Shown: positions 1 to 64,000 of the stretch, one piece after another | Layout: each line of letters starts with the position of its first letter | Position numbering within the stretch: position 1 is the first letter of the stretch | Assembly (NCBI GenBank): GCA_030167865.1 | Contig: JALAGF010005467.1 | Span: 1-64,000 of the forward strand | DNA length: 64,000 nucleotides | Direction of reading: 5' to 3' | DNA from: Craspedostauros australis | Lineage: Eukaryota | The notes under the pieces: generated by a model | What the model was told of the DNA's origin: nothing | The model's database searches: none | The model's input: only the letters and a program-made list of their open reading frames with translations | Position numbers and translations under genes: made by a program

Positions 1-402
1 ATTCAGTCACGTGTATTCGGATGCAACACGCGCAGCCATGCCGGCGCGAAGAAGAGCGGGCTGGCGCGTGACGTTATATGTGGGGAGAATGGTACTTTTA
101 TAGACCCAAATGTGAATATCGATGATACCACAAATACGCGTAACTCTGCCAGTTCGGTGAGACACGGATAGTGAGCACATGGCCATGCCGGCGCGTTCCT
201 CGACTGGCTGGCGCGCATCATAGGCCTAAAATATTATAGGTCTATCTAAGTACCTTCTCGTTTGGGCCTACTGGGGACAATTTACCGTGCGCCCCTGCGA
301 GAACATACAAACAGCCCACGGTGATTCCTCCATCCAACTACTCTATCCATCTATTCTATCCATCTGTCTATCTGTCCACCCACACTTCCGCATGCACCTA
401 CG

Positions 403-1717
403 ATGATGCAAAGAAGGCACGAACCCGATACATTCCAAGATGAAGACCTTTCGATGCAAATGCATCTGAAGGAGCCGTTGCCTCATGAGGAATCTTCTTC
501 CAAGAAGAACGCACGGAACTTCTGGGATCAACCTACGTTGCGTAGGGTCGCGCTCGTTGGCATTGCCTTGATTGTGCTCTTCCTTGCGTTGGTCATTCGC
601 AACCGCACCAAACCAATTTTGCGAATGCGCACAGCTCCATCATCATCGTCGTCGTCGCAGTCTCAGTCATCGGTCTTCAAGATTCTTCAGATCGCGGACA
701 TTCATCTCGGTGAAGCCGAAGATCTTGATTGGGGTCCAGAACAGGATCGCAAGACGTGGATTGTCCTGGACACCGTCATTGGTTTGGAGCAGCCCGATCT
801 CATTGTGCTCACAGGCGATCAATTGACGGCCAACAACTGCAAGGGCAATGCCACGGCGTACTATCAGATGCTGGGACGACGACTGTCGCGTTACCACACG
901 CCATGGGCCTTGATCTTCGGCAATCACGATGATGCCGACTACGAAGACGAATCCGCATCGAAATCGTATCCTGCCAAGTACAGACGTGACGATCTTTTGC
1001 GCATTGATCAGCAATTCACAAATTCTTTGACACGTGGATTGAATTACGTGTTGGACGTGCACGATGACAAGAAGACGGTCGTCGCACAGATCTACATGCT
1101 CGATAGCGGTGGTGGGTCGTTGCCACTGCAGATCACGCAAGATCAGATCGATTGGCTGCAGCAACAACGCGATCCCAACATTCCCGCCGTTGCGTTCCAA
1201 CACATTCCGACCGATGAGTTTGCGTACGATGCGGACGCGTGCGTGGGTGGTCGCAATGACACCGGTATTGCCGGGTTGACGGACGGGGATGCTGGGATTG
1301 TGTCGGCATTGCAGGCAATGGAGAACGTGCATTTCCTCGCAGTTGGTCATCAGGTGAGTGCTCGTTCGTTTGTGTCGTCGGATGCTTGTGCACAACAAGT
1401 CTTGGCTTGTATCCACACAACAAGAGTGCTCACACTTGAAAACGCTGCTATTCTCCACATACCTGCATCATGCCATGAAATGCAATGCAACACATACACA
1501 AATACACGAACGAATACAACAGCATGGCAATGATTACTGCTGTCAATTATCATCGTCTTCCATCCTTCAGGTTTGCTTTGCGCGACACAGCGGGTACGGT
1601 GGATACGGATCTTGGCAACGCGGTGCGCGAGTGTACGAATTGCAGCTGGAAACAGACCTGCGATGGAAATCATGGGTCCGATTGGAATCTGGCGAAGTTT
1701 TGCACGACGTCGCATGA
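403..1717 (+). CDS. Calcineurin-like metallophosphoesterase (purple acid phosphatase/Dcr2-like), type II membrane anchor; 2 exons
   Basis: Motifs DIH (QIADIHLGE), GD (LTGDQL), GNHD, FQHIP and GHQ|HGNDYC across the intron, plus RHSGYGGYG..RGARV. Exons 403-1353 and 1523-1717; intron GTGAGT..ACAG. N-terminal TM VALVGIALIVLFLALVI. Confidence 0.9.
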
Positions 1718-1901
1718 TGATCGACGTATAATTGGACCACGTTCTTTTGTAGAGTACTCTCTAGAGTTCTTGTTGCAGTTAGCGCAGAGTCACATTCATT
1801 GGTGCGCTGTCTCTCCTTGTCTCGCTTTCGCTGGTGCTGTGTTGCATGCTTGTTGATGATAACACGAAGTCGAGGACAGGAGAACCATGCATAGTAGTAC
1901 T

Positions 1902-3206
1902 CTACACATCCTTGGCCGACGTTTGCCGTCTCGATCGTTTGGACGTCGCCTTGCGCAGAAAGATTCCCATGCCGTTCCAAATCCTGGACGTCATGGACAT
2001 GTTGTACTGGTAGGCTTGCTGCGGTGTCGGGATGCTGCTGGTGATCCCTGTGTCATGATACGCCGGTATCGTGGTGCTGATGGTGTGGCTGACATCGGGT
2101 ATGTCGTGATACCGATTCCATCGACTTTTGATGTACCAGATCCAATTCTGTGTGTATCCCAAGCACATGAGGGCGGTGAGGAAATAGCAGAATGCCGCCT
2201 TGTAGGCATTCTTCGTGATGTCCATGCGCTGGACTGGCTTCGTCTCGTAAAAGATTTTGGTGCGTTGCAAATTGGTCTGATCGAGGTACTGGACGTGCTT
2301 GGGCACGCTGCCCTTGATATAGATCGGTTGCGTGTCGAGCAGAATTCCGATGAAGATGAGAAAGACGACGGCCACGATGGATATGCTGAAGCACAGGTTC
2401 GCGCAGCACATGGAGTTGACGACACCCGGCGGTGCGGGTCGCTTCCGCCGGCTGGGGTGGTACCGTCCGTGGATGTAGTCATGGTACTTGGAATCGGGCA
2501 CGGCCAGCGCTTTTCTCATGGTGGGAAATTGTCCCATTCCGGAAATGGATGCCGCCCGTGTGCTCGGCATTAGTTGCGTTTTGTCGGGTTGTGTTTGGTA
2601 ATATGGATTGTAAAGTTGTGGAGTCTCCACGGTCGTGCCTACCCGAGCCGACGACGTCGTTCGTCTCCGTCGCATGGGTACCCGGTCCGGAGGCACATGC
2701 ACCATCTCCACCGCGTTGTTGACGTTGGCGGCGGGAGTATGCCGCAGTCTTTGTTTGGGCGACATCTCTCTATCTTTCGCGGCAGCATGTAACGGCGATG
2801 AAGCCGATGGCTGGATAAATTGCTGATGACGCTGGTGCTGGTGCTGGTGCTGGTGCTGGTGCATTGGATCAATGGTCGTGGGTACGACCAAGTTCGATCC
2901 CATCGGTTCCGAAGCCACGCTGTTGGCGTCGTATCTTTGGAATTCCATGGATTGCGCGCTGCCCTGACTGTTGCCACTGTTGATTGCCATTGGGTTGGAT
3001 GAGACCGAGCCCGACGCCGATGTCTCCCAAACCCCACGTCTGGAAGGCGTCGAGGCACTTGCCGTTGCTGCAGCTCCACCTCCACCTCCACCTCCACCGA
3101 CCGGTGCCGATGATGACGATGTCGCTGCTTTGGCCCCCTTGGATGGATTCTTTCCGCCCGATCCATGGCCTCCGCCTGCATTGGGACGCTGGCGTATTCC
3201 GTTCAT
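1902..3206 (-). CDS. Two-TM protein with C-terminal RNase kappa (V-ATPase subunit f)-like module and long low-complexity N-terminus
   Basis: 434-aa ORF. CCANLCFSISIVAVVFLIFIGILL...KNAYKAAFCYFLTALMC resembles the RNASEK two-helix pattern; family call from memory. Confidence 0.55.
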   Translation of the reverse strand: MNGIRQRPNAGGGHGSGGKNPSKGAKAATSSSSAPVGGGGGGGGAAATASASTPSRRGVWETSASGSVSSNPMAINSGNSQGSAQSMEFQRYDANSVASEPMGSNLVVPTTIDPMHQHQHQHQHQRHQQFIQPSASSPLHAAAKDREMSPKQRLRHTPAANVNNAVEMVHVPPDRVPMRRRRTTSSARVGTTVETPQLYNPYYQTQPDKTQLMPSTRAASISGMGQFPTMRKALAVPDSKYHDYIHGRYHPSRRKRPAPPGVVNSMCCANLCFSISIVAVVFLIFIGILLDTQPIYIKGSVPKHVQYLDQTNLQRTKIFYETKPVQRMDITKNAYKAAFCYFLTALMCLGYTQNWIWYIKSRWNRYHDIPDVSHTISTTIPAYHDTGITSSIPTPQQAYQYNMSMTSRIWNGMGIFLRKATSKRSRRQTSAKDV

Positions 3207-3228
3207 CGTGTCTCTGCAAATGATGCTT

Positions 3229-3286
3229 CACGATACGGCACGATACTTCACGATACGGCACGATACGGCACGATACGGCACGATAC
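3229..3286. repeat. 10-bp tandem repeat (CACGATACGG) x~6
   Basis: Directly visible, one variant unit; lies just upstream of the 3206 start codon. Confidence 0.9.
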
Positions 3287-3480
3287 TCGTACTGTGTCTC
3301 CTTGTTTGAGTCTTGGATTTTGTGCTGAATCGATGTTTGCGCTTGCTCTGTCTCCGATGCTTGTTCTTCACTATTCGAAGGCCCTGAACGCTGAACGATG
3401 AACTTCACAATGAACCAGAGTGCTCTACTCTGCGCCAGCGACGATGTGAATGACTGTCGCACGCACGCACACCCAGCCCA

Positions 3481-3535
3481 GCTCAGTTCAGCGCTCAGCT
3501 CAGTTCAGCGCTCAGCTCAGTTCAGCGCTCAGCTC
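3481..3535. repeat. 17-bp tandem repeat (GCTCAGTTCAGCGCTCA) x3
   Basis: Three perfect units at 3481, 3498 and 3515, then a partial unit. Confidence 0.95.
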
Positions 3536-5032
3536 GGTGAGAGAAGTGCTCCGTTTTGAGGCCGATCGTTCTCTTTGAATCGCCTGGGATCTCCACTGCT
3601 CTGTTCTCCACGCTTTCGGGATGCTTTCGATCGTACGACTCTCTTCTATCGTATGATACCAGTACGTATGGCAGGATACAAAGGGGTCTGTCTCCGTTTC
3701 CAAATGGTGCATCCAACCAAACCAAATGGAATGCTCTTGTTGCCTCTCCCCTTTCAATGAACTCAGCTCTACTCTCAACTTCACTTCGCTCCGCTCACCG
3801 CGCAATTTGTGTAAGATGGGGTAAAGAGTTGGAGACGAAATGTCGGATGGAAACGCAAACAGCACACACACACACCATTTCGCCAAAATGACGCTCTGGT
3901 CATTCGATCGACCCATCCGACCGGATACGGGAAGACCGAATCAGTCGACCGAAAATAGCGGTTGCCGGACAAAAAAGTCGACATTCGGACAAGCACGCAT
4001 GAGGAATGTCCATCGGGTCACTTGTCCCTCTCCTCTTTGTCGTGTCATTCTTGGTGCACCTTTTTGCGTCCAGGGCGCAGCAAGAAGGGAAGAGGGATGC
4101 GTGGATGGGTGGATGCGCTGTTGGGGCCTTTGCGATCGGCGGCGCGCCAGCAAGACAGGCGACGGAGAAGACACCGAACACGACTTTGCAGCTTCTCTCC
4201 TTCTCTTGTTTGCGTGTCCTCACTTCGGGGACCGGGTGCCGAGCTTGGCCGTTCCTTGCTCTCCGATGTTCCGTTGGTGCCTATTCACTCTTGGCTCCAA
4301 CTCGATCGATGTGAACGGCACGCACTCCGCTACATTGAACACATGTGTAAAGTAATGCGCTTGGTTCGCGTCTTGTTCAGCATGATTAGATTGTTTAGGT
4401 TGGATTGTTGTAGAGTAGAGTAGTTCTGGAGAGAGAGAGAGTTGGTGTACGATGCTGATTGCATTTCTGTGCGCGGTTGCTCTGGGGCGAGCATCTCGCT
4501 TGCCCACAGTGTTCCGCGATGCTCCCATCGCATGGCAAGTGGCCGATAGGATGGACTTGGATTCGTCATTCAGTTGTGCGATCACGAAGGACCTTGCGTC
4601 ATTCATCGTGAGCATCCATTCAACTGCGGAGTCCTGGACCCGTGGCTATGTATGCTTGTGGCGCAGCCGCCTGGCGCCGTTGCGCGGGCTGTTCCTGTTC
4701 TCAAGCGCTTGCAACCAGCAGGCTTGATTGTGAAGGCAGACATCATCATCATCTGTGAAGGTTCGTTCGCGCCAACGAAAACGACAAGCTCGCGATGGCT
4801 GCGCTCGTGATGTTGTCTACTTTCTCTGTCTGTCTCTGGAGATAGTGCAGAGCAATCCTGAATCAATCCGCGCGTGTTCCCATGTCAAGGAGGACTGGTT
4901 GCCACCCCTGTTTTCCAGACTGCTGCATGGCTGAGATCAAATCGGCTCTGTGCACAGCGGCAGTTAATCTTTTGTGCACCAAAACATATTGTGATAGCGC
5001 TTCCACGGCGGTGGTTTTGAGACCGCTCCGCT

Positions 5033-6100
5033 TCACGTGTCCACCGCGAGGCCAGCCGCTTTGGCGGAGGGGTTGGATTTGCGGAAGGATCGGCCGATCT
5101 CCCTCAAGCTCCTGGAGAAGAAGGTGCCGCCGAGCGTGCGCAAGGAGGTCTTTTTGGAGGAGTTGCGGCCGATGCTCTGCAGCAGCGCTGGGTTTGGCTT
5201 GTCGGGACCGTTGCTGGTCTTGTTGGAGGAGGGGCCGATGTTGACGTCGGAAGTCTCGGAGTCCTCGTCGTAGTCGTCATAGTCATCGGGATCCGTGGTG
5301 GCGCTGGTGTTGTGGCTGGATGACTTGGTGGTGATGGCGTTGTTGTGGTCGTCGTCCGTGAGCGTGTTGGTGGTGGGCGTGGTGGTGGCGCTGCTTGCGG
5401 CCGTGACGATGGTGGTGTCCGACGTGGTTTGCGGAGAGCCCGGTGCCAGCGACAAGCCCTTCATCTTCTCCGTGCTGCGCGTGAGCATGCGGCTGGGAGG
5501 CCGTCGCGGCGGTGAGCGCGGGGATGGCGGCGAATGATCGTCATTGTCATCATCGTCGTTGCTGTCGTCGTCGCTGCTGTCAGTGTCGTTGGCGGTCTTC
5601 TTCTTGACCTTGGTGTAGTCGAAGAGGTTGAGGCGCTCCGGATGCTCGTCGATGAGGATGGACTCCATGAACTCCTGATCCGGCGCACAGCCATCGGAAG
5701 CGGCGCAGAAGGAATCGTCGGAACTGTCGAAATCGGAATCGTTGAGCGAGCGGCTGGCGGAGGAGTCATCGTCCGTGTCAAAGTCGATGTCCTGCGCATC
5801 GCGGTGGGCCTGCTCTCTCTGCGCGCGCTGCGCGAGTGCTTCTGGCGTTGTGAAAGCCGGCGGCAGGACGATGTCGTGCAGCTCGTGGTCGATGCTCCAG
5901 TTGCGCTGCTTGCGCCTGGCGCGGGAGCTGGTGGTGGAGTGCACGGAGGAGCGGTCGAATCGCAGCAGGCTCTGCTTCGTCGATCGCATGGTGGGTCGTT
6001 CCGATCCTTCTTCTTCGGATTCGTTGTTGTTGCTGCTGCTGGCGGCGTTGTTGCCGTCGGTGCTGCGTGCTGCGGAGCGAGTGGAGGAACGAGAAGACAT
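5033..6100 (-). CDS. Hypothetical acidic Ser/Asp/Thr-rich disordered protein
   Basis: 355-aa ATG ORF with GC-rich third codon positions; no recognisable domain. Confidence 0.7.
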   Translation of the reverse strand: MSSRSSTRSAARSTDGNNAASSSNNNESEEEGSERPTMRSTKQSLLRFDRSSVHSTTSSRARRKQRNWSIDHELHDIVLPPAFTTPEALAQRAQREQAHRDAQDIDFDTDDDSSASRSLNDSDFDSSDDSFCAASDGCAPDQEFMESILIDEHPERLNLFDYTKVKKKTANDTDSSDDDSNDDDDNDDHSPPSPRSPPRRPPSRMLTRSTEKMKGLSLAPGSPQTTSDTTIVTAASSATTTPTTNTLTDDDHNNAITTKSSSHNTSATTDPDDYDDYDEDSETSDVNIGPSSNKTSNGPDKPNPALLQSIGRNSSKKTSLRTLGGTFFSRSLREIGRSFRKSNPSAKAAGLAVDT

Positions 6101-8059
6101 GGTTGTGCTGTCGATCAGTTTGTGGGCAGGTGGATGACTGGGTGACTGGCTTTGGCTGTCTACTCGCGCAGGTATGGCAGGGCGTGGTATGGCAGGGTAT
6201 GGAACGAATACGAAGATGGCCTGGGACTTGATGCTGCTTCCTGATTTGGTTTGTCTGTTCCTCTGCTTCTCAGCGGGCCCGTCCTTTGTGCCTCTATTGT
6301 CCCTCTATTGTGCCTCTATTGTGCACTTTGTGATCTGGCGATGTAGTGGCTATGGCTATGGCTATAGCAGTGGCGATGTTGTGGAAAGGTGATGATTGCT
6401 TGGATTCCGCTTGGTTGTGTGGTAGTTGCAGGTCGGAACGGTACTGTCGTCTCTGATGGGAGTGGGAGTTTAGATGTTGTTGTTGTTGTTGTTGTTGTGT
6501 TTATTGTGGTGGTGGTGGGTGTTGTGGTTGTTGTCTGTTGGGGAGGCGTGATGATGCGATCCTGAGCGACTACTAAGACTTTGCTCTGCTCTGTGGTCTG
6601 CTGTACTGTGCTCAGCTTTGCGCTTTTCGATCCGAACAAGAGATGTTGGCACCTGTTCGTGGCTGTTGTTGCTGTCTGAGTACTACTATCTGTCTGAGGA
6701 TCTGTATGAGTATCTGAGCCTGTTGCTTTGTTGCTCTTCCTTGCTCTGCTCTACTTGTGTTTGGTGAGGTTTCACTACTAATCCTTTGCACGATGATCGG
6801 AGGCTGTGGGGTGGTGCTGCAGATGTCGGTCACGATGACTCCTTGCTTGTGCCTTTGCAATTGAACGTTTGTTGCTTTGACTTGCGCAGAGAGGACTTCA
6901 CTTGGCTTCACGATCGTTGGTCTCTTCCTTCCTTCCTCTTCTTGTGAGCATGCGGGTTGATTCGATCTGTCTTGTCTGTCTCAGCCTGGCTGCTGCTTTG
7001 TCTCTCTTCTTGTTGGATTCGGCTCCTTCCTTCTTTGGTCTCTCGAGGTTGGGTTTGGACGTGGGCTTGGAATTTAGCTGTTGGTGGTTGCGCTTGTGTC
7101 GTTGTTTTTTCTCTTGTTCTTGGGATTGCCCGTTGTCGTCTCGTGCCCTCGTAAGAATACAAGTACTCGTGGTTTGCCTGCTTGTTCGTAGTTTCTCTGT
7201 GTGCACTCTTGTTCGTCCAGCCTTTTCGCCTTTGCCGCGTGCTCCGTGTTACCGTCAATGTTGATGTTGGTCTTGGTTGGTCGGTGTCGTTCTGATCGTA
7301 TCTCGCCTCGTTGTCACGGCGCCAAAAGTGAACACGAGCCTGCGTCCACCGCGAGCACACACGACTCGTGCGCGGCGACACAGTCGAAGGTCACCGCTAA
7401 CTGCCGCCACCAACACGCACAATTTGTCACCTTTGTGGACGACACGCACAAAAACGCATGGTGCCGCCTCGTCGTCCTCGCAATTGCAAGTCAGTCCCAA
7501 ACGATCCTGGCTTTGTCACGGCTATGTGTTGGGATGCGCCTGCAGCATCGCGTCTTGCTGTCAACCGAGATGAACGTCTTTCTTGTCGTTTCTCTCTTAG
7601 CACCTGTGCATTATGTAAATTGATCGTGGAGACATGGGTTTATTTATCGAATCCTAATGACTGGTTGCGGAATAGGGCCTGTATGGGCACAGGGCTTATC
7701 TACTTTCTTCGCCGCCATGTCTGATTGCGACATGCGAAGGTCATCGGACCGGCGAATTGGCTTTTCATCCTCTGTTGTGATTCTGCCCACTTTTCCCTCT
7801 TTCTCGTAATACCGATAGATACCATGGGTACTACATGGTATCACGTAGTATTAATGCAGTATACTGCTATTGAGTCATGTCTGTTCGCAATTGGATCGTG
7901 ACTCAAACTAGAGGAATGATGTTGGTGGCGTTCATGTTCCATGCTCGGACGTTCTGAACCAGTGTCTTCGTGGCGCCATTGTGGTGTAGAGTACTGCGTT
8001 AATTACCTACGAATAAAGCTGCTATGTTTTTTCTTCAATAGTCGATTCACTTCCGCTGT

Positions 8060-8075
8060 TCCAGTCTCTCCAGAG

Positions 8076-8110
<35 letters not shown>

Positions 8111-10335
8111 GAGAGAGTATTGGCATGCTCTGTGGATAGACGCTTGATGGCAACGGTGATCATCGTGGAGCATTGCAGTTGTGACGATCTTCATCGTCAT
8201 CCTCTCAACAAAACACGAGAAACGGCTTGATGCCGACCGAAGAAGTCATCGTGGAGGATTCCTCGCATCGTGAAGGATTCGTCACATCGTGGATCTGCCC
8301 ATTACGGTCGTTCAATGACATCCAACTCCCGAAGAAGTGTATCGATCGGAGTAGTATCGTGGTTGACTCCCCCAAGACCATCACAGAGAGATGTACCTAC
8401 TCAGATAACACAAACAACGATATCACATGAAGAGGCATAACTGCACAGCGTGGCCAAGTTGGGCATCATCGAAGGTCGTATCGTGCAAGCGAGCGAGCGA
8501 ACGAGCTAGCCAGCTTCGGATCATGATGTCCATGGTCGTATCATACCACACCACACCATACACCGTGGTGGAACTGCGCAAGTCCATGCAGGCGTGTTCA
8601 CTGACGACACGTTGCTTCGTGATCAATGCACAGGATCATGAAATGGAGGACAACAAACTTGAGCAGACGAACTCACAATCGCCATCCAAGCGCAACTGAT
8701 TTGGGACCACATACTCTGCCTGCTCTACCTACTCTACTCGTACGGTTGTACCACCAACAGCAACAGCAACAATCATCATCAGTAACAATCAGCAACGACA
8801 GCAACGACAGCAACAACAAGAAAAGGATGAACCGCAACGTGGATGCTGTCTCCAGCACCAATACCAACAGCGATCAGGATCCAGACTTCAAGACTTTCTG
8901 GAAACAACTCCATAAAAAAGGGTGGGTTGCGAAGATCGTGTTCACTCCGCAGTGCCCACAAGTAGAGCAGACCGACTGCTACAGCGTCACACCCAAGCGG
9001 ATGGAACACTGGAGCATGGCCATCGAAGTAGGATTCACTTTTGATGACTTGGAATCGATGGTGGAGCGGCACAAGCACGTTGCTTTATCACCTCGCGTTA
9101 TACTGAGTGCTTCGTTTCTCCAGGGTTGCGGGCGGATTCGCATTCGATCCCTGTATCTGGAATTTGGCACCATTGACCAATTCGAAGAAGAAGACAAGGA
9201 AGCGATTCGATTCGTACTTCGATTGGCTGCTGAACATTCACTCAAATCTCCATTTGATGGAGGCATCCGCTTGACTCAATGCTTCGTGGAGATGAAACAG
9301 CTTCACGATATCCCTCTTGTGACACATTGTGTGAAGTTGGATTCATGTGATGTTGTTGGTTGCGACAAGCTCATGTTCAACATCTCCCAAAACTCCAAAT
9401 ACGTTGGGTTTTATACCTGCAAGCTCGCCAATGGGGGCGCTGATTTGTGCAGATGGCTGTCTCCAAACAATTGCAGCGTCACCGAAGTCTCCTTTTACAG
9501 CACCCGTATCACGTGCGATACCTTGGCGAAGCTATTCCAGTCAAACAAGCGCATCAACAAGCTCAACATCGATTTCGGTTGGGTCCACAGAGCCCTGCGA
9601 ATCTACTCACAACAAGAAATCAACCAGATCATCAAACTCCTTTCAGATGCATCACACCTGAAGAAGCTCAGGGTTGCCGATATTTGGGACGGATCATCGC
9701 GACAAGAGCAGATGATAAGATTCGATGCGTTGATATCGCTCCTGGGAAACAAGAGCTTGTCATCTCTCATATACTCTCACTCTACGGATCCCAACATGTT
9801 TGAGGTTCCGCCTGAGATCTTCTCGGCACAAATAGAAGCACTTGAGCAAGCCTTGGAGCAGACTACCCAACTCATCCATCTCGACATTGATCCACGCCCG
9901 CCTGGCGAACATGGCCATGTGTACAATGCGCTTGTTGAACGTACCTTGCGACGAAATTATCGCAACAAGATGAGATCAATGCTGCGTTCCCTTCTGACAT
10001 GGTCGCGGCCACAGGCCCTCTTCGGGGAGATGCTGATGAGAACAAGCAAACGTTGGGGTCCAATGGGTTCCACGAACGAGACTTTTCACATTCTGCTGCA
10101 GTGCAGTGACATGTTGAAACAGATATGGGACGATCGTATTGCCGATGAGCAACGACCAGACACGACAGGAGAAATAGCGCTGAAGTGATATGATCATGGG
10201 CCTTCTGCCAGCGCAATGAAATTGGCAGCCAACTGGCCACACTCGTGAAAACGATGGAGCTTGTGATTGGCGCTCGGTGTTCACAAAGCAAAGAAAGGTG
10301 TGTCGATGATTGATGCGATGCTGTATCACCTTAAC
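8060..10335 (+). repeat. Duplicated unit 1 (upstream block plus LRR gene)
   Basis: Colinear similarity to 12590-15145 and 16845-19530 from the (GA)n tract onward, e.g. shared GGTTGACTCCCCCAAGACCATCACA and GCACAGGATCATGAAATGGAGGACA. 5'-shorter than the other units. Boundaries approximate. Confidence 0.9.
8827..10188 (+). CDS. RNI-like leucine-rich-repeat protein, paralogue 1 (453 aa)
   Basis: Intact intronless ORF with degenerate LxxLxL units (IRSLYLEF, INKLNIDF, LKKLRVAD, LSSLIY, LIHLDI). ATG chosen by homology with the other copies (MNRNVDAV). Confidence 0.8.
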   Translation: MNRNVDAVSSTNTNSDQDPDFKTFWKQLHKKGWVAKIVFTPQCPQVEQTDCYSVTPKRMEHWSMAIEVGFTFDDLESMVERHKHVALSPRVILSASFLQGCGRIRIRSLYLEFGTIDQFEEEDKEAIRFVLRLAAEHSLKSPFDGGIRLTQCFVEMKQLHDIPLVTHCVKLDSCDVVGCDKLMFNISQNSKYVGFYTCKLANGGADLCRWLSPNNCSVTEVSFYSTRITCDTLAKLFQSNKRINKLNIDFGWVHRALRIYSQQEINQIIKLLSDASHLKKLRVADIWDGSSRQEQMIRFDALISLLGNKSLSSLIYSHSTDPNMFEVPPEIFSAQIEALEQALEQTTQLIHLDIDPRPPGEHGHVYNALVERTLRRNYRNKMRSMLRSLLTWSRPQALFGEMLMRTSKRWGPMGSTNETFHILLQCSDMLKQIWDDRIADEQRPDTTGEIALK

Positions 10336-10611
10336 AACTGTAGGACAACTACTCTCATCCAAATCCACTGACTGCGAGCAATTCCAGTATGCCCATGCCA
10401 GTGCGTGTTCCTGCAATGACCACAAACCTGCAACGACGAGAAACCGCCTCGCGCAGCGTCAACACCAAACAAAGCAAAGAGAGTCACGATGATACTATGA
10501 TACGATACTACTATTTGGGATACTCTATCTCCGGTGATCGGCATGTTTGACTTGCGGTCAACGAAAGTCAGAGGCGTCGGCAGCGAGAGTTGCAAAAACA
10601 AAACTGATGTT

Positions 10612-12221
10612 TCAGCCCGCGAGCACGACGCCTGCTGCGATGCCACCACCGATGATGAGGACAGCCACGATGATGACGGGGACCATGATGTTGCTCTTGT
10701 TTGGTGCTGGTTCCTGCAGCGTCGGCGTTGTGGTGGTGGCCATCTGCGCCTCAATGTCGACGGAATGCATGCTTGTGGTGTTGCCGGTGTCCTGTTCGAT
10801 CACGTTCTTCGGATCGAGATGCTTGCTGGATCCCTTGGAGGGTCCGATGGATTCTTTTCGCGTGAGCTGTTTGACTGGTGGATCTTGATTGATGGTTTGC
10901 GCCGGAGCAGTTGCGGGCATCATGGGAGTGAAGGATATTTCGATGGAGTTGGTGCGCGAGACGATCTGGGTGGGCATGTCCTCGTTGGTGTCGTTGGTCT
11001 TGTTGGGGAGGATGGCGGAATGAGTGGATTGGCTTTTGTCCAAGACCACTCCGGCTGAAGCGGAACTGCTGCTCATGAGGCGGTTGGCGGATGTACGTTG
11101 ACGCTGGGTCTTTGGTGGAAGGTGGATTCTCACCATCCATGTCCATGTCCATGTCCACATTGCTGTGGTTGGATTCCTTGGAAAGGGAGTTGGTGGAGTC
11201 CTGGTTGCCATGGTTGCTGTTGGATGAATTGGAGGTGGTGGCCGTGCGCTGGGTGCCGTCGTTTTTGGCGGAGATCATGGAAGAGAAGATCCCGGAATCC
11301 CCATTGGAATGGGCACCGAATTCGCCTGGCTTGCGTTTGTTGACAGTTCTGGTGGATGGTCGCTCCGTCTCGTCGCCCTCCTCGCCTTCGACGACAGACT
11401 CCAGTCCACCTTCCTGGCGGATGGAGGACATCCTCTTGGCGGAGGAGAAGCCGAAGGACGAGCCCCCCGTTGGAGGAGGCGTTGGGGCTGCCTCTGGCCG
11501 GCGGGGGCGTCCTGGACGGCGCGGTGGTGGTGCTGCTGGTGTTGGGAGATATTCCGATCGGGCGTGGGCGCTGGTCGGAGGTGGAACGGAATTCGTCACG
11601 AAATGAGTCGTCTCGAATGGAGTCGTCCTCGTCTGTGAACTCGTCGAAGCCTCCATCGGTCATCTTGTCACCCGCCTCCTCATCGGAACACTGACTCTCG
11701 ATGTCGTCGTCATCATCGTCGATGATGTGGATGTCGTCATCTATCTGCTGCGTGTTGGCGGCGGCACCCGCGCTGACATCGTGACTCTGGCTGTGACTGT
11801 GACTGCGACTGCGGCTGTTGGCGTCGGCACCTTAATCGTCGTCGCTGTTGTCGCTGTCAATGTCGTCGTCCAGGCCTTCATCCAGACCTTCGTCGAAGGG
11901 CTCCTCGTCGCTGTCCACCACCCTCCTCGCACTGATGGAGTCCACCATGTCGGCGTCGAAGTCCTGCTGCGAGTGCATGGAGAACTCTGCCTCATTGTCA
12001 TCGACGTACACGGTCTGCTGCTTGCTGCCCAGGTCGTCCATGTACTTGGAGGTGTAGGCGGAGGCGTAGCCGGTGGGCGATGATGCTGCCGATGCCGACA
12101 TGAAGCTTGGTGATGGCGCAGAGTTGCGGCCGTACTGGTGACCGATCTTGCGTTCAATGCCGGACGTGGAGAAGGACGACCGTGAAGCCTTGCTGGTGAA
12201 TGGGAATCTGTTGTCTTCCAT
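10612..12221 (-). pseudogene. Disrupted gene for an acidic low-complexity protein ending in a single TM helix
   Basis: MEDNRFPF.. from 12221. In-frame TAA at 11834-11832 with coherent reading beyond it. Frameshift at the G6 run (11468-11463) and a second near 11060. Ends at TGA right after TM IMVPVIIVAVLIIGGGIAAGVVLAG. Confidence 0.7.
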
Positions 12222-12589
12222 CGATTTGTGTTGTCTTCTGTTGTCTTCTGTTGTGTTGTATTGTGTTGCCTTGTATTGTGTTGTTTTGAGATTGATCCGC
12301 TCTGTTGCTTCGTTCAGTCGTTCAATCGCACAATGTTGAATGTTGAATGGACGGCCTGCTGCGACTAACGTACTTGCTGATGGCGCAGTATCCAGTATCC
12401 AATGTTCAGTGGTGGATCCACTCTCTCTCTCCCTCTCTCTGTCCAGTGATTCTTGAGGCAACGGGCTGATGCGATGCGATGCGATACAACACTGTGGTTG
12501 ATGTTGATGATGGTGTCGCCGTTGCGATTGTTGCGCCTGTCAGAGGAAATGGCCATCGGTGGTTCTCAATCCACAACGGAAGAAAAGTG

Positions 12590-15145
12590 TCGGGGATGGT
12601 GATGACAGTGAGTCCGTTGCCACCACCATGCAAGCGATGCAGATGGCACCAATCATCCTCTTTTGATGCATCGACGATGCCATTGGTTTCACTGTTGTCA
12701 TTGCTGTGATTCTTCTGGTTGCGGCTGTCTCTGTGGTTGGGCGATCAATGAGTGAGGAACCAAGTCAACCAGCCGGCATCGTTCGAAGTCTCTCTAGAAG
12801 CAGAGAGATAGAGGCAGAGAGAGTGTGTTGGTATGCGTGCTCTGTGGATACACACTTAATGGCAGCGGTGATCATCATGTGAGCGTTACGGTTGTGACCA
12901 TCCGCATCAGTATTCTGCAACGATGTCCGCAGCACCATGACCATCGTCATCGCCACAGAGTTCGCAATGATTGAGTGAGGCGAGATGAGTCCTGGATACG
13001 CTTGTCGTCGATTGAAACACGAATGGTGTCATCATCGTCATCGCCATCGTCATGTTCTCGACAAAACGCGGGAAACGCCTCTGATTTCCACGGAAGAAGT
13101 CATCGTGGTGGATTCTCCACATCGCGGACCAGCCCATCGGAGCCGCCCGATAGCATCCAACTCCCGAAGAACTGTATCGATCGGAGAAGTTTCGTGGTTG
13201 ACTCCCCCAAGACCATCACAGAGGGATGTACTCATATTACACGGTCTATGGTATCACATAAAGAAGCGCAACTGCACAGCGTGGACAAGTTGGGCACCAT
13301 CGAAGGTCGTATCGTGCGAGCGGGCGAGCTGGGCAGCTTCGGATCATGATGTGAATATCCACGGTCGTACCTTGCCATACCACACCACACACCTTGGTGG
13401 AACTGCACAAGTCCATGAAGGCGTGTTGACTGATGGTAGATCCCTTCGTGATGAATGCACAGGATCATGAAATGGAGGACAGCAAACTTGAGCAGATGAG
13501 CTCATAATCGCCATCCAACCGCAACTGATTTGGGACTACATACTCCGCCTGCTCCACCTGCTGTGCAACCAACACTATCGACAGCCCCCACAATAACCAG
13601 CATTGACAACACATAGCAGGATGAACCGCAACATGGATGCCGTCGCCAACATCAATGCCAACAGCCATCATGATCCGGACTTCAAGATTTTCTGGAAGCA
13701 ACTCCAGGGCAAAGAGCTGTCACCGAAGACCGTGTTCACTCCACAGTGCACACCAGCAGAGCAGATGGAGTGCTACAGTGTCACACCCAAGCGGATGGAA
13801 CACTGGAACATGGCCATCGAAGCAGGATTCACCTTTGCTGACTTGGAATCGATGGTGAAGCGGCACAAGCACGTTGCTGTATCACCTCATGTTCTACTGA
13901 GCGTTAGGTATTTCAAGGTCTGTTGGCAGATGTACATTCGATCCCTTGGTCTGGAATTCGGCTGCGATGACCAATTCGGAGAAGAAGACAAGCAAGTGAT
14001 TCGATTCGTAATTCGATTGGCTGCCCAACACCCACCCAAATATGCATTCGACAAAGGCATCAGCTTGGCTCAACACTTCGTGAAGATGAAGCAGCTCCAC
14101 GATATCCCTCTTGTGACACATCGTGTGCATTTGTGCTCATGTGATCTTGTTGATTGCGACAAGCTCATGTTCAACATCTCCCAAAACTCCAAATACGCTG
14201 TGTTTCAAAAATGTAAGCTCGCCAATGGGGGTGCTGATTTGTGCAGGTGGCTGTCTCCACACAATTGCAGCATCACCGAAGTATCCTTTTTAGACACCCG
14301 TGTCAGTTGCGATAGCTTGGCAAAGCTATTCCAGTCAAACAAGCGCATCAACAAGTTCAACATCACTTTCTATGGGGACTACGGCGCCCAAGACATCTAC
14401 TCGCGACAAGAAATCGATCGAATCATCCAACTCCTTTCAAATGCATCACACCTGAAGAAGCTTTGGGTTTTCGGTATTTGGGTTGGGATATCGGAGCCAG
14501 ATCAGGATGCAATGTTCGACACATTGATATCGCTCCTCGGAAACAAGACCTTGTCATCTCTCGAATACCGTCACTATGGGGATCCCGACATGTTTGAGGT
14601 TCCACCCGAGACCCTCTCGGCACAAATGGAAGCACTTCAGCAAGCCTTGGAGGAAACTACCAATCTCACCTATCTCGACATTTCTCCACGCCCGCCCAAC
14701 GAACATGGCCGTGTGTACAAGGCACTTGTTGGACGCATCTTGCAGCGAAATCATCGCAACAAGGTGAGAGCAGTGCTGTGTTCCCTTCCGACGTGGTCGC
14801 GGCCACTGGCCTTGTTTGGGGAGATGCTGATGAGAACAAACAAACATGGGGGTATGATGGGTTCCACCAATGAGACTTTCCATCTTCTGTTGCAGGGCAG
14901 TGAGATGTTGAAGCGGACATGAGATGACAGGAGAGCGGATCCGCTCGTCTGAGTTCATGGTGCTTCTGCTTGTTGTGTGGAAAAGAAAGGCACAGCGATG
15001 ATTGATGCGATCCTGGATGGCCTTGGAGTACTCTGGTCGTCGAATAATTAGAACAGAGAATGAAGACAGTATTGATACTCTGGTGCATGTGAGTGTGTTC
15101 TTGTATGAGCTGGATGGAACAAGGGAGATGGTTGGGTGATTGTGA
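12590..15145 (+). repeat. Duplicated unit 2
   Basis: Homology with unit 3 runs from GGGGATGGT.ATGACAGTGAGT to GGAACAAGGGAGATGGTTGG in the 3' flank. Boundaries approximate. Confidence 0.9.
13621..14922 (+). CDS. RNI-like LRR protein, paralogue 2 (433 aa; tail shortened by TGG>TGA)
   Basis: Open over the whole LRR body. The stop aligns with Trp of WDD in copies 1 and 3. Confidence 0.8.
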   Translation: MNRNMDAVANINANSHHDPDFKIFWKQLQGKELSPKTVFTPQCTPAEQMECYSVTPKRMEHWNMAIEAGFTFADLESMVKRHKHVAVSPHVLLSVRYFKVCWQMYIRSLGLEFGCDDQFGEEDKQVIRFVIRLAAQHPPKYAFDKGISLAQHFVKMKQLHDIPLVTHRVHLCSCDLVDCDKLMFNISQNSKYAVFQKCKLANGGADLCRWLSPHNCSITEVSFLDTRVSCDSLAKLFQSNKRINKFNITFYGDYGAQDIYSRQEIDRIIQLLSNASHLKKLWVFGIWVGISEPDQDAMFDTLISLLGNKTLSSLEYRHYGDPDMFEVPPETLSAQMEALQQALEETTNLTYLDISPRPPNEHGRVYKALVGRILQRNHRNKVRAVLCSLPTWSRPLALFGEMLMRTNKHGGMMGSTNETFHLLLQGSEMLKRT

Positions 15146-15233
15146 TTGCGTGCGGTAGTTGGTGAGAAGTATGGAATGTCTATTAACAGACAGCGAAAGC
15201 GTCCACAGAACCTATCTGCACCACATCACGATT

Positions 15234-16830
15234 TCACATCGCGATTTCACACTGCTCCACGCATTCTCGTATCCTCGGAACGGCAGCATCCAGAAAGATC
15301 TTCTTCGCAACGCCCGTCTTGCCAATGGTGAAGACGAACACATCCCGGAACTTGGTCAACAGTCCCGACGAGGCCTCCAGGTATCCCAGCAGACCAGCCT
15401 TGGCTGTGGTGGTCGTGACGTCCGTGATGGTCGCGATGGTGGACCATCGCTTGTCATTGTATTCTGTCTGCAGGATGTCTTCGAGGCTGTTCTCACCATT
15501 GGCTCGTTCATCGTACTGCATATTGTATTGACGAATGCGTTGGCCAGAAAGTAGGCGTCTTGGATGGCCTGATTGGCGCCCTGTCCAAGGAACGGTGGCA
15601 TGGACATGCGCTGCATCACCACAGACAGTCAGGATGGCGCCCTTGTCTGCGCCGGTGCTTCCATTGCGGTTGCGGTTATCGTTGGTGGCCACCATCGCCT
15701 TGGTCCATCGCACAAAGGGACTGTGGAAGTAGATCCCCAACGCGAAAAAGCGATCGGCATTACCCATGAGTTGGTCAATGATGGACCTTGTGGTGTGCGT
15801 GGGGATCTTGGCATCATCAATCTGCTGTCGCATCTGTTGCTGGATGCGTTTGGCCTCGGATGATGCCTTCTAAGCGACGTTCTCGTCATCCTTGCTGACG
15901 GCGGGTTTGGAGAAGGGCAAGGCGTTGCGGAAGACGATGAAGCAGCATCGGGTGGTGCCGCGCTTGATACCATTACTGCAGTTGTCAGTGAGGCAGTGAG
16001 TGCCGTTGCCAAAGTGTTGCTGCAGGACGGAATCTTGTGCAGTTTTGTTCGTTCCGTCGTCTCTACTACCGCTGCCGCTGCTACTATCGCTGTCCTCTTT
16101 GGCGACATCCTGGATGGCGTACCGGATGCGAATACCGGAGTACACAGCTGGCGAATTGCGTTGATTGTCTGATGGCGACCGCGCATCACCGTTGATGTAC
16201 TGTTTGACGACGCTATCGACACCATCACAGCCCACCACCATATCGTACGGCCCTTCCCTCATCCCGTCCTGAAATGTGAGATGGATGGCATCTCGCTTCT
16301 CCGTCTTTTCACATTCCACATTCATCACCTGCTTGAATTGATGCACGGGCATCGTCTTCAGCTCCTCCAGCGGCACCTCCTGCAACGCTCCTCGCATGAT
16401 GGAGTATGGTACGCCATGACTCCACCGTCCTCCTGGATCATCGCTTTCGTCGTGTCGCCGCCCGCATCCATGATCATCTGTCTGAGATTGAAGTGCAGCA
16501 GCTGAAACTCCTCGTTGGATGAGATCCAGATGGTGGTCTTGGATCGCACGGTCGTCAACGGCAGCGCGGCATCGGCCACCGTGCGCTGCAGGGACGGAGA
16601 GATCTGCTTCAGTACCGCCATGCCACCGTTGAGTTGCGCGCCCGCACCTGCGACGACGTCCAATTCTGGTCTCGCATTGAAGCATGTCACATCAATGTTG
16701 TGTGCATCGTTGCCGTTGTTGTTTTCGAAAGCATGCGCCAAGGAGAGACCGACGATGCCACCATCGATGACTGCGACCTTCCGTATTGGTTGGTGATTCC
16801 CATTCCCGTTGCTGTTGCTGCTTCTGTGTT
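15234..16830 (-). pseudogene. FAD-dependent monooxygenase pseudogene (FAD_binding_3 / aromatic hydroxylase type)
   Basis: KVAVIDGGIVGLSLA (altered Rossmann motif), DMVVGCDGVDSVV and CGDAAH/MPPFLGQGANQAIQDA are split across frames. Frameshifts near 16410, 15600 and 15540; in-frame TAG at 15872-15870. Confidence 0.9.
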
Positions 16831-16844
16831 GAACGAAGATGGTG

Positions 16845-19530
16845 GGGATGGTTATGACAGTGAGTTCGTTGACACCACCATGCACGCAATGCAGATGGCA
16901 CCAACCATCCTCTTTTGATGCATCAACCACGTTGTTGGTGTCATTGATGCCAATGCTGCCGTTGCTGTGATTCTTCTGGTGGTGGCTGTCTCTGTGGTTG
17001 GGCGATCAATGAGTGAGGAACCAAATCAACCAGCCGACAGTGTCCGAAGTCTCTCTCAAGAAGCAGAGAGAGAGAGAGAGAAGCAGAGTATTGGTATGCT
17101 CTGTGAATAGATACTTGACGTCGGCGTTGAGCATCGTTGAGCATTGCGGTTGTGACGATCTGCATCAGTATTCTACAGCGATGTCTGCATCACCACCATG
17201 GCCATCATCGTCATCGCCACAGAGTTCGCAATGATTGGGTGAGGCGAGATGAGTCCTGGATACGTTTGTTGTGGATTGAAACACGAGTGGTGTCAACATC
17301 GTCATCGTCATCGTCATCATCCTCTTGGCGAAACGTGAGAAACGCCTCTCTGATGCCGACCGAAGAAGTCATCGTGGTGATTCCTTCACATCGTGGATTC
17401 TTCACATCGTGGGTCCGCCCATCGGAGTCGTTCGATGACATGCAACTGCCGAAGAACTGTATCGATCGGAGTAATAGTATCGTGGTTGACTCCCCCAAGA
17501 CCATCACAAAGGGATGTACTCATGTTACATGAACTATGGTATCACATGAAGAGGCACAACTGCACAACGTGGCCAAGTTGGGCATCATCGAAGGTCGTAT
17601 CGTGTGTGCGAGCGAACTAGCCAGCTTCGGATCGTGATTTGCCTGTCCACGGTCGTACCATACCACCATACCACGCCACGCAACGCCATACACTGTGGTG
17701 GAACTGCGCAAGTCCATGCAGGCGTGTTGACTGACGATACGTTGCTTCGTGATGATCAATGCACAGGATCATGAAATGGAGGACAGCAAACTTCAGCAGA
17801 TGAGCTCATAATCGCCATCCAAGCGCAACTGATTTGGGACTACATACTCTATTAGCTCTACCTGTTCTACTCGCCAACAGGGACGGCCACCAACAGCAGT
17901 AACAAACAGCAACAGCAGAAACAACTGCGACAACAGCGACAAGACAAGGATGAACCACAACATGGATGCTGTCGCCAACACCAATACCAACAGCGATCAT
18001 GATCCAGACTTCAAGACTTTCTGGAAACAACTCCATCGGAAATGGTGGATCCCGAAGACCGTGTTCAATGTGCAGAGTTTTCCAAGACAGCAGATCGACT
18101 GCTGCAGTGTCACACCCAAACGGATGGAACACTGGAACATGGCCATCGAAGCAGGATTCGCCTTTGCTGCCTTGGAATCGATGGTGGTGCGGCACAAGAA
18201 CGTTGCTTTATCACCTCGTGTTCTACTGAGCGAATCGTTTCTTCAGAACTGCGGATGGATGGGTATTGGATCCCTGTATCTGAACTTTGGCAGCAATGAC
18301 CAATTCGGAGAAGAAGACAAGCAAGTGATTCGATTCGTAATTCGATTGGCTGCCGAACATTCACTCAAATCTCCATTCGATGAAGGCATCCGCTTGACTC
18401 AAAGCTTCGTGGAGATGAAGCAGCTCCACGATATCCCTCTTGTGACACATCGTGTGCATTTGTGCTCATGCGATCTTGTTGATTGCGACAAGCTCATGTT
18501 CAATATCTCCCAAAACTCCAAATGGGCTTTGTTTCATATGTGTAAGCTCGCCAATGGGGGCGTCGATTTGTGCAGGTGGATGTCTCCAGACAACTGCAGC
18601 ATCACTAAAGTATTCTTTGTATGCAACCCTATCAGTTGCGATAGCTTGGCAAAGCTATTCCAGTCAAACAAGCGCATCAACAAGCTCACCATCGCTTTCT
18701 GTTCGGCCCACGGCGCCGAACAAGTCTACTCACAACAAGAAATGGACCAGCTCATCAAACTTCTTTCGGATACATCACACCTGAAGCAGCTCGGTGTTTC
18801 CGGTATTTGGAACGGGCTATCGCGACAAGAACAGGATACGAGGTTCGACCATTTGGTATCGCTCCTGGGAAACAAGAGCTTGTCATCTCTGGCATGTGAT
18901 GGCTGTTGGCATCCCACCATTTTTCAAGTTCCGCCCGAGACCCTCTCGGGACAAATGGAAGCACTTCAGCAAGCCTTGGAGCGGACTACCCAACTCACCT
19001 ATCTCCACATTCGACCATGCCCGCCTGCCGAACATGCCCATTCGTACAATACGTTTGTTGAATGTAGCTTGCGGCGAAATCATCGCAACAAGGTGAGAGC
19101 AGTGATGTGTTCCCTTCCGACATGGCCGCGGCCACTGGCTCTGTTTGGGGAGATGCTGATGAGAACAAGCAAACATCGGGGTCTACTGGATGCATTGGGT
19201 CGAGAGGGTACAATGGATGCAGTGGGTCTAATGGGTGAAATGGATCCCATGAGCGAGACTTTCCATCTTCTACTGCAGGGCAGTGAGACGTTGAAACAGG
19301 CGTGGGATGACAAGAGAGCGGATCGGCTCGTCCGAGTTGATGATCCTTCTGCCCGCTTTGTGGACAAGGAAGGCACATCGATGATTGATGCGATCCTGCG
19401 TTGCCTTGGAGCACTCTGCTCATCGAATAGCAAGAACAGCGCATGAAGACAGTATTGATACTCTGGTGCATGTGAGTGTGTTGTTGTGCAAATAGGATGG
19501 AACAAGGGAGATGGTTGGTTGATTGATTGG
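16845..19530 (+). repeat. Duplicated unit 3
   Basis: Colinear with units 1 and 2. Followed at 19546-19572 by another copy of a 27-mer from its own 5' part. Confidence 0.9.
17950..19446 (+). CDS. RNI-like LRR protein, paralogue 3 (498 aa)
   Basis: Intact ORF with the longest C-terminal tail and a repeat-derived insertion (GLLDALGREGTMDAVGLMGEMDPM). Confidence 0.8.
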   Translation: MNHNMDAVANTNTNSDHDPDFKTFWKQLHRKWWIPKTVFNVQSFPRQQIDCCSVTPKRMEHWNMAIEAGFAFAALESMVVRHKNVALSPRVLLSESFLQNCGWMGIGSLYLNFGSNDQFGEEDKQVIRFVIRLAAEHSLKSPFDEGIRLTQSFVEMKQLHDIPLVTHRVHLCSCDLVDCDKLMFNISQNSKWALFHMCKLANGGVDLCRWMSPDNCSITKVFFVCNPISCDSLAKLFQSNKRINKLTIAFCSAHGAEQVYSQQEMDQLIKLLSDTSHLKQLGVSGIWNGLSRQEQDTRFDHLVSLLGNKSLSSLACDGCWHPTIFQVPPETLSGQMEALQQALERTTQLTYLHIRPCPPAEHAHSYNTFVECSLRRNHRNKVRAVMCSLPTWPRPLALFGEMLMRTSKHRGLLDALGREGTMDAVGLMGEMDPMSETFHLLLQGSETLKQAWDDKRADRLVRVDDPSARFVDKEGTSMIDAILRCLGALCSSNSKNSA

Positions 19531-21445
19531 GAGGTGTTCACTTGTGATCAATGAGTGAGGAACCAAGTCAACAAGTCATCATTGTCCTCAAGGGGAGGCC
19601 AATTTTTGGTAGCCTTTGGTAACAAGTGGTATTTAGTCGCATGAGTCAATTGTGACGTAGACGCTGGTACATGTTGCACGTCAGTCCCACTCGAAGACGC
19701 CCAAAAAACACCTTGTCTGCCACAAACCTCCTCGGCAAGTCCATGCTGCTCAGTTTGTTTGAGCTCTCCTTTCGTGATCACTCCCATGTGTGGCTTTTTA
19801 TCACCCTCTCCGGCTTTGGTGGTGATTGGTTGGGTAGTTGTGGAGATCTGTTCGTTTCTCTGGAGCCGCCACTCGTTCTCGCCATTCACGAATGCCAATC
19901 ATCGCGATGTATCGTGGCGAATTTCTGTGTGCCCCAGCGCGTGTGAACACGCGGTGGAAATGATCCAATACAATGTGGTACCGACCGATGCGTTCCTCAC
20001 ATGCTACGATCAGTTCCTTATAGCCTGGTATCATCCATTGTGAATTCGTTCATCGTATAGCATTGTAGTTGATGATATGGTTAATAGGTTCTACAATAGC
20101 GTTCCAGTTCTTCTCCGGAATACCGTACACCAGAAACCTTCTTGGCAACGGCAACTTGGATGTATGTGTGCCGTTGCATCCATCCTGCTTGGGGGAGCAA
20201 TGATCCCTTGGATAGCAGCAGCACACAAGAGCAGTCCAGAATAGAGCAGAGTAGACTGTTTCACACCGAGGAGTTCAACCTCGTTATGCTCTGACCGCTC
20301 TTCATTGGATCCTCCGCATCGCTGAGCATGTGCAATTGCGCCGAGAATAATTTCCACGCAATGTGAGCACATTCTAGCATGTATCGCGTGCGCAAGGTAG
20401 AGGCAAGTGTTCGATTGACCATAGCGTCGCTGAATATCAGTCAAGAACATCAGGCTGCCTCCACAAAACGGTTCGAACGCGGTTTGATAGAGCACGAACA
20501 GCGACTGCGTCAACGACTTCACCCATCGCATGAGCGTGAGATAAGTGGCTAGTCTTTGCGAGGGTGTAGCAACCGGCGACAATGAAGACAGTTGTGGCAC
20601 GTGACCAGGAAGCGGTGTTTCCTCGCGAGGATAGTACGCGATGAAGTGACGAAAAACTTGCAACTGATATATCTTTGGAGGAAGTGAAGGACGAAGACCA
20701 AGACTACATGGGCAGGTAAAGGAGAGGATAATGCGTCTATTGAAAGCAACGGCACGATGATCCGACATCAGCGCGAGGCACAACCTTGCATCAAGTAGAG
20801 AGACTCAGGTGAGCAACGCAGTTCGAATCTACAACACGTAAAAACGCACGATATTTTTTGGCGCCAAGTGTTGTGCGTTCACGGATCGATGATCATGGCT
20901 GTCACGAGCATTAGTGACTGACTTCAAACACCAAAAGCAACACACAATAGCATTCTGGACTGCTGACCAGCACACCACCCGAAGCAGAATGAAGTGACGA
21001 ATACAGTCATGCCATTCACTTGAGCAATAGACGAAACAGAATTGGATGCGGGTCTTTGGAAGACAGTTGGTCGAGATTGGACGAAGAAGCAACAAATTTC
21101 TGTACCAGAACGTCGTAGACTCTACGCGGTTACCAATGGTTACCAACGAAAAGATCCGTATTCACGTCCATACGTCGTCCGTATGAAAAAGGCCGATAAA
21201 GGGTAAAAAGAGGCATCGAGATGAACAGGAAGCGGATACCGTTTGCCTACAATGAACACATCAACAGAGAGCTCTCACACCCCTCTTCCCAATGATGTGA
21301 AGATGTCAGGCAACGGCCATCAACTCATTGAATGGTTCCATGTGCCGTTGGTGATAGGCCAACAGTTACCAATAATTACCAAGAATCCCCAAACAAGCGA
21401 AAATTAGCAACTAGCTTCTAAAGAGTACTCGTGTCTGCTGATTCT

Positions 21446-22822
21446 CTACACAATGCCAGGCACGATCTTGTAGGGGACTTGGTCGCAGTACTGCTTCCAG
21501 TAGATGCCGTACTTCTTGGAGCAACGATCGTCGTCACGGTAGGCGCGATCGACGAGGAGGATGGTGAGGTAGACGACGTAGAAGTAGGGACCGACGAAGC
21601 CGGTGTTCCACGCAGGCAAGCTCCAGCACAGACTGGCGAGGATCTCGGGCATGTAATGGAAGTGACGCGAGATCTTCCACCACCCATCGACGAGGAGGAG
21701 GCTCTCGCGTTGGAGGCCGCCGCTGGTGGTGTACTGGGCGATGATCTTGTTGGGGATCTTACCCCAGATCTTGCACTGGCCCTTGGTCTGGCGGAAGACG
21801 TAGCGCTGGTTGTCGGAATCGTAGTTGATGAACACCATGGTGGCGCCGCACAGGAACAGGGCCACTGCGCCCGTGGGCGACCATTCGGGACAGTGCTCGA
21901 CGAGGTAGAAGGTGTGCGAGGTGTACACGGCCGGCACCCACACGAGGCATCCCCAGCACAGGTAGTATCCGGCGCGGTCGTGTTGGATGTCCATGGAGCA
22001 CATGTACCCCATCTCCCAGTAGTAGAACTTGGAGAGGTAGATGAGCTGGATGCCGACGTTGACGGCCATGCCCAGCTGCATGGTGCCGCCGTGCAGCTCC
22101 TGGTTCTTGTAGGCGAAGCACAGGATGCCGACGACCCAGAACATCATGCCGGCGCGGCAGTTGGTGAACATCTTGACGTCCCAACCGAGGATGTTGGGGT
22201 ACAGGTCCATGCCCCAGAAGAAGTCGTGCACCCAGGATCCGGTGGTGCCGCTGTCGGTGGTGGATGGGGAGACGTGTCCCTTGACGAGGAGCACCGTGCA
22301 AAGGGCCCAGGCGAAGATGTTCATGCTCGCCAGGATGTTGCCGAACTTGTCGTAGACCATGGAAGGGTTGAAGATGTCAAAGTAAGCCAGGCCAATGAGA
22401 GTGATGATGTTGACGATGTAGGCCTGCATTCCGTTGGCGGTGTACACGGGGATGTTGCCCTTGGGAGTCATGGTGGCCTTGAACTCCTTGCCGGGCAGGT
22501 ACTTTTGCAGGATGAGCTGGAAGCCGAGGTAGCAGCCGATCATCTTCCAGGTCGCGGGGTCGAACGAGTCCGGCCAGATGGTGTTCATGACAGTGACGAA
22601 GCCATTCTCAAGCACGAGCTGCGCAAAGCCGAGGAAGTTGCCGTTCATCTGGGTCACCACATGGTAGAAGATGATGGAGAACAGAGGAGTGGAGATCATC
22701 AGGAACAGAGGGCCGGCGGCGTCGCGTCCCGGAAGGGCGCCCGTTCCACCCGACCAGTCCTGCCATGTCTTGGCGCCATTCTCCTTGCCAGGCTTCGTTG
22801 GTGTTGACATCGACGTCGACAT
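21446..22822 (-). CDS. DHCR7: 7-dehydrocholesterol (sterol delta-7) reductase, ERG4/ERG24 family
   Basis: DFFWGMDLYP, DVKMFTNCRAGM, MDIQHDRAGYYLCWGCLVWVP, LLVDGWWKISRHFHY, RDDDRCSKKYG; multiple TM helices. Confidence 0.95.
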   Translation of the reverse strand: MSTSMSTPTKPGKENGAKTWQDWSGGTGALPGRDAAGPLFLMISTPLFSIIFYHVVTQMNGNFLGFAQLVLENGFVTVMNTIWPDSFDPATWKMIGCYLGFQLILQKYLPGKEFKATMTPKGNIPVYTANGMQAYIVNIITLIGLAYFDIFNPSMVYDKFGNILASMNIFAWALCTVLLVKGHVSPSTTDSGTTGSWVHDFFWGMDLYPNILGWDVKMFTNCRAGMMFWVVGILCFAYKNQELHGGTMQLGMAVNVGIQLIYLSKFYYWEMGYMCSMDIQHDRAGYYLCWGCLVWVPAVYTSHTFYLVEHCPEWSPTGAVALFLCGATMVFINYDSDNQRYVFRQTKGQCKIWGKIPNKIIAQYTTSGGLQRESLLLVDGWWKISRHFHYMPEILASLCWSLPAWNTGFVGPYFYVVYLTILLVDRAYRDDDRCSKKYGIYWKQYCDQVPYKIVPGIV

Positions 22823-23359
22823 GTTGCTTCTTTCGTTTTGAGCAAAGTGGATCGGAGCGGAGTGATGCTGGGCACTCTCTTGTGTCGATCGTGCGCAGTG
22901 GTGCAAGTGTGTGGAGTTGTATCTTCGATTGTTCGCTTCTGATTGCGGCGAGGAACGCGATGGAACCGGAACGCAGCACACTCGCGACTCAACGCAGATC
23001 CAGCATTGCCACCAACGTCCATTTTGGTGTTGTTGTTGCCTTCTCTGAGCGCGAGAAATGGTCCGTGAGGTGGCATTTCTTCGCGCACGGTTCGCATACT
23101 GAGTCTTGTGGATGTCGACTAATTTAGCTCATTCGTGAGGCGAAGCCATGGCTACTAGTATGTACATGAAACTAGAAGGGATAATTCGGCGTTTGTGCTT
23201 CCAAGATTGCGATGGAGGTATCTCCATGAAGTGAGCTCGAGCTTGGCGGGTGGTGCTTCCGTACAACAACATGCGAGTCGAGCACAACATCTGACAATTA
23301 CATTGGTCGATGTGATCTCTATCTGCTGTGCACAACTCCTACTCCTCCTTCGTTCCCTC

Positions 23360-25936
23360 CTACTTGCCGATGAATTCACCTCGTGACCATTGGCCGTCGT
23401 ATAGAATCCTGCCATCCGCTGCAGCTTCCTTGCCGCGGCCGTGCGTTCTGTCATCTTGGTATTCGCCATCGTACTGCCGTCCGTCAGGGTAATGGTACAC
23501 GCCTTTGCCGTTGCGTTTGTCTCTCGCATACGCTCCAATGTGCTTGGCGCCGTATGGCCAGGTGGTGATGCTGCAGTGTACGCAGAGTAGGCAGAGCGTT
23601 GCGTGATGACGACAGTAATTGGATGGTACCATAGGAAGGGATCAAAGACAGGGATTGGATTAGTCAGCAAATGAGAATGAAAAACAGGCAAGCACCAACA
23701 TGCCAACGCAACGTTGCAAGAACAACCCCCATTGAACCATCACTCACCCTTTGCCGTGCCGCTGACCACCTTGGTAATCCCCCGAATACACCTGGCCATC
23801 AGGCCAGACAAAGACACCGCGGCCATCTTGCCGGTCCGTCAACCACGTCCCGTAGTACAGATCTCCATCGACGGATGTGAAGACGCCGGGACCATGGCGT
23901 TCTCCATCCTGCCATCGTCCGATATAGATGCCACCATCATCCAATCGCAGTATGCCGTGCCCATCGGGCTTGCCAGCATCGTTCGTCCAGCCTGTGTAGA
24001 GTCCCGACAGATGAGTGGCATCGTATTCCTGCTCGATGACATGCTGGGATGGATCCAGTTGACAGTCGACGTCGTCGTCAATGTGCAACGAGAAGTGGAT
24101 GCTGGTGCTGCTTGCTGCATCATTGGATGGTGCGGTTGCGCCATTGTGGGCCGTGGTGGAGTTGAGCATGGCCCGTTGCTTGGCCACTTGCTGATTGGCC
24201 TTTGCAAGCTGCTCGTCCTGGTCTTCATTGAGTTGCTTGAGGTTCTCCAGTTCGGTCTGCGCTTGATCGTGCTGCGCTTGCAGTGCCTCCAGCTTTTCGG
24301 TGAGCGAATCGGCCTCCACCATCATGGAATTGGCCTGTTCCTGCTGATGATGGTACTGCTGCTTGTACTTCTTCAACTTGGTCTCCAGCTCCATGCACTT
24401 GATTTGCTCCTGCTCGAGAAGGATCTTGCTGCGTGGGATGTCGAGCTTGAGCGTTTCTATCGTTGTCCTGGCGTCTTCCAATTGCTTGTCAAGGTCCTGC
24501 TTCGCCATGTCGACGTCCTGCTCCTTCTGCTGCAAGGATTGTTCCAATTCCGTCACCTTGGCGGTGGCTTCTTCAAGGGAAGTCTCCAGCGATTTCAACT
24601 GCTCATCCTTCTCTTGGTCTTTTCCACCTTGATTTTCCTGCAGTGACTGCGGCTGTTGCTGGAGCTGTTCGTTGGTTTTGGTGATCTCCTCGAAAGATTC
24701 CAGGTTGGCCTTCAACTCTTGTGTCTCCTCGTCTGCAGTTTCCCGCGCTTCGTTCAATTTGGCCTTCCATTCGTCTGTCTCCTTTTCTGCATTTCGTTGC
24801 ACAGCATCCAGCTTTGCCTTCAGCTCTTCTGTCACCTTCTCGACACTCTCCATCGCAGCATCCAGCTTTGCCTGCAATGTAGCTGCTTCCTTCTCAGCAT
24901 TCTCGTCCATTGCATCTAGCTTTGCCTGCAATGCTTCGTTTGTTTGCTTGAGCTGCTCCATCTCTGCGAGAAGTTCAGGTGATGGTTCGTTGTCTGTCGG
25001 CGTGGTTTCATGTTGCGGTTGCATCATTTCCGCGTCCAGTGCTTGCATCTCCAAGATGCCGACCTTTTCTACAAGCTCATCTTTTTCCTGACGCAGCTCC
25101 TCGAGCTCTTTTTCCAGTGCCTCCAACGCTTCTGTGTCTGCCGCAGGTGCTGAAGCTGCTTCGTTCGTGCCATCATCATCTGTTCCGGTTGGGACCGTGG
25201 CAGCATCGGCATCGGCAGCTGCTCTCGCTTCCTCCTTGATCTGTGCCACACGCTGTGCTTCCTCCTGCTTCCACTGCTTCCGGTCTTCCTCATGGGATTC
25301 CTTAAGCGATGCATTCTCTTCCTTTAGTTGATCCAGTGCACTTTGCAACTCTTCCATTGCCGATTTCATGGCAACGAGCTCTTCTGACTCCATTTTTGCT
25401 TTCTCATCGTCTTTGCTCTCTTGGTCTTGTTGCTGCTCTTGTTGCTGCTGCTGAAGTCTCTGTTGAAGTTGCTCCTGCTGCTCCTGCAGTTCCTTCTGCG
25501 TGCCATCCAACTGTTCCTGCAGGAACTTCTTCTGCGTTTTCAAGTTATCGCGCTCCACGAATATGGCAGCGAGAGACTTTTGCGTCGCCGTGAGGGACGA
25601 TTGGACCGTCTCGATCTGCTTCGTATGCTCCAGCTTGAGGTCCTCCATCTGCGCTTGCAATCCATCCGCCTGCAACGCCGCGATCTGCGTGCGGTAGGCC
25701 TGCTCCTTGTCCTGGAATTGCTTGGTCAAGGAGTCGTTGGCCGTCTTGATGCGCAGCTTGTTGGAGATCTTCTCATTCTTGCGCTTGTTGCGCAGCAGCT
25801 CCTGATCCAACGTGAGCTGATCCTGCTGCAGCTGCAGTCGCTTCTTGGCGATGTCCAGCTGCGTCCATTCGCTCTGCGCGTTGATGCAGTTGAAGCACCG
25901 ATTGTCCGGCGTGCATTGCGATGGGGCGTACGACAT
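23360..25936 (-). CDS. Long coiled-coil protein with C-terminal MORN repeats; 2 exons
   Basis: E/Q/K-rich heptads followed by YxGxW..G.RHG.G repeats. Exons 25936-23748 and 23570-23360; the GTGAGT..TGCAG intron restores the MORN frame. Confidence 0.88.
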
Positions 25937-26801
25937 GGTTGTCAACCGTGCGCTGGACAATCCGCAAAAGTATAGGTGCGAGTATGAGTATGAGTCTCAG
26001 TACCAGTGTATCCACTTGGTGTCCGTTGGCTACGTTGGAAATGGGTGAAGTCTTCTTCTCGCTTCTGCGCTTGAGTGCTCAACAAAGGCACGGTGCGATG
26101 GAGTTGGAGCTCCCAGCAATATCTCGCAGCAACGTCTCGCAGCAATATCTCGCAATAACTCAGAGACTTCTTTCCTGGTGGCGATGACAGCAACGGCGGA
26201 GGTACGACAATGGCGATGGCGATGGCAAATGACGGTGACAGAAGTTGTGGCTTGAACCCTCTCCAACCGCTCTCAGTCTTCCTTTCGCAACGCAACAATG
26301 AGCGTTTCGGCAATGCCAAAAACAACCACGAAGTCCAGCAAGAACGCCGAGAAGAACACATCCTCGCGCCATGTTGACAAGAATTCGATCTTGGGAAATT
26401 GTTTGATCGTGATTCGCACAATCTCTCGTCTCATAAGTACTTGAACAGTCGTATTATTGATCTTCCTTCTCATTTTTTCCTCGTCTGTCATGCGACAGAA
26501 GGGAGGATTCAAATCTCAAATCCAATCACCAATCATCGATGGCGCCAAACCAAGCCAAAATCGAAGCGGATCAAAACCACACACATCTTGTTGTTCTTGT
26601 TCTTGCCACCAACACCGCCACAGCGATCACCATTGTGGACGCCATCTCACAAGAAGCGGGAGTGTGTGTGTCACCACGAAGAGACCAAGACTCAGACAAA
26701 GAGAAGAGGAAGAGAGGAAGAAGAAAAGGGAGAACGCCATCCATCATCCATAATCTTGCCATCCTCTTTCCATCCTCCTCCAAGGTTGAAGAACGCGAAG
26801 C

Positions 26802-29108
26802 ATGTCGAACGAAAGCACCCAAGCGGAGCCCCAGCGCGGCTCCTTGGTCGTGGGCCTTTCCTCAATCCAAGCAGAACGTGAGTACTATTACATTATACAA
26901 TAGAATATTGTGCAATAGAAGAGCACCTGCGCATCCTCTCGCATGGCACAATGCCACTGAACAGCATGCCACTTAATCAAGCTCAGCACACGTATCTCAC
27001 ACCATCCATGCTTCTCTGCTACTCTACTGCAATGCCCTGTTCTGATGCGAAACTCCACAACTGCTCTATTCTACTGCAACTGCACTCCACTGCAACACCT
27101 GACGCGCGCAGCCAACGCATCGCTGGTGCTGCAGACATCGCGCGATGATGGATTCGACTTCGTGACGACGGAGCTGCCGCACAAGCTGGATGCGCGCCAG
27201 GATGTGAGACAGCTCAACGGGCGCTGGTGGAGAACGGCCGTGGTGGGAGTGGTGCCGCAGGCAGAGAGCATGGAGCTGCAGATCTCCAGGTTCCGGGCGC
27301 AGATCGAGTGGGCCACGCACATGGGCATCCCGGCGGCCATCCTGCCGGAGGCACCGTCCGATCCCAGCGACATGATGGACTACGCGCAGATCATCCAATC
27401 CCTCGCATTCGAAAAGTCGCAGGCCAGCACGCACATACAGTTCTGGATCCGCACGCAGATGACGGAGCACTCCCTCTCCAACTTCAGCGCCCTGCATCAG
27501 CTTTGCGACGGTCTCGGCAACATAGGCATGATCCTCACCATGGACAATCCCCAGAGCCTTGCCGGGAAACCGGTTACGGCGGCAGGTGCCAACACGGCGG
27601 CGTCCGTCGCGGAGAAGATCCGTCTGGTCCACCACGCCATCGGTCTGCAGCTGCGCGCCGTCATCTTCCCCACCAACGTCTTCTTGACCAACAAGAGCGG
27701 GTTTCCCACTCTGGCCAAATCGCATCAGGTCCTCTTCACGGAGGTCCTCAAGCGCATCGGTCGCACGCTGCGCGTCGTGCTCGAGGGACCCTCCCTGCAT
27801 CCGGATCCCACCGCCTCGGCCACCGCCAGCTCCACCGGTTGCCTCACCTACTTGCAGTACCTGCAGTACATCCGCGGCAAGAAGGAACTCAAGGAGCTCG
27901 ACTCCGACGGCTCCATAGTCGAAAAACCCTACCTCGATAGTCTGCAACGTCCTCTCGAACCCCTGCGAGATCATTTGGAGTTCTCCATGTACGAGACCTT
28001 CGAGAAGGATCCCATCAAGTACGTGAGATATCAGGACGCCGTCTTCCTGGCCCTGCAGGAGGGATTGCAGCACGTGCCTCCTGGATCACCGCGGCAGATC
28101 ATCATCGCCGTGGCGGGGTCGGGACGCGGTCCTCTTGTCACGTCCTCCATCAAGGCCTACCTCGATCTCAGCCCACCATCGCATATCTCCCTCAGGGTCT
28201 TCGCTGTGGAGAAGAATCCATCGGCCGTGCTCTACCTGGAGAGCATGGCGCAGCAGGATCCGCTGTGGAGAGGCATCGTCACCGTCGTTCATTCGGATGC
28301 GAGAGGTCTTACGAAAGAAAAGATCGGAGGCAACAGCATCGATATCGTCGTGTCTGAGCTGCTGGGGTCGTTCGGTGACAACGAATTGTCGCCGGAGTGT
28401 CTCGATCCGCTGCTTGCGTCGCAATGCTGCAAGGAGACCACCATCTCCATTCCAACCAGATACACTGCCTCGTTGGCGCCGGTATCGTCCATGAAATTGC
28501 ATTCCCAGGTCAAGTACCAGGCCGAGTATCCCAAGCAGGGTGGTCACTCCACCGGCCTGCAACGTGCCATGGAAACGCCCTACGTTGTCCGATCTCACGC
28601 TGCCAGCCAGACGCATGCGGAACAGAACTGCTGGACATTCGAGCATCCCACCAACATCACGAACAAGGAGCGCGTGGCGACCCTGGATTTCACGCCGGAC
28701 TCCACCCTCGCAGCGGCATCGGGCTGCGGGTACGGCCCGGTCGATGCTGGCGTCGCCGGCATCATGAGCCAATGCACGCAGGATATGCAAACAGCGCTGA
28801 ATCTGCACGGTCTGCTGGGATCCTTCTCGGCCGTCCTGTACGAAAACAAGGCAGGCAAATCAGCCATCATCTCCATCGCACCGCACAACTTCTCCACGAG
28901 CATGTTCTCGTGGTTCCCGCTGTACTTTCCATTCCGCGAACCCCTCCTCGTTCCAGCCCGCTCCACGGTCACAGTCAAGATGTGGAGAAAGACATCGCGC
29001 GGCAAGGTGTGGTACGAATGGTGCGCACGTGTGCACCGAGATCAAGAATTGCTGGCAATGACGCCCATTCACAATTGTAATGGGCGGTCGAGCTATGTGT
29101 CCATGTAG
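26802..29108 (+). CDS. PRMT5: Protein arginine N-methyltransferase 5; 2 exons
   Basis: FLTNKSGFPTLAKSHQ, YETFEKDPIKY, VAGSGRGPLV, AVEKNP, VSELLGSFGDNELSPECL, MFSWFPLYFP, KVWYEW, IHNCNGRS. Exons 26802-26877 and 27112-29108. Confidence 0.95.
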
Positions 29109-29490
29109 AAGAGCAAAAAATTGGGAAAAAACGCGCAGCAGCATGTTCGATGCGATCGGTGTAATCAGGAGCAGTATATTCCACCAGACGAAACGTTAAA
29201 GAAACCATCAGATCGCTCATGGTTTTGGGGTGGACTAGATACAGAAATCGATGGGAGCATGGCATGGCATGGTACGACTATGATATGGTGATCTACTCTC
29301 CTGTCAACAAACCATTCCCCTGCTCCACGGTGTTAGGCGAAATGGCTGCTCTACAGAATATTTGTTGAAGTTTGAGTGGCGAATGCGTGGAGAGAGAGAA
29401 ACGCCCCACTCTGCCATGACATAGAATCCTTTACTTGCATGGCACATGTGACACACCATTCATCTGATAGCATCTGTGTCAACAAAAACA

Positions 29491-30804
29491 TCACCCAACC
29501 TTCCTCCACAGCTTGAATTCCCCACCATTGTGCACCACGTATCGTAACCCGAAGTAGTTGTTATCCGGCACCTCCTTGAATGGTATGTACGCGCAGATTT
29601 CGGGATACGTGAGGCACACCGACTGCAGGATGGCCTGATCTTCGACGATGATCATGTTTCGCTCCAAAAAGGCATCGATCGTCTCGAGGAAGTACCGATG
29701 GAACATCTTCCACGTCTCGATGTACGCCACCATCTGCGATCCGCTGTGATAAAAGTTGGCCTTGTGGTGGTACTTGTCATTGAACAGCGTTTCCGACTGC
29801 GGCGGATTCGGAGTGTGGTGCGCCATCTGCATCATCTCGTTTTGCGGCACGACGTCTCGATGCAGAATCATGGTCTCGTTGTTGTATCGGCGATCGCGGA
29901 AGCATCCGATGTCGGACCATAAGAAGAGGTCGCTGTCGAAGATATTGAGACGGATGGCTTCCATGACCCACCATGATTTGGACAGCCAAATCCAGAACAG
30001 TTCGTACGAGCGATGGATGCGCCGTTCCGGATCGCGGTCCAACTGGGTCTGCCAAAAGTCTGCCGTATGCAGCTTACCAATCGGCAGATCCTGCAACGCG
30101 AGCGGCACGATGACGGTGCGGTTGCGCGCATGCTGTCGCATCTGTTGAATCTGATCGACGAGGTCGGGCGACGTGAAGATGATCATAGCATCCTGCAGAC
30201 TCAGCATGTTGGACATCCATCGCGTGTATTTGTCGGGCTTGAATTTGGATGCCACGCGAAAGTAGGCCGTGACGACGGTGTTCTCGCTCGTGATGAGGTC
30301 GGGCGAGAGCTTGATGATGTCGGAGTCGTCGTAGGGCGGCGGATTCGGTCGCTGCAGCAGATTTGTGGCCGATGGGAGCTTCGCGTGCGTGCTCTGTACT
30401 TCGATCATCTTCGTCGGGCTTGACTGTTGTTGCTGCTGCTGCTGCTGCTGTGTATCAATGTGTAACGAAGCCGATCCTGCAGTCCCTGTGTCACCACCAC
30501 CACCACCACCACCACCACTACTGCTCTGCTGTGATTGACCTTCCAATGCAGGAGTCACCTCATTCGCTGTCATCGTTGTCGTGGGAAGCCGGGCCATGGA
30601 ACTGTACACAAAGGCCATCATCAAGACAAGTGGAAATGCGATCACATATGCAAACAGAGGGATTCCCTTCCGTCGCTTGCTCTTCATTGTGGACAGTGAG
30701 GATGGCATGGGTGGTGTTGGCATCGCTTGATGTGGCGTCTGCGGCCATGCGCTTGTTGATTTGCCATCAAGTCTGCTTTCCGATTGTGCGGCCGCTCGCT
30801 TCAT
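29491..30804 (-). CDS. Type II membrane protein with HtrL/YibB-like (putative glycosyltransferase) domain
   Basis: TM LFAYVIAFPLVLMMAFVY, low-complexity stem, then TVVTAYF..KY..WM, IWLSKSWW, WSDIGCFR and EDQ motifs. Confidence 0.7.
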   Translation of the reverse strand: MKRAAAQSESRLDGKSTSAWPQTPHQAMPTPPMPSSLSTMKSKRRKGIPLFAYVIAFPLVLMMAFVYSSMARLPTTTMTANEVTPALEGQSQQSSSGGGGGGGGDTGTAGSASLHIDTQQQQQQQQQSSPTKMIEVQSTHAKLPSATNLLQRPNPPPYDDSDIIKLSPDLITSENTVVTAYFRVASKFKPDKYTRWMSNMLSLQDAMIIFTSPDLVDQIQQMRQHARNRTVIVPLALQDLPIGKLHTADFWQTQLDRDPERRIHRSYELFWIWLSKSWWVMEAIRLNIFDSDLFLWSDIGCFRDRRYNNETMILHRDVVPQNEMMQMAHHTPNPPQSETLFNDKYHHKANFYHSGSQMVAYIETWKMFHRYFLETIDAFLERNMIIVEDQAILQSVCLTYPEICAYIPFKEVPDNNYFGLRYVVHNGGEFKLWRKVG

Positions 30805-31206
30805 GATGATTGTTTCCAACGGACTCTGTTTGCATTGAAGTATGAGGTATGTGGTATGAGGTATGTGGTGTGACTCGGAGGCGAGTGCAAAGTGATACTC
30901 GGACAACTTGTACCCTCCAGAGCACTCGTATTGTTGGTGTGAGTCTCTCTGATTACGGCGCTCTGTCGCATGCCGTCCGCATCTCTTCTCTTGGTCTCCC
31001 TGCTCTCGCTCGTAGTAGTATCTCGTTGGAGGGAGGCAAAAGATGACTGAATTTGGTGGACTTTTCGTTTTCTTTCGCGTTTGTGCTTTCGTGTTGGTCA
31101 CAAAGCAATTCTACACAATAATTAAGACGAGATACGAATATTTCACACACCTCCCATTTCGACACATATGATTCAAGTCTGCTTTTTGTCAGGCTCAATC
31201 ACGATG

Positions 31207-31253
31207 CTTCCAGTCACGTGTCAAAATGTCACTGGAAGACACGTGATGTGACA
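31207..31253. promoter_or_regulatory. Paired CACGTG (E/G-box) motifs in interleaved inverted repeats in the divergent HtrL-like/cryDASH intergenic region
   Basis: CACGTG at 31215 and 31240; inverted pairs CTTCCAGT/ACTGGAAG and TCACGTGTC/GACACGTGA. Function is inferred. Confidence 0.4.
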
Positions 31254-31462
31254 AGGTGTGAGTCAGACACATCATCCCAAAAGCAGAAAACGAAAATGCC
31301 AACACCAACAACGACAATCCACCACAAACAGATCAGACGGGCTCCTGGCCAACTCATCAGTCAGCCGGGGCCATCAGCGTTGTCGCTTTCTTTGTGAATT
31401 GTCGCAGCGGTTGTTCTCTGCTCTTCTCTGCTTGATGCACCAGACGACAGGCAACATGACGC

Positions 31463-33250
31463 ATGGCACATAAAATGACTACGATGCGAATCTCCGTTCT
31501 GTTGTCATCGTTGTCACTGGGAATATTGATGCTTGCCAGAACCAGTTTCGGCCTCTCCGCCAAGCCCGTTGCTTCGTTGTCCACCATGTCGTCATCGAAG
31601 GCATCCTCATCACCGGCCGGTACCTCCAGCGTCGTCTTCCACTGGTTCCGCATGGGAGACCTGCGCGTGCACGACAACCCGGCGCTCGTCAAGTCGGCGC
31701 AAGTTGCCAAGCAGGCGGACTGCAGCGTGGTGCCGGTCTTCTGCTTCGATCCGCGCATCTTCGGCGACAATGCCAGATCGGACTTTGGAAACCTCAAGTG
31801 TTCGCCGCAGCGTGCCAAGTTCGTTCTGGAGGGCGTGCAGGATCTGCGCAGCTCCTTGGAGAAGATCGGTTCCAAGCTCGTCGTGGCCAATGCCAAGCCT
31901 GAGGAGTTCTTCGCCGCCACCCTCAAGGACGTCGACGCCGGCAAGACCATGCTAGTCTACCAGGATGAGGTGTGTTCGGAGGAGACGGCCGTGGCCAACA
32001 AGGTCAAGAAGCTCTTTGCTTCGCATGAGGCCGTCTGGGGTTCCACCATGTACGACATCGAGGATCTGCCGTACCAATCCGATCTCGTCGACATGCCCAA
32101 CAGCTTCACACCGTTCCGCAACAAGGTGGAGAAGAAGTGCAAGATTCACACGCCGTTGCTGGCGCCCAAGTCCATGGCCTTCCTGGCACCTGACAAGATC
32201 CCTGTGACCATCAAGACGCACAGCACCGCACTCCCATCCTTGGAGGATTTGGGATACAATGCCGAACAATGCAAGTTCGCCAACACTGTCGATCCGCGCG
32301 GCGTCATGCCATTCCAAGGCGGTGAAACGGCCGCATTGGCACGCGTCCAGGATTACATCTGGGACAAAGACCTCCTGCGCAAGTACTTTGACACGCGCAA
32401 TGGCATGATCGGTGCCGATTATTCCACCAAATTCGCACCATGGCTGGCGCACGGATTCCTGTCACCGCGCTACGTCGCCCGCGAATGCCAAAAGTACGAA
32501 CAGACGCGCGTCGCCAACAAATCGACGTACTGGGTCGTCTTCGAGATGCTGTGGCGCGACTTCTTCAAGTTCTTCGCCAAGAAGCACGGCGATCGTCTCT
32601 TCTATCCCGGCGGCACGATCAACAGCGACAAACCGTGGAAGCATTACGAAAAGAATGTGCAGGCCTGGATCGAAGGACGCACAGGATTCCCGCTCGTCGA
32701 TGCCAACATGCGCGAGCTGGCGGCCACGGGATTCATGTCGAATCGCGGTCGTCAGAACGTGGCGTCCTTCCTGGCGCTCGAGCTCAACCAGGATTGGCGG
32801 TACGGTGCTGATTACTTTGAAAGCATCTTGATGGACTACGATGTGCATTCCAACTGGGGCAACTGGTGCGCCGCGGCAGGCATGACAGGCGGACGGTTGA
32901 ATCGCTTCAACATCGTCAAGCAATCGAAGGATTACGATCAGCACGGCGATTACGTGCGTCATTGGCTGCCCGAGCTGAAGGACGTGCCGACGCAGTTCGT
33001 GCATGAGCCATGGAAGATGACGCACTTCCAGCAGACGGAACACAACTGCCAGCTGGGCGTCGATTATCCCAATCCCATCATCCGTCCATTCTATCCGAAC
33101 CCCAAGAACAACAACCGCAGCAAGAATGATCGCAACCAACGCAACGGCGGCGGACGCAATAGCAAGCGAGGTGGCGACAACCGCAATCGCGGCCGTGGGC
33201 AACGCCAGGATATGAAGAGTCTCAAGACCGGAAGCATTCGGATGGATTGA
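31463..33250 (+). CDS. cryDASH: Cryptochrome DASH (photolyase/cryptochrome family) with N-terminal targeting peptide
   Basis: WFRMGDLRVHDN, YFDTRNGMIGADYSTKFAPWLA, STYWVVFEMLWRDFF, TGFMSNRGRQNVASFL, DYDVHSNWGNW. Start may be the third Met (MRISVLL). Confidence 0.93.
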   Translation: MAHKMTTMRISVLLSSLSLGILMLARTSFGLSAKPVASLSTMSSSKASSSPAGTSSVVFHWFRMGDLRVHDNPALVKSAQVAKQADCSVVPVFCFDPRIFGDNARSDFGNLKCSPQRAKFVLEGVQDLRSSLEKIGSKLVVANAKPEEFFAATLKDVDAGKTMLVYQDEVCSEETAVANKVKKLFASHEAVWGSTMYDIEDLPYQSDLVDMPNSFTPFRNKVEKKCKIHTPLLAPKSMAFLAPDKIPVTIKTHSTALPSLEDLGYNAEQCKFANTVDPRGVMPFQGGETAALARVQDYIWDKDLLRKYFDTRNGMIGADYSTKFAPWLAHGFLSPRYVARECQKYEQTRVANKSTYWVVFEMLWRDFFKFFAKKHGDRLFYPGGTINSDKPWKHYEKNVQAWIEGRTGFPLVDANMRELAATGFMSNRGRQNVASFLALELNQDWRYGADYFESILMDYDVHSNWGNWCAAAGMTGGRLNRFNIVKQSKDYDQHGDYVRHWLPELKDVPTQFVHEPWKMTHFQQTEHNCQLGVDYPNPIIRPFYPNPKNNNRSKNDRNQRNGGGRNSKRGGDNRNRGRGQRQDMKSLKTGSIRMD

Positions 33251-33500
33251 GGCACTGGAGTAGAACAGGAAACCTGCTAGAGAATAGTACGCTGCGCTAC
33301 TACTGAATTGTTGCCAAATGGAGACGAAGTGAGGTGTTGGTCTTGTAGCTGGAATGGTTGGGGTGCTCGTTCTCACCATGCGCCAAGCGTGCACATTGAC
33401 TGCCTGTTTCTGCTGCTGCCGACGATCGCACTGTTGGCTCAACCACTTGTAATGCGCGTCATGTAAGCGATACGATGCAGCATACGCAGTTATTCGATAA

Positions 33501-34873
33501 TTAAATATCCACCGAAACGCAGTTGCCATCCAAGCTCTTCATGAGGGCATCGGCAATCTGTTGGTTGACCATGGACACGTCGGCAAATCCGTTGGCCGCC
33601 TTGGCCGTGTCCTCGTTGCTGGTTGTCCATTTGGTGGCATCCGCGCTGGTGGCATCCATCGTCTTGACGATCTCTGCGAACTTGGCCCACAACAGGATCT
33701 CCTGTATTCGTTCAGCAGCGCAAGTAGTTTGTTTGTTCGAGGATGGGCGTTGAGTGATTGAGATGGTGAGTGAACATGTCAGTACAAAACAGCGAGATTA
33801 TGGTGCCGCTGGCCTGTGGATTGTCGTCACAATCGACACCATGATCAGTCATACAGTTGCCCTGCAAGGTGTTGCAATCCCCAACACAAGCAGCCAACAA
33901 CCAAATGAATGCTCAAATGCACACCTGCACAGATACTGTGACTTACGTGGACGGGGCAATCCTCGCATTCCACCTTCTCGATCTCATTCGATGTCAGGAT
34001 GGCGTAGTTGTTCAAAGCCGATGACTTGATGTCGAACGAGACAGGCCCCTTCGTGGGCAGCACGAGATCATCCAGAATCACCGACTTTTGAGTACCGCAG
34101 ATCTCGAATCGCTGACGGAAGGCCGTCATGAATCCGCAATGGAACCACAGCACGCAGCCGCCCTCAAAGCGCACAACACAGGTGGCATCCAACGGCACGC
34201 CGTGCTTGCTGAGCTTGAAGTCGACGACCTGCGCGCTGACGGGTTTCTTGCCGAGGGCCTGACCGAAGACCATCTGTGCGAATCGGATGCAGTACCAGCC
34301 CAGATCGCCGATGGCGCCGAGCAGGTCGGCGTCCTTGCGCGCGCGGATGTTGGTCTCCTGAAAGACGGCGTCCGCCAGGAAGGTGAAATTGGCCTCGATG
34401 CGATCGACGTCGCCCAGCTTGTTGGACGACACGGCGTCAAGGATCTGCTGCGTGCGAGGATGGTGCGGGAACATGGTGCCGTCCAGGATGAACCTGTTGT
34501 GCTTGTAGGCCTCAGCCAGCATCTCCGCGTACTCGCCGGACGAGATGGCCACGGGCTTCTCCAGCACCACGTGCTTGCCGCCGCGCAGGGCCTTGAAGAC
34601 CCATTCCTTGTGCAGCGTGGTGGGCAGCGGCAGGTACAGCGCCTCGACGAGATCCGAGGCGATGAGCTCGTCGTAGCTGCCGAAGGTCGCAATCTTGGAG
34701 GCATCGTCGCCGAACATCGTCTTGGCGAACTCCTGCGCCTTTTCCAGGGATCTGGAGGCAATGGCCGTCATCTCGCAGTTCGAATCCTTCGACAGAATGG
34801 CCGTCACCGTCTTGTACGAGATGTACGCGCATCCGAGCATGCCAACGCGGAGCTTGGGGCTGCTTTCTGTCAT
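33501..34873 (-). CDS. Gfo/Idh/MocA family NAD(P)-dependent oxidoreductase; 2 exons
   Basis: LRVGMLGCAYIS, IASRSLEKA, YLPLPTTLH, KHVVLEKP, GAIGDLGWYC. Exons 34873-33947 and 33701-33501. Confidence 0.92.
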
Positions 34874-35489
34874 CTTTCGTCTAATATATGATAGAATAGA
34901 ATATAATAGTAGAGTGTTGGTTGATTTGGAGAACTTGCTCGGCTGTTCGAATGGCTTGCAACCGAATTGTGATTTATGATTTGTGGAGGGTGGATGCAGG
35001 GGCAGTTTGTTGCAGCTGTTGGTGGGGTGCGTATCTTCATCACACCACAACACACGACGACGCGTCGACAAAGATCTTCCACAAGATCGGAACCGTTTCC
35101 GCGCGATCGGTTCGTCGCAACCACCTTTTTCGAACACTCGTGACACAGCATGTCTTGTTTGTCGTCATGAATAGTCGAATGGATCGAAACGACGTACGCA
35201 CATTTCGGACAGTCTTGAATGTTTGTGTTTCTTCCTGTATGTCTAATACAGTGTCTGTTTATGTATGTTGCTGTGCGCGTATGTCTGTTTGTCTCACAGC
35301 ATGTTCACACCCTTCATCGCAGCGTTAACTTGATCATCTTCCGACGCGGCGCTGTTGCCACGGAGGGCGCACATTCCACCTATGTGTGAGACACGAAAAC
35401 ATTGTCGCAGCTGTGTTAATTTATTTGTATGATTGCATTGTAGTAGCTCGTCGAGGATAACAGAGAGTAGGCGGTGGTAGCGTTTCGCT

Positions 35490-37695
35490 TCATGCGTTGA
35501 TGGACGACAGCGGGATGTCCTTGCAGCCCATTTCGACGCTGTTGAGAAGCGCCAGCAGGATGAGCTTGGTCGTCATGGCGACATTGGCCAGCTCCTGGCA
35601 GGGTGACGACGGTTTCTGGTCCCAGCCGTTGTTATCCACAATCGTGCTCAATTGGGCGAACGTCCGCCACATCATGGTGTCCCTCATTGGGCCGCCGGCC
35701 ACATCGATCGCTTCTCCGCTGCGGATCTCCTGCTTTCCAGCGGGCGACTCTCCCTTCTCGTACACCCTGTAGGATGCCAGGCCATCTGGATGCTCAAGGA
35801 CGAAGTCTTCCATCGTGGCGATGCTGGCGTCCGCATGCACCGCGATTGATTGGCGCGTGGAGAAGTCAGTGTAGGCGACCTTGAACGTCGCTTCTCGGTT
35901 CTGGAATGGCAAGATGATGGAACGGAAGAAACGGGATGAAAACGGTAGAATGGAACGATAGAATGTTGAGTATCATTTTCGGTGAGTGTGGTGGTAGAGG
36001 GTAGAGTGGAGCGGAGTTGAGTGGACGGTACAGAAACGCAAAATCATGCAATCTCCGTTTCATTCGCATGCCCCCGCACGCACATAAACGATTCATTCGT
36101 ACCCATACACATGCACTTACCTTTGTGAACTTGATCTTGCAGGTTGCACTTTGAAGTTCTCCATTCGCTCCCTTGACGTATCTGATGACTCTGGCAGACG
36201 TTGCGGTGCTGTCAACCCTGGCGAAGACAAGAACGCTGAAGAGGATGCAGAAACGACCCAAGGAACGGATGCACCCGGTCTGTGGGCTGAGCGGGAGCGA
36301 GACGCCCACCTTCTTGAGGTCGTCGACGTTCAACAACAGGTCGGCCTCGATGCTGTTGATTCGTCCGAACAGCTCCTCTCGCAGGACCCTGTCCATGAAT
36401 CGTTGCACTCTGTACTGGTGGATGAACATGGTTGAGAATTGGATGAACTTGCCTTGCTTCTTGGCATGATCGAGCTGCTCCACGAATTCTCCCAAATACG
36501 TTGACACGGGATCCTTGACAAGAACGTGCTTCTTGGCATCCAACGCCTGGATGACATACTTCTGCTCCAACCTGCGTGTGTATTTGCAAGGCCGAGTTCG
36601 TGATTTTGGAGATGGCGATACAGGTACGAGGATAGCATGAAAGCGAACCAGGAGTGGAAAGTCAAGAGTCAGCAAAAGGTGGTGGTGAGTTGAGTACTTG
36701 TTGTTGTTTTTTGCACGTGTGTATCCGTGTGGAGTATGGTAGCAACAGCAGCTCGTGGGTAACAATCATCACTTCCATTCGGAATGGCGCCATTGCGAGC
36801 ACAAGCCTGTTGGCATACCAGCGTAGAACTCCATCTGTGGGCGGGCGTTCGTTTCGTGGCCCGACAAGGGCTTCCGTTCGCAGCCAGCATACGAATACAA
36901 TCAAGAATGCGCATGTGGGCTTGCATGCCGGAAGTCCCATAGATGGGATAGGAACGCAATACTGAAACATTTCATGCGTGTTTGCGCAGACACTCACCCT
37001 GGCGGAACAACGACGTAAACAGCATCGATGTCCTTTCGCTTGAGCATGTTGCCGAATCCCTCGTCGCCGTGGCTGATCACGACATCGTCTCCGTCGTTGG
37101 GAACCTCGCTTCGGTGCGTGAGCATCCATTCCGACAGCGGCGGCTGGATGGCGTCGGATTCTTGCAGGAAGATGAATTCCGCAATCTCACACGACGAGGC
37201 CACCTTGGAGATGGCGCAGATGTTGCGGTAGTGCGCCTTGCCGGATGTGCGTTGGAGGAGCACGGCGATTCTCATCCTGTGATGATCCTGGTAGACGTTG
37301 CTGAAAAGGTGTCTGTGCTCCGCGCTCTTTGCGATGGCATCGTCCATCTTGAGATGGTGACGATGATGGTCGACGTCGCTCATGGTGGCATGATCGATGG
37401 GGATGAAATGGGCGGCGAGAGCCCTGTCCGGTCTGTTGGCCATCTGGGGATTGGATTGACAGAATGCGCTGGTGGATGCTGGTGCAAACATGGTGTTGCT
37501 GTCCATGCCGATTTTGCTGCTGGTCGCGTTGCTTTTGCCGTCTTTGTTGAGGCTGCTGCCACTGATTGTTTGATCTTTGTGATTGACGTTGTCAATGTGT
37601 TCAATGTGGTTGTTGTGAACGATGTGATCAATACAGTCGGAATGATCAATGTGATCGGTGTGATGGCTTTGGTTGACTGGGGCCTCGATTGTCAT
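35490..37695 (-). CDS. Divergent Gfo/Idh/MocA-like paralogue; 3 exons, start uncertain
   Basis: DIDAVYVVVPPG|LEQKYVIQALDAKKHVLVKDPVS, STMFIHQYR, GCIRSLGRFC. Exons ~37695-36998, 36571-36121 and 35900-35490 join in frame via GT-AG introns. Confidence 0.8.
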
Positions 37696-38718
37696 GATCT
37701 GACGATCTCGTGATCCGAGAGGGAGGGTGTGGTGGCAACAGAACGCAATCTCACGTTGTCCAACTTCGGGTGTGGCAGACACCTCTCTGACACGGTTCCT
37801 TTGCTCAGTTCTTTGCTCAGCTCCGTCGTGTCCTCCTCTCTCCTCTTGTGGCCTCTTGGTTTGTGTCTCGGATCGGATTGCGCTGCTTCCAGAGATGACG
37901 CCTGCCTTCGTTTTCGCTTCCTTCTCCGCGGGTTTGTGGTTGATGGTCCTGTTCTCATCGGCTCTTCCCTCCTCTCCCACACTCACGATCCCACACGTGC
38001 TTGTGACCACGAGGCCGTTGTCGTTTCCGTTTCTGGTTTTGCTTTTGTTCTCCCACCATCTGATTTGTTCGGTGAGACATCAGCATTCTTCTGCGACAGC
38101 AACATCAGCCATCAAACACGTAAACACAAAGCGCTCCTGATGTTGGAATGTCGTTACGACATGCGAACACCCAAAACCCGAACCCATCTGCCACAAACAC
38201 GGTGACGTGGAACAGCGTTCTCTTCGAAACTGGCGCTCATAGAATGTCGCTGTGACAACAACACCATCGATGACGTCATGAGTGGAATTCGTGAATGATA
38301 CACGAATGGTGATTGGAGGATACCATGTTGTGAGCCAATCAAACACGCTGAGGCATTGAGGAGGAACAAAACAAAGATACCGCACACAAAAAACAATAAA
38401 AACAATTTACCAAGCAAAGTGGCGTTTCCTGTTGTTCTTTGCGTGTCCCACGCGCCAAGCCCATGCCACTCCCCATTCTTTCCGTCAGCCAACGACACTA
38501 ACGCACATCGGGTGACGGCAACAACCCGAGCACCACCAAACGACAGCGACAGCACTACCCCGCTCCTCCAGGAACAAGGTATGCCAGCGGACGTTTTATC
38601 CGCCTCAAACTCACATTTATTGAATACTCATCCTGCAGGCAGTCTACAAGAAGCACCATGCGCCCGACAACGAGTACTCTACTAGAGTGTTCATCAATGG
38701 AGAGTTCAATTACCTGCA

Positions 38719-39720
38719 ATGGATGGAAGTTGCCGAAGCCACAGCAGTCGAGAAAGTGACGACACCCCGAAGGACGATGAGAGAGGCGGGGACAACCCAA
38801 GCGAGCCAATCACGCGCAGTGAGACTGCCAATGATGATGGAACTAGCGAAGAGCACAAGGAGGTTGCAACATCCAAGGCACGTCATGGGCAAAGCAGCCT
38901 CGGTGCCGAGGATCTGGATGCAGAGCAACTCGACGATGCCATGAATGGCACGGAGAAAGACTCGATAGGAATACCCATGATTCATCCGAACAGGCTGAAG
39001 AGTTCAACTCACATCCATGTAACACCGACACCGCAAAACGAACCATCGACCAACGGCGCACAGCATCGCTCGGCATCACTGGCTGCTGGCAGCACCACGG
39101 TTGTTGTCATTGCACCCACGGAAGCTAGCACCGCCCCATCACATCTGCCTTCCAACAGGCGTGTGCAACGACGCAGTCTGCGTCGTAGTCGTCTGTTCTC
39201 ATTCAATGAAACAGACGTCGAGAGCAACGGCCCTTCAAGACGACGTGCATCTTCGCAAGCAGGACCTTCACAACCAAAATCAAAGCAGCCAAACGACTCA
39301 GCCAAGACAAAGTCGCCGTTTGGCACCGCGTCGGTACTGACTGGGCTGCCAGCTGCAACGTTTCTGCGAACCCCCGATCATCCCACGTGGGGTTCGACGA
39401 GCTGGAGAACAAGCCCTCCTTGGGCCAACCAGCGCGATCACAAATACTGATACCGACATCGCCACCTGCACAGGTAACACCGCCAGCGCTAAAAACACCA
39501 GAGATGATACCTGATACGCAACCACAAGAGGTGTCATCGATCAAGGAGAGACCTACCGTAGTCCCGGGTGCGGTGCGGGTATCACATCGATCTTCGGAAC
39601 GAGAGAGAGGTTGGCCCTCATGCCGTGGTGTTCGATGAAAGTTGGAATTCCTTCTCACGGTTGCCCATCGCACCAACAACAAGATCAGTTTGGTGTGCAA
39701 CTCAAAGCAACACTGAATGG
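38719..39720 (+). pseudogene. Possible disrupted low-complexity coding remnant
   Basis: A 243-aa S/T/D-rich ORF appears to continue in another frame near 39390 (GFDELENKPS..PGAVRV). No domain recognised. Confidence 0.3.
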
Positions 39721-39945
39721 AGTGTCGAGTCCGCGGAGTGGGATTGTGTTGTACGGTCGGCTATTCACATTCGGCTCGCTGTTCCTATTGTGTGTGTACG
39801 AGTATGATATGACTACTCTCTATTCGTACTGGTACTCTCTCCAGTGTTTCGCTGGGGTACGAAGATGCTGTGCGTTGCATTCTCATGGACTATTGAGTAC
39901 AGTATACTTTATCTTGACATGAGACGCAGTCCGAATTGCGCCAGC

Positions 39946-41247
39946 TCAGTTGCGACGACCGCGCTTTCGTCTCTTGGCGTTCTTCTCCTCGAACTTGTGA
40001 CGCATCTGCTTGGTCTTGAACTCTATGAACTTGTCCCAGTACTCCTTCTCCTCGGCGTCCTTGAGGATGAACGCGTCGGCGACCTTGCTGTCCTTGATGG
40101 TCTGGTCGCCCGATTTGAGCTTGTCGGCAAGCTTGGCGACATCTTCGGTTGGTTCGCGGAATCGGATGGCCCCCTCGGTCTGTCCTCTGGAGTAGTCGAC
40201 GTAGATCTTCTTGTCCTTGACGGCGTCTACCGAGATCTCCATGGACTTCGACACGGCCTCCAGCAGCGTCTCACGATCGCACGAGTCTGGCAGTCCCTTG
40301 ATCTGGATGACGCAGCCTGGCTTCCAGTCGTACTTGTAGGTCGGCGGTTCCGCCTCCTCCGCATCGCCGGCTTCCTTTCGCTTCTTGCCGTACTTCTCCT
40401 CTCGCTCGGCATCCTCCTTGACCTTCTCCACCTTCCTCAATTCTACGTACTCAGCAAACATCATGACAGCGAGCTTGGATTTGGTGTCGCCCTCGCCAAG
40501 CTCCAACGGCGTGGATGGCTCCTGCTCCTTCCCGTCCTTCCATGTGAGCGTCGCGGCAGCAGCCTTTTCCGCGTCCTCGAGCTTTTCGAATTCCACCATG
40601 GCGTGGCCGATGGGGTAATTGCGCTTTCGCTTTGGCTTGCGGCTGCTGTCCCCAAGACCAATGTCAAAATCCCCCTTGTCATAGAATCCGGTGGAATGGC
40701 GGAGCTTGATCATGGCGACCTTGCCGTAGGAATCGAAGAGCTTGCGGACGTCCTCCACAGTGACCGCGTAGCGTGGCCGTTCCCTCTTGAACTTCCCATC
40801 GCCGCCGCCACCAGCATCGTCCTTCTTGTCTTCGCCATCCGGCTTGGGTGGTTGCGTCACGGGCACATTGCGCACGTACAAAGTGAGGGGGATGTGGCCC
40901 TGCATCATGTCCCGCGTGAATGGGTCCTTGCGAGAGATGTGCACCTTGGCATCATCGACCACCAGCAGATCGGGCAGCTCTGCGGCGGCCTTGGCGACGA
41001 CGTTGGCGTCCGTCGTGATTTTGCGAATGGTGTTGAATTTGAGGAGGGACTCGATCGGCACGGCACCCGCGGAGCCATCCTCCTGCAGCAGGTACTTGCG
41101 CAGGAAGTTGTCCTGTCGCACGTTGGCGTTGGAAAAGAAGAAGCCGAGGCGTTCCTTGACTGCGGCGACTTGTGCGGTCTCATCCGAGGCTTCTGGTGCA
41201 GCAGCGGCTGCCGCGGTTGCGTCTTCTGGCTTGCCTTCTGTCGACAT
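39946..41247 (-). CDS. La (SSB)-family RNA-binding protein (La motif, RRM, C-terminal RRM)
   Basis: RLGFFFSNANVRQDNFL, VPIESLLKFNTIRK, TLYVRNVP, AMVEFE, YVDYSRGQTEGAIRF, EEKEYWDK; basic C-terminus. Confidence 0.92.
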   Translation of the reverse strand: MSTEGKPEDATAAAAAAPEASDETAQVAAVKERLGFFFSNANVRQDNFLRKYLLQEDGSAGAVPIESLLKFNTIRKITTDANVVAKAAAELPDLLVVDDAKVHISRKDPFTRDMMQGHIPLTLYVRNVPVTQPPKPDGEDKKDDAGGGGDGKFKRERPRYAVTVEDVRKLFDSYGKVAMIKLRHSTGFYDKGDFDIGLGDSSRKPKRKRNYPIGHAMVEFEKLEDAEKAAAATLTWKDGKEQEPSTPLELGEGDTKSKLAVMMFAEYVELRKVEKVKEDAEREEKYGKKRKEAGDAEEAEPPTYKYDWKPGCVIQIKGLPDSCDRETLLEAVSKSMEISVDAVKDKKIYVDYSRGQTEGAIRFREPTEDVAKLADKLKSGDQTIKDSKVADAFILKDAEEKEYWDKFIEFKTKQMRHKFEEKNAKRRKRGRRN

Positions 41248-41851
41248 GCTGTCTCGTTACTGCAATGCTATTCGACTATTTGTGTGTGTGTGTGTGTTTG
41301 TGTTGTGGTCGTCTGTTCCGTGTATAACCCCATGGAAGATATAATACAATAGGTCTGGTCGCAGCTGCACTTGCTGGTGTGGCTGCCAAGGGAGGTTGTC
41401 GTCGCTGTTTCGTTGGTGGTGGTGTGTGTTCCCAACAAGGCTCCAAGTTTGAGGATCTTCGTGTTGTCCAAAACCACGACAGAGACGAGGGAACACAAAA
41501 TCCCGAACTCGGCCTCATGTTTCCTTGGCCATGCTCGCTGTTCTTCCTTCGTCCGTGAGATGGCTGCGACACCATCTCGAGTAGTTCGATTGGATCAATT
41601 CAGGTTCCTCGGAGAATGCGACCTTTGAGACGTGGATAAGGATGACTCAACAGTGACGTTCTTCGGCACGCCAAACACTTGAATGCGCAACGCCAACCAA
41701 CTCACCAACTCCAACAGCTCACACAACCATTATTGCAACTCATTCCTCTGCATTGCGATCAATCCCTTGGGGTCCTCCATTTGCAATTGCTGGGTCTTTG
41801 GCATAATTGCAACAACACAAGATATTCCAATCCATCAGTCAATCAATCAAC

Positions 41852-42856
41852 ATGGTCCGAGTCACCGCATTCACGTCTACGATCTTCGTGTTGCTGGCAT
41901 GCCTCGCATCCAACGTGGATGCCTACGCACCCTTGATGGGCGCCAAGGCCAGATCCATCACGACGGGCGACGATGTGGATCTCGGAGCCTATCTCTCCGA
42001 ACCCGACTCCGGCCGGACCATGCTCATCCTGGGCACGTACGCCGCTGATTTCAACGCCATCGAATACGCCCAACGCCTGCGGTACTACCTGCCGGAACTC
42101 AAGGAACGCTGCAACGTTTCCAAATTCGGCCTCCTGCTCAGCTGCCAACCGAAGGCCGCGAAGGCGCTGTCGGACGTTGTGGATTTGGATCTGGACGAGG
42201 TGGACGTCTTCGTCGATAACAAGGGCACGATCGCGCGGGAATGGGGCGTCGAACGCGGCTGGTTGCCGGAGAATGGCGACGTCAATCCCTTCCTCAAGCT
42301 GTTCGGTATGCTGTGGGGACTCGGTGCGTGGGCCACCTTGCCGGCCGTCATCGGCGGGTACCTTGGCAATCCGCTCAAGCCGCAGCGCTGGATTGAGGAT
42401 GCCTTGGCCGTTGGCCAGAAGAAGGGTCGCTGGCCCGACACCGCGTTGGACATGGCGTCGGATGGTTCCATCACCAACAAATTCTCAGAGCTTCCCGTCG
42501 TCGGGGATTGGCCGCGTCGGCCCTTGGAGCTTGCCACGCTGCGATTGCAGTCCATGGTGGGCATATCGATCAAGAATTGGAAGGAGCTGTCGCCCGATCA
42601 GGAGGCGTTGGATTCTGGAGTTCTCACTCAGCTCGGTGCCTGCATCGTGATCGATGCGGCATCCGGAAACGAATTGTACAGCTGGCGTGATCCTGGCATC
42701 TGCGCCGTTGCCAGCTTCGAGGACATCATCGAAGAGCTGGCCATGTCGACGCCAACTCCATCCGCCTCACTAGCGGAAGCAAAGATCGCAATCAAGGCGA
42801 CGACTACGACAACAGCTCCGACGACTGTGAAGGAGGATACACCTCTGAGCACGTAG
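41852..42856 (+). CDS. Thioredoxin-fold (AhpC/TSA-like) protein with N-terminal signal peptide, possibly plastid-targeted
   Basis: Signal peptide ending [50 protein letters not shown]. No CxxC. Confidence 0.75.
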
Positions 42857-42942
42857 AGAATGAGTATTACGTAAATCAGTGCTCTGGAAGACTACTTGCA
42901 TAGATTATTCTTTTCGTTTCGGTGGTGTTTCCGTTGCTTTTT

Positions 42943-45900
42943 TTACATCATCTCGTCATGGCTTTCGAACGAATCGGATATTCCTAAGCTTTCATCGTCC
43001 AGAGTCGCATGCTGATCGAAGTCACTCCCATTGCCATGGCTGTCATCGTCGTCATCATCGTCATCATCATCCACAAAGTCTTCCTCTGATGATCCGAGAG
43101 AAATGGACTCTTCTTCGTCATCATCATTTGGTTTGACCGGCGGTGTCTTGCCATCCTCGTCGCGTGTGTGCATGGAGTTTGGCACACCTCGGAAATCCAC
43201 TTGGACGAGTGCTGCTCTCTTTCGTCGTGGTTGCGGTTGTGGTGTACTCGCGCTGGTGCCGGCATTGGCTTCGGCACCATTTCGTCGAGTCGCAACTAGT
43301 GGCACGTGCTCCTCAAAGTGAATGGATGTCAACTCTTTTCGAATCGGCCGTGCGATAAACCGTGCCACAGAGGTCATGTTTGCATTGCTGCCGTGTCCTG
43401 GCATCGTTGCTCCTGAATCAACCGTCGGCGATCGCGATCCAAACATCTGTGGCATGCTGCGTTGAGTACTCGCGGATGCGTCATGCAACGCGGCTTGATT
43501 GCCTGGAGACATTTCATCCAATCGCTTCCGAAATGTCGCAACAGCCCGTATCAAATATTCCGATACCTTGCCGTCACCACCATCACCAACAATCCCTCCA
43601 TCAGAGTGATTCAAGGAGAAAGTCGACGATGGCTTGACAGCGATCTTGCGTTTCTTTGCGACGGTCCATTCCGAGGCACCACACCATGCTTCCAATTTCT
43701 GGCAAACGTGCAGTCTTGCCAGATTCGTCAGCTCGTTGAAAGACTCGGCCGAGGCAGGGTCTGCCATACCTTCTGCCTTTTGGACCAACGAGACGCTTGG
43801 TTGGGCGGAACGCCATTCTGTGCACTGGTATAGCTTGTCTGTTGAGAGGGAAAGCATGAGCTTCGACGCGCTCGACACGGTTCGGCCGAAACTTGGTGGG
43901 AAGACCGTTCGATGGTGACGATACGTTTGGATCAGCACTCCGAATGTTTCGAATATTACTTCGACGTATCGGAAAGGACTGTCGCTGTTGCGACTCGGTT
44001 TGGCTGCAGTTTCTGTCCCTGGCCTCCGTTTGGTTGATCGAGTGGTAGGATCTACGAAGATCAGAGAAGCAATCGTCATGTGCAGCAGCACTTCGTAAGC
44101 CGAAGCGAGAGACGACAGCGACAGATCCTTGAAGGCGCATGTGGCGTCATATCGGATCATTGGTGTTTCATCCTTTTGAGGTCTGTAGTCGTCGTCGTCG
44201 TCATCATCATAGTAATAATCATCGCCGTCGTCGGCGGTGTCTTCAACGTGTTGATCGTTGTCGAGATCACCATCGTGTTGGCGGTGGTATTTCTGAGTCT
44301 GAGGGCTGTTGCCATTGCTGCGGTCGGTGGCACACACGGCCTTCCGGAGGAATTCCATGACTGTCTCCGTGCATGCCAACAGAAATCCAAGCAACCTCTC
44401 GGGTTGTTCCTGAACTTGTAGAATGCACAAGCTCCAATGCCTCCGCATGCCCTCAACGAAGTTTGTGCCCTTATCGTATCGTCTTGTCAAACACCGTGAT
44501 ATCTGATCATGGAGCTTGTTCTGGGCGCTTCCCTTTGTCACACCGCGTTGATTCGAAAGCAGTGATGAGTCGGTGCAATCATCCTTCAATGCGGCAAGCC
44601 CGTTGCATTGCGATTCTGATTTTAGATTCTTCAGAAGCTCCGAAACCGATGATGTCTCCGTGGCAGACTCTATCATTGATACAACCTCCAGCAGATGGAT
44701 GGAAAGATCGCCGAGCTTGCCGTTGCTCGCGCTCTGTTTTGTGGAAATTGGAATTGAGCCTTCATGAAGCATCGCCCAGCTCAGATCCAACATCGTATTC
44801 ATCATGCCGTAGTCGCCAGTACCATTGCTGTCAGCATCGGCTTCGGTAGAATGCGCTGCTAACAGGCATAGGATTTCCAGCAGTTGAAATGTCATGGCAG
44901 AATCTCGGCAACGACGAACATGGGATAGCAGAGAGTTGGCGACGGAATGTCGAATGGATGAATTTCCATCGCTGCGATCGTTCTCGTCGTTCTCGTCGTT
45001 CTCACCACGTCCACGATCGTGTGAGGGATAATTCAGGTCGAGGTGCTGATCAAGGTTGATGCTTAGATCGGCGACGCTGTGACGATGCTTCTGATTCGTG
45101 TGAAGGTGTCCATGTTTGTCCAGAGCATGCTTCAGTGGTCGTAGGAAGTGTTCCTCTACGCTGTTTCGAGACTGTTGCTTGCTCTTGCATGCCTCTCGGA
45201 GCGACAGCACCAGCAAATGGCAGTGCAAGAGGCTCTGCTTGTGAATATCACTTTGATGCAATTTCTGGAAGCAAATACGTATTGGGGGCGGACGGGACGT
45301 TAGAAGAGCGAACACGCACATTGCATCAAGAGTTGTATACTTCACGACACGAGCACAGCAAGAGGCCATCTTCGATACAGGTAGAGTCTCACCTTCCTCT
45401 TCGAAGATGATCGATTCGATGGTCCCTTCGCAGCTGAAATACGATTCAGCAATTGAACAAGATTGTCGAAATATTTCTCGTGGATACCGTCCCGGAGATG
45501 CATGCGTGAAATGCCGACGTGCGACGATCCGCTCTTTGCGTCGGTCACCTTCGGGACGTCACGTTCCAGATGATGGTGTTCGTTGCGATTTGAGTGCTGT
45601 TGTGGGTGCCGCTGTGGCGGTAGCCGGAGCCAGGTGATGAGTTGGTTCATACAATCAGTTGCCAGACGGAGCACCCGATAAGAATCATCCGTGGCGTCCG
45701 CTCGATTCGTGCCAAATTTGTGACTACGCAGAACTCTCTGGAGTTCTGGGCAACCCAAGCATGTCCAAAGAACTCCAGCATCGATGAATACGTTGGGTTG
45801 AAAGAACTGCTGAAATGCGACATCGATCGTTTCGCAGATTGTTTGGACGGTGGCGCCAAGATTCAATTGGTTGTCCTGCAATGAACCAATATCAATGTAA

Positions 45901-48900
45901 GTAAGCGTCGTTCAGAAGGGAAAGGGGAGATAGGAGGAATACGCACGATCACCGAAATTGGTGAGAAACTGGCATCATGTGGACCGGCGATCTTCTCCAT
46001 TGGAATGACGAGGCCTCAGCAATCCATCCTCTTCATTGTCGTCACCGTCAACAACATTGTTTCCTGTTCGTCTTACCTCGTTGAGCATCCTGTGAAGGAT
46101 ACTCCGTTTGCGTTTGATCTCTCTCGTCTGCTTGCTCAGTTGCTTGCCCGATTTCTTCTTTGGTGCCTCCATCGAGCGCACCACCATCTTCAGCATCTGT
46201 TTGATCACTGGCAGTTTGCCGCGAATGGTGAAGAGCTTGGCCAGCTGATAGCTCAATTGTCGAAGGGTGACGTCATTGGCGGCAACGTTGCCACTGGTGA
46301 CAGAGCTTGAAAATGACTGACCGCTTGCGCACACGGCTGGTGATAGATTTGGCGAATGGCCCCGGACTTGAGCATGAGCATGAGCTTGCGTCTGCATTGC
46401 CGCGAGTTCATCCTGGTGGTGTGTGTATAGATTGGAAAGAATCGCTGACGACAGACCCATTCCGATCAGCAGCGATAGGCAGTAGCGCTTCAGCTCCTGC
46501 ACAAGTCCAAGAATTCCATATTCTGGATTGATGCAAAAGAGGATTTCCTGCAGCTCCCGTTCGTGCAAGGTGAACTCTGCCTCGGTGCCGTTCAGCTCGA
46601 AGGATCCCAGGCATTGCTGCAGACATCGAAGCAGCATCATCTGCCTTGCTGTAGTAGCATTGAAGCAATCGAGGTAGGTGGACGAAAACTCGATCGGTGA
46701 CTTCAGCCATGCCTCCGGCTTCCATTTGGATGCTGCTGATGTGGGAGTCGACGGTGTCGATGATTTGCGGGTGAGAGCGATGGTGCGGCCGACTTTCAGG
46801 TACTCGTACGTCAAGTCATGAACCCATCTGCAGGTATCCATCCATGTCGAGGTGCTGTTGACTTTGGCATCGGTCAGAAGTGTGGATGTTGAAAACACGA
46901 GGTTTCGGGACGAGGGTGACTCCGCATGTCCGTTGGCGTTGTCGGTGGGGTGATGCTGCGGAAAGAAGCTGGTGTATGATTGGAAGCCCAAGTCGCCTTT
47001 GCTCTTGTGACTCTGGTGCTGAGCCAAGTACCAATCCAGGTTGAGGACAAGCCCTGCATTCGTGAGACCCTGCTGCATGACCTTGAATGCCCTGAGCCCA
47101 TCCTTCGGAGTTGGACAGCTGACAGCCATCGTCGTCATGCAGCACAATGCCTCGGATCCGATTCTGTAATCGATTTGACCGTACGTGGCATCCATGAATA
47201 GCTGGAACACGCAGTGCTTCAATCTATCACCTGCATCCCGCGACTCCAGGGCATCGTCTGTGTCGATGATGCGCCGGTACAGCCTCAGCGCGTTGATCAG
47301 CGATGTATCTGAAAGTCCCATGAGAAGGTTTCGGATGGCGCTGAGGATGAAGCCCCGCAAAGATGCTGAGCCAGCGTTCGTGTCGTTTTGAAGAACCGCA
47401 ATGACGCATCTGTTGATCATGTCGGCCGTCTCTGAACATTCCTCAGCTTCCAGCTCGGCAATTAGGTACCTGATTGTTGAGGACAGTTCCGTCCAGTCGT
47501 CGGACGATGCGATATCTGCAACGAAGCCGAGATATAGGCGCCGAGCAGGATCAACTCTCGTTCTTCTCTGAGTTCGTTGTCTTGGTACCTTGACCAGCGT
47601 TGCTGACAGTGTTGGTGATGGTGTTATTCGTGCTGCTGGTACTTCCGCTTGTGTTCCTATGGACTCACGCTGATTGGTTGTGGAGTGCTCCAGAGGTACG
47701 AGTACTTGTCGATTGCGACGTTTATCCGCTTGCTGCAGTCCCTCCAAGAAGAAGATTTTGGACTGCGAAGTCATTTGTTTGTATGTTGCTGTCATGCATG
47801 GCTTGAGCTGGGCGGAAGAAGATGCAGTGTCATGGGAGTCATCGTCAGCGTCGGATTGCATCAGTCGGACGAACCATGTCACCAAGGTTGTGGTCAAGTA
47901 GTCATTCGCAAGCACTGGCTTCATTTCTGGAATGCAGACCATCGCATCGAATGCGCCGTATGGGAATTTCCCGTTCATTCCCAGGAGCCGCACTGTGGAC
48001 AGTATGGATGCACGGTATTGGTTCATCTCGCAGAGTTTGAGCATGACGTAGACATCGACGCAAATGATCCGTGACGGATGTTTGAGACTTGTCATGGTAT
48101 GAGTGCGAGCCTGCTGAACGGTGCCCATTCCTTCATCATGGTTGAAAGTTCCTCCTAACAGTTCTTCAATGATGCAAAAATACGTCTTCGCAAAGCTTTG
48201 CTGAATCGGATGCCCTCGCTGCTGGTGCCGCTGGTGCAATTGGCACGACAGCGCATGACAAATGTCGGCGAGCAACTCCAGCCGACGACCTGACTTTCTC
48301 CCTCGATTGCGCACCATGCACCCAACCTCGTTTCGCAATGCATGTATACAATGTCGGACGTGAGCATCCGAATTGGAAATCGCGATAATCTCATGGAACA
48401 ACGCCGTGAAATCCTCATCTTCCACCCACGCCAATGATCGGATCGCAAATTGGAACAGGAAGTCTTCTTTATCATTGTCACCATCTCCATTCCCGATGGT
48501 AACAGCACGTCCCGTACCTTCCGCTGTCGCTTCTGTGTTTGTGGATGCAGTGCTCGGATGAGTATTGGCATGTTCATATCCATCTTCATCAGGATGAAGC
48601 TGTGCCAAACATTGTAGCAAGGCAAACACCATCTTTGGATTTTTACGCACGGCACTTTCGAAGGCTGGAATGACGTCGCGTTCGATTACGGTCTGGGCAT
48701 TGTCCTGGCTCAGCAAGAGTGCCAACGGTAGCATGTCCAAGTATAGCACCTGACAATCAGCGTCATCTCTTTGCGCAGAGATTGCCATCAGCAGGTTCTG
48801 GCGTAGATGCTGATGTGCCGTGCCGATGTTCTTGACGATTACCATGTAGATATTGCGCAGGATGCTGACCGGCAGTCCGTTCCTGTTGCGAAGCCGTCTC

Positions 48901-49184
48901 CATGCATGCAGGAACGCGGTGATTTCGTCCAGCAAATTCACGCAGTCTTCTTGCGTCGATTGCATGTCATGCTGTGCGTTAGTGATGGCACTGAGGTTGC
49001 CGCTGTTGTTGCCGCCGCTTTTTTTGGCATGGTCTTCGTTCGCGTCCTGTGGTTGCAGCATGGAGGAGCCATCATGGCACATCTCTGCCGAAACGCCGCC
49101 ATGTCTTTGTCTTCCAATCTTGGTAGACCATTCGAACAGATGCTGGAGCTTGCGATACAGGCTCTGTTTGTTGTCGCCGCCCAT
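42943..49184 (-). CDS. Very large helical protein, divergent FANCD2-like; 3 exons, start uncertain (49184 or 49391)
   Basis: Exons ..-46077, 45875-45393 and 45264-42943 join in frame via GT-AG introns, so the gene model is well supported. FANCD2 likeness rests on remembered patterns (SLAWVEDEDFTALFHEII; IICVDVYVMLKL..LGMNGKF) and is tentative. Confidence 0.5.
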
Positions 49185-50024
49185 GGTTGTTTCTGTGCTC
49201 GCTGTTGCCGTCGTTGGTCTCGCTGCACTTGTCGGATTCCGAAAACCGTTTCGATGGATCACGTCGTGATGGGCGCAAGATACGGAAAGCAAGTGCCCAA
49301 CGAGTATTGCTGTTACTGTTACTGTCGATGTCGATGCTGCTGTTGATGCTTTGAGATTACCTTGTTGACGTCCTCTACCGCACAATACCATACGCACACA
49401 TCAACCACACACCCGCAGAGAGAGACGCGTGGTATCAATGCTCGTGGAGGACGCATCGATGTCGTCAACTTGTGCAATCATTCGACCGTTTTTCGACTGT
49501 CGCACACACGCACACAAAACAACGAACAACAAAGCCGCGAGATGTTGTGGGCACAAAATCCGCGATGTGTGTCTACGTACGTTAATGACCGTTATAGTTG
49601 CAATTCAAGAAACGAGGACGACAAATCAGTCATGTTTCGTGAATGCGAGATTGCAACAAGGTTGTAGGACTCGTAGAATACCAATTTGAGGCTAGACACA
49701 CGTGCGCGTCAAGGGAGAAGAGCCGAGCTCGTCATTGTTCCTCACTGAGTTTCCTGGACCAGAAAATGCTCGCCAAAGCGAATGCGGGAAGTTGTGCGGT
49801 GCTTCTGTTTCGTCAGAGCAGATTGTCACATGTTGTAGATGCGTGCAAGGCGACAGCAAGGCACGGGAATTCCGCTGAAACTGTCACACGTTCGCATTCG
49901 ACCACTCTGACTAATCATCAACTTCGTACGTGACTTGATTGGAACGACTCAACACTCGGAGTATATCCACAATGATAACGTATATAACCGTTTAATGTTT
50001 GAAATCCGAACACCATGTACCCCG

Positions 50025-50305
50025 TCAACAAACGTTGAAAGTGCTCAACAAACGTTGAAAGTGCTCAACAAACGTTGAAAGTGCTCAACAAACGTTGAAA
50101 GTACTCAACAAACGTTGAAAGTACTGAACAAACGTTGAAAGTACTGAACAAACGTTGAAAGTACTCAACAAACGTTGAAAGTNNNNNNNNNNNNNNNNNN
50201 NNNNNNNNNNNNNNNNNNNNNNNNNNNNNNNNNNNNNNNNNNNNNNNNNNNNNNNNNNNNNNNNNNNNNNNNNNNNNNNNNNNNNNAACAAACGTTGAAA
50301 GTGCT
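50025..50305. repeat. 20-bp minisatellite (TCAACAAACGTTGAAAGTRC)n spanning an N gap (50183-50286)
   Basis: About 8 units before the gap and one after it, in phase with the 20-bp period. Confidence 0.95.
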
Positions 50306-50640
50306 TCGTTGACGAATAACGCTTATAACGTCAATTAAATGGTGAAGATGAAATTCAGCGATGTGGGATTGACAAGATCGACCAAAGGTTAATTGTCCTA
50401 CACACGATTGAATCGTGGACTGACCACGAACATCCGAACACCAGTTTCAGTGGAATTCCCGTGCCTTGCAGACTTTTTGCCAAAGCCGATTCGAGTTGTG
50501 ACGCTGGATGTTCATGTTTTGCATTCGTCATGGGGAACACTGGGACTCCCAGGTACTCTGTTCTACTCCGTGCATACACGAGCACGTACCATACTGTAGT
50601 CTCGTTGGCCTAGCTATGGTTTATGAAGATGCGGATCCGC

Positions 50641-51792
50641 CTATATTGCGGACGTGACGCAAGGGTTGCTCAGCGCTGCCAGTGCGACTGCGCATTCGAT
50701 CGACGGACGCTTGCTCTGTTGAAACCGCACCATGGAAGTTTTCGTGCTTTGGTGCTCGAGGTTGGGTTCGTTGTTGGAGGGTTGATAAGGCCGCCTCTTG
50801 AAACATGACTTTAACGTACCGTTAGATGGTTGCGACTGCGCTAGCATGTTGCCTCCACGAACCCCCAACGAGGGATTGCTAAGTATTCGTGGCGATGCCA
50901 ACGGAGAGGCAACAAACAGCGGTCTTGTGTCAGAGCCTGCCGTGATCACAGCGTCGCTGTTGGCGTTGTTGCTAGGATTGTAGCCGCTGCTTCCGGCGGT
51001 GATGTTGCTGGTGATACTGCTAATGCTGTTCGTGCGTTGGCGGCCATCCATGTTCGCCGTGATGATGATGTTTGGAGCACCGTTTGCACCGGCAAGCTGG
51101 AGTGGTGCGTCCCACGTGCATTCGTACCGCCTGGCCAAGGTCGGCGGCAGTGGTAGCGGCATGCCAACGGGAAGGTGTTGGATGGGAGCCGTGAAGGTGT
51201 TGCCGAAGTTCATGTCGACAGGATGGATCGGCAGTCCCCAAACGGATTGGATGTCGCTGTTGTCGAAGTTGACGCTGTTGCGGTCTTCGTGTCGCTGGTT
51301 TGCGGCAGGAGCACTGTTGTTGTTGTTGTTGCTGTTGTTGTTGATACCTGTGCTACTGTTGCCACGTGGTCTAGCATTGCGTTGTCGGCGCCTGCCTTTG
51401 GTCCCTGCCCCCGCTGCCATCACAGGCGCTGGTGCGAGCGGCGCGAACGGCACCGATTGGTCGCTGATGGATACCTGGCGCCTTCTCTTTGTGACACGTT
51501 CTGATGTTGCCATCGTTGTTGCCGATCTTGGTGGTCCTGCCGTCATGAAATTGTCTCTCCTGTTTGTGTTTGTACTAGCAGCACATGCAACTGGAGCCTC
51601 TCTCTTCATCTGCATCTGCATCTTGGCTTGTTCTGCGCTTCCTCTGTTTATGGGACGAATATTGTTGTTGTTGTTGTTGCTGTTGTTGCTGTCGTTGTTG
51701 TTGTCGATCCGTCTAGGAGATCCGTTGTGATGGGTTTTCTCGGAGTCTTTGGGCATCAACCGACGATCGCAGGCCAATCCACCCATCTTCAT
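50641..51792 (-). CDS. Hypothetical Asn/Ser-rich disordered protein
   Basis: 383-aa ATG ORF with basic clusters and a C-terminal CAVALAALS motif; no domain recognised. Confidence 0.65.
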   Translation of the reverse strand: MKMGGLACDRRLMPKDSEKTHHNGSPRRIDNNNDSNNSNNNNNNIRPINRGSAEQAKMQMQMKREAPVACAASTNTNRRDNFMTAGPPRSATTMATSERVTKRRRQVSISDQSVPFAPLAPAPVMAAGAGTKGRRRQRNARPRGNSSTGINNNSNNNNNSAPAANQRHEDRNSVNFDNSDIQSVWGLPIHPVDMNFGNTFTAPIQHLPVGMPLPLPPTLARRYECTWDAPLQLAGANGAPNIIITANMDGRQRTNSISSITSNITAGSSGYNPSNNANSDAVITAGSDTRPLFVASPLASPRILSNPSLGVRGGNMLAQSQPSNGTLKSCFKRRPYQPSNNEPNLEHQSTKTSMVRFQQSKRPSIECAVALAALSNPCVTSAI

Positions 51793-53289
51793 TCTTCTTT
51801 GTTCTGTCGTCGTCTGAGAGCGATGTCAGCTCGGAGGAGGAGTTCCCTTTGCCTCTGCTTTCTGTTTTCTGCTGCCGGTGTTTTGTATGATGCCCGCAAC
51901 TGGAGTTCGAAGGTTCTTTTGGGCGCCACAATTTGGAACTCGATTGTGGACGTGGTGGAGGTTGTTGATGTGGTTGACGCGGTTGATGTGATGGACGTTG
52001 GGATGGGTATGTGGCGATGTTGACGTTGACGTTGTTGCAGATGTTGTTGCGGTTGTAGTTGCGGTTGTTGACGAAGAGGCGCCCTCACAAAGGGTTGCCT
52101 GGATGGATCCTTTTATACCTTCCTATCTCATGGAAGTTTGTGGGCGGTGATGGAGATGTGTTGTGTGCCGTTGTTGGGCCCTTGCATTTGTTCCAAAGCA
52201 GAAGCGGCAGTTCTCCCTCGCTGGGACCAACATAGCATCGGATTGAACATCACGTGTCCCAAGAGGAGAGAGAGAGGCCACAATCGCTGCAACACCGGCA
52301 CCAACACCAACACTCTGCTCAGCTCTCCGGACATGTACGACTATCATACATAGCATCACCACAGTCATCATTGCGCACTGCCTCTTGTCTCTTCTTTCCA
52401 ATGGCGCCTCACTTCCGCTTCCGCTCTCTCACCTCTTGCTTCTCCTGCTTCCGGTGATCAGATCGAAGTCGGATGTTGCACTTTCGGTCACAAACGACCT
52501 TCGCTCACATTTTGGGAAAACGCTGAAGTGACATCAAGAACGTCCCACGGCGATTCAACGCAGTCCACCTTTTCACTCGTTGGCTCTGCGCAAGAAGAGA
52601 GAGGACAAACTTCTTGACCCAATTTTGTTCGGTTCAGTTCTTCAGCTCGGAAGTTGAGCAATTGTTCGCTTTCACTTCTCCCTAAATGACCAATGATTCT
52701 CGGAAGATGTGATTGCGATCCGTGATCACATCCCCACGGAGGTCACAGCAAAGAGGTGACGTCATGATGAGAACAATGAGTCGTGTACATATTGGTCAAT
52801 TTAGTCAAAGGCCTATATTGGTCGATTGAGTCGCAATAGTGTCATTCCACCAACCAATTCGCTCGGGCGAAAGGAAAGAAGAAGAAAAGCACAAAGAATC
52901 AATCAAAGCGAAGCCATCAAAATCAAACAGAGAAAGATCGCGACGTCTCGCAGCACAGAAACCACCAGACACATCAACGATAGCACTGTCCGTACCAGAG
53001 TGCGAGAAGTGGAGTGGAGGTCTCCGACCAATAGCATCACCAACAGCACCAACAGCCATACCAGCACTCCGACAGCACTGTCGCCCATTTGGTCAGGCGA
53101 TTACTCCACCAAACCTATTATAATAGAATACCATATAGAATACCATACATCACAACTCTGAGCGCAACCGTATCAGTGGTCGCGAACTAGTCGATAGAGG
53201 AGTCCGTGTCTCAAAAGCTCCACAGAGCACACCACTCGACCATCCGACACCCAATTCCGAGCCATCAACTGCCACCACCTGCCATCAAC

Positions 53290-55944
53290 ATGAAAGGACA
53301 AGCACCAGTCGTGCTGGTGGCCTTGGCCGTCGGCATCACCAATGCTTTTGTCGCCGATGCATTCATCACCTCTCCATTTGTCAACATCCCGCGCGGATCT
53401 TCGATTTCCATTCATGAGGAAGGGCAGCGTGACATGGGCATCCGGCCATGGATGATGCGACGACTCGATACCATTACTCGTTGCAACAGCCATCAGATCA
53501 GCAATCAGAAAATCTACAACGGCAATAACCTGCCAATGGTAGCGCTGTCGGCAACCAGATCGACAAAGAACGAGGAAGATCAAAGTGCCACCATCGACAT
53601 TCCTACCAATGTCGATGCCGATCTCGATCGCAGTACCAATGTGAGCGGCGACAAGGAGGCACCACAGATCCAAGATGCTGTTACCGATGCCAGCAACGAC
53701 AACAACGACGACGATGATGCACAAATGGATGACGAAGAGCTGTTGCGCGAGGCCACGATCGAAATGTTGCAGGATCTGTGCGATCAGTTCCGACTGTCGA
53801 AGGATGGATCCAAGCCGGTCCTATTGCAACGCCTCCGAGATTTCGCGGAAGAAAAAGCAGAGCAGGAGCGTCAGAATCTTCTCGAGCGCAAGAAACGCGT
53901 GGAAGAGGGTACAGGCAATGAGAAGGAACGATACGAGATTGTGGAGAGTGGTAGCAAGCCATTAGATGACGATGCGATGGAAGACGAGGCGGAGGTCGGG
54001 TTCTTCTATTATCAGAGCCCTCAGGTGGACGAGTCAAACTCAAAGAATAAAACCGTGACTTCCACAAAGTCAGGAGATGGCGAAGAGACGTCAGTGTCCA
54101 CCGATGTGCAAGCTACGGATAAAGACGACGATGACGCTGCAGATGAAGACGACGACGAGGATGATGACGAGGATGATGGCGATGATGACGATGCAACACC
54201 TCACATAACCGCCGAAACCAAATGGGCGGTCATGGAGAGAGACAACTACAAGAAGTACCCGACGATGCCTCCGCCGCCAGACATTGAACCAAACGAGAAG
54301 GGAGAACGAGTTGTGACCGTGTACTCCACCACGGACATAAATGACTTGACGGGCGTTGCTGCAGCCCAACCAGGGCAGATCGGAAACATGGATCCCATGG
54401 TGGCTGGAGGTGACGATGCGCAGAGAAGCGCGTGGGATACGAGCGCAGGCGCCGCGGGGGCCCAGACCAAGGGCGCGCACACGGATTCGCAGCTCGATGA
54501 GGCCAAGGAGAAGGTTGCGGAGCTTGTGTCCGCGCTGCTGACCATGACGGGTGCTCCTGGATTCCTGCAAGACCCGGATGAACTCTCCATGATGGGAGTG
54601 ATGCGCCGTTCCAAGTACACATCGCCGGACGGATACAAAGGTTTCGATCCCCGGGAGGTATCCAGCGACGACCTCAGCGCCACGTCTCGCTTCTTGAGAG
54701 CGGGCCGCGGTCAGGTTCTGGGATCTGTGATGGACGAATTCGAACTGCGCGCCGTGGGATACGACGGTCCGGCAGGTGACGACAAGAGGAAGGGCGGCGG
54801 GCATTACCGAGAGGCTATCAAGGTTCGAACATTCCTTGAAGGATACCGCAAGGCCGAAGTTGGTCGCATCGCCCGTGAGACGGTGACGATGCTGCTGGAC
54901 AAGATGGCGTCGGAGGGGATCGAAGAATGGGACATCACTCTCTCCAGCATGACTAGAAGCAGCGATGACACCAGCGATGATGGTGGTGAATTGAACGATT
55001 CTCTCATCGATTACTTGACCGACGCCATTCGTCAGCAGGAGAAGAAGGTGGAGAGGATCGCAAAAGGCCGCAAGAACATCCCACCACCCGAGCAACATGA
55101 AGACACCAAGGTTGCTGAGGTTGCCAATGCCACAGGCGATGCTTCCGACAAGGCGCCAGCCCCAGGCGAGGAAGATCGCTTGCAGGAGCTGTGGAAGACG
55201 GAGACACATGATGGGGAGAAGGTCGAGACCTTCGATCCCAACAATCCGGCTGCTAAGCGCATTCTGGAGGAGGAGCTCAAGAAGTCCCAAAACGAAGTCA
55301 TCCAACCACCCATTCCAACGTCGGCAGAGGAGAAGCTGCTCTTGTTGCTCAAGGTGTTGAAGGAACGCATTCAAGTCGAGGCCGCGTTCGGCTTTGATGA
55401 AAAGTCCAGGAACCTGCGCGTGCTGTCGTACTGCTGTCAGCTTCCGACCAACGCGCTGCGCACGGAGCTTATTTTGAAGGAGTTTGGGACGTCCCTGAAT
55501 GTGAGTACGAGCATCTATCTACGCATGATATCATTGTCTACAACGTTCGTGATGATGATGATGATGATGATGATGTGTCTGATTCTGTTACACCTTTCGC
55601 TCTCTGACTGTCAACATGTTGCTCTGGGTTCTCACGTATTATTCCACTTCCAACCTCGTCTCATTTCGCTTTCTCCATCACTATCGCAACAATGACAACG
55701 ATGATGACAACGACTGCAACGAATGGCAATACTCTCAATGTACCATATTGTCATGGTTTGACAGCGCTTGGACTCCTTCGTCGAGCTCATCTCGAGTTCC
55801 GTGGAGTACGTGGAGAGCACTTCGTACCAGCTGAAACCGGGAGGGGACACGAAGTTGAACCCGCGCATGCTCAAAAGCATCCTGGAATTGGCGGCGGAGG
55901 TCCGGGAGAGTCAGAGTTTGAAGGCAGCCGCAGCACAGCGTTGA
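53290..55944 (+). CDS. Probable plastid-targeted SAP-domain protein; 2 exons
   Basis: Signal peptide ..GITNA-FV; SAP motif ATIEMLQDLCDQFRLSKDGSKPVLLQRL. Exons 53290-55500 and 55765-55944. Confidence 0.8.
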
Positions 55945-56511
55945 GGTGTGCAGCGTGATGCAAGCAATGCAATGAAGCACAAAGCACAACAGAACAGGAG
56001 TAGGAAATGGTAGCACTGTAGGAACAACAAGACGTCCACTAACGGTTTTAGGGAAGATACCTTGAAGAATTCTTCAATGAACTGGAGTCGTTCCCCTCAT
56101 GTTGGATTGTTTCACATATTATGATTAGCATCGCACAGTTGTTGGCGATAACATCGTGTAAATTGAAGAGACACTTTTACTGCGCCGTTCATATCCGCAT
56201 TGCGCAGGTAACAAATACAATCAAGATTTACTTTTAATATCTCATGGTCGTAGTAGTAAGATGTACATTGCGAAGTTCCATCCATGGCGTTTCTGTGAAG
56301 CGCGTTTGTTTTCCGCTTCCACCCTATCCATACAACGGATATGTGTTGTGGATTGCTTCGTTTGGTTGTGTTGTGTTGAACTGAGCGTTACACAGAGTGG
56401 GACTTGTCCCTACTCCATTCCATTGGTCTGCGCTCCCATTCCAACAAGCGTGCGCGGTAGGGGGCATCATTGACACCACACCCGATCGCGTATCCATCGT
56501 CAGCGGACTGA

Positions 56512-57224
56512 TTATGGGTTCTGCTTGGTCTCGGCCTTGACTGGGACCTTGGCCTTGACCTTCTCAACCTTCTCGACGCCCTCTGGCTTGTCGACAGGTC
56601 TGGACAGGACCATGAGCAGTGTTCCAGTGTTGTACTTCATTCCTCCCTTGACACTGTCGTGGATGACGTTCATGAGGTCGACCCAATGCTTCTCATCCTC
56701 ACGGGTCATGCGGGCATATCCCTTGTTGGAGATGTAGTTGAATGCCTGTTCGTTGGATGCATCGATGTTCAGCAGAGCAGTGGAGTTCGTTAACAGTGCA
56801 TGGAAGGTGGGGAGTGGGTGAGAAGTTTGCGCTTGCGTGGTGGTGGTAGATACAGCAGCGGCATTTGTTTGTTTGTGCAAGCCAACGCATGCATGCCCAT
56901 GATAGAACGCCATGCCGCTACGCCTCTTAATCCAAGATCATCATCTGATCCCATGGGCTTGCTGAACTGCAGTTGACTCCATTGGCGACTGCTGACTGTT
57001 CAGCACATCATCAGTGTCGTCGCCAGCATTGTCATTGCCACCACGCGAAGCGCCACACATGCTACGCAACTCACCTCCTCGAAGAAGTCGAAGTAGACGC
57101 GGTTTCCTTGCTCCTCGCGAACGAGGAAGTCACCCTTTTCAAATCCGGCAGAGATGGTAGCGATGTTCATTGGAGTGATTTCTGGAGCGGCAACGATGGC
57201 TTCCTCTGGTTGTGCACTCGACAT
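56512..57224 (-). CDS. Small hypothetical protein; 2 exons
   Basis: Exons 57224-57075 and 56745-56512 join as YFDFFEE|AFNYISNKGY via GTGAGT..AACAG. Confidence 0.7.
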
Positions 57225-58028
57225 TGACTGGTGGTGGTGATGCTAAGATCTGGTATTTTATGTGGACGTCAGGCAACAGTGCTGGCGATGATGGTGCTGT
57301 TGCTGTTGTTGTCGCTGTTGGTGGTGGTGACTGTGGTGGTGTTGACGGTAACGACTGTGGCGACTGTGGTGGTGTTGACGGTGATCTGGCGCGAGCGCGA
57401 GTGCAAGTCCGCGAGGTTGTTTGGCGAGTGTTGTTTCGCGACATGGAGGGTGAGTCTCTTTTCCAAATTCGCAGACGATTGGTAGATGACCGTTGGGATT
57501 CACGCGCATTTAATTGTGTTCGGGCACGCTCGTGTTCCTGACTTTTAACAGCTCTTTTTTACCATTTCTTCATTCATGAATAAAGTATAAATCGCCAGCT
57601 ACGTATAACCAAGGTTCTTAGGACTAGCCTCATTCGTAGATTGGCAGAACACGGACTGGAGATTTGCCTTCGCTTGGTGGCCAGCACAAGATGGATGTTG
57701 ATGGCGTTGCAGGAGAGAGTGAAGATCTCTGTTGAACAGGCTAGAGTAGAGCAGAGTTGCATTGATCCACGACCACCATGCCATAATAATATTAGATAGC
57801 ACCAACCAAGTGTGAATGTTGTTTAGAGTTAGAGTAGGCTTCCTCTCTCTCTAGAGAGAAAGTGAACTGAGAGCGAGTGTTGACCTTGGATTTGAATCGT
57901 CAGCATTCATCGGACGTGCGCCATCAAACAAAGTGTTGAAGACGAATGTCAAAGTCTGGATGGCTGGACTGTGCCATACCAAACTCCAGACAGATAATAC
58001 TATGGTATGGTAGGACTTCTATGATACC

Positions 58029-59054
58029 TTAAAGCTCGCGTGGTGGTGGCAAATCGACCTCCTCGAGCCATGTTTGAAGAGCAGCCTCGACCTTTGGGAA
58101 TGCATCGGATGCAACCGCGCCTCCCTTCTTCTTCAGTAGCTTTTGGTAGGCATCCACTTCGACCACGAATGCTTTCCATTTCTGATGAACGTTATGGTGA
58201 GTTGATGACGAAGAGCAACGAGTTTAGTTGAGTGCGACAAGCAAGCAGAGTGTTGGTGAGGAAATGTTTGTCATGTATTGCAGTGATGACGGCGTGCGAA
58301 GATCGTGCATCTTCAGCACTCGCTGGTGTGTAAACAGGGTGGGCACACACTTCCACATTGCACCATACTCTTGCACTCCCATTTGGAACCAACGCCACCA
58401 CGATCGTAACGATAGAAACGCACAACAAGACTAAAGAAACACGCATTGAGCCAATCCGTGTTGTCCTGCACTTCTCTCCGAAGCAAATTCGCCATTCACT
58501 CTGCACACGAATAACGAATAACGAACAACCAACTATTGCACTCCGCTCACCTTGACGGCCGGCAAGGAATCCGGCGCAGTCGTGGAATTGCGTCGGAAGG
58601 CATTGGACAGCAAGTATCCTGCCGTCGTGATGTCCTTCCATGTTCCAGTTTCGTCACCGCTGAAGTAGGCCTTGGCAGGACCGGAATCGCCGCCTTCAAG
58701 TGCGGTCTGCGCGACGATCAAGGCCTGGATGGATTTGGTGACGCGCTCGTTGTATCGTTGCTTGGCAGACAGCAGGTAGGCTCCGCCGGCCGTGGCACCA
58801 CCGGAAGCCGATGCGACAGGGGCGTCCGAGAGCAGTGTCGTTGATGTGGCGGTGGCAATGGCCGATGCCAAGAACGCATTCTTCAAGAATTGACGTCGGT
58901 TTGGTGCGTCTTCCGCGCCATCATGGCTGTTGGAGGTAACAGCTACACTCACTCTCTGCGATCGTTGCGCTGTGCTGAGTGGCTGGGGCGCGAAGGCGCT
59001 CGTTTGGCTTAGAACGCAAGCGAGCGCGAGAAGAGTGATGGCAGCGAGATTCAT
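58029..59054 (-). CDS. Thylakoid-lumen protein, PsbQ/Psb31-like helical bundle; 2 exons
   Basis: Presequence: signal peptide SAFAP, twin-arginine NRRQFL, ASA cleavage. Exons 59054-58551 and 58181-58029 (KWKAFVVEVDAYQKLLKKK..WLEEVDLP). Family label tentative. Confidence 0.75.
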
Positions 59055-59894
59055 GATGTCGTTCGTCTTGCAGCGTTGAATGGGAAGAAGGTGTATGCAG
59101 TGGTCGGTGGTTGACAGACTTCCTGTTGGCATCACAAATTGTGCTGATGTTGTGTGGTTGGTAGGAATAGATCGTAGCTCGTGGGGTAGGTGCGATGTGA
59201 TGTTTCCTCCAGTAGTCGTATGCGAATAGACGGCGGCACAGATCGTGGTGGTGGCAATGGCGTTGATGTCAGCTGATGGGGGTTTGGGTTGTTGACGTTG
59301 ATCGTATCTTTGTTGACACCAGCCAAGATACCAACAGCAACATCGGAATGACTCAGCGGACCGCGAATCTTGATTTGGATGAGAAGTATTCTCGTGCGTG
59401 ATCCCATACTCGTAGACTGATGTTTGGAGCAAGAGGCCAGAGAGTTGAGTTGGGCAGACAGCCAAGGCATCTCTACCAAGAGCCTACGCTGGGGATGGCT
59501 AGCCTCCGCCCCAGAGCCAACTCTTACGTCTCCCTATTTCTACTGCAGCAGCGAAACAATATCTCCGCCGTCGCCGGCGCCCCATAACTTATATGGTATG
59601 CTCCAACGTGTTGCTGAGGACCCCATGCTGTCGCCAACTGGTCTTGCTCTTGTTGGTATGGTACCTAATTTTAAATCTACATCGGCGCCATTCGTCCCAT
59701 GTGCCAATCGCTTCTCTTCACCTCACCCTCTTGAAGGTCCGAGGTCAAGCCAGTCCATTCCAGTCCAATTCAATTCCATCCAACTGGCTCCAACCAAGAT
59801 GCTATCGCAATTTGAGCGCACGTGTATGCAACACCAATTCGCCACTAAAAATCGGACGAGTGCACGAATGCGCGATATCCCCCTCCCCTTTCAG

Positions 59895-60794
59895 TTAATG
59901 GCTTGATGCAAACTTGGATGCGAAATGCTCCTCGAATGCAGTCAAGGCCTTGCCCAAATCGCGATCCAACACCTTCTGGATGGATGCCCCTCCGCTCTCC
60001 TCCGCCTTCTCTTTGTTGGTTGGAAGGATGCGCAGCAGGAAGGCGGGGAAATTGATGCTGACAACGAGCTCGACGTCACTTTCAAATCGAATCTTGTCAT
60101 CTTCGATGATGGGTTGGAATCTGTTCAACGACATCGTCTTGGTTTGTCCTTCTCCTTCGTCATCGGCGTCGGCGTCCGCGCTTTGCTTGTTGGCACCCGA
60201 GAGCTTGTTGTAAACCCACACGACGGGCGGCAATCCGGAGACGGAGGACTCATCATTGATCATGGTGAACTCGTAGCTGACCAATCCGTTGTCCGCATTC
60301 GGGATGATCTTGGCGCCAATGTTGGCGGTCGATTTGAGGTGCAATCCGGGAAAGTCGACACCGCTCGTCGTGACATTGTAGATAACGTCGGCGTCGGTGG
60401 GAGCGGTGGCACCCGACTCTTCACATTCGGACTGCCACATCTTGAGGAGATCGTCGCTTGTGGGTTGCGGATAGATGGGCAGATCCTTGCCACCGGAGAG
60501 AAGCAGCTGGATGGTATCGTCGTCGTCGAGGAATTCCTGGATCTGCTCCATCTTGATGGATTCCAGCGGGAATTCCTTCGATGTGATCTGGGTCTTGCCC
60601 TGCAGCTTGAGGGTGGCCGTCTTGGACTTCGTCGCTGTGACCGTCGACGCGTCTGTAGCGGTCTCAGCCTGCGACGAGTGGATGGTCAAGGCGCCAGGCA
60701 ACATCGTCCTTTGTTGCAATGCGGGCACCGAACCCACTTGGAACGACGCTGCCATCGTCATTGCCGACATAGCGATCAGCACTTTGGTTTTCAT
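59895..60794 (-). CDS. Probable plastid-targeted protein of unknown function (DUF1997-like)
   Basis: Presequence MAA-SFQV. C-terminal SINFPAFLLRILP..EESGGASIQKVL resembles DUF1997; tentative. Confidence 0.65.
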   Translation of the reverse strand: MKTKVLIAMSAMTMAASFQVGSVPALQQRTMLPGALTIHSSQAETATDASTVTATKSKTATLKLQGKTQITSKEFPLESIKMEQIQEFLDDDDTIQLLLSGGKDLPIYPQPTSDDLLKMWQSECEESGATAPTDADVIYNVTTSGVDFPGLHLKSTANIGAKIIPNADNGLVSYEFTMINDESSVSGLPPVVWVYNKLSGANKQSADADADDEGEGQTKTMSLNRFQPIIEDDKIRFESDVELVVSINFPAFLLRILPTNKEKAEESGGASIQKVLDRDLGKALTAFEEHFASKFASSH

Positions 60795-61364
60795 GTTACG
60801 GGCGCAGTTGGGGCTCATGATGTTCTTGCAGTTGCTGTCTGTTGCTGTCTGTTGCTGTCTGTTGCTATTGGTTGGCAATGCCCGTTGAGGAATGCAGTTG
60901 TTTGGGTTGTGGAATTATGAGCATCGCAGCCAGAACCTGGAGAAACCATGAGAACAGTGCACACGCGTTTGTTCGGAGAAGGTGTGGGGAGGAAGTGTTC
61001 ACCACGATCTTCTCTCCTCGCGTCATCGTCTGCATCTGTCACTTTCTTCACTTCGCCACAAGTTGTCCAAAGGGGATTGACGATTTGTGCATGCAGAATT
61101 AGTATCGTGATTGAAAGCATCTCATGACTCGAACTGTTGGTCGTGAATTAGGCATGAATCGGAGAATCTTGTATTTTGATCAACCTTGGAGCTAGTCTTC
61201 CTGTCCAATCCTGGATCTCCCACCAACCAACAAAGAGAAACCGAAGTCAACAGCATTCGACATCGCTCAACACCATCCCCATCCACATCGAAGAACACGC
61301 ACGCGCTCATACTCATACTCATACTCTTGCTCATACTGGTAATCACAGCACACAGCACAAAATC

Positions 61365-62279
61365 ATGGGAAAACAGAAACGAAACGGCAAACGATCGAAC
61401 CACCGTGGTGGTGGCAGCAACAAGCAGCACGCCCGCCATGGCGGTGTCATGGACATCGCCGACGACGACGTGCGACGACGCAACAACGTCGGCGAACTGC
61501 AATGCACCGAGATCGACGCCGATCTGAATAATCCCCTGGAGGGCCTGAAGCTGCGCATGTGGGACTTTGCGCAGTGCGATCCCAAGCGATGCACGGGCGC
61601 GCGGTTGGCGCGACGCGGCGTCTTTCAGAGGATGCCGTTGAAGCAGCCGTTTCGCGGCATCGTGCTGAGTCCGGAAGGCAAGGTCGCCGTGAGTCCGTCC
61701 GATACGGAGATCCTGGAACGCAGCGGCATGTCTCTCATCGACTGTTCGTGGGCGCGGTTGCAGGAGATACCGTTCCGTCAGATGCAGGCGGGGCATCACC
61801 GGCTGCTGCCCTTCATGGTGGCGGCCAACAACGTCAATTACGGTCGGCCCGGCAAGCTCAGTTGCGCGGAGGCCGCGGCAGCGACGCTGTACATCTGTGG
61901 CAAGCAGGAGGCGGCGAGGGCACTGCTGGAGGAGTTTTCGTGGGGTGAGGAATTCTTCAAGCTCAATAGTCCGGTCCTGGATCTGTATGCATCGTGCGAT
62001 GGTCCGGAGGATGTCGTGACGAAGCAGAATGAATGGCTGCAGGAGGCGCAACGGGAAACCAAGACGGTATCCACGGATCCCAACCATGGTGTGCCCGGTG
62101 AGCTACCTCCGACGGATGATGATCTCGATAACGGTGGCGGATACGATGAATACGGAGAGTACGGCGAATACGTGGAATCAGAGGAGGAGATGGAGCTGGA
62201 CAAGTTTGGCAACTTCGTTGTCAAGTCAAAAGCGGAACCCACCGATGCAGAAGAAGACGCAGCTAACGGAGAGCAGTAG
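61365..62279 (+). CDS. TSR3: 18S rRNA aminocarboxypropyltransferase
   Basis: MWDFAQCDPKRCTG, LIDCSW, RLLPFMVAANNVNYGRPGKLSCAEA, FSWGEEFFKLN. Confidence 0.96.
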   Translation: MGKQKRNGKRSNHRGGGSNKQHARHGGVMDIADDDVRRRNNVGELQCTEIDADLNNPLEGLKLRMWDFAQCDPKRCTGARLARRGVFQRMPLKQPFRGIVLSPEGKVAVSPSDTEILERSGMSLIDCSWARLQEIPFRQMQAGHHRLLPFMVAANNVNYGRPGKLSCAEAAAATLYICGKQEAARALLEEFSWGEEFFKLNSPVLDLYASCDGPEDVVTKQNEWLQEAQRETKTVSTDPNHGVPGELPPTDDDLDNGGGYDEYGEYGEYVESEEEMELDKFGNFVVKSKAEPTDAEEDAANGEQ

Positions 62280-62865
62280 AGTACTTGTACTCTCGAGTGG
62301 AATGCTCATACATACATAGCGGCGCCTTCCTTTCTCTCCGCTCAAACATGATCCGAGTGTGCTGCTGCAAATCTTGTATTAATCAATTTATTGAAATCGA
62401 GTATATACTCGTGGAGCGGTAGAATAACTGTCGATTCTGCTCGTTGAAATCGTTCTGCATCCACACTGTTGCAGAGTTAGTGAGACTTTGTTCTCGCTTG
62501 TTGTTTTTTCCGTTCTGTCTGTGTCGCAGAAAGTCGGCCACAGATGTAGCTCGCCCCCCATACTTGTAAATGTATAACTCGTACGTCGGTATGAGTGCTG
62601 TATTGTATTGCGTTGTATTGCGTTTCTCTGTGGTGCTTGTATCAGTCTGCCTGTCATGTGATTGTAAATATGGTATGGTATGGCATGGTGCTGTTTGGCA
62701 TTTTGTGTTTGCATATCATGGATATCATGAATGAATGGATTGGATGGACGAATGATGAATGGGATTGGTCGTCAATGACACTTCACCCTTGTGTGCGTGC
62801 ACGTGCGCTTGTCCATCACTCCTCGTCGCCAGTGTTGCTGGCTATTGCAGCGTGCTTTGCGACGC

Positions 62866-64000
62866 TTATGCCTTCTGCTTCTTGCTCGGTGGCTCCTCCG
62901 TGACCTTTGTGTCGGCCTCGAACTCTGCGTCGTAGGCGGAGTCGTGGACGCCAGCGGCACGTCCACTGGGGTCGGCACGCGAGGCGAAGCTCTTGTCCCA
63001 GTTCATGGCACGCTCGGTGGAGCAGGCGATGGTCTTTCCACCTGGCACGGTCTTTTCGGCGGCGTCGCCTGGGAAGAGATCCTCGAAGATCATGCGGTAG
63101 CGGTAACCTTCCTTGGTGGTTGGGGTGTTGTGTGGGAATCTGTTCTGGGCGCTGGCGAACATCTGATCGGAGATCTCCTTCTCGGCGATGTCTCTCAAAT
63201 GGTCAACCCATCCGTATCCGACACCTGTTCATTGCATTTGCATTGCATCGTTGTGCATGATGTTGGATCAAATAGAGCAAAAAAAGAGGCAGGAGAGTGA
63301 TAACGAAATGTGTGAGATGTTTTTTTCATTCTGTGCGCGCTTGTGCACAATTACAATGACGACACATCAAACAACCGCAACGACGACGGTCCAGATAAAA
63401 TCCTCGCCAATGCAGCAATGCGAAACGCAAATGCGGTGACAACGTACCGTCACTGAACTGTTCCTTCTGTCTCCACAAGATATCGTTTGGAAGGTATGGA
63501 TCGTCTGGGGTGTCGAATGCCTTACGGACGGCCCACTTCTCGATCTTGGTGTCCTCCTTGGAGATGGTTGGTCCCTTGTGGATCATCTTCTCGTCTGGGT
63601 CGAGGTTCATGGCCACCTGGAGGAAGTCGGCATCGAGGAATGGAACACGTGGTTCGACACCCCAGGCGCTCATTGCCTTGTTGCAGCGCAAGCAATCGTA
63701 CATGTGAAGACGGCTGAGCTTGTCGACGGTCTCGTCGAAGAGCTCCTGACCGTTGGGGGCCTTGTGGAAGTAGAGGTATCCTCCGAAGATCTCGTCGGCA
63801 CCTTCTCCGCTGAGAACCATCTTGATTCCCATGGCCTTGATCTTACGGGCCATGAGATACATGGGCGTGGAGGCACGGATGGTGGTGAGATCGTAGGTCT
63901 CGACGGAGCGGATGACATCGCGGATGGCGTCGGCACCTTCCTCAAGGGTGTAGGTGTAGGCGTGGTGGATGGTTCCGAGCTTGTCGGCGACGCGCTTGGC
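62866..64000 (-). CDS. ASNS: Glutamine-hydrolysing asparagine synthetase, 3' part (5' end outside the window)
   Basis: [51 protein letters not shown] (intron 63447-63225), DPSGRA. Confidence 0.96.

Follow-up and report, generated by a model that had tools for sequence, protein, structure and literature searches.

Three neighbouring genes in the analyzed window (64,000 nucleotides of the Craspedostauros australis contig JALAGF010005467.1) encode paralogous proteins which are predicted to fold as LRR-type solenoids, and in which amino-acid change is concentrated in the predicted inner β-strands and the loops that follow them, where it exceeds silent change. These features are probably best read as the outcome of diversifying selection on a protein-binding surface after local duplication.

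A sequence-only reading of the window had proposed three LRR paralogues at 8827..19446, and three intact genes are indeed found there. The ORF list contains three long open reading frames on the + strand (8626/8827-10188, 13603/13621-14922 and 17950-19446), referred to here as copies C1, C2 and C3. The ATG at 8827 is the one common to all copies; an upstream ATG at 8626 adds 67 codons to the C1 frame, and this extension is open in C1 only. The proteins share 66-70% identity and align without gaps across codons 1-412. C2 stops early, at a TGA (14920-14922) where C3 has TGG, and in-frame homology runs on beyond this stop to 15054 through two more stops; the tail of C2 has been lost. C3 carries an in-frame 18-codon insertion (19186-19239) in its low-confidence C-terminal part. 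Within the LRR core of each copy, hypervariable patches alternate with conserved helices. The N-terminal irregular repeats carry more variable strand patches, with ω of 1.7-1.8 in strands plus three residues (ML) and sites 44, 46, 95, 100 and 105 at NEB>0.8, and several of the VIA alignments listed to LRR chains begin at model residues 16-46. The features are collected in the table.

Table. Coordinates of the features of the three genes, numbered from the first nucleotide of the window.
Feature	Position	Strand	Description and basis
C1 CDS	8827..10188	+	453 aa + stop; ORF list, alignment, AF2 model mbbe847b57fbe
C2 CDS	13621..14922	+	433 aa; ORF list, alignment
C3 CDS	17950..19446	+	498 aa; ORF list, alignment, AF2 model md77163a74713
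C1 LRR core	9328..9903	+	Seven predicted strands plus five residues each; DSSP strands, AF2 models
C1 patches	9328-9357, 9400-9429, 9484-9513, 9559-9588, 9664-9693, 9763-9792, 9877-9903	+	DSSP strands
C2 LRR core	14122..14697	+	Same seven patches as C1
C2 patches	14122-14151, 14194-14223, 14278-14307, 14353-14382, 14458-14487, 14557-14586, 14671-14697	+	
C3 LRR core	18451..19026	+	Same seven patches as C1
C3 patches	18451-18480, 18523-18552, 18607-18636, 18682-18711, 18787-18816, 18886-18915, 19000-19026	+	
C1 N-terminal irregular repeats (residues 37-152)	8935..9282	+	More variable strand patches
Counterparts of C1 N-terminal repeats	13729-14076 (C2), 18058-18405 (C3)	+	Homology
Duplicated C1 upstream region	8204..8826	+	Presumed promoter and 5' leader; alignment
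Counterparts of C1 upstream region	~13057-13620 (C2), ~17324-17949 (C3)	+	Alignment
Conserved 14-codon uORF before C2	13455..13499	+	Alignment; twin before C3 at 17759-17803

About 0.75 kb of flanking sequence belongs to the duplicated unit, and a motif of 27 bases is repeated at 12743, 17004 and 19546. The upstream regions, presumably promoter and 5' leader, show pairwise identities of 82-85% with many indels, and include two blocks (8418-8477 and 8636-8695) where all three copies agree at 85-90% of positions. In C1 the counterpart of the conserved uORF, starting from 8626, has lost its stop and reads in frame into the main ORF. Coding and upstream-flank identities are similar (0.83-0.84 vs 0.82-0.85), whereas gaps are distributed very differently: none in 1234 coding bases vs 18 runs of gaps across the 651 columns of the upstream alignment. 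The frames are held open against neutral expectation, in that the probability of no stop in neutral simulations was 0.026, 0.008 and 0.013 for the three copies, and the product of these values gives a joint probability of ~3e-6 for three open 432-codon frames.

The fold was assessed on AF2 models of C1 and C3 (mean pLDDT 72.7 and 70.7, respectively; core pLDDT 85-95 in both), which are predictions and not solved structures. Both models show the same alternating strand/helix solenoid, curved and of α/β type, with a parallel inner β-sheet and outer helices, and DSSP places the strands at the same residues in both (168-172, 192-196, 220-224, 245-249, 280-284, 313-317 and 351-354). Only ribonuclease inhibitor (RI)-like LRR horseshoes match the models: nearly all of the Foldseek matches listed are LRR proteins, mainly NLRP/NLRC4, RI, tropomodulin and axonemal LRRs (11 matches at E<=1e-3), and VIA-align returned Z scores of 14.4 to 3un9, 13.4 to RI (258 residues aligned) and 12.6-13.9 to NLRP3, NLRP9 and NOD2, with Z>=8 for 249 of 991 chains. 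Language-model neighbours in the ESM Atlas carry LRR_TMOD-LMOD or LRR_6, several of them being diatom clusters, and one neighbour cluster, most common in diatoms, has an automatic name that includes 'PRAME C-terminal domain' (score 0.88). In sequence searches, none of the three proteins matched a Pfam LRR model at E<=1, the Pfam scan of the 433-520 aa proteins returned no domain of any kind, and a family profile run against PDB sequences found no LRR. The earlier LRR assignment is thus upheld by the models and structural matches and has no counterpart in Pfam or PDB sequences; the models support RI-like LRR-type solenoids at fold level only. As modelled, the body would essentially be one RI-like LRR horseshoe (residues ~30-380) followed by a conserved helical tail.

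The absence of a signal peptide, TM segment and NTPase domain, as the sequence-only reading had it, was borne out for all three proteins by Pfam and a simple hydropathy scan: the highest 19-residue Kyte-Doolittle means are 0.92-1.18, showing no TM segment, the N-termini are hydrophilic (means -0.78 to -1.39), showing no signal peptide, and Pfam showed neither a P-loop NTPase (NB-ARC/NACHT) nor a kinase joined to the LRR. The proteins are probably cytosolic. The trio does not fit the NLR/STAND receptors, with no NTPase domain in Pfam and no longer, fused relative among 1.84 billion representatives, nor the LRR receptor-like proteins and kinases, with no signal peptide or TM segment in the hydropathy scan and no kinase domain in Pfam.

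Relative to this scaffold, the contrast between conserved and variable stretches is sharp. The near-identical segments CDKLMFNISQNSK, CKLANGG, LAKLFQSNKRINK and SLLGNK are invariant in all three copies, and the six variable strings described beforehand (YVGFYT/YAVFQK/WALFHM and the rest) are all present as quoted. At one such patch the codons read GAT TTC GGT TGG GTC CAC in C1 (9571-9588), ACT TTC TAT GGG GAC TAC in C2 (14365-14382) and GCT TTC TGT TCG GCC CAC in C3 (18694-18711), so that third positions are fixed and first and second positions changed, just as had been claimed. Read by eye, the strands appear to follow an x-hydrophobic-x-hydrophobic-x pattern, often preceded by N-K/S-x-L, in which the hydrophobics are kept and x varies. 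The repeats are irregular, at 24-38 residues. That hydrophobic residues are kept while outward residues change within the same strands points to a filter at the protein level.

For the measurement of selection, patches were defined as LRR strand plus five residues, an extent set with knowledge of the patches already noted and so not fully a priori, and codon likelihoods for the three DNA sequences were computed with purpose-written code in place of PAML or HyPhy. Along the genes, silent divergence varies little (pS 0.18-0.19). In the seven patches (69 codons) pN is 0.27 vs pS 0.186, compared with pN 0.126 vs pS 0.180 outside all strand patches (290 of the first 412 codons). By NG86, ω is 1.56 for the strand-plus-five patches, 1.81 when only the strands are counted and 0.60 for the LRR region outside the patches; by ML it is 2.3 in patches vs 0.85 elsewhere, and for the whole gene it is ~0.8-0.9 (NG86) or ~1.15 (ML). 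Because ω outside the patches is 0.85, much of the protein is barely constrained. For the patches ω=1 was rejected (2ΔlnL 20.7, p=5e-6; p=4e-6 to 6e-6 across F3x4, F61 and F1x4), and the pattern is stronger than chance would give. Comparisons of M1a/M2a, M7/M8 and M8a/M8 each gave 2ΔlnL of 53, with ~12% of sites at ω ~10, and the largest 2ΔlnL in 44 data sets simulated under M1a was 7.4. The site test gave 2ΔlnL of 28 (p=8e-7) when multi-nucleotide changes were allowed, 11.6 (p=0.003) with codon-rate classes and 9.95 (p=0.007) with both; codon-rate classes absorb most of the site-model signal (53 to 10-12). A class of codons with dN/dS above 1, beyond the local mutation rate, is found at p=0.003-0.007 under the strictest null (n=3), and with the patch ω this supports dN/dS above 1 at the variable sites, in line with the sequence-only reading.

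The sites concerned fall mainly where the predicted fold would expose a concave surface. Sites with NEB>0.5 make up 31/149 positions in strands and following loops vs 15/248 elsewhere (p=1.6e-5); within residues 160-360, the counts are 20/85 in strands and strand-to-helix loops vs 7/116 elsewhere (p=6e-4), with 1/39 in helix-to-strand loops. From LRR geometry, the variable sites would share one face of the modelled solenoid. Variability at the concave face, as first proposed, is thereby supported for the predicted strands and strand-to-helix loops, but not all selected sites lie there, because the high-posterior sites 296 and 301 are on a helix; a further one, 412, is in the C-terminal part. 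Sharing among the copies is mildly mosaic (chi-square p=0.02; longest C2-C3 run p=0.011).

A search of 1.84 billion representatives yielded only four true relatives, of which two come from a diatom transcriptome, and no longer relative with fused domains was found in that set; the sole long match, P0008, was spurious. On these searches the family is very narrowly distributed, almost orphan. A 479-aa relative aligns end to end at 41-48% identity. The residues that a relative has in common with any window copy are fewer in patches than elsewhere for P0004 (42% vs 60%, p=9e-4), P0005 (65% vs 82%, p=0.017) and P0007 (56% vs 88%, p=0.0016), and no such effect is seen for P0006 (74% vs 82%, p=0.44). 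Insertions relative to P0003 follow residues 114, 253 and 314, all inside patches.

The chief competitor to diversifying selection, unlikely but deserving serious weight, is relaxed constraint alone: young, redundant duplicates of a lineage-specific gene would drift nearly neutrally, with constraint remaining only on the solenoid's hydrophobic core and on some motifs, and the patches would be unconstrained exposed residues. The whole-gene ω, the ω of 0.85 outside patches, the coding divergence equal to that of the upstream flank, the shortened C2 and differing tails all fit such drift, as does a null with ~11% fast codons at ω=1 which absorbs most of the site-model signal. Neutral exposed sites would, however, reach ω=1 at most, and this value is rejected in the patches (2ΔlnL ~20-21) and in the site test even with rate classes; moreover, pS is not raised in the patches and the frames are open and free of indels. 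Another rival, in which the copies would be pseudogenes in decay or a non-genic repeat and the LRR reading would be over-interpreted, is barely credible. It could draw on the lack of a Pfam family or PDB sequence match, the scarcity of relatives, the premature stop in C2, the duplicated flank and the recurring 27-base motif, but it is countered by the improbability of three open 432-codon frames, the zero coding indels, two confident and concordant solenoid models, the end-to-end alignment of the 479-aa relative and the two relatives from a transcriptome collection.

We also consider it improbable that clustered mutational input, through multi-nucleotide mutations or short conversion tracts from diverged relatives, inflated dN/dS without selection on a surface. 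Many patch codons differ at two positions, the test statistic was halved once double and triple changes were allowed, sharing among the copies is mildly mosaic, and contigs of run X1 join the left flank of one copy to the right flank of another around patches whose letters are replaced, although these joins may be assembly artefacts. Conversion would import silent differences, yet pS is nearly the same in patches and elsewhere and the third positions of the quoted patch are unchanged; M2a is preferred even with multi-hit rates, and the fact that, within a strand, hydrophobic residues stay while outward ones change also speaks against it.

Under diversifying selection on a binding surface, local duplication would have produced the neighbouring paralogues, and selection would then have acted on the surface with which they would bind protein. 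Helices, helix-to-strand turns and the hydrophobic core are kept, and the predicted outward residues of the inner β-strands and the strand-to-helix loops are replaced faster than silent sites change. Each copy might then bind a different or changing partner, candidates being a protein from a pathogen or selfish element, or an endogenous partner that evolves fast. Because the proteins lack a signalling domain, they would not signal themselves; like RI or PRAME, they would serve as binders, inhibitors or adaptors. A bolder version, which we regard as a long shot, is that raphid diatoms have a repertoire of intracellular LRR-only proteins for recognition or inhibition, whose diversity is maintained through conflict with viruses, parasites or selfish elements, with paralogues and alleles differing in their binding faces and the leader and uORF giving shared translational control. 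If true, diatoms would have an equivalent of NLR or RI-type immunity with a minimum of domains; we know of no characterised intracellular immune receptor family in this lineage.

The inner β-strand and loop surface is where LRR proteins grip their partners, as established for RI and NLR-type LRRs, and binding-face residues that change faster than silent sites are a familiar feature of receptor families in immunity and reproduction. The fold predicted for the trio is that of RI and of the LRRs of NLRP, NLRC and NOD proteins, with short inner strands, outer helices and ~11-12 turns, and, as in RI, the LRR makes up the entire functional body. The trio differs from them in lacking detectable sequence similarity, in its irregular repeats and in a family-specific helical tail (~360-450) after the solenoid, and from NLRP/NLRC/NOD in having no NACHT or other NTPase domain. 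The LRRs of plant NLRs and receptor-like proteins, which belong to a different LRR class, also combine a conserved scaffold with hypervariable exposed strand residues, dN/dS>1 and local gene clusters, all of which the trio shares; in those proteins the LRR is fused to an NB-ARC, kinase or TM part, of which the trio has none. PRAME, a ubiquitin-ligase adaptor, is likened to the trio as an intracellular LRR-only family. In the parts of the reports consulted, this multi-copy mammalian family is amplified by local duplication and reported to be under positive selection (PMC1262708, PMC3037382). A stramenopile case, according to the portions available of one study, is the brown alga Ectocarpus, in which M2, M3 and M8 place positively selected sites on the concave face of ROCO and LRR-kinase LRRs in families of rapid birth and death (Zambounis et al. 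2012, PMC3341825); there each repeat is one exon, shuffled and fused to a ROC-COR GTPase or kinase, whereas the trio consists of single open frames without a partner domain or sign of exon shuffling. The sequence-only reading knew of no such system described in diatoms, a view that should be qualified: in Seminavis robusta, LRR genes are reported as one of the main groups of tandem duplicates (PMC7335047), and two LRR receptor-like genes of Pseudo-nitzschia are reported to have Ka/Ks>1 (PMC5485032); mating-type-biased LRR proteins with a TM segment (MRP2 and MRM2; PMC6261938) and secreted LRR proteins of N. putrida (PMC9054022) are also on record. As far as the sections seen of these reports go, the described diatom LRR proteins are Pfam-recognisable and none is analysed site by site, whereas the trio is soluble, escapes Pfam and belongs to a family of very few sequences. 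The kind of pattern is already known; here it appears in a small diatom-type family.

Across their first 412 codons, the three plus-strand paralogues (copies 1, 2 and 3) align without a gap and encode proteins that are 66-70% identical; tblastn found no fourth copy in the 64-kb window. The duplicated unit exceeds the gene: about 0.75 kb 5' of each ATG is repeated at 82-85% pairwise identity with many indels, and the sequences separating the units are mutually unrelated. Nucleotide identity is no higher in the coding sequence (0.83-0.84) than in the upstream flank (0.82-0.85), whereas gaps are absent from the 1234 aligned coding bases and form 18 runs, mostly not multiples of three, in 651 upstream columns. 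In a neutral simulation from the majority ancestor, 3.5-4.7 stops were expected per copy, and the probability of zero stops was 0.026, 0.008 and 0.013 for the three copies. Thus, given the gap-free alignment and the improbability under neutrality of frames without stops, the open frames of the three copies are maintained.

Upstream of the genes, the longer frame from 8626 is open in copy 1 only. The upstream ORF peptides of copies 2 and 3 differ by one residue, and the block around this ORF (8636-8695) is identical in all three copies at 90% of positions, above most of the coding sequence. A second conserved block, 8418-8477, sits inside an otherwise indel-rich flank and may serve as part of the promoter or leader; a search of 7500-20500 against Rfam gave no match. 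The far end of the extra 0.36-kb segment overlaps the first codons of a minus-strand ORF (16358-16930), so that a 5'-end fragment of this neighbour seems to have been duplicated together with the unit. A 27-base motif precedes copies 2 and 3 by about 0.9 kb and recurs 100 bases past the copy 3 stop; it resembles the remnant of a duplication boundary, or the beginning of a fourth unit since lost. A reading of the unit as a transposon was rejected: neither a transposase nor an RT domain is present in the proteins, and the motif at 12743, 17004 and 19546 fits leftover duplication boundaries better. At the 3' end, copy 2 stops at a TGA where copy 3 reads TGG, with two further stops in its homologous tail, and the tails beyond '...LLQxSxxLK' differ among all family members and have low model confidence. 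One contig of the sequencing run X1 (library type unrecorded) carries 36 other letters at a copy 2/copy 1 join in the position that corresponds to the copy 3 insertion.

Features of the window and fast-evolving residues of the encoded proteins (NEB, per-site posterior of the class with omega, dN/dS, above 1)
Feature	Position	Strand	Remarks
Long ORFs of copies 1, 2 and 3	8626/8827-10188, 13603/13621-14922, 17950-19446	+	ORF listing; all within 8-20 kb
Start common to all copies	8827, 13621, 17950	+	ATG; from alignment
14-codon upstream ORF, copies 2 and 3	13455-13499, 17759-17803		ends in TGA; ~165-190 bases before main ATG
Upstream-ORF counterpart, copy 1	8626-8670		stop replaced by CGA; frame continues into main ORF
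Second conserved upstream block	8418-8477; counterparts near 13249-13308, 17537-17596		85% of positions identical in 3/3 copies
Extra 0.36 kb upstream of copies 2 and 3	12602-12960, 16852-17224		absent from copy 1
(GA)n-rich microsatellite-like tracts	8063-8119, 12787-12827, 17048-17088		equal relative position upstream of each copy
27-base motif	12743-12769, 17004-17030, 19546-19572		0-1 mismatch; none expected by chance
In-frame insertion, copy 3 only	19186-19239		18 codons; low-confidence C-terminal region
Three overlapping/adjacent ORFs between copies 2 and 3	15234-16930	-	no Pfam match at 1e-5
437-aa ORF	29491-30804	-	Pfam HtrL_YibB, E=7e-14
Long ORFs of 808, 1138 and 801 aa	42943-45369, 45975-49391, 53290-55695		no Pfam family at 1e-5
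Assembly gap	50183-50286		104 N
NEB>0.8, LRR strand patches	residues 197, 224, 225, 315, 317, 320, 355
NEB>0.8, longer strand-to-helix loops	residues 258, 290
NEB>0.8, helix start	residue 360
NEB>0.8, N-terminal repeats	residues 30, 34, 44, 46, 95, 100, 105, 152
NEB>0.8, helix	residues 296, 301
NEB>0.8, C-terminal part	residue 412

The surroundings are ordinary eukaryotic chromosomal DNA (G+C about 49-59%), with neighbour genes that include ERG4/ERG24 sterol reductase, PRMT5, photolyase/cryptochrome, metallophosphoesterase and GFO/IDH/MocA oxidoreductase. The minus-strand ORFs between copies 2 and 3, one of which starts with a dinucleotide-binding-like glycine-rich stretch, probably belong to a single gene interrupted by introns or frame changes. 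The HtrL_YibB family is described as a bacterial protein of unknown function, and the neighbourhood of this ORF is otherwise eukaryotic. By tblastn, the three long ORFs between 42943 and 55695 showed no relation to the trio.

The sequence-only reading had called the proteins leucine-rich repeat (LRR) proteins. Sequence methods do not recover this call: the best Pfam match of the three proteins, at E=0.065, was to unrelated families, and the family profile found nothing credible among PDB sequences. At the level of the predicted fold, however, the claim was supported. AlphaFold2 models built from the seven-row family alignment had a mean pLDDT of 70.7 for copy 3 (85-92 over residues 150-250) and 72.7 for copy 1, with strands at identical residues in both (168-172, 192-196, 220-224, 245-249, 280-284, 313-317 and 351-354) and a helix after every one of the seven. 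Among the matches listed by Foldseek against the PDB, almost all are LRR proteins, chiefly ribonuclease inhibitor (RI)-like, and they include NLRP and NLRC4 LRRs, ribonuclease inhibitor, tropomodulin and axonemal LRR proteins (top E-value 1.4e-4, TM-scores about 0.3). Realignment of the Foldseek list with VIA-align gave Z 14.4 for 3un9 (183 residues aligned, rmsd 3.6), 13.4 for RI (258 aligned) and 12.6-13.9 for NLRP3, NLRP9 and NOD2, so the top rows stand at or just above the level of about 13 below which Z can be unspecific for repeat proteins; Z was at least 8 in 249 of 991 chains, and the aligned model ranges frequently started near residue 16-46 and ended near 380. Neighbours in the ESM Atlas (scores 0.95-0.88) belong to RanGAP, LRR_TMOD-LMOD and LRR_6 clusters, several of them commonest in Bacillariophyta. 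From these models, we conclude that the proteins are predicted to form RI-like LRR horseshoes of irregular repeats, extended at the C-terminus by helices. As had been noted from the sequence, no signal peptide or membrane anchor is evident, a hydropathy scan having found neither a TM segment nor a hydrophobic N-terminus.

Diversifying selection had been proposed from conserved and variable strings that are all present in the three proteins, and from codons at 9571-9588, 14365-14382 and 18694-18711, where third positions are indeed identical and first and second positions changed. Pairwise Nei-Gojobori estimates gave dS 0.21-0.235, dN 0.18-0.19 and omega 0.79-0.86. Site models were fitted with our own Goldman-Yang-type codon likelihood code to 432 gap-free codons of the three sequences on their unique three-taxon tree, and returned a class with omega above 1. 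M0 gave omega 1.15; M2a (lnL -3164.76) was preferred over M1a (-3191.38; 2dlnL 53.2, p=3e-12) and placed about 12% of sites at omega of about 10, and the M7/M8 and M8a/M8 comparisons gave an equal 2dlnL. In 44 data sets simulated under the fitted M1a, 2dlnL reached at most 7.4, with one value above 5.99, so that the signal is not generated by the code. The statistic fell to 28.0 (p=8e-7) when double and triple nucleotide changes were allowed, to 11.6 (p=0.003) when each model was given three overall codon-rate classes, and to 9.95 (p=0.007) with both together, where the null requires about 9-11% of codons to evolve about 4.5-4.8 times faster and the alternative needs no rate classes. Positive selection of the M2a type thus survives the strictest nulls, by a much reduced margin.

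We further partitioned the codons according to the strands that DSSP assigns in the model, so that sites were not chosen by variability; the margin of five residues after each strand was set after the strings of the sequence-only reading were known and is not blind. In the seven LRR strands plus five residues (the patches, 69 codons), pS was 0.186, pN 0.27 and NG86 omega 1.56, and omega was 1.81 for the seven strands alone and 1.26 for the N-terminal strands plus three residues, relative to 0.69 in helices and 0.60 in the LRR region outside the patches. Maximum-likelihood omega was 2.3 in the LRR patches, 1.7-1.8 in the N-terminal patches and 0.85 in the remainder, and omega=1 was rejected for the LRR patches under F3x4, F61 and F1x4 (2dlnL 20.5-21.2, p=4e-6 to 6e-6). 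The 21 sites with NEB>0.8 are given in the table. At NEB>0.5, strands and following loops hold 20 of 85 residues compared with 7 of 116 elsewhere in residues 160-360 (Fisher p=6e-4), where helix-to-strand loops hold only 1 of 39; for the wider span 16-412 the figures are 31 of 149 and 15 of 248 (p=1.6e-5). Within strands, conserved hydrophobics alternate with changed residues, as expected if inward residues form the core and outward ones face the concave surface. Judged from LRR geometry, the fast sites would lie together on one face and one rim.

These results support diversifying selection on the three copies, from three sequences. Relaxed constraint on a young, redundant family is the chief alternative; it accounts for the near-neutral background (omega 0.85) but not for an omega significantly above 1 in the patches. 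The 290 codons that belong to no strand patch have pS 0.180, so silent divergence is equal inside and outside the patches; this speaks against both a mutational hot spot at the patches and conversion tracts brought in from elsewhere. Some exchange among the copies is likely, since their agreement is mildly mosaic: which pair agrees changes along the gene (chi-square p=0.02), being copies 1 and 3 in codons 101-150 and copies 2 and 3 in codons 151-200, and the longest run shared by copies 2 and 3 has p=0.011. Because three sequences have one unrooted tree, such exchange alters local branch lengths, not topology. Programmed diversification, by a DGR-like system or cassette assembly, is disfavoured: among the scanned ORFs beside the genes, Pfam recognised neither a reverse transcriptase nor any other domain, and all four bases take part in the patch changes.

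The family is almost an orphan. HMMER returned five matches among 1.84 billion representatives, four of them true relatives: P0004 (479 aa, 41-48% identical, aligning full length), P0005 (a 246-aa fragment, 68% identical), and P0006 and P0007 (about 100 aa each, 65-68% identical). The fifth, P0008 (5740 aa, 11 stretches, E=2e-5), was rejected as a chance match inflated by repetition, BLASTP aligning 26-55 residues, at 29-38% identity, with a single unit of its long tandem repeat. The database relatives include no fused or longer form, and a metagenome scan for DNA relatives matched 367 pattern stretches and yielded no true relative. P0006 and P0007 bear names from MMETSP1442, with an organism label beginning 'Craspedosta'; MMETSP is a transcriptome project, so a raphid diatom transcribes relatives about as distant as paralogues.

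The true relatives are sequences outside the selection tests, and three of them repeat the patch pattern. Residues shared with any window copy were fewer in patches than elsewhere for P0004 (42% versus 60%, p=9e-4), P0005 (65% versus 82%, p=0.017) and P0007 (56% versus 88%, p=0.0016), whereas P0006 showed no difference (74% versus 82%, p=0.44). Relative to P0003, insertions in family members (after residues 114, 253 and 314) fall in patches in three of three cases. Run X1 gave contigs over all three genes and the upstream 0.4 kb, 164 of 535 at least 99% alike; its library is guessed to be RNA, and neither its coverage nor the breaks in it were counted towards expression. Runs X2 and X3 contained next to nothing of the window. 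Among the X1 rows listed, at least 12 codons are changed, at least 9 of them non-synonymously (92, 101, 194, 196 and 197 in copy 1; 95, 98, 99 and 105 in copy 2), clustering at 92-105 and 194-197, and one contig swaps exactly 30 bases after 9570, a ten-codon patch, between flanks that match two different copies. These letters may represent further paralogues, alleles, another strain or assembly chimeras, and they give a hint of patch diversification.

On the best-supported reading, these soluble LRR-only proteins form a lineage-restricted family that expanded recently and is under diversifying selection at inner-strand and strand-to-helix-loop residues. Change at these residues, with the solenoid scaffold and helical tail retained, is the signature of a binding surface that tracks a changing or diverse partner, candidates for this putative partner being a pathogen, a selfish element, or a mating or other endogenous protein. 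Because the proteins have no signalling domain, they are more likely binders, inhibitors or adaptors than self-signalling receptors; we infer that they may serve an arms-race or immune function. Diatoms suffer heavy mortality from viruses and parasites, and to our knowledge little has been learnt of the machinery by which they recognise them; a soluble LRR family that is small and tractable, with a predicted binding face that changes faster than silent sites, would offer a concrete handle on it. Since Pfam-based surveys would miss the family, LRR counts for diatom genomes are probably too low. Were relaxed constraint the whole explanation, the family would still be a clean example of a solenoid tolerating wholesale surface turnover.

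Hypervariable concave-face residues under positive selection are textbook features of plant NLR and receptor LRRs. In the portions of the sources available, the brown alga Ectocarpus, also a stramenopile, has positively selected concave-face residues in ROCO and LRR-kinase LRRs (PMC3341825), and the mammalian PRAME family is LRR-only, locally amplified and positively selected (PMC1262708, PMC3037382). For diatoms, the corresponding portions report LRR genes as prominent among tandem duplicates in Seminavis (PMC7335047), Ka/Ks>1 for two LRR receptor-like genes in Pseudo-nitzschia (PMC5485032), mating-type-biased TM-LRR proteins (PMC6261938) and abundant secreted LRR proteins in Nitzschia putrida (PMC9054022). 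The literature covered on diatom LRRs, defence and Craspedostauros australis, with most subscription journals and supplements outside its scope, neither describes this family nor reports diversification at the level of sites for any soluble LRR family of diatoms. The family is a new, Pfam-invisible case of a well-known kind of system.
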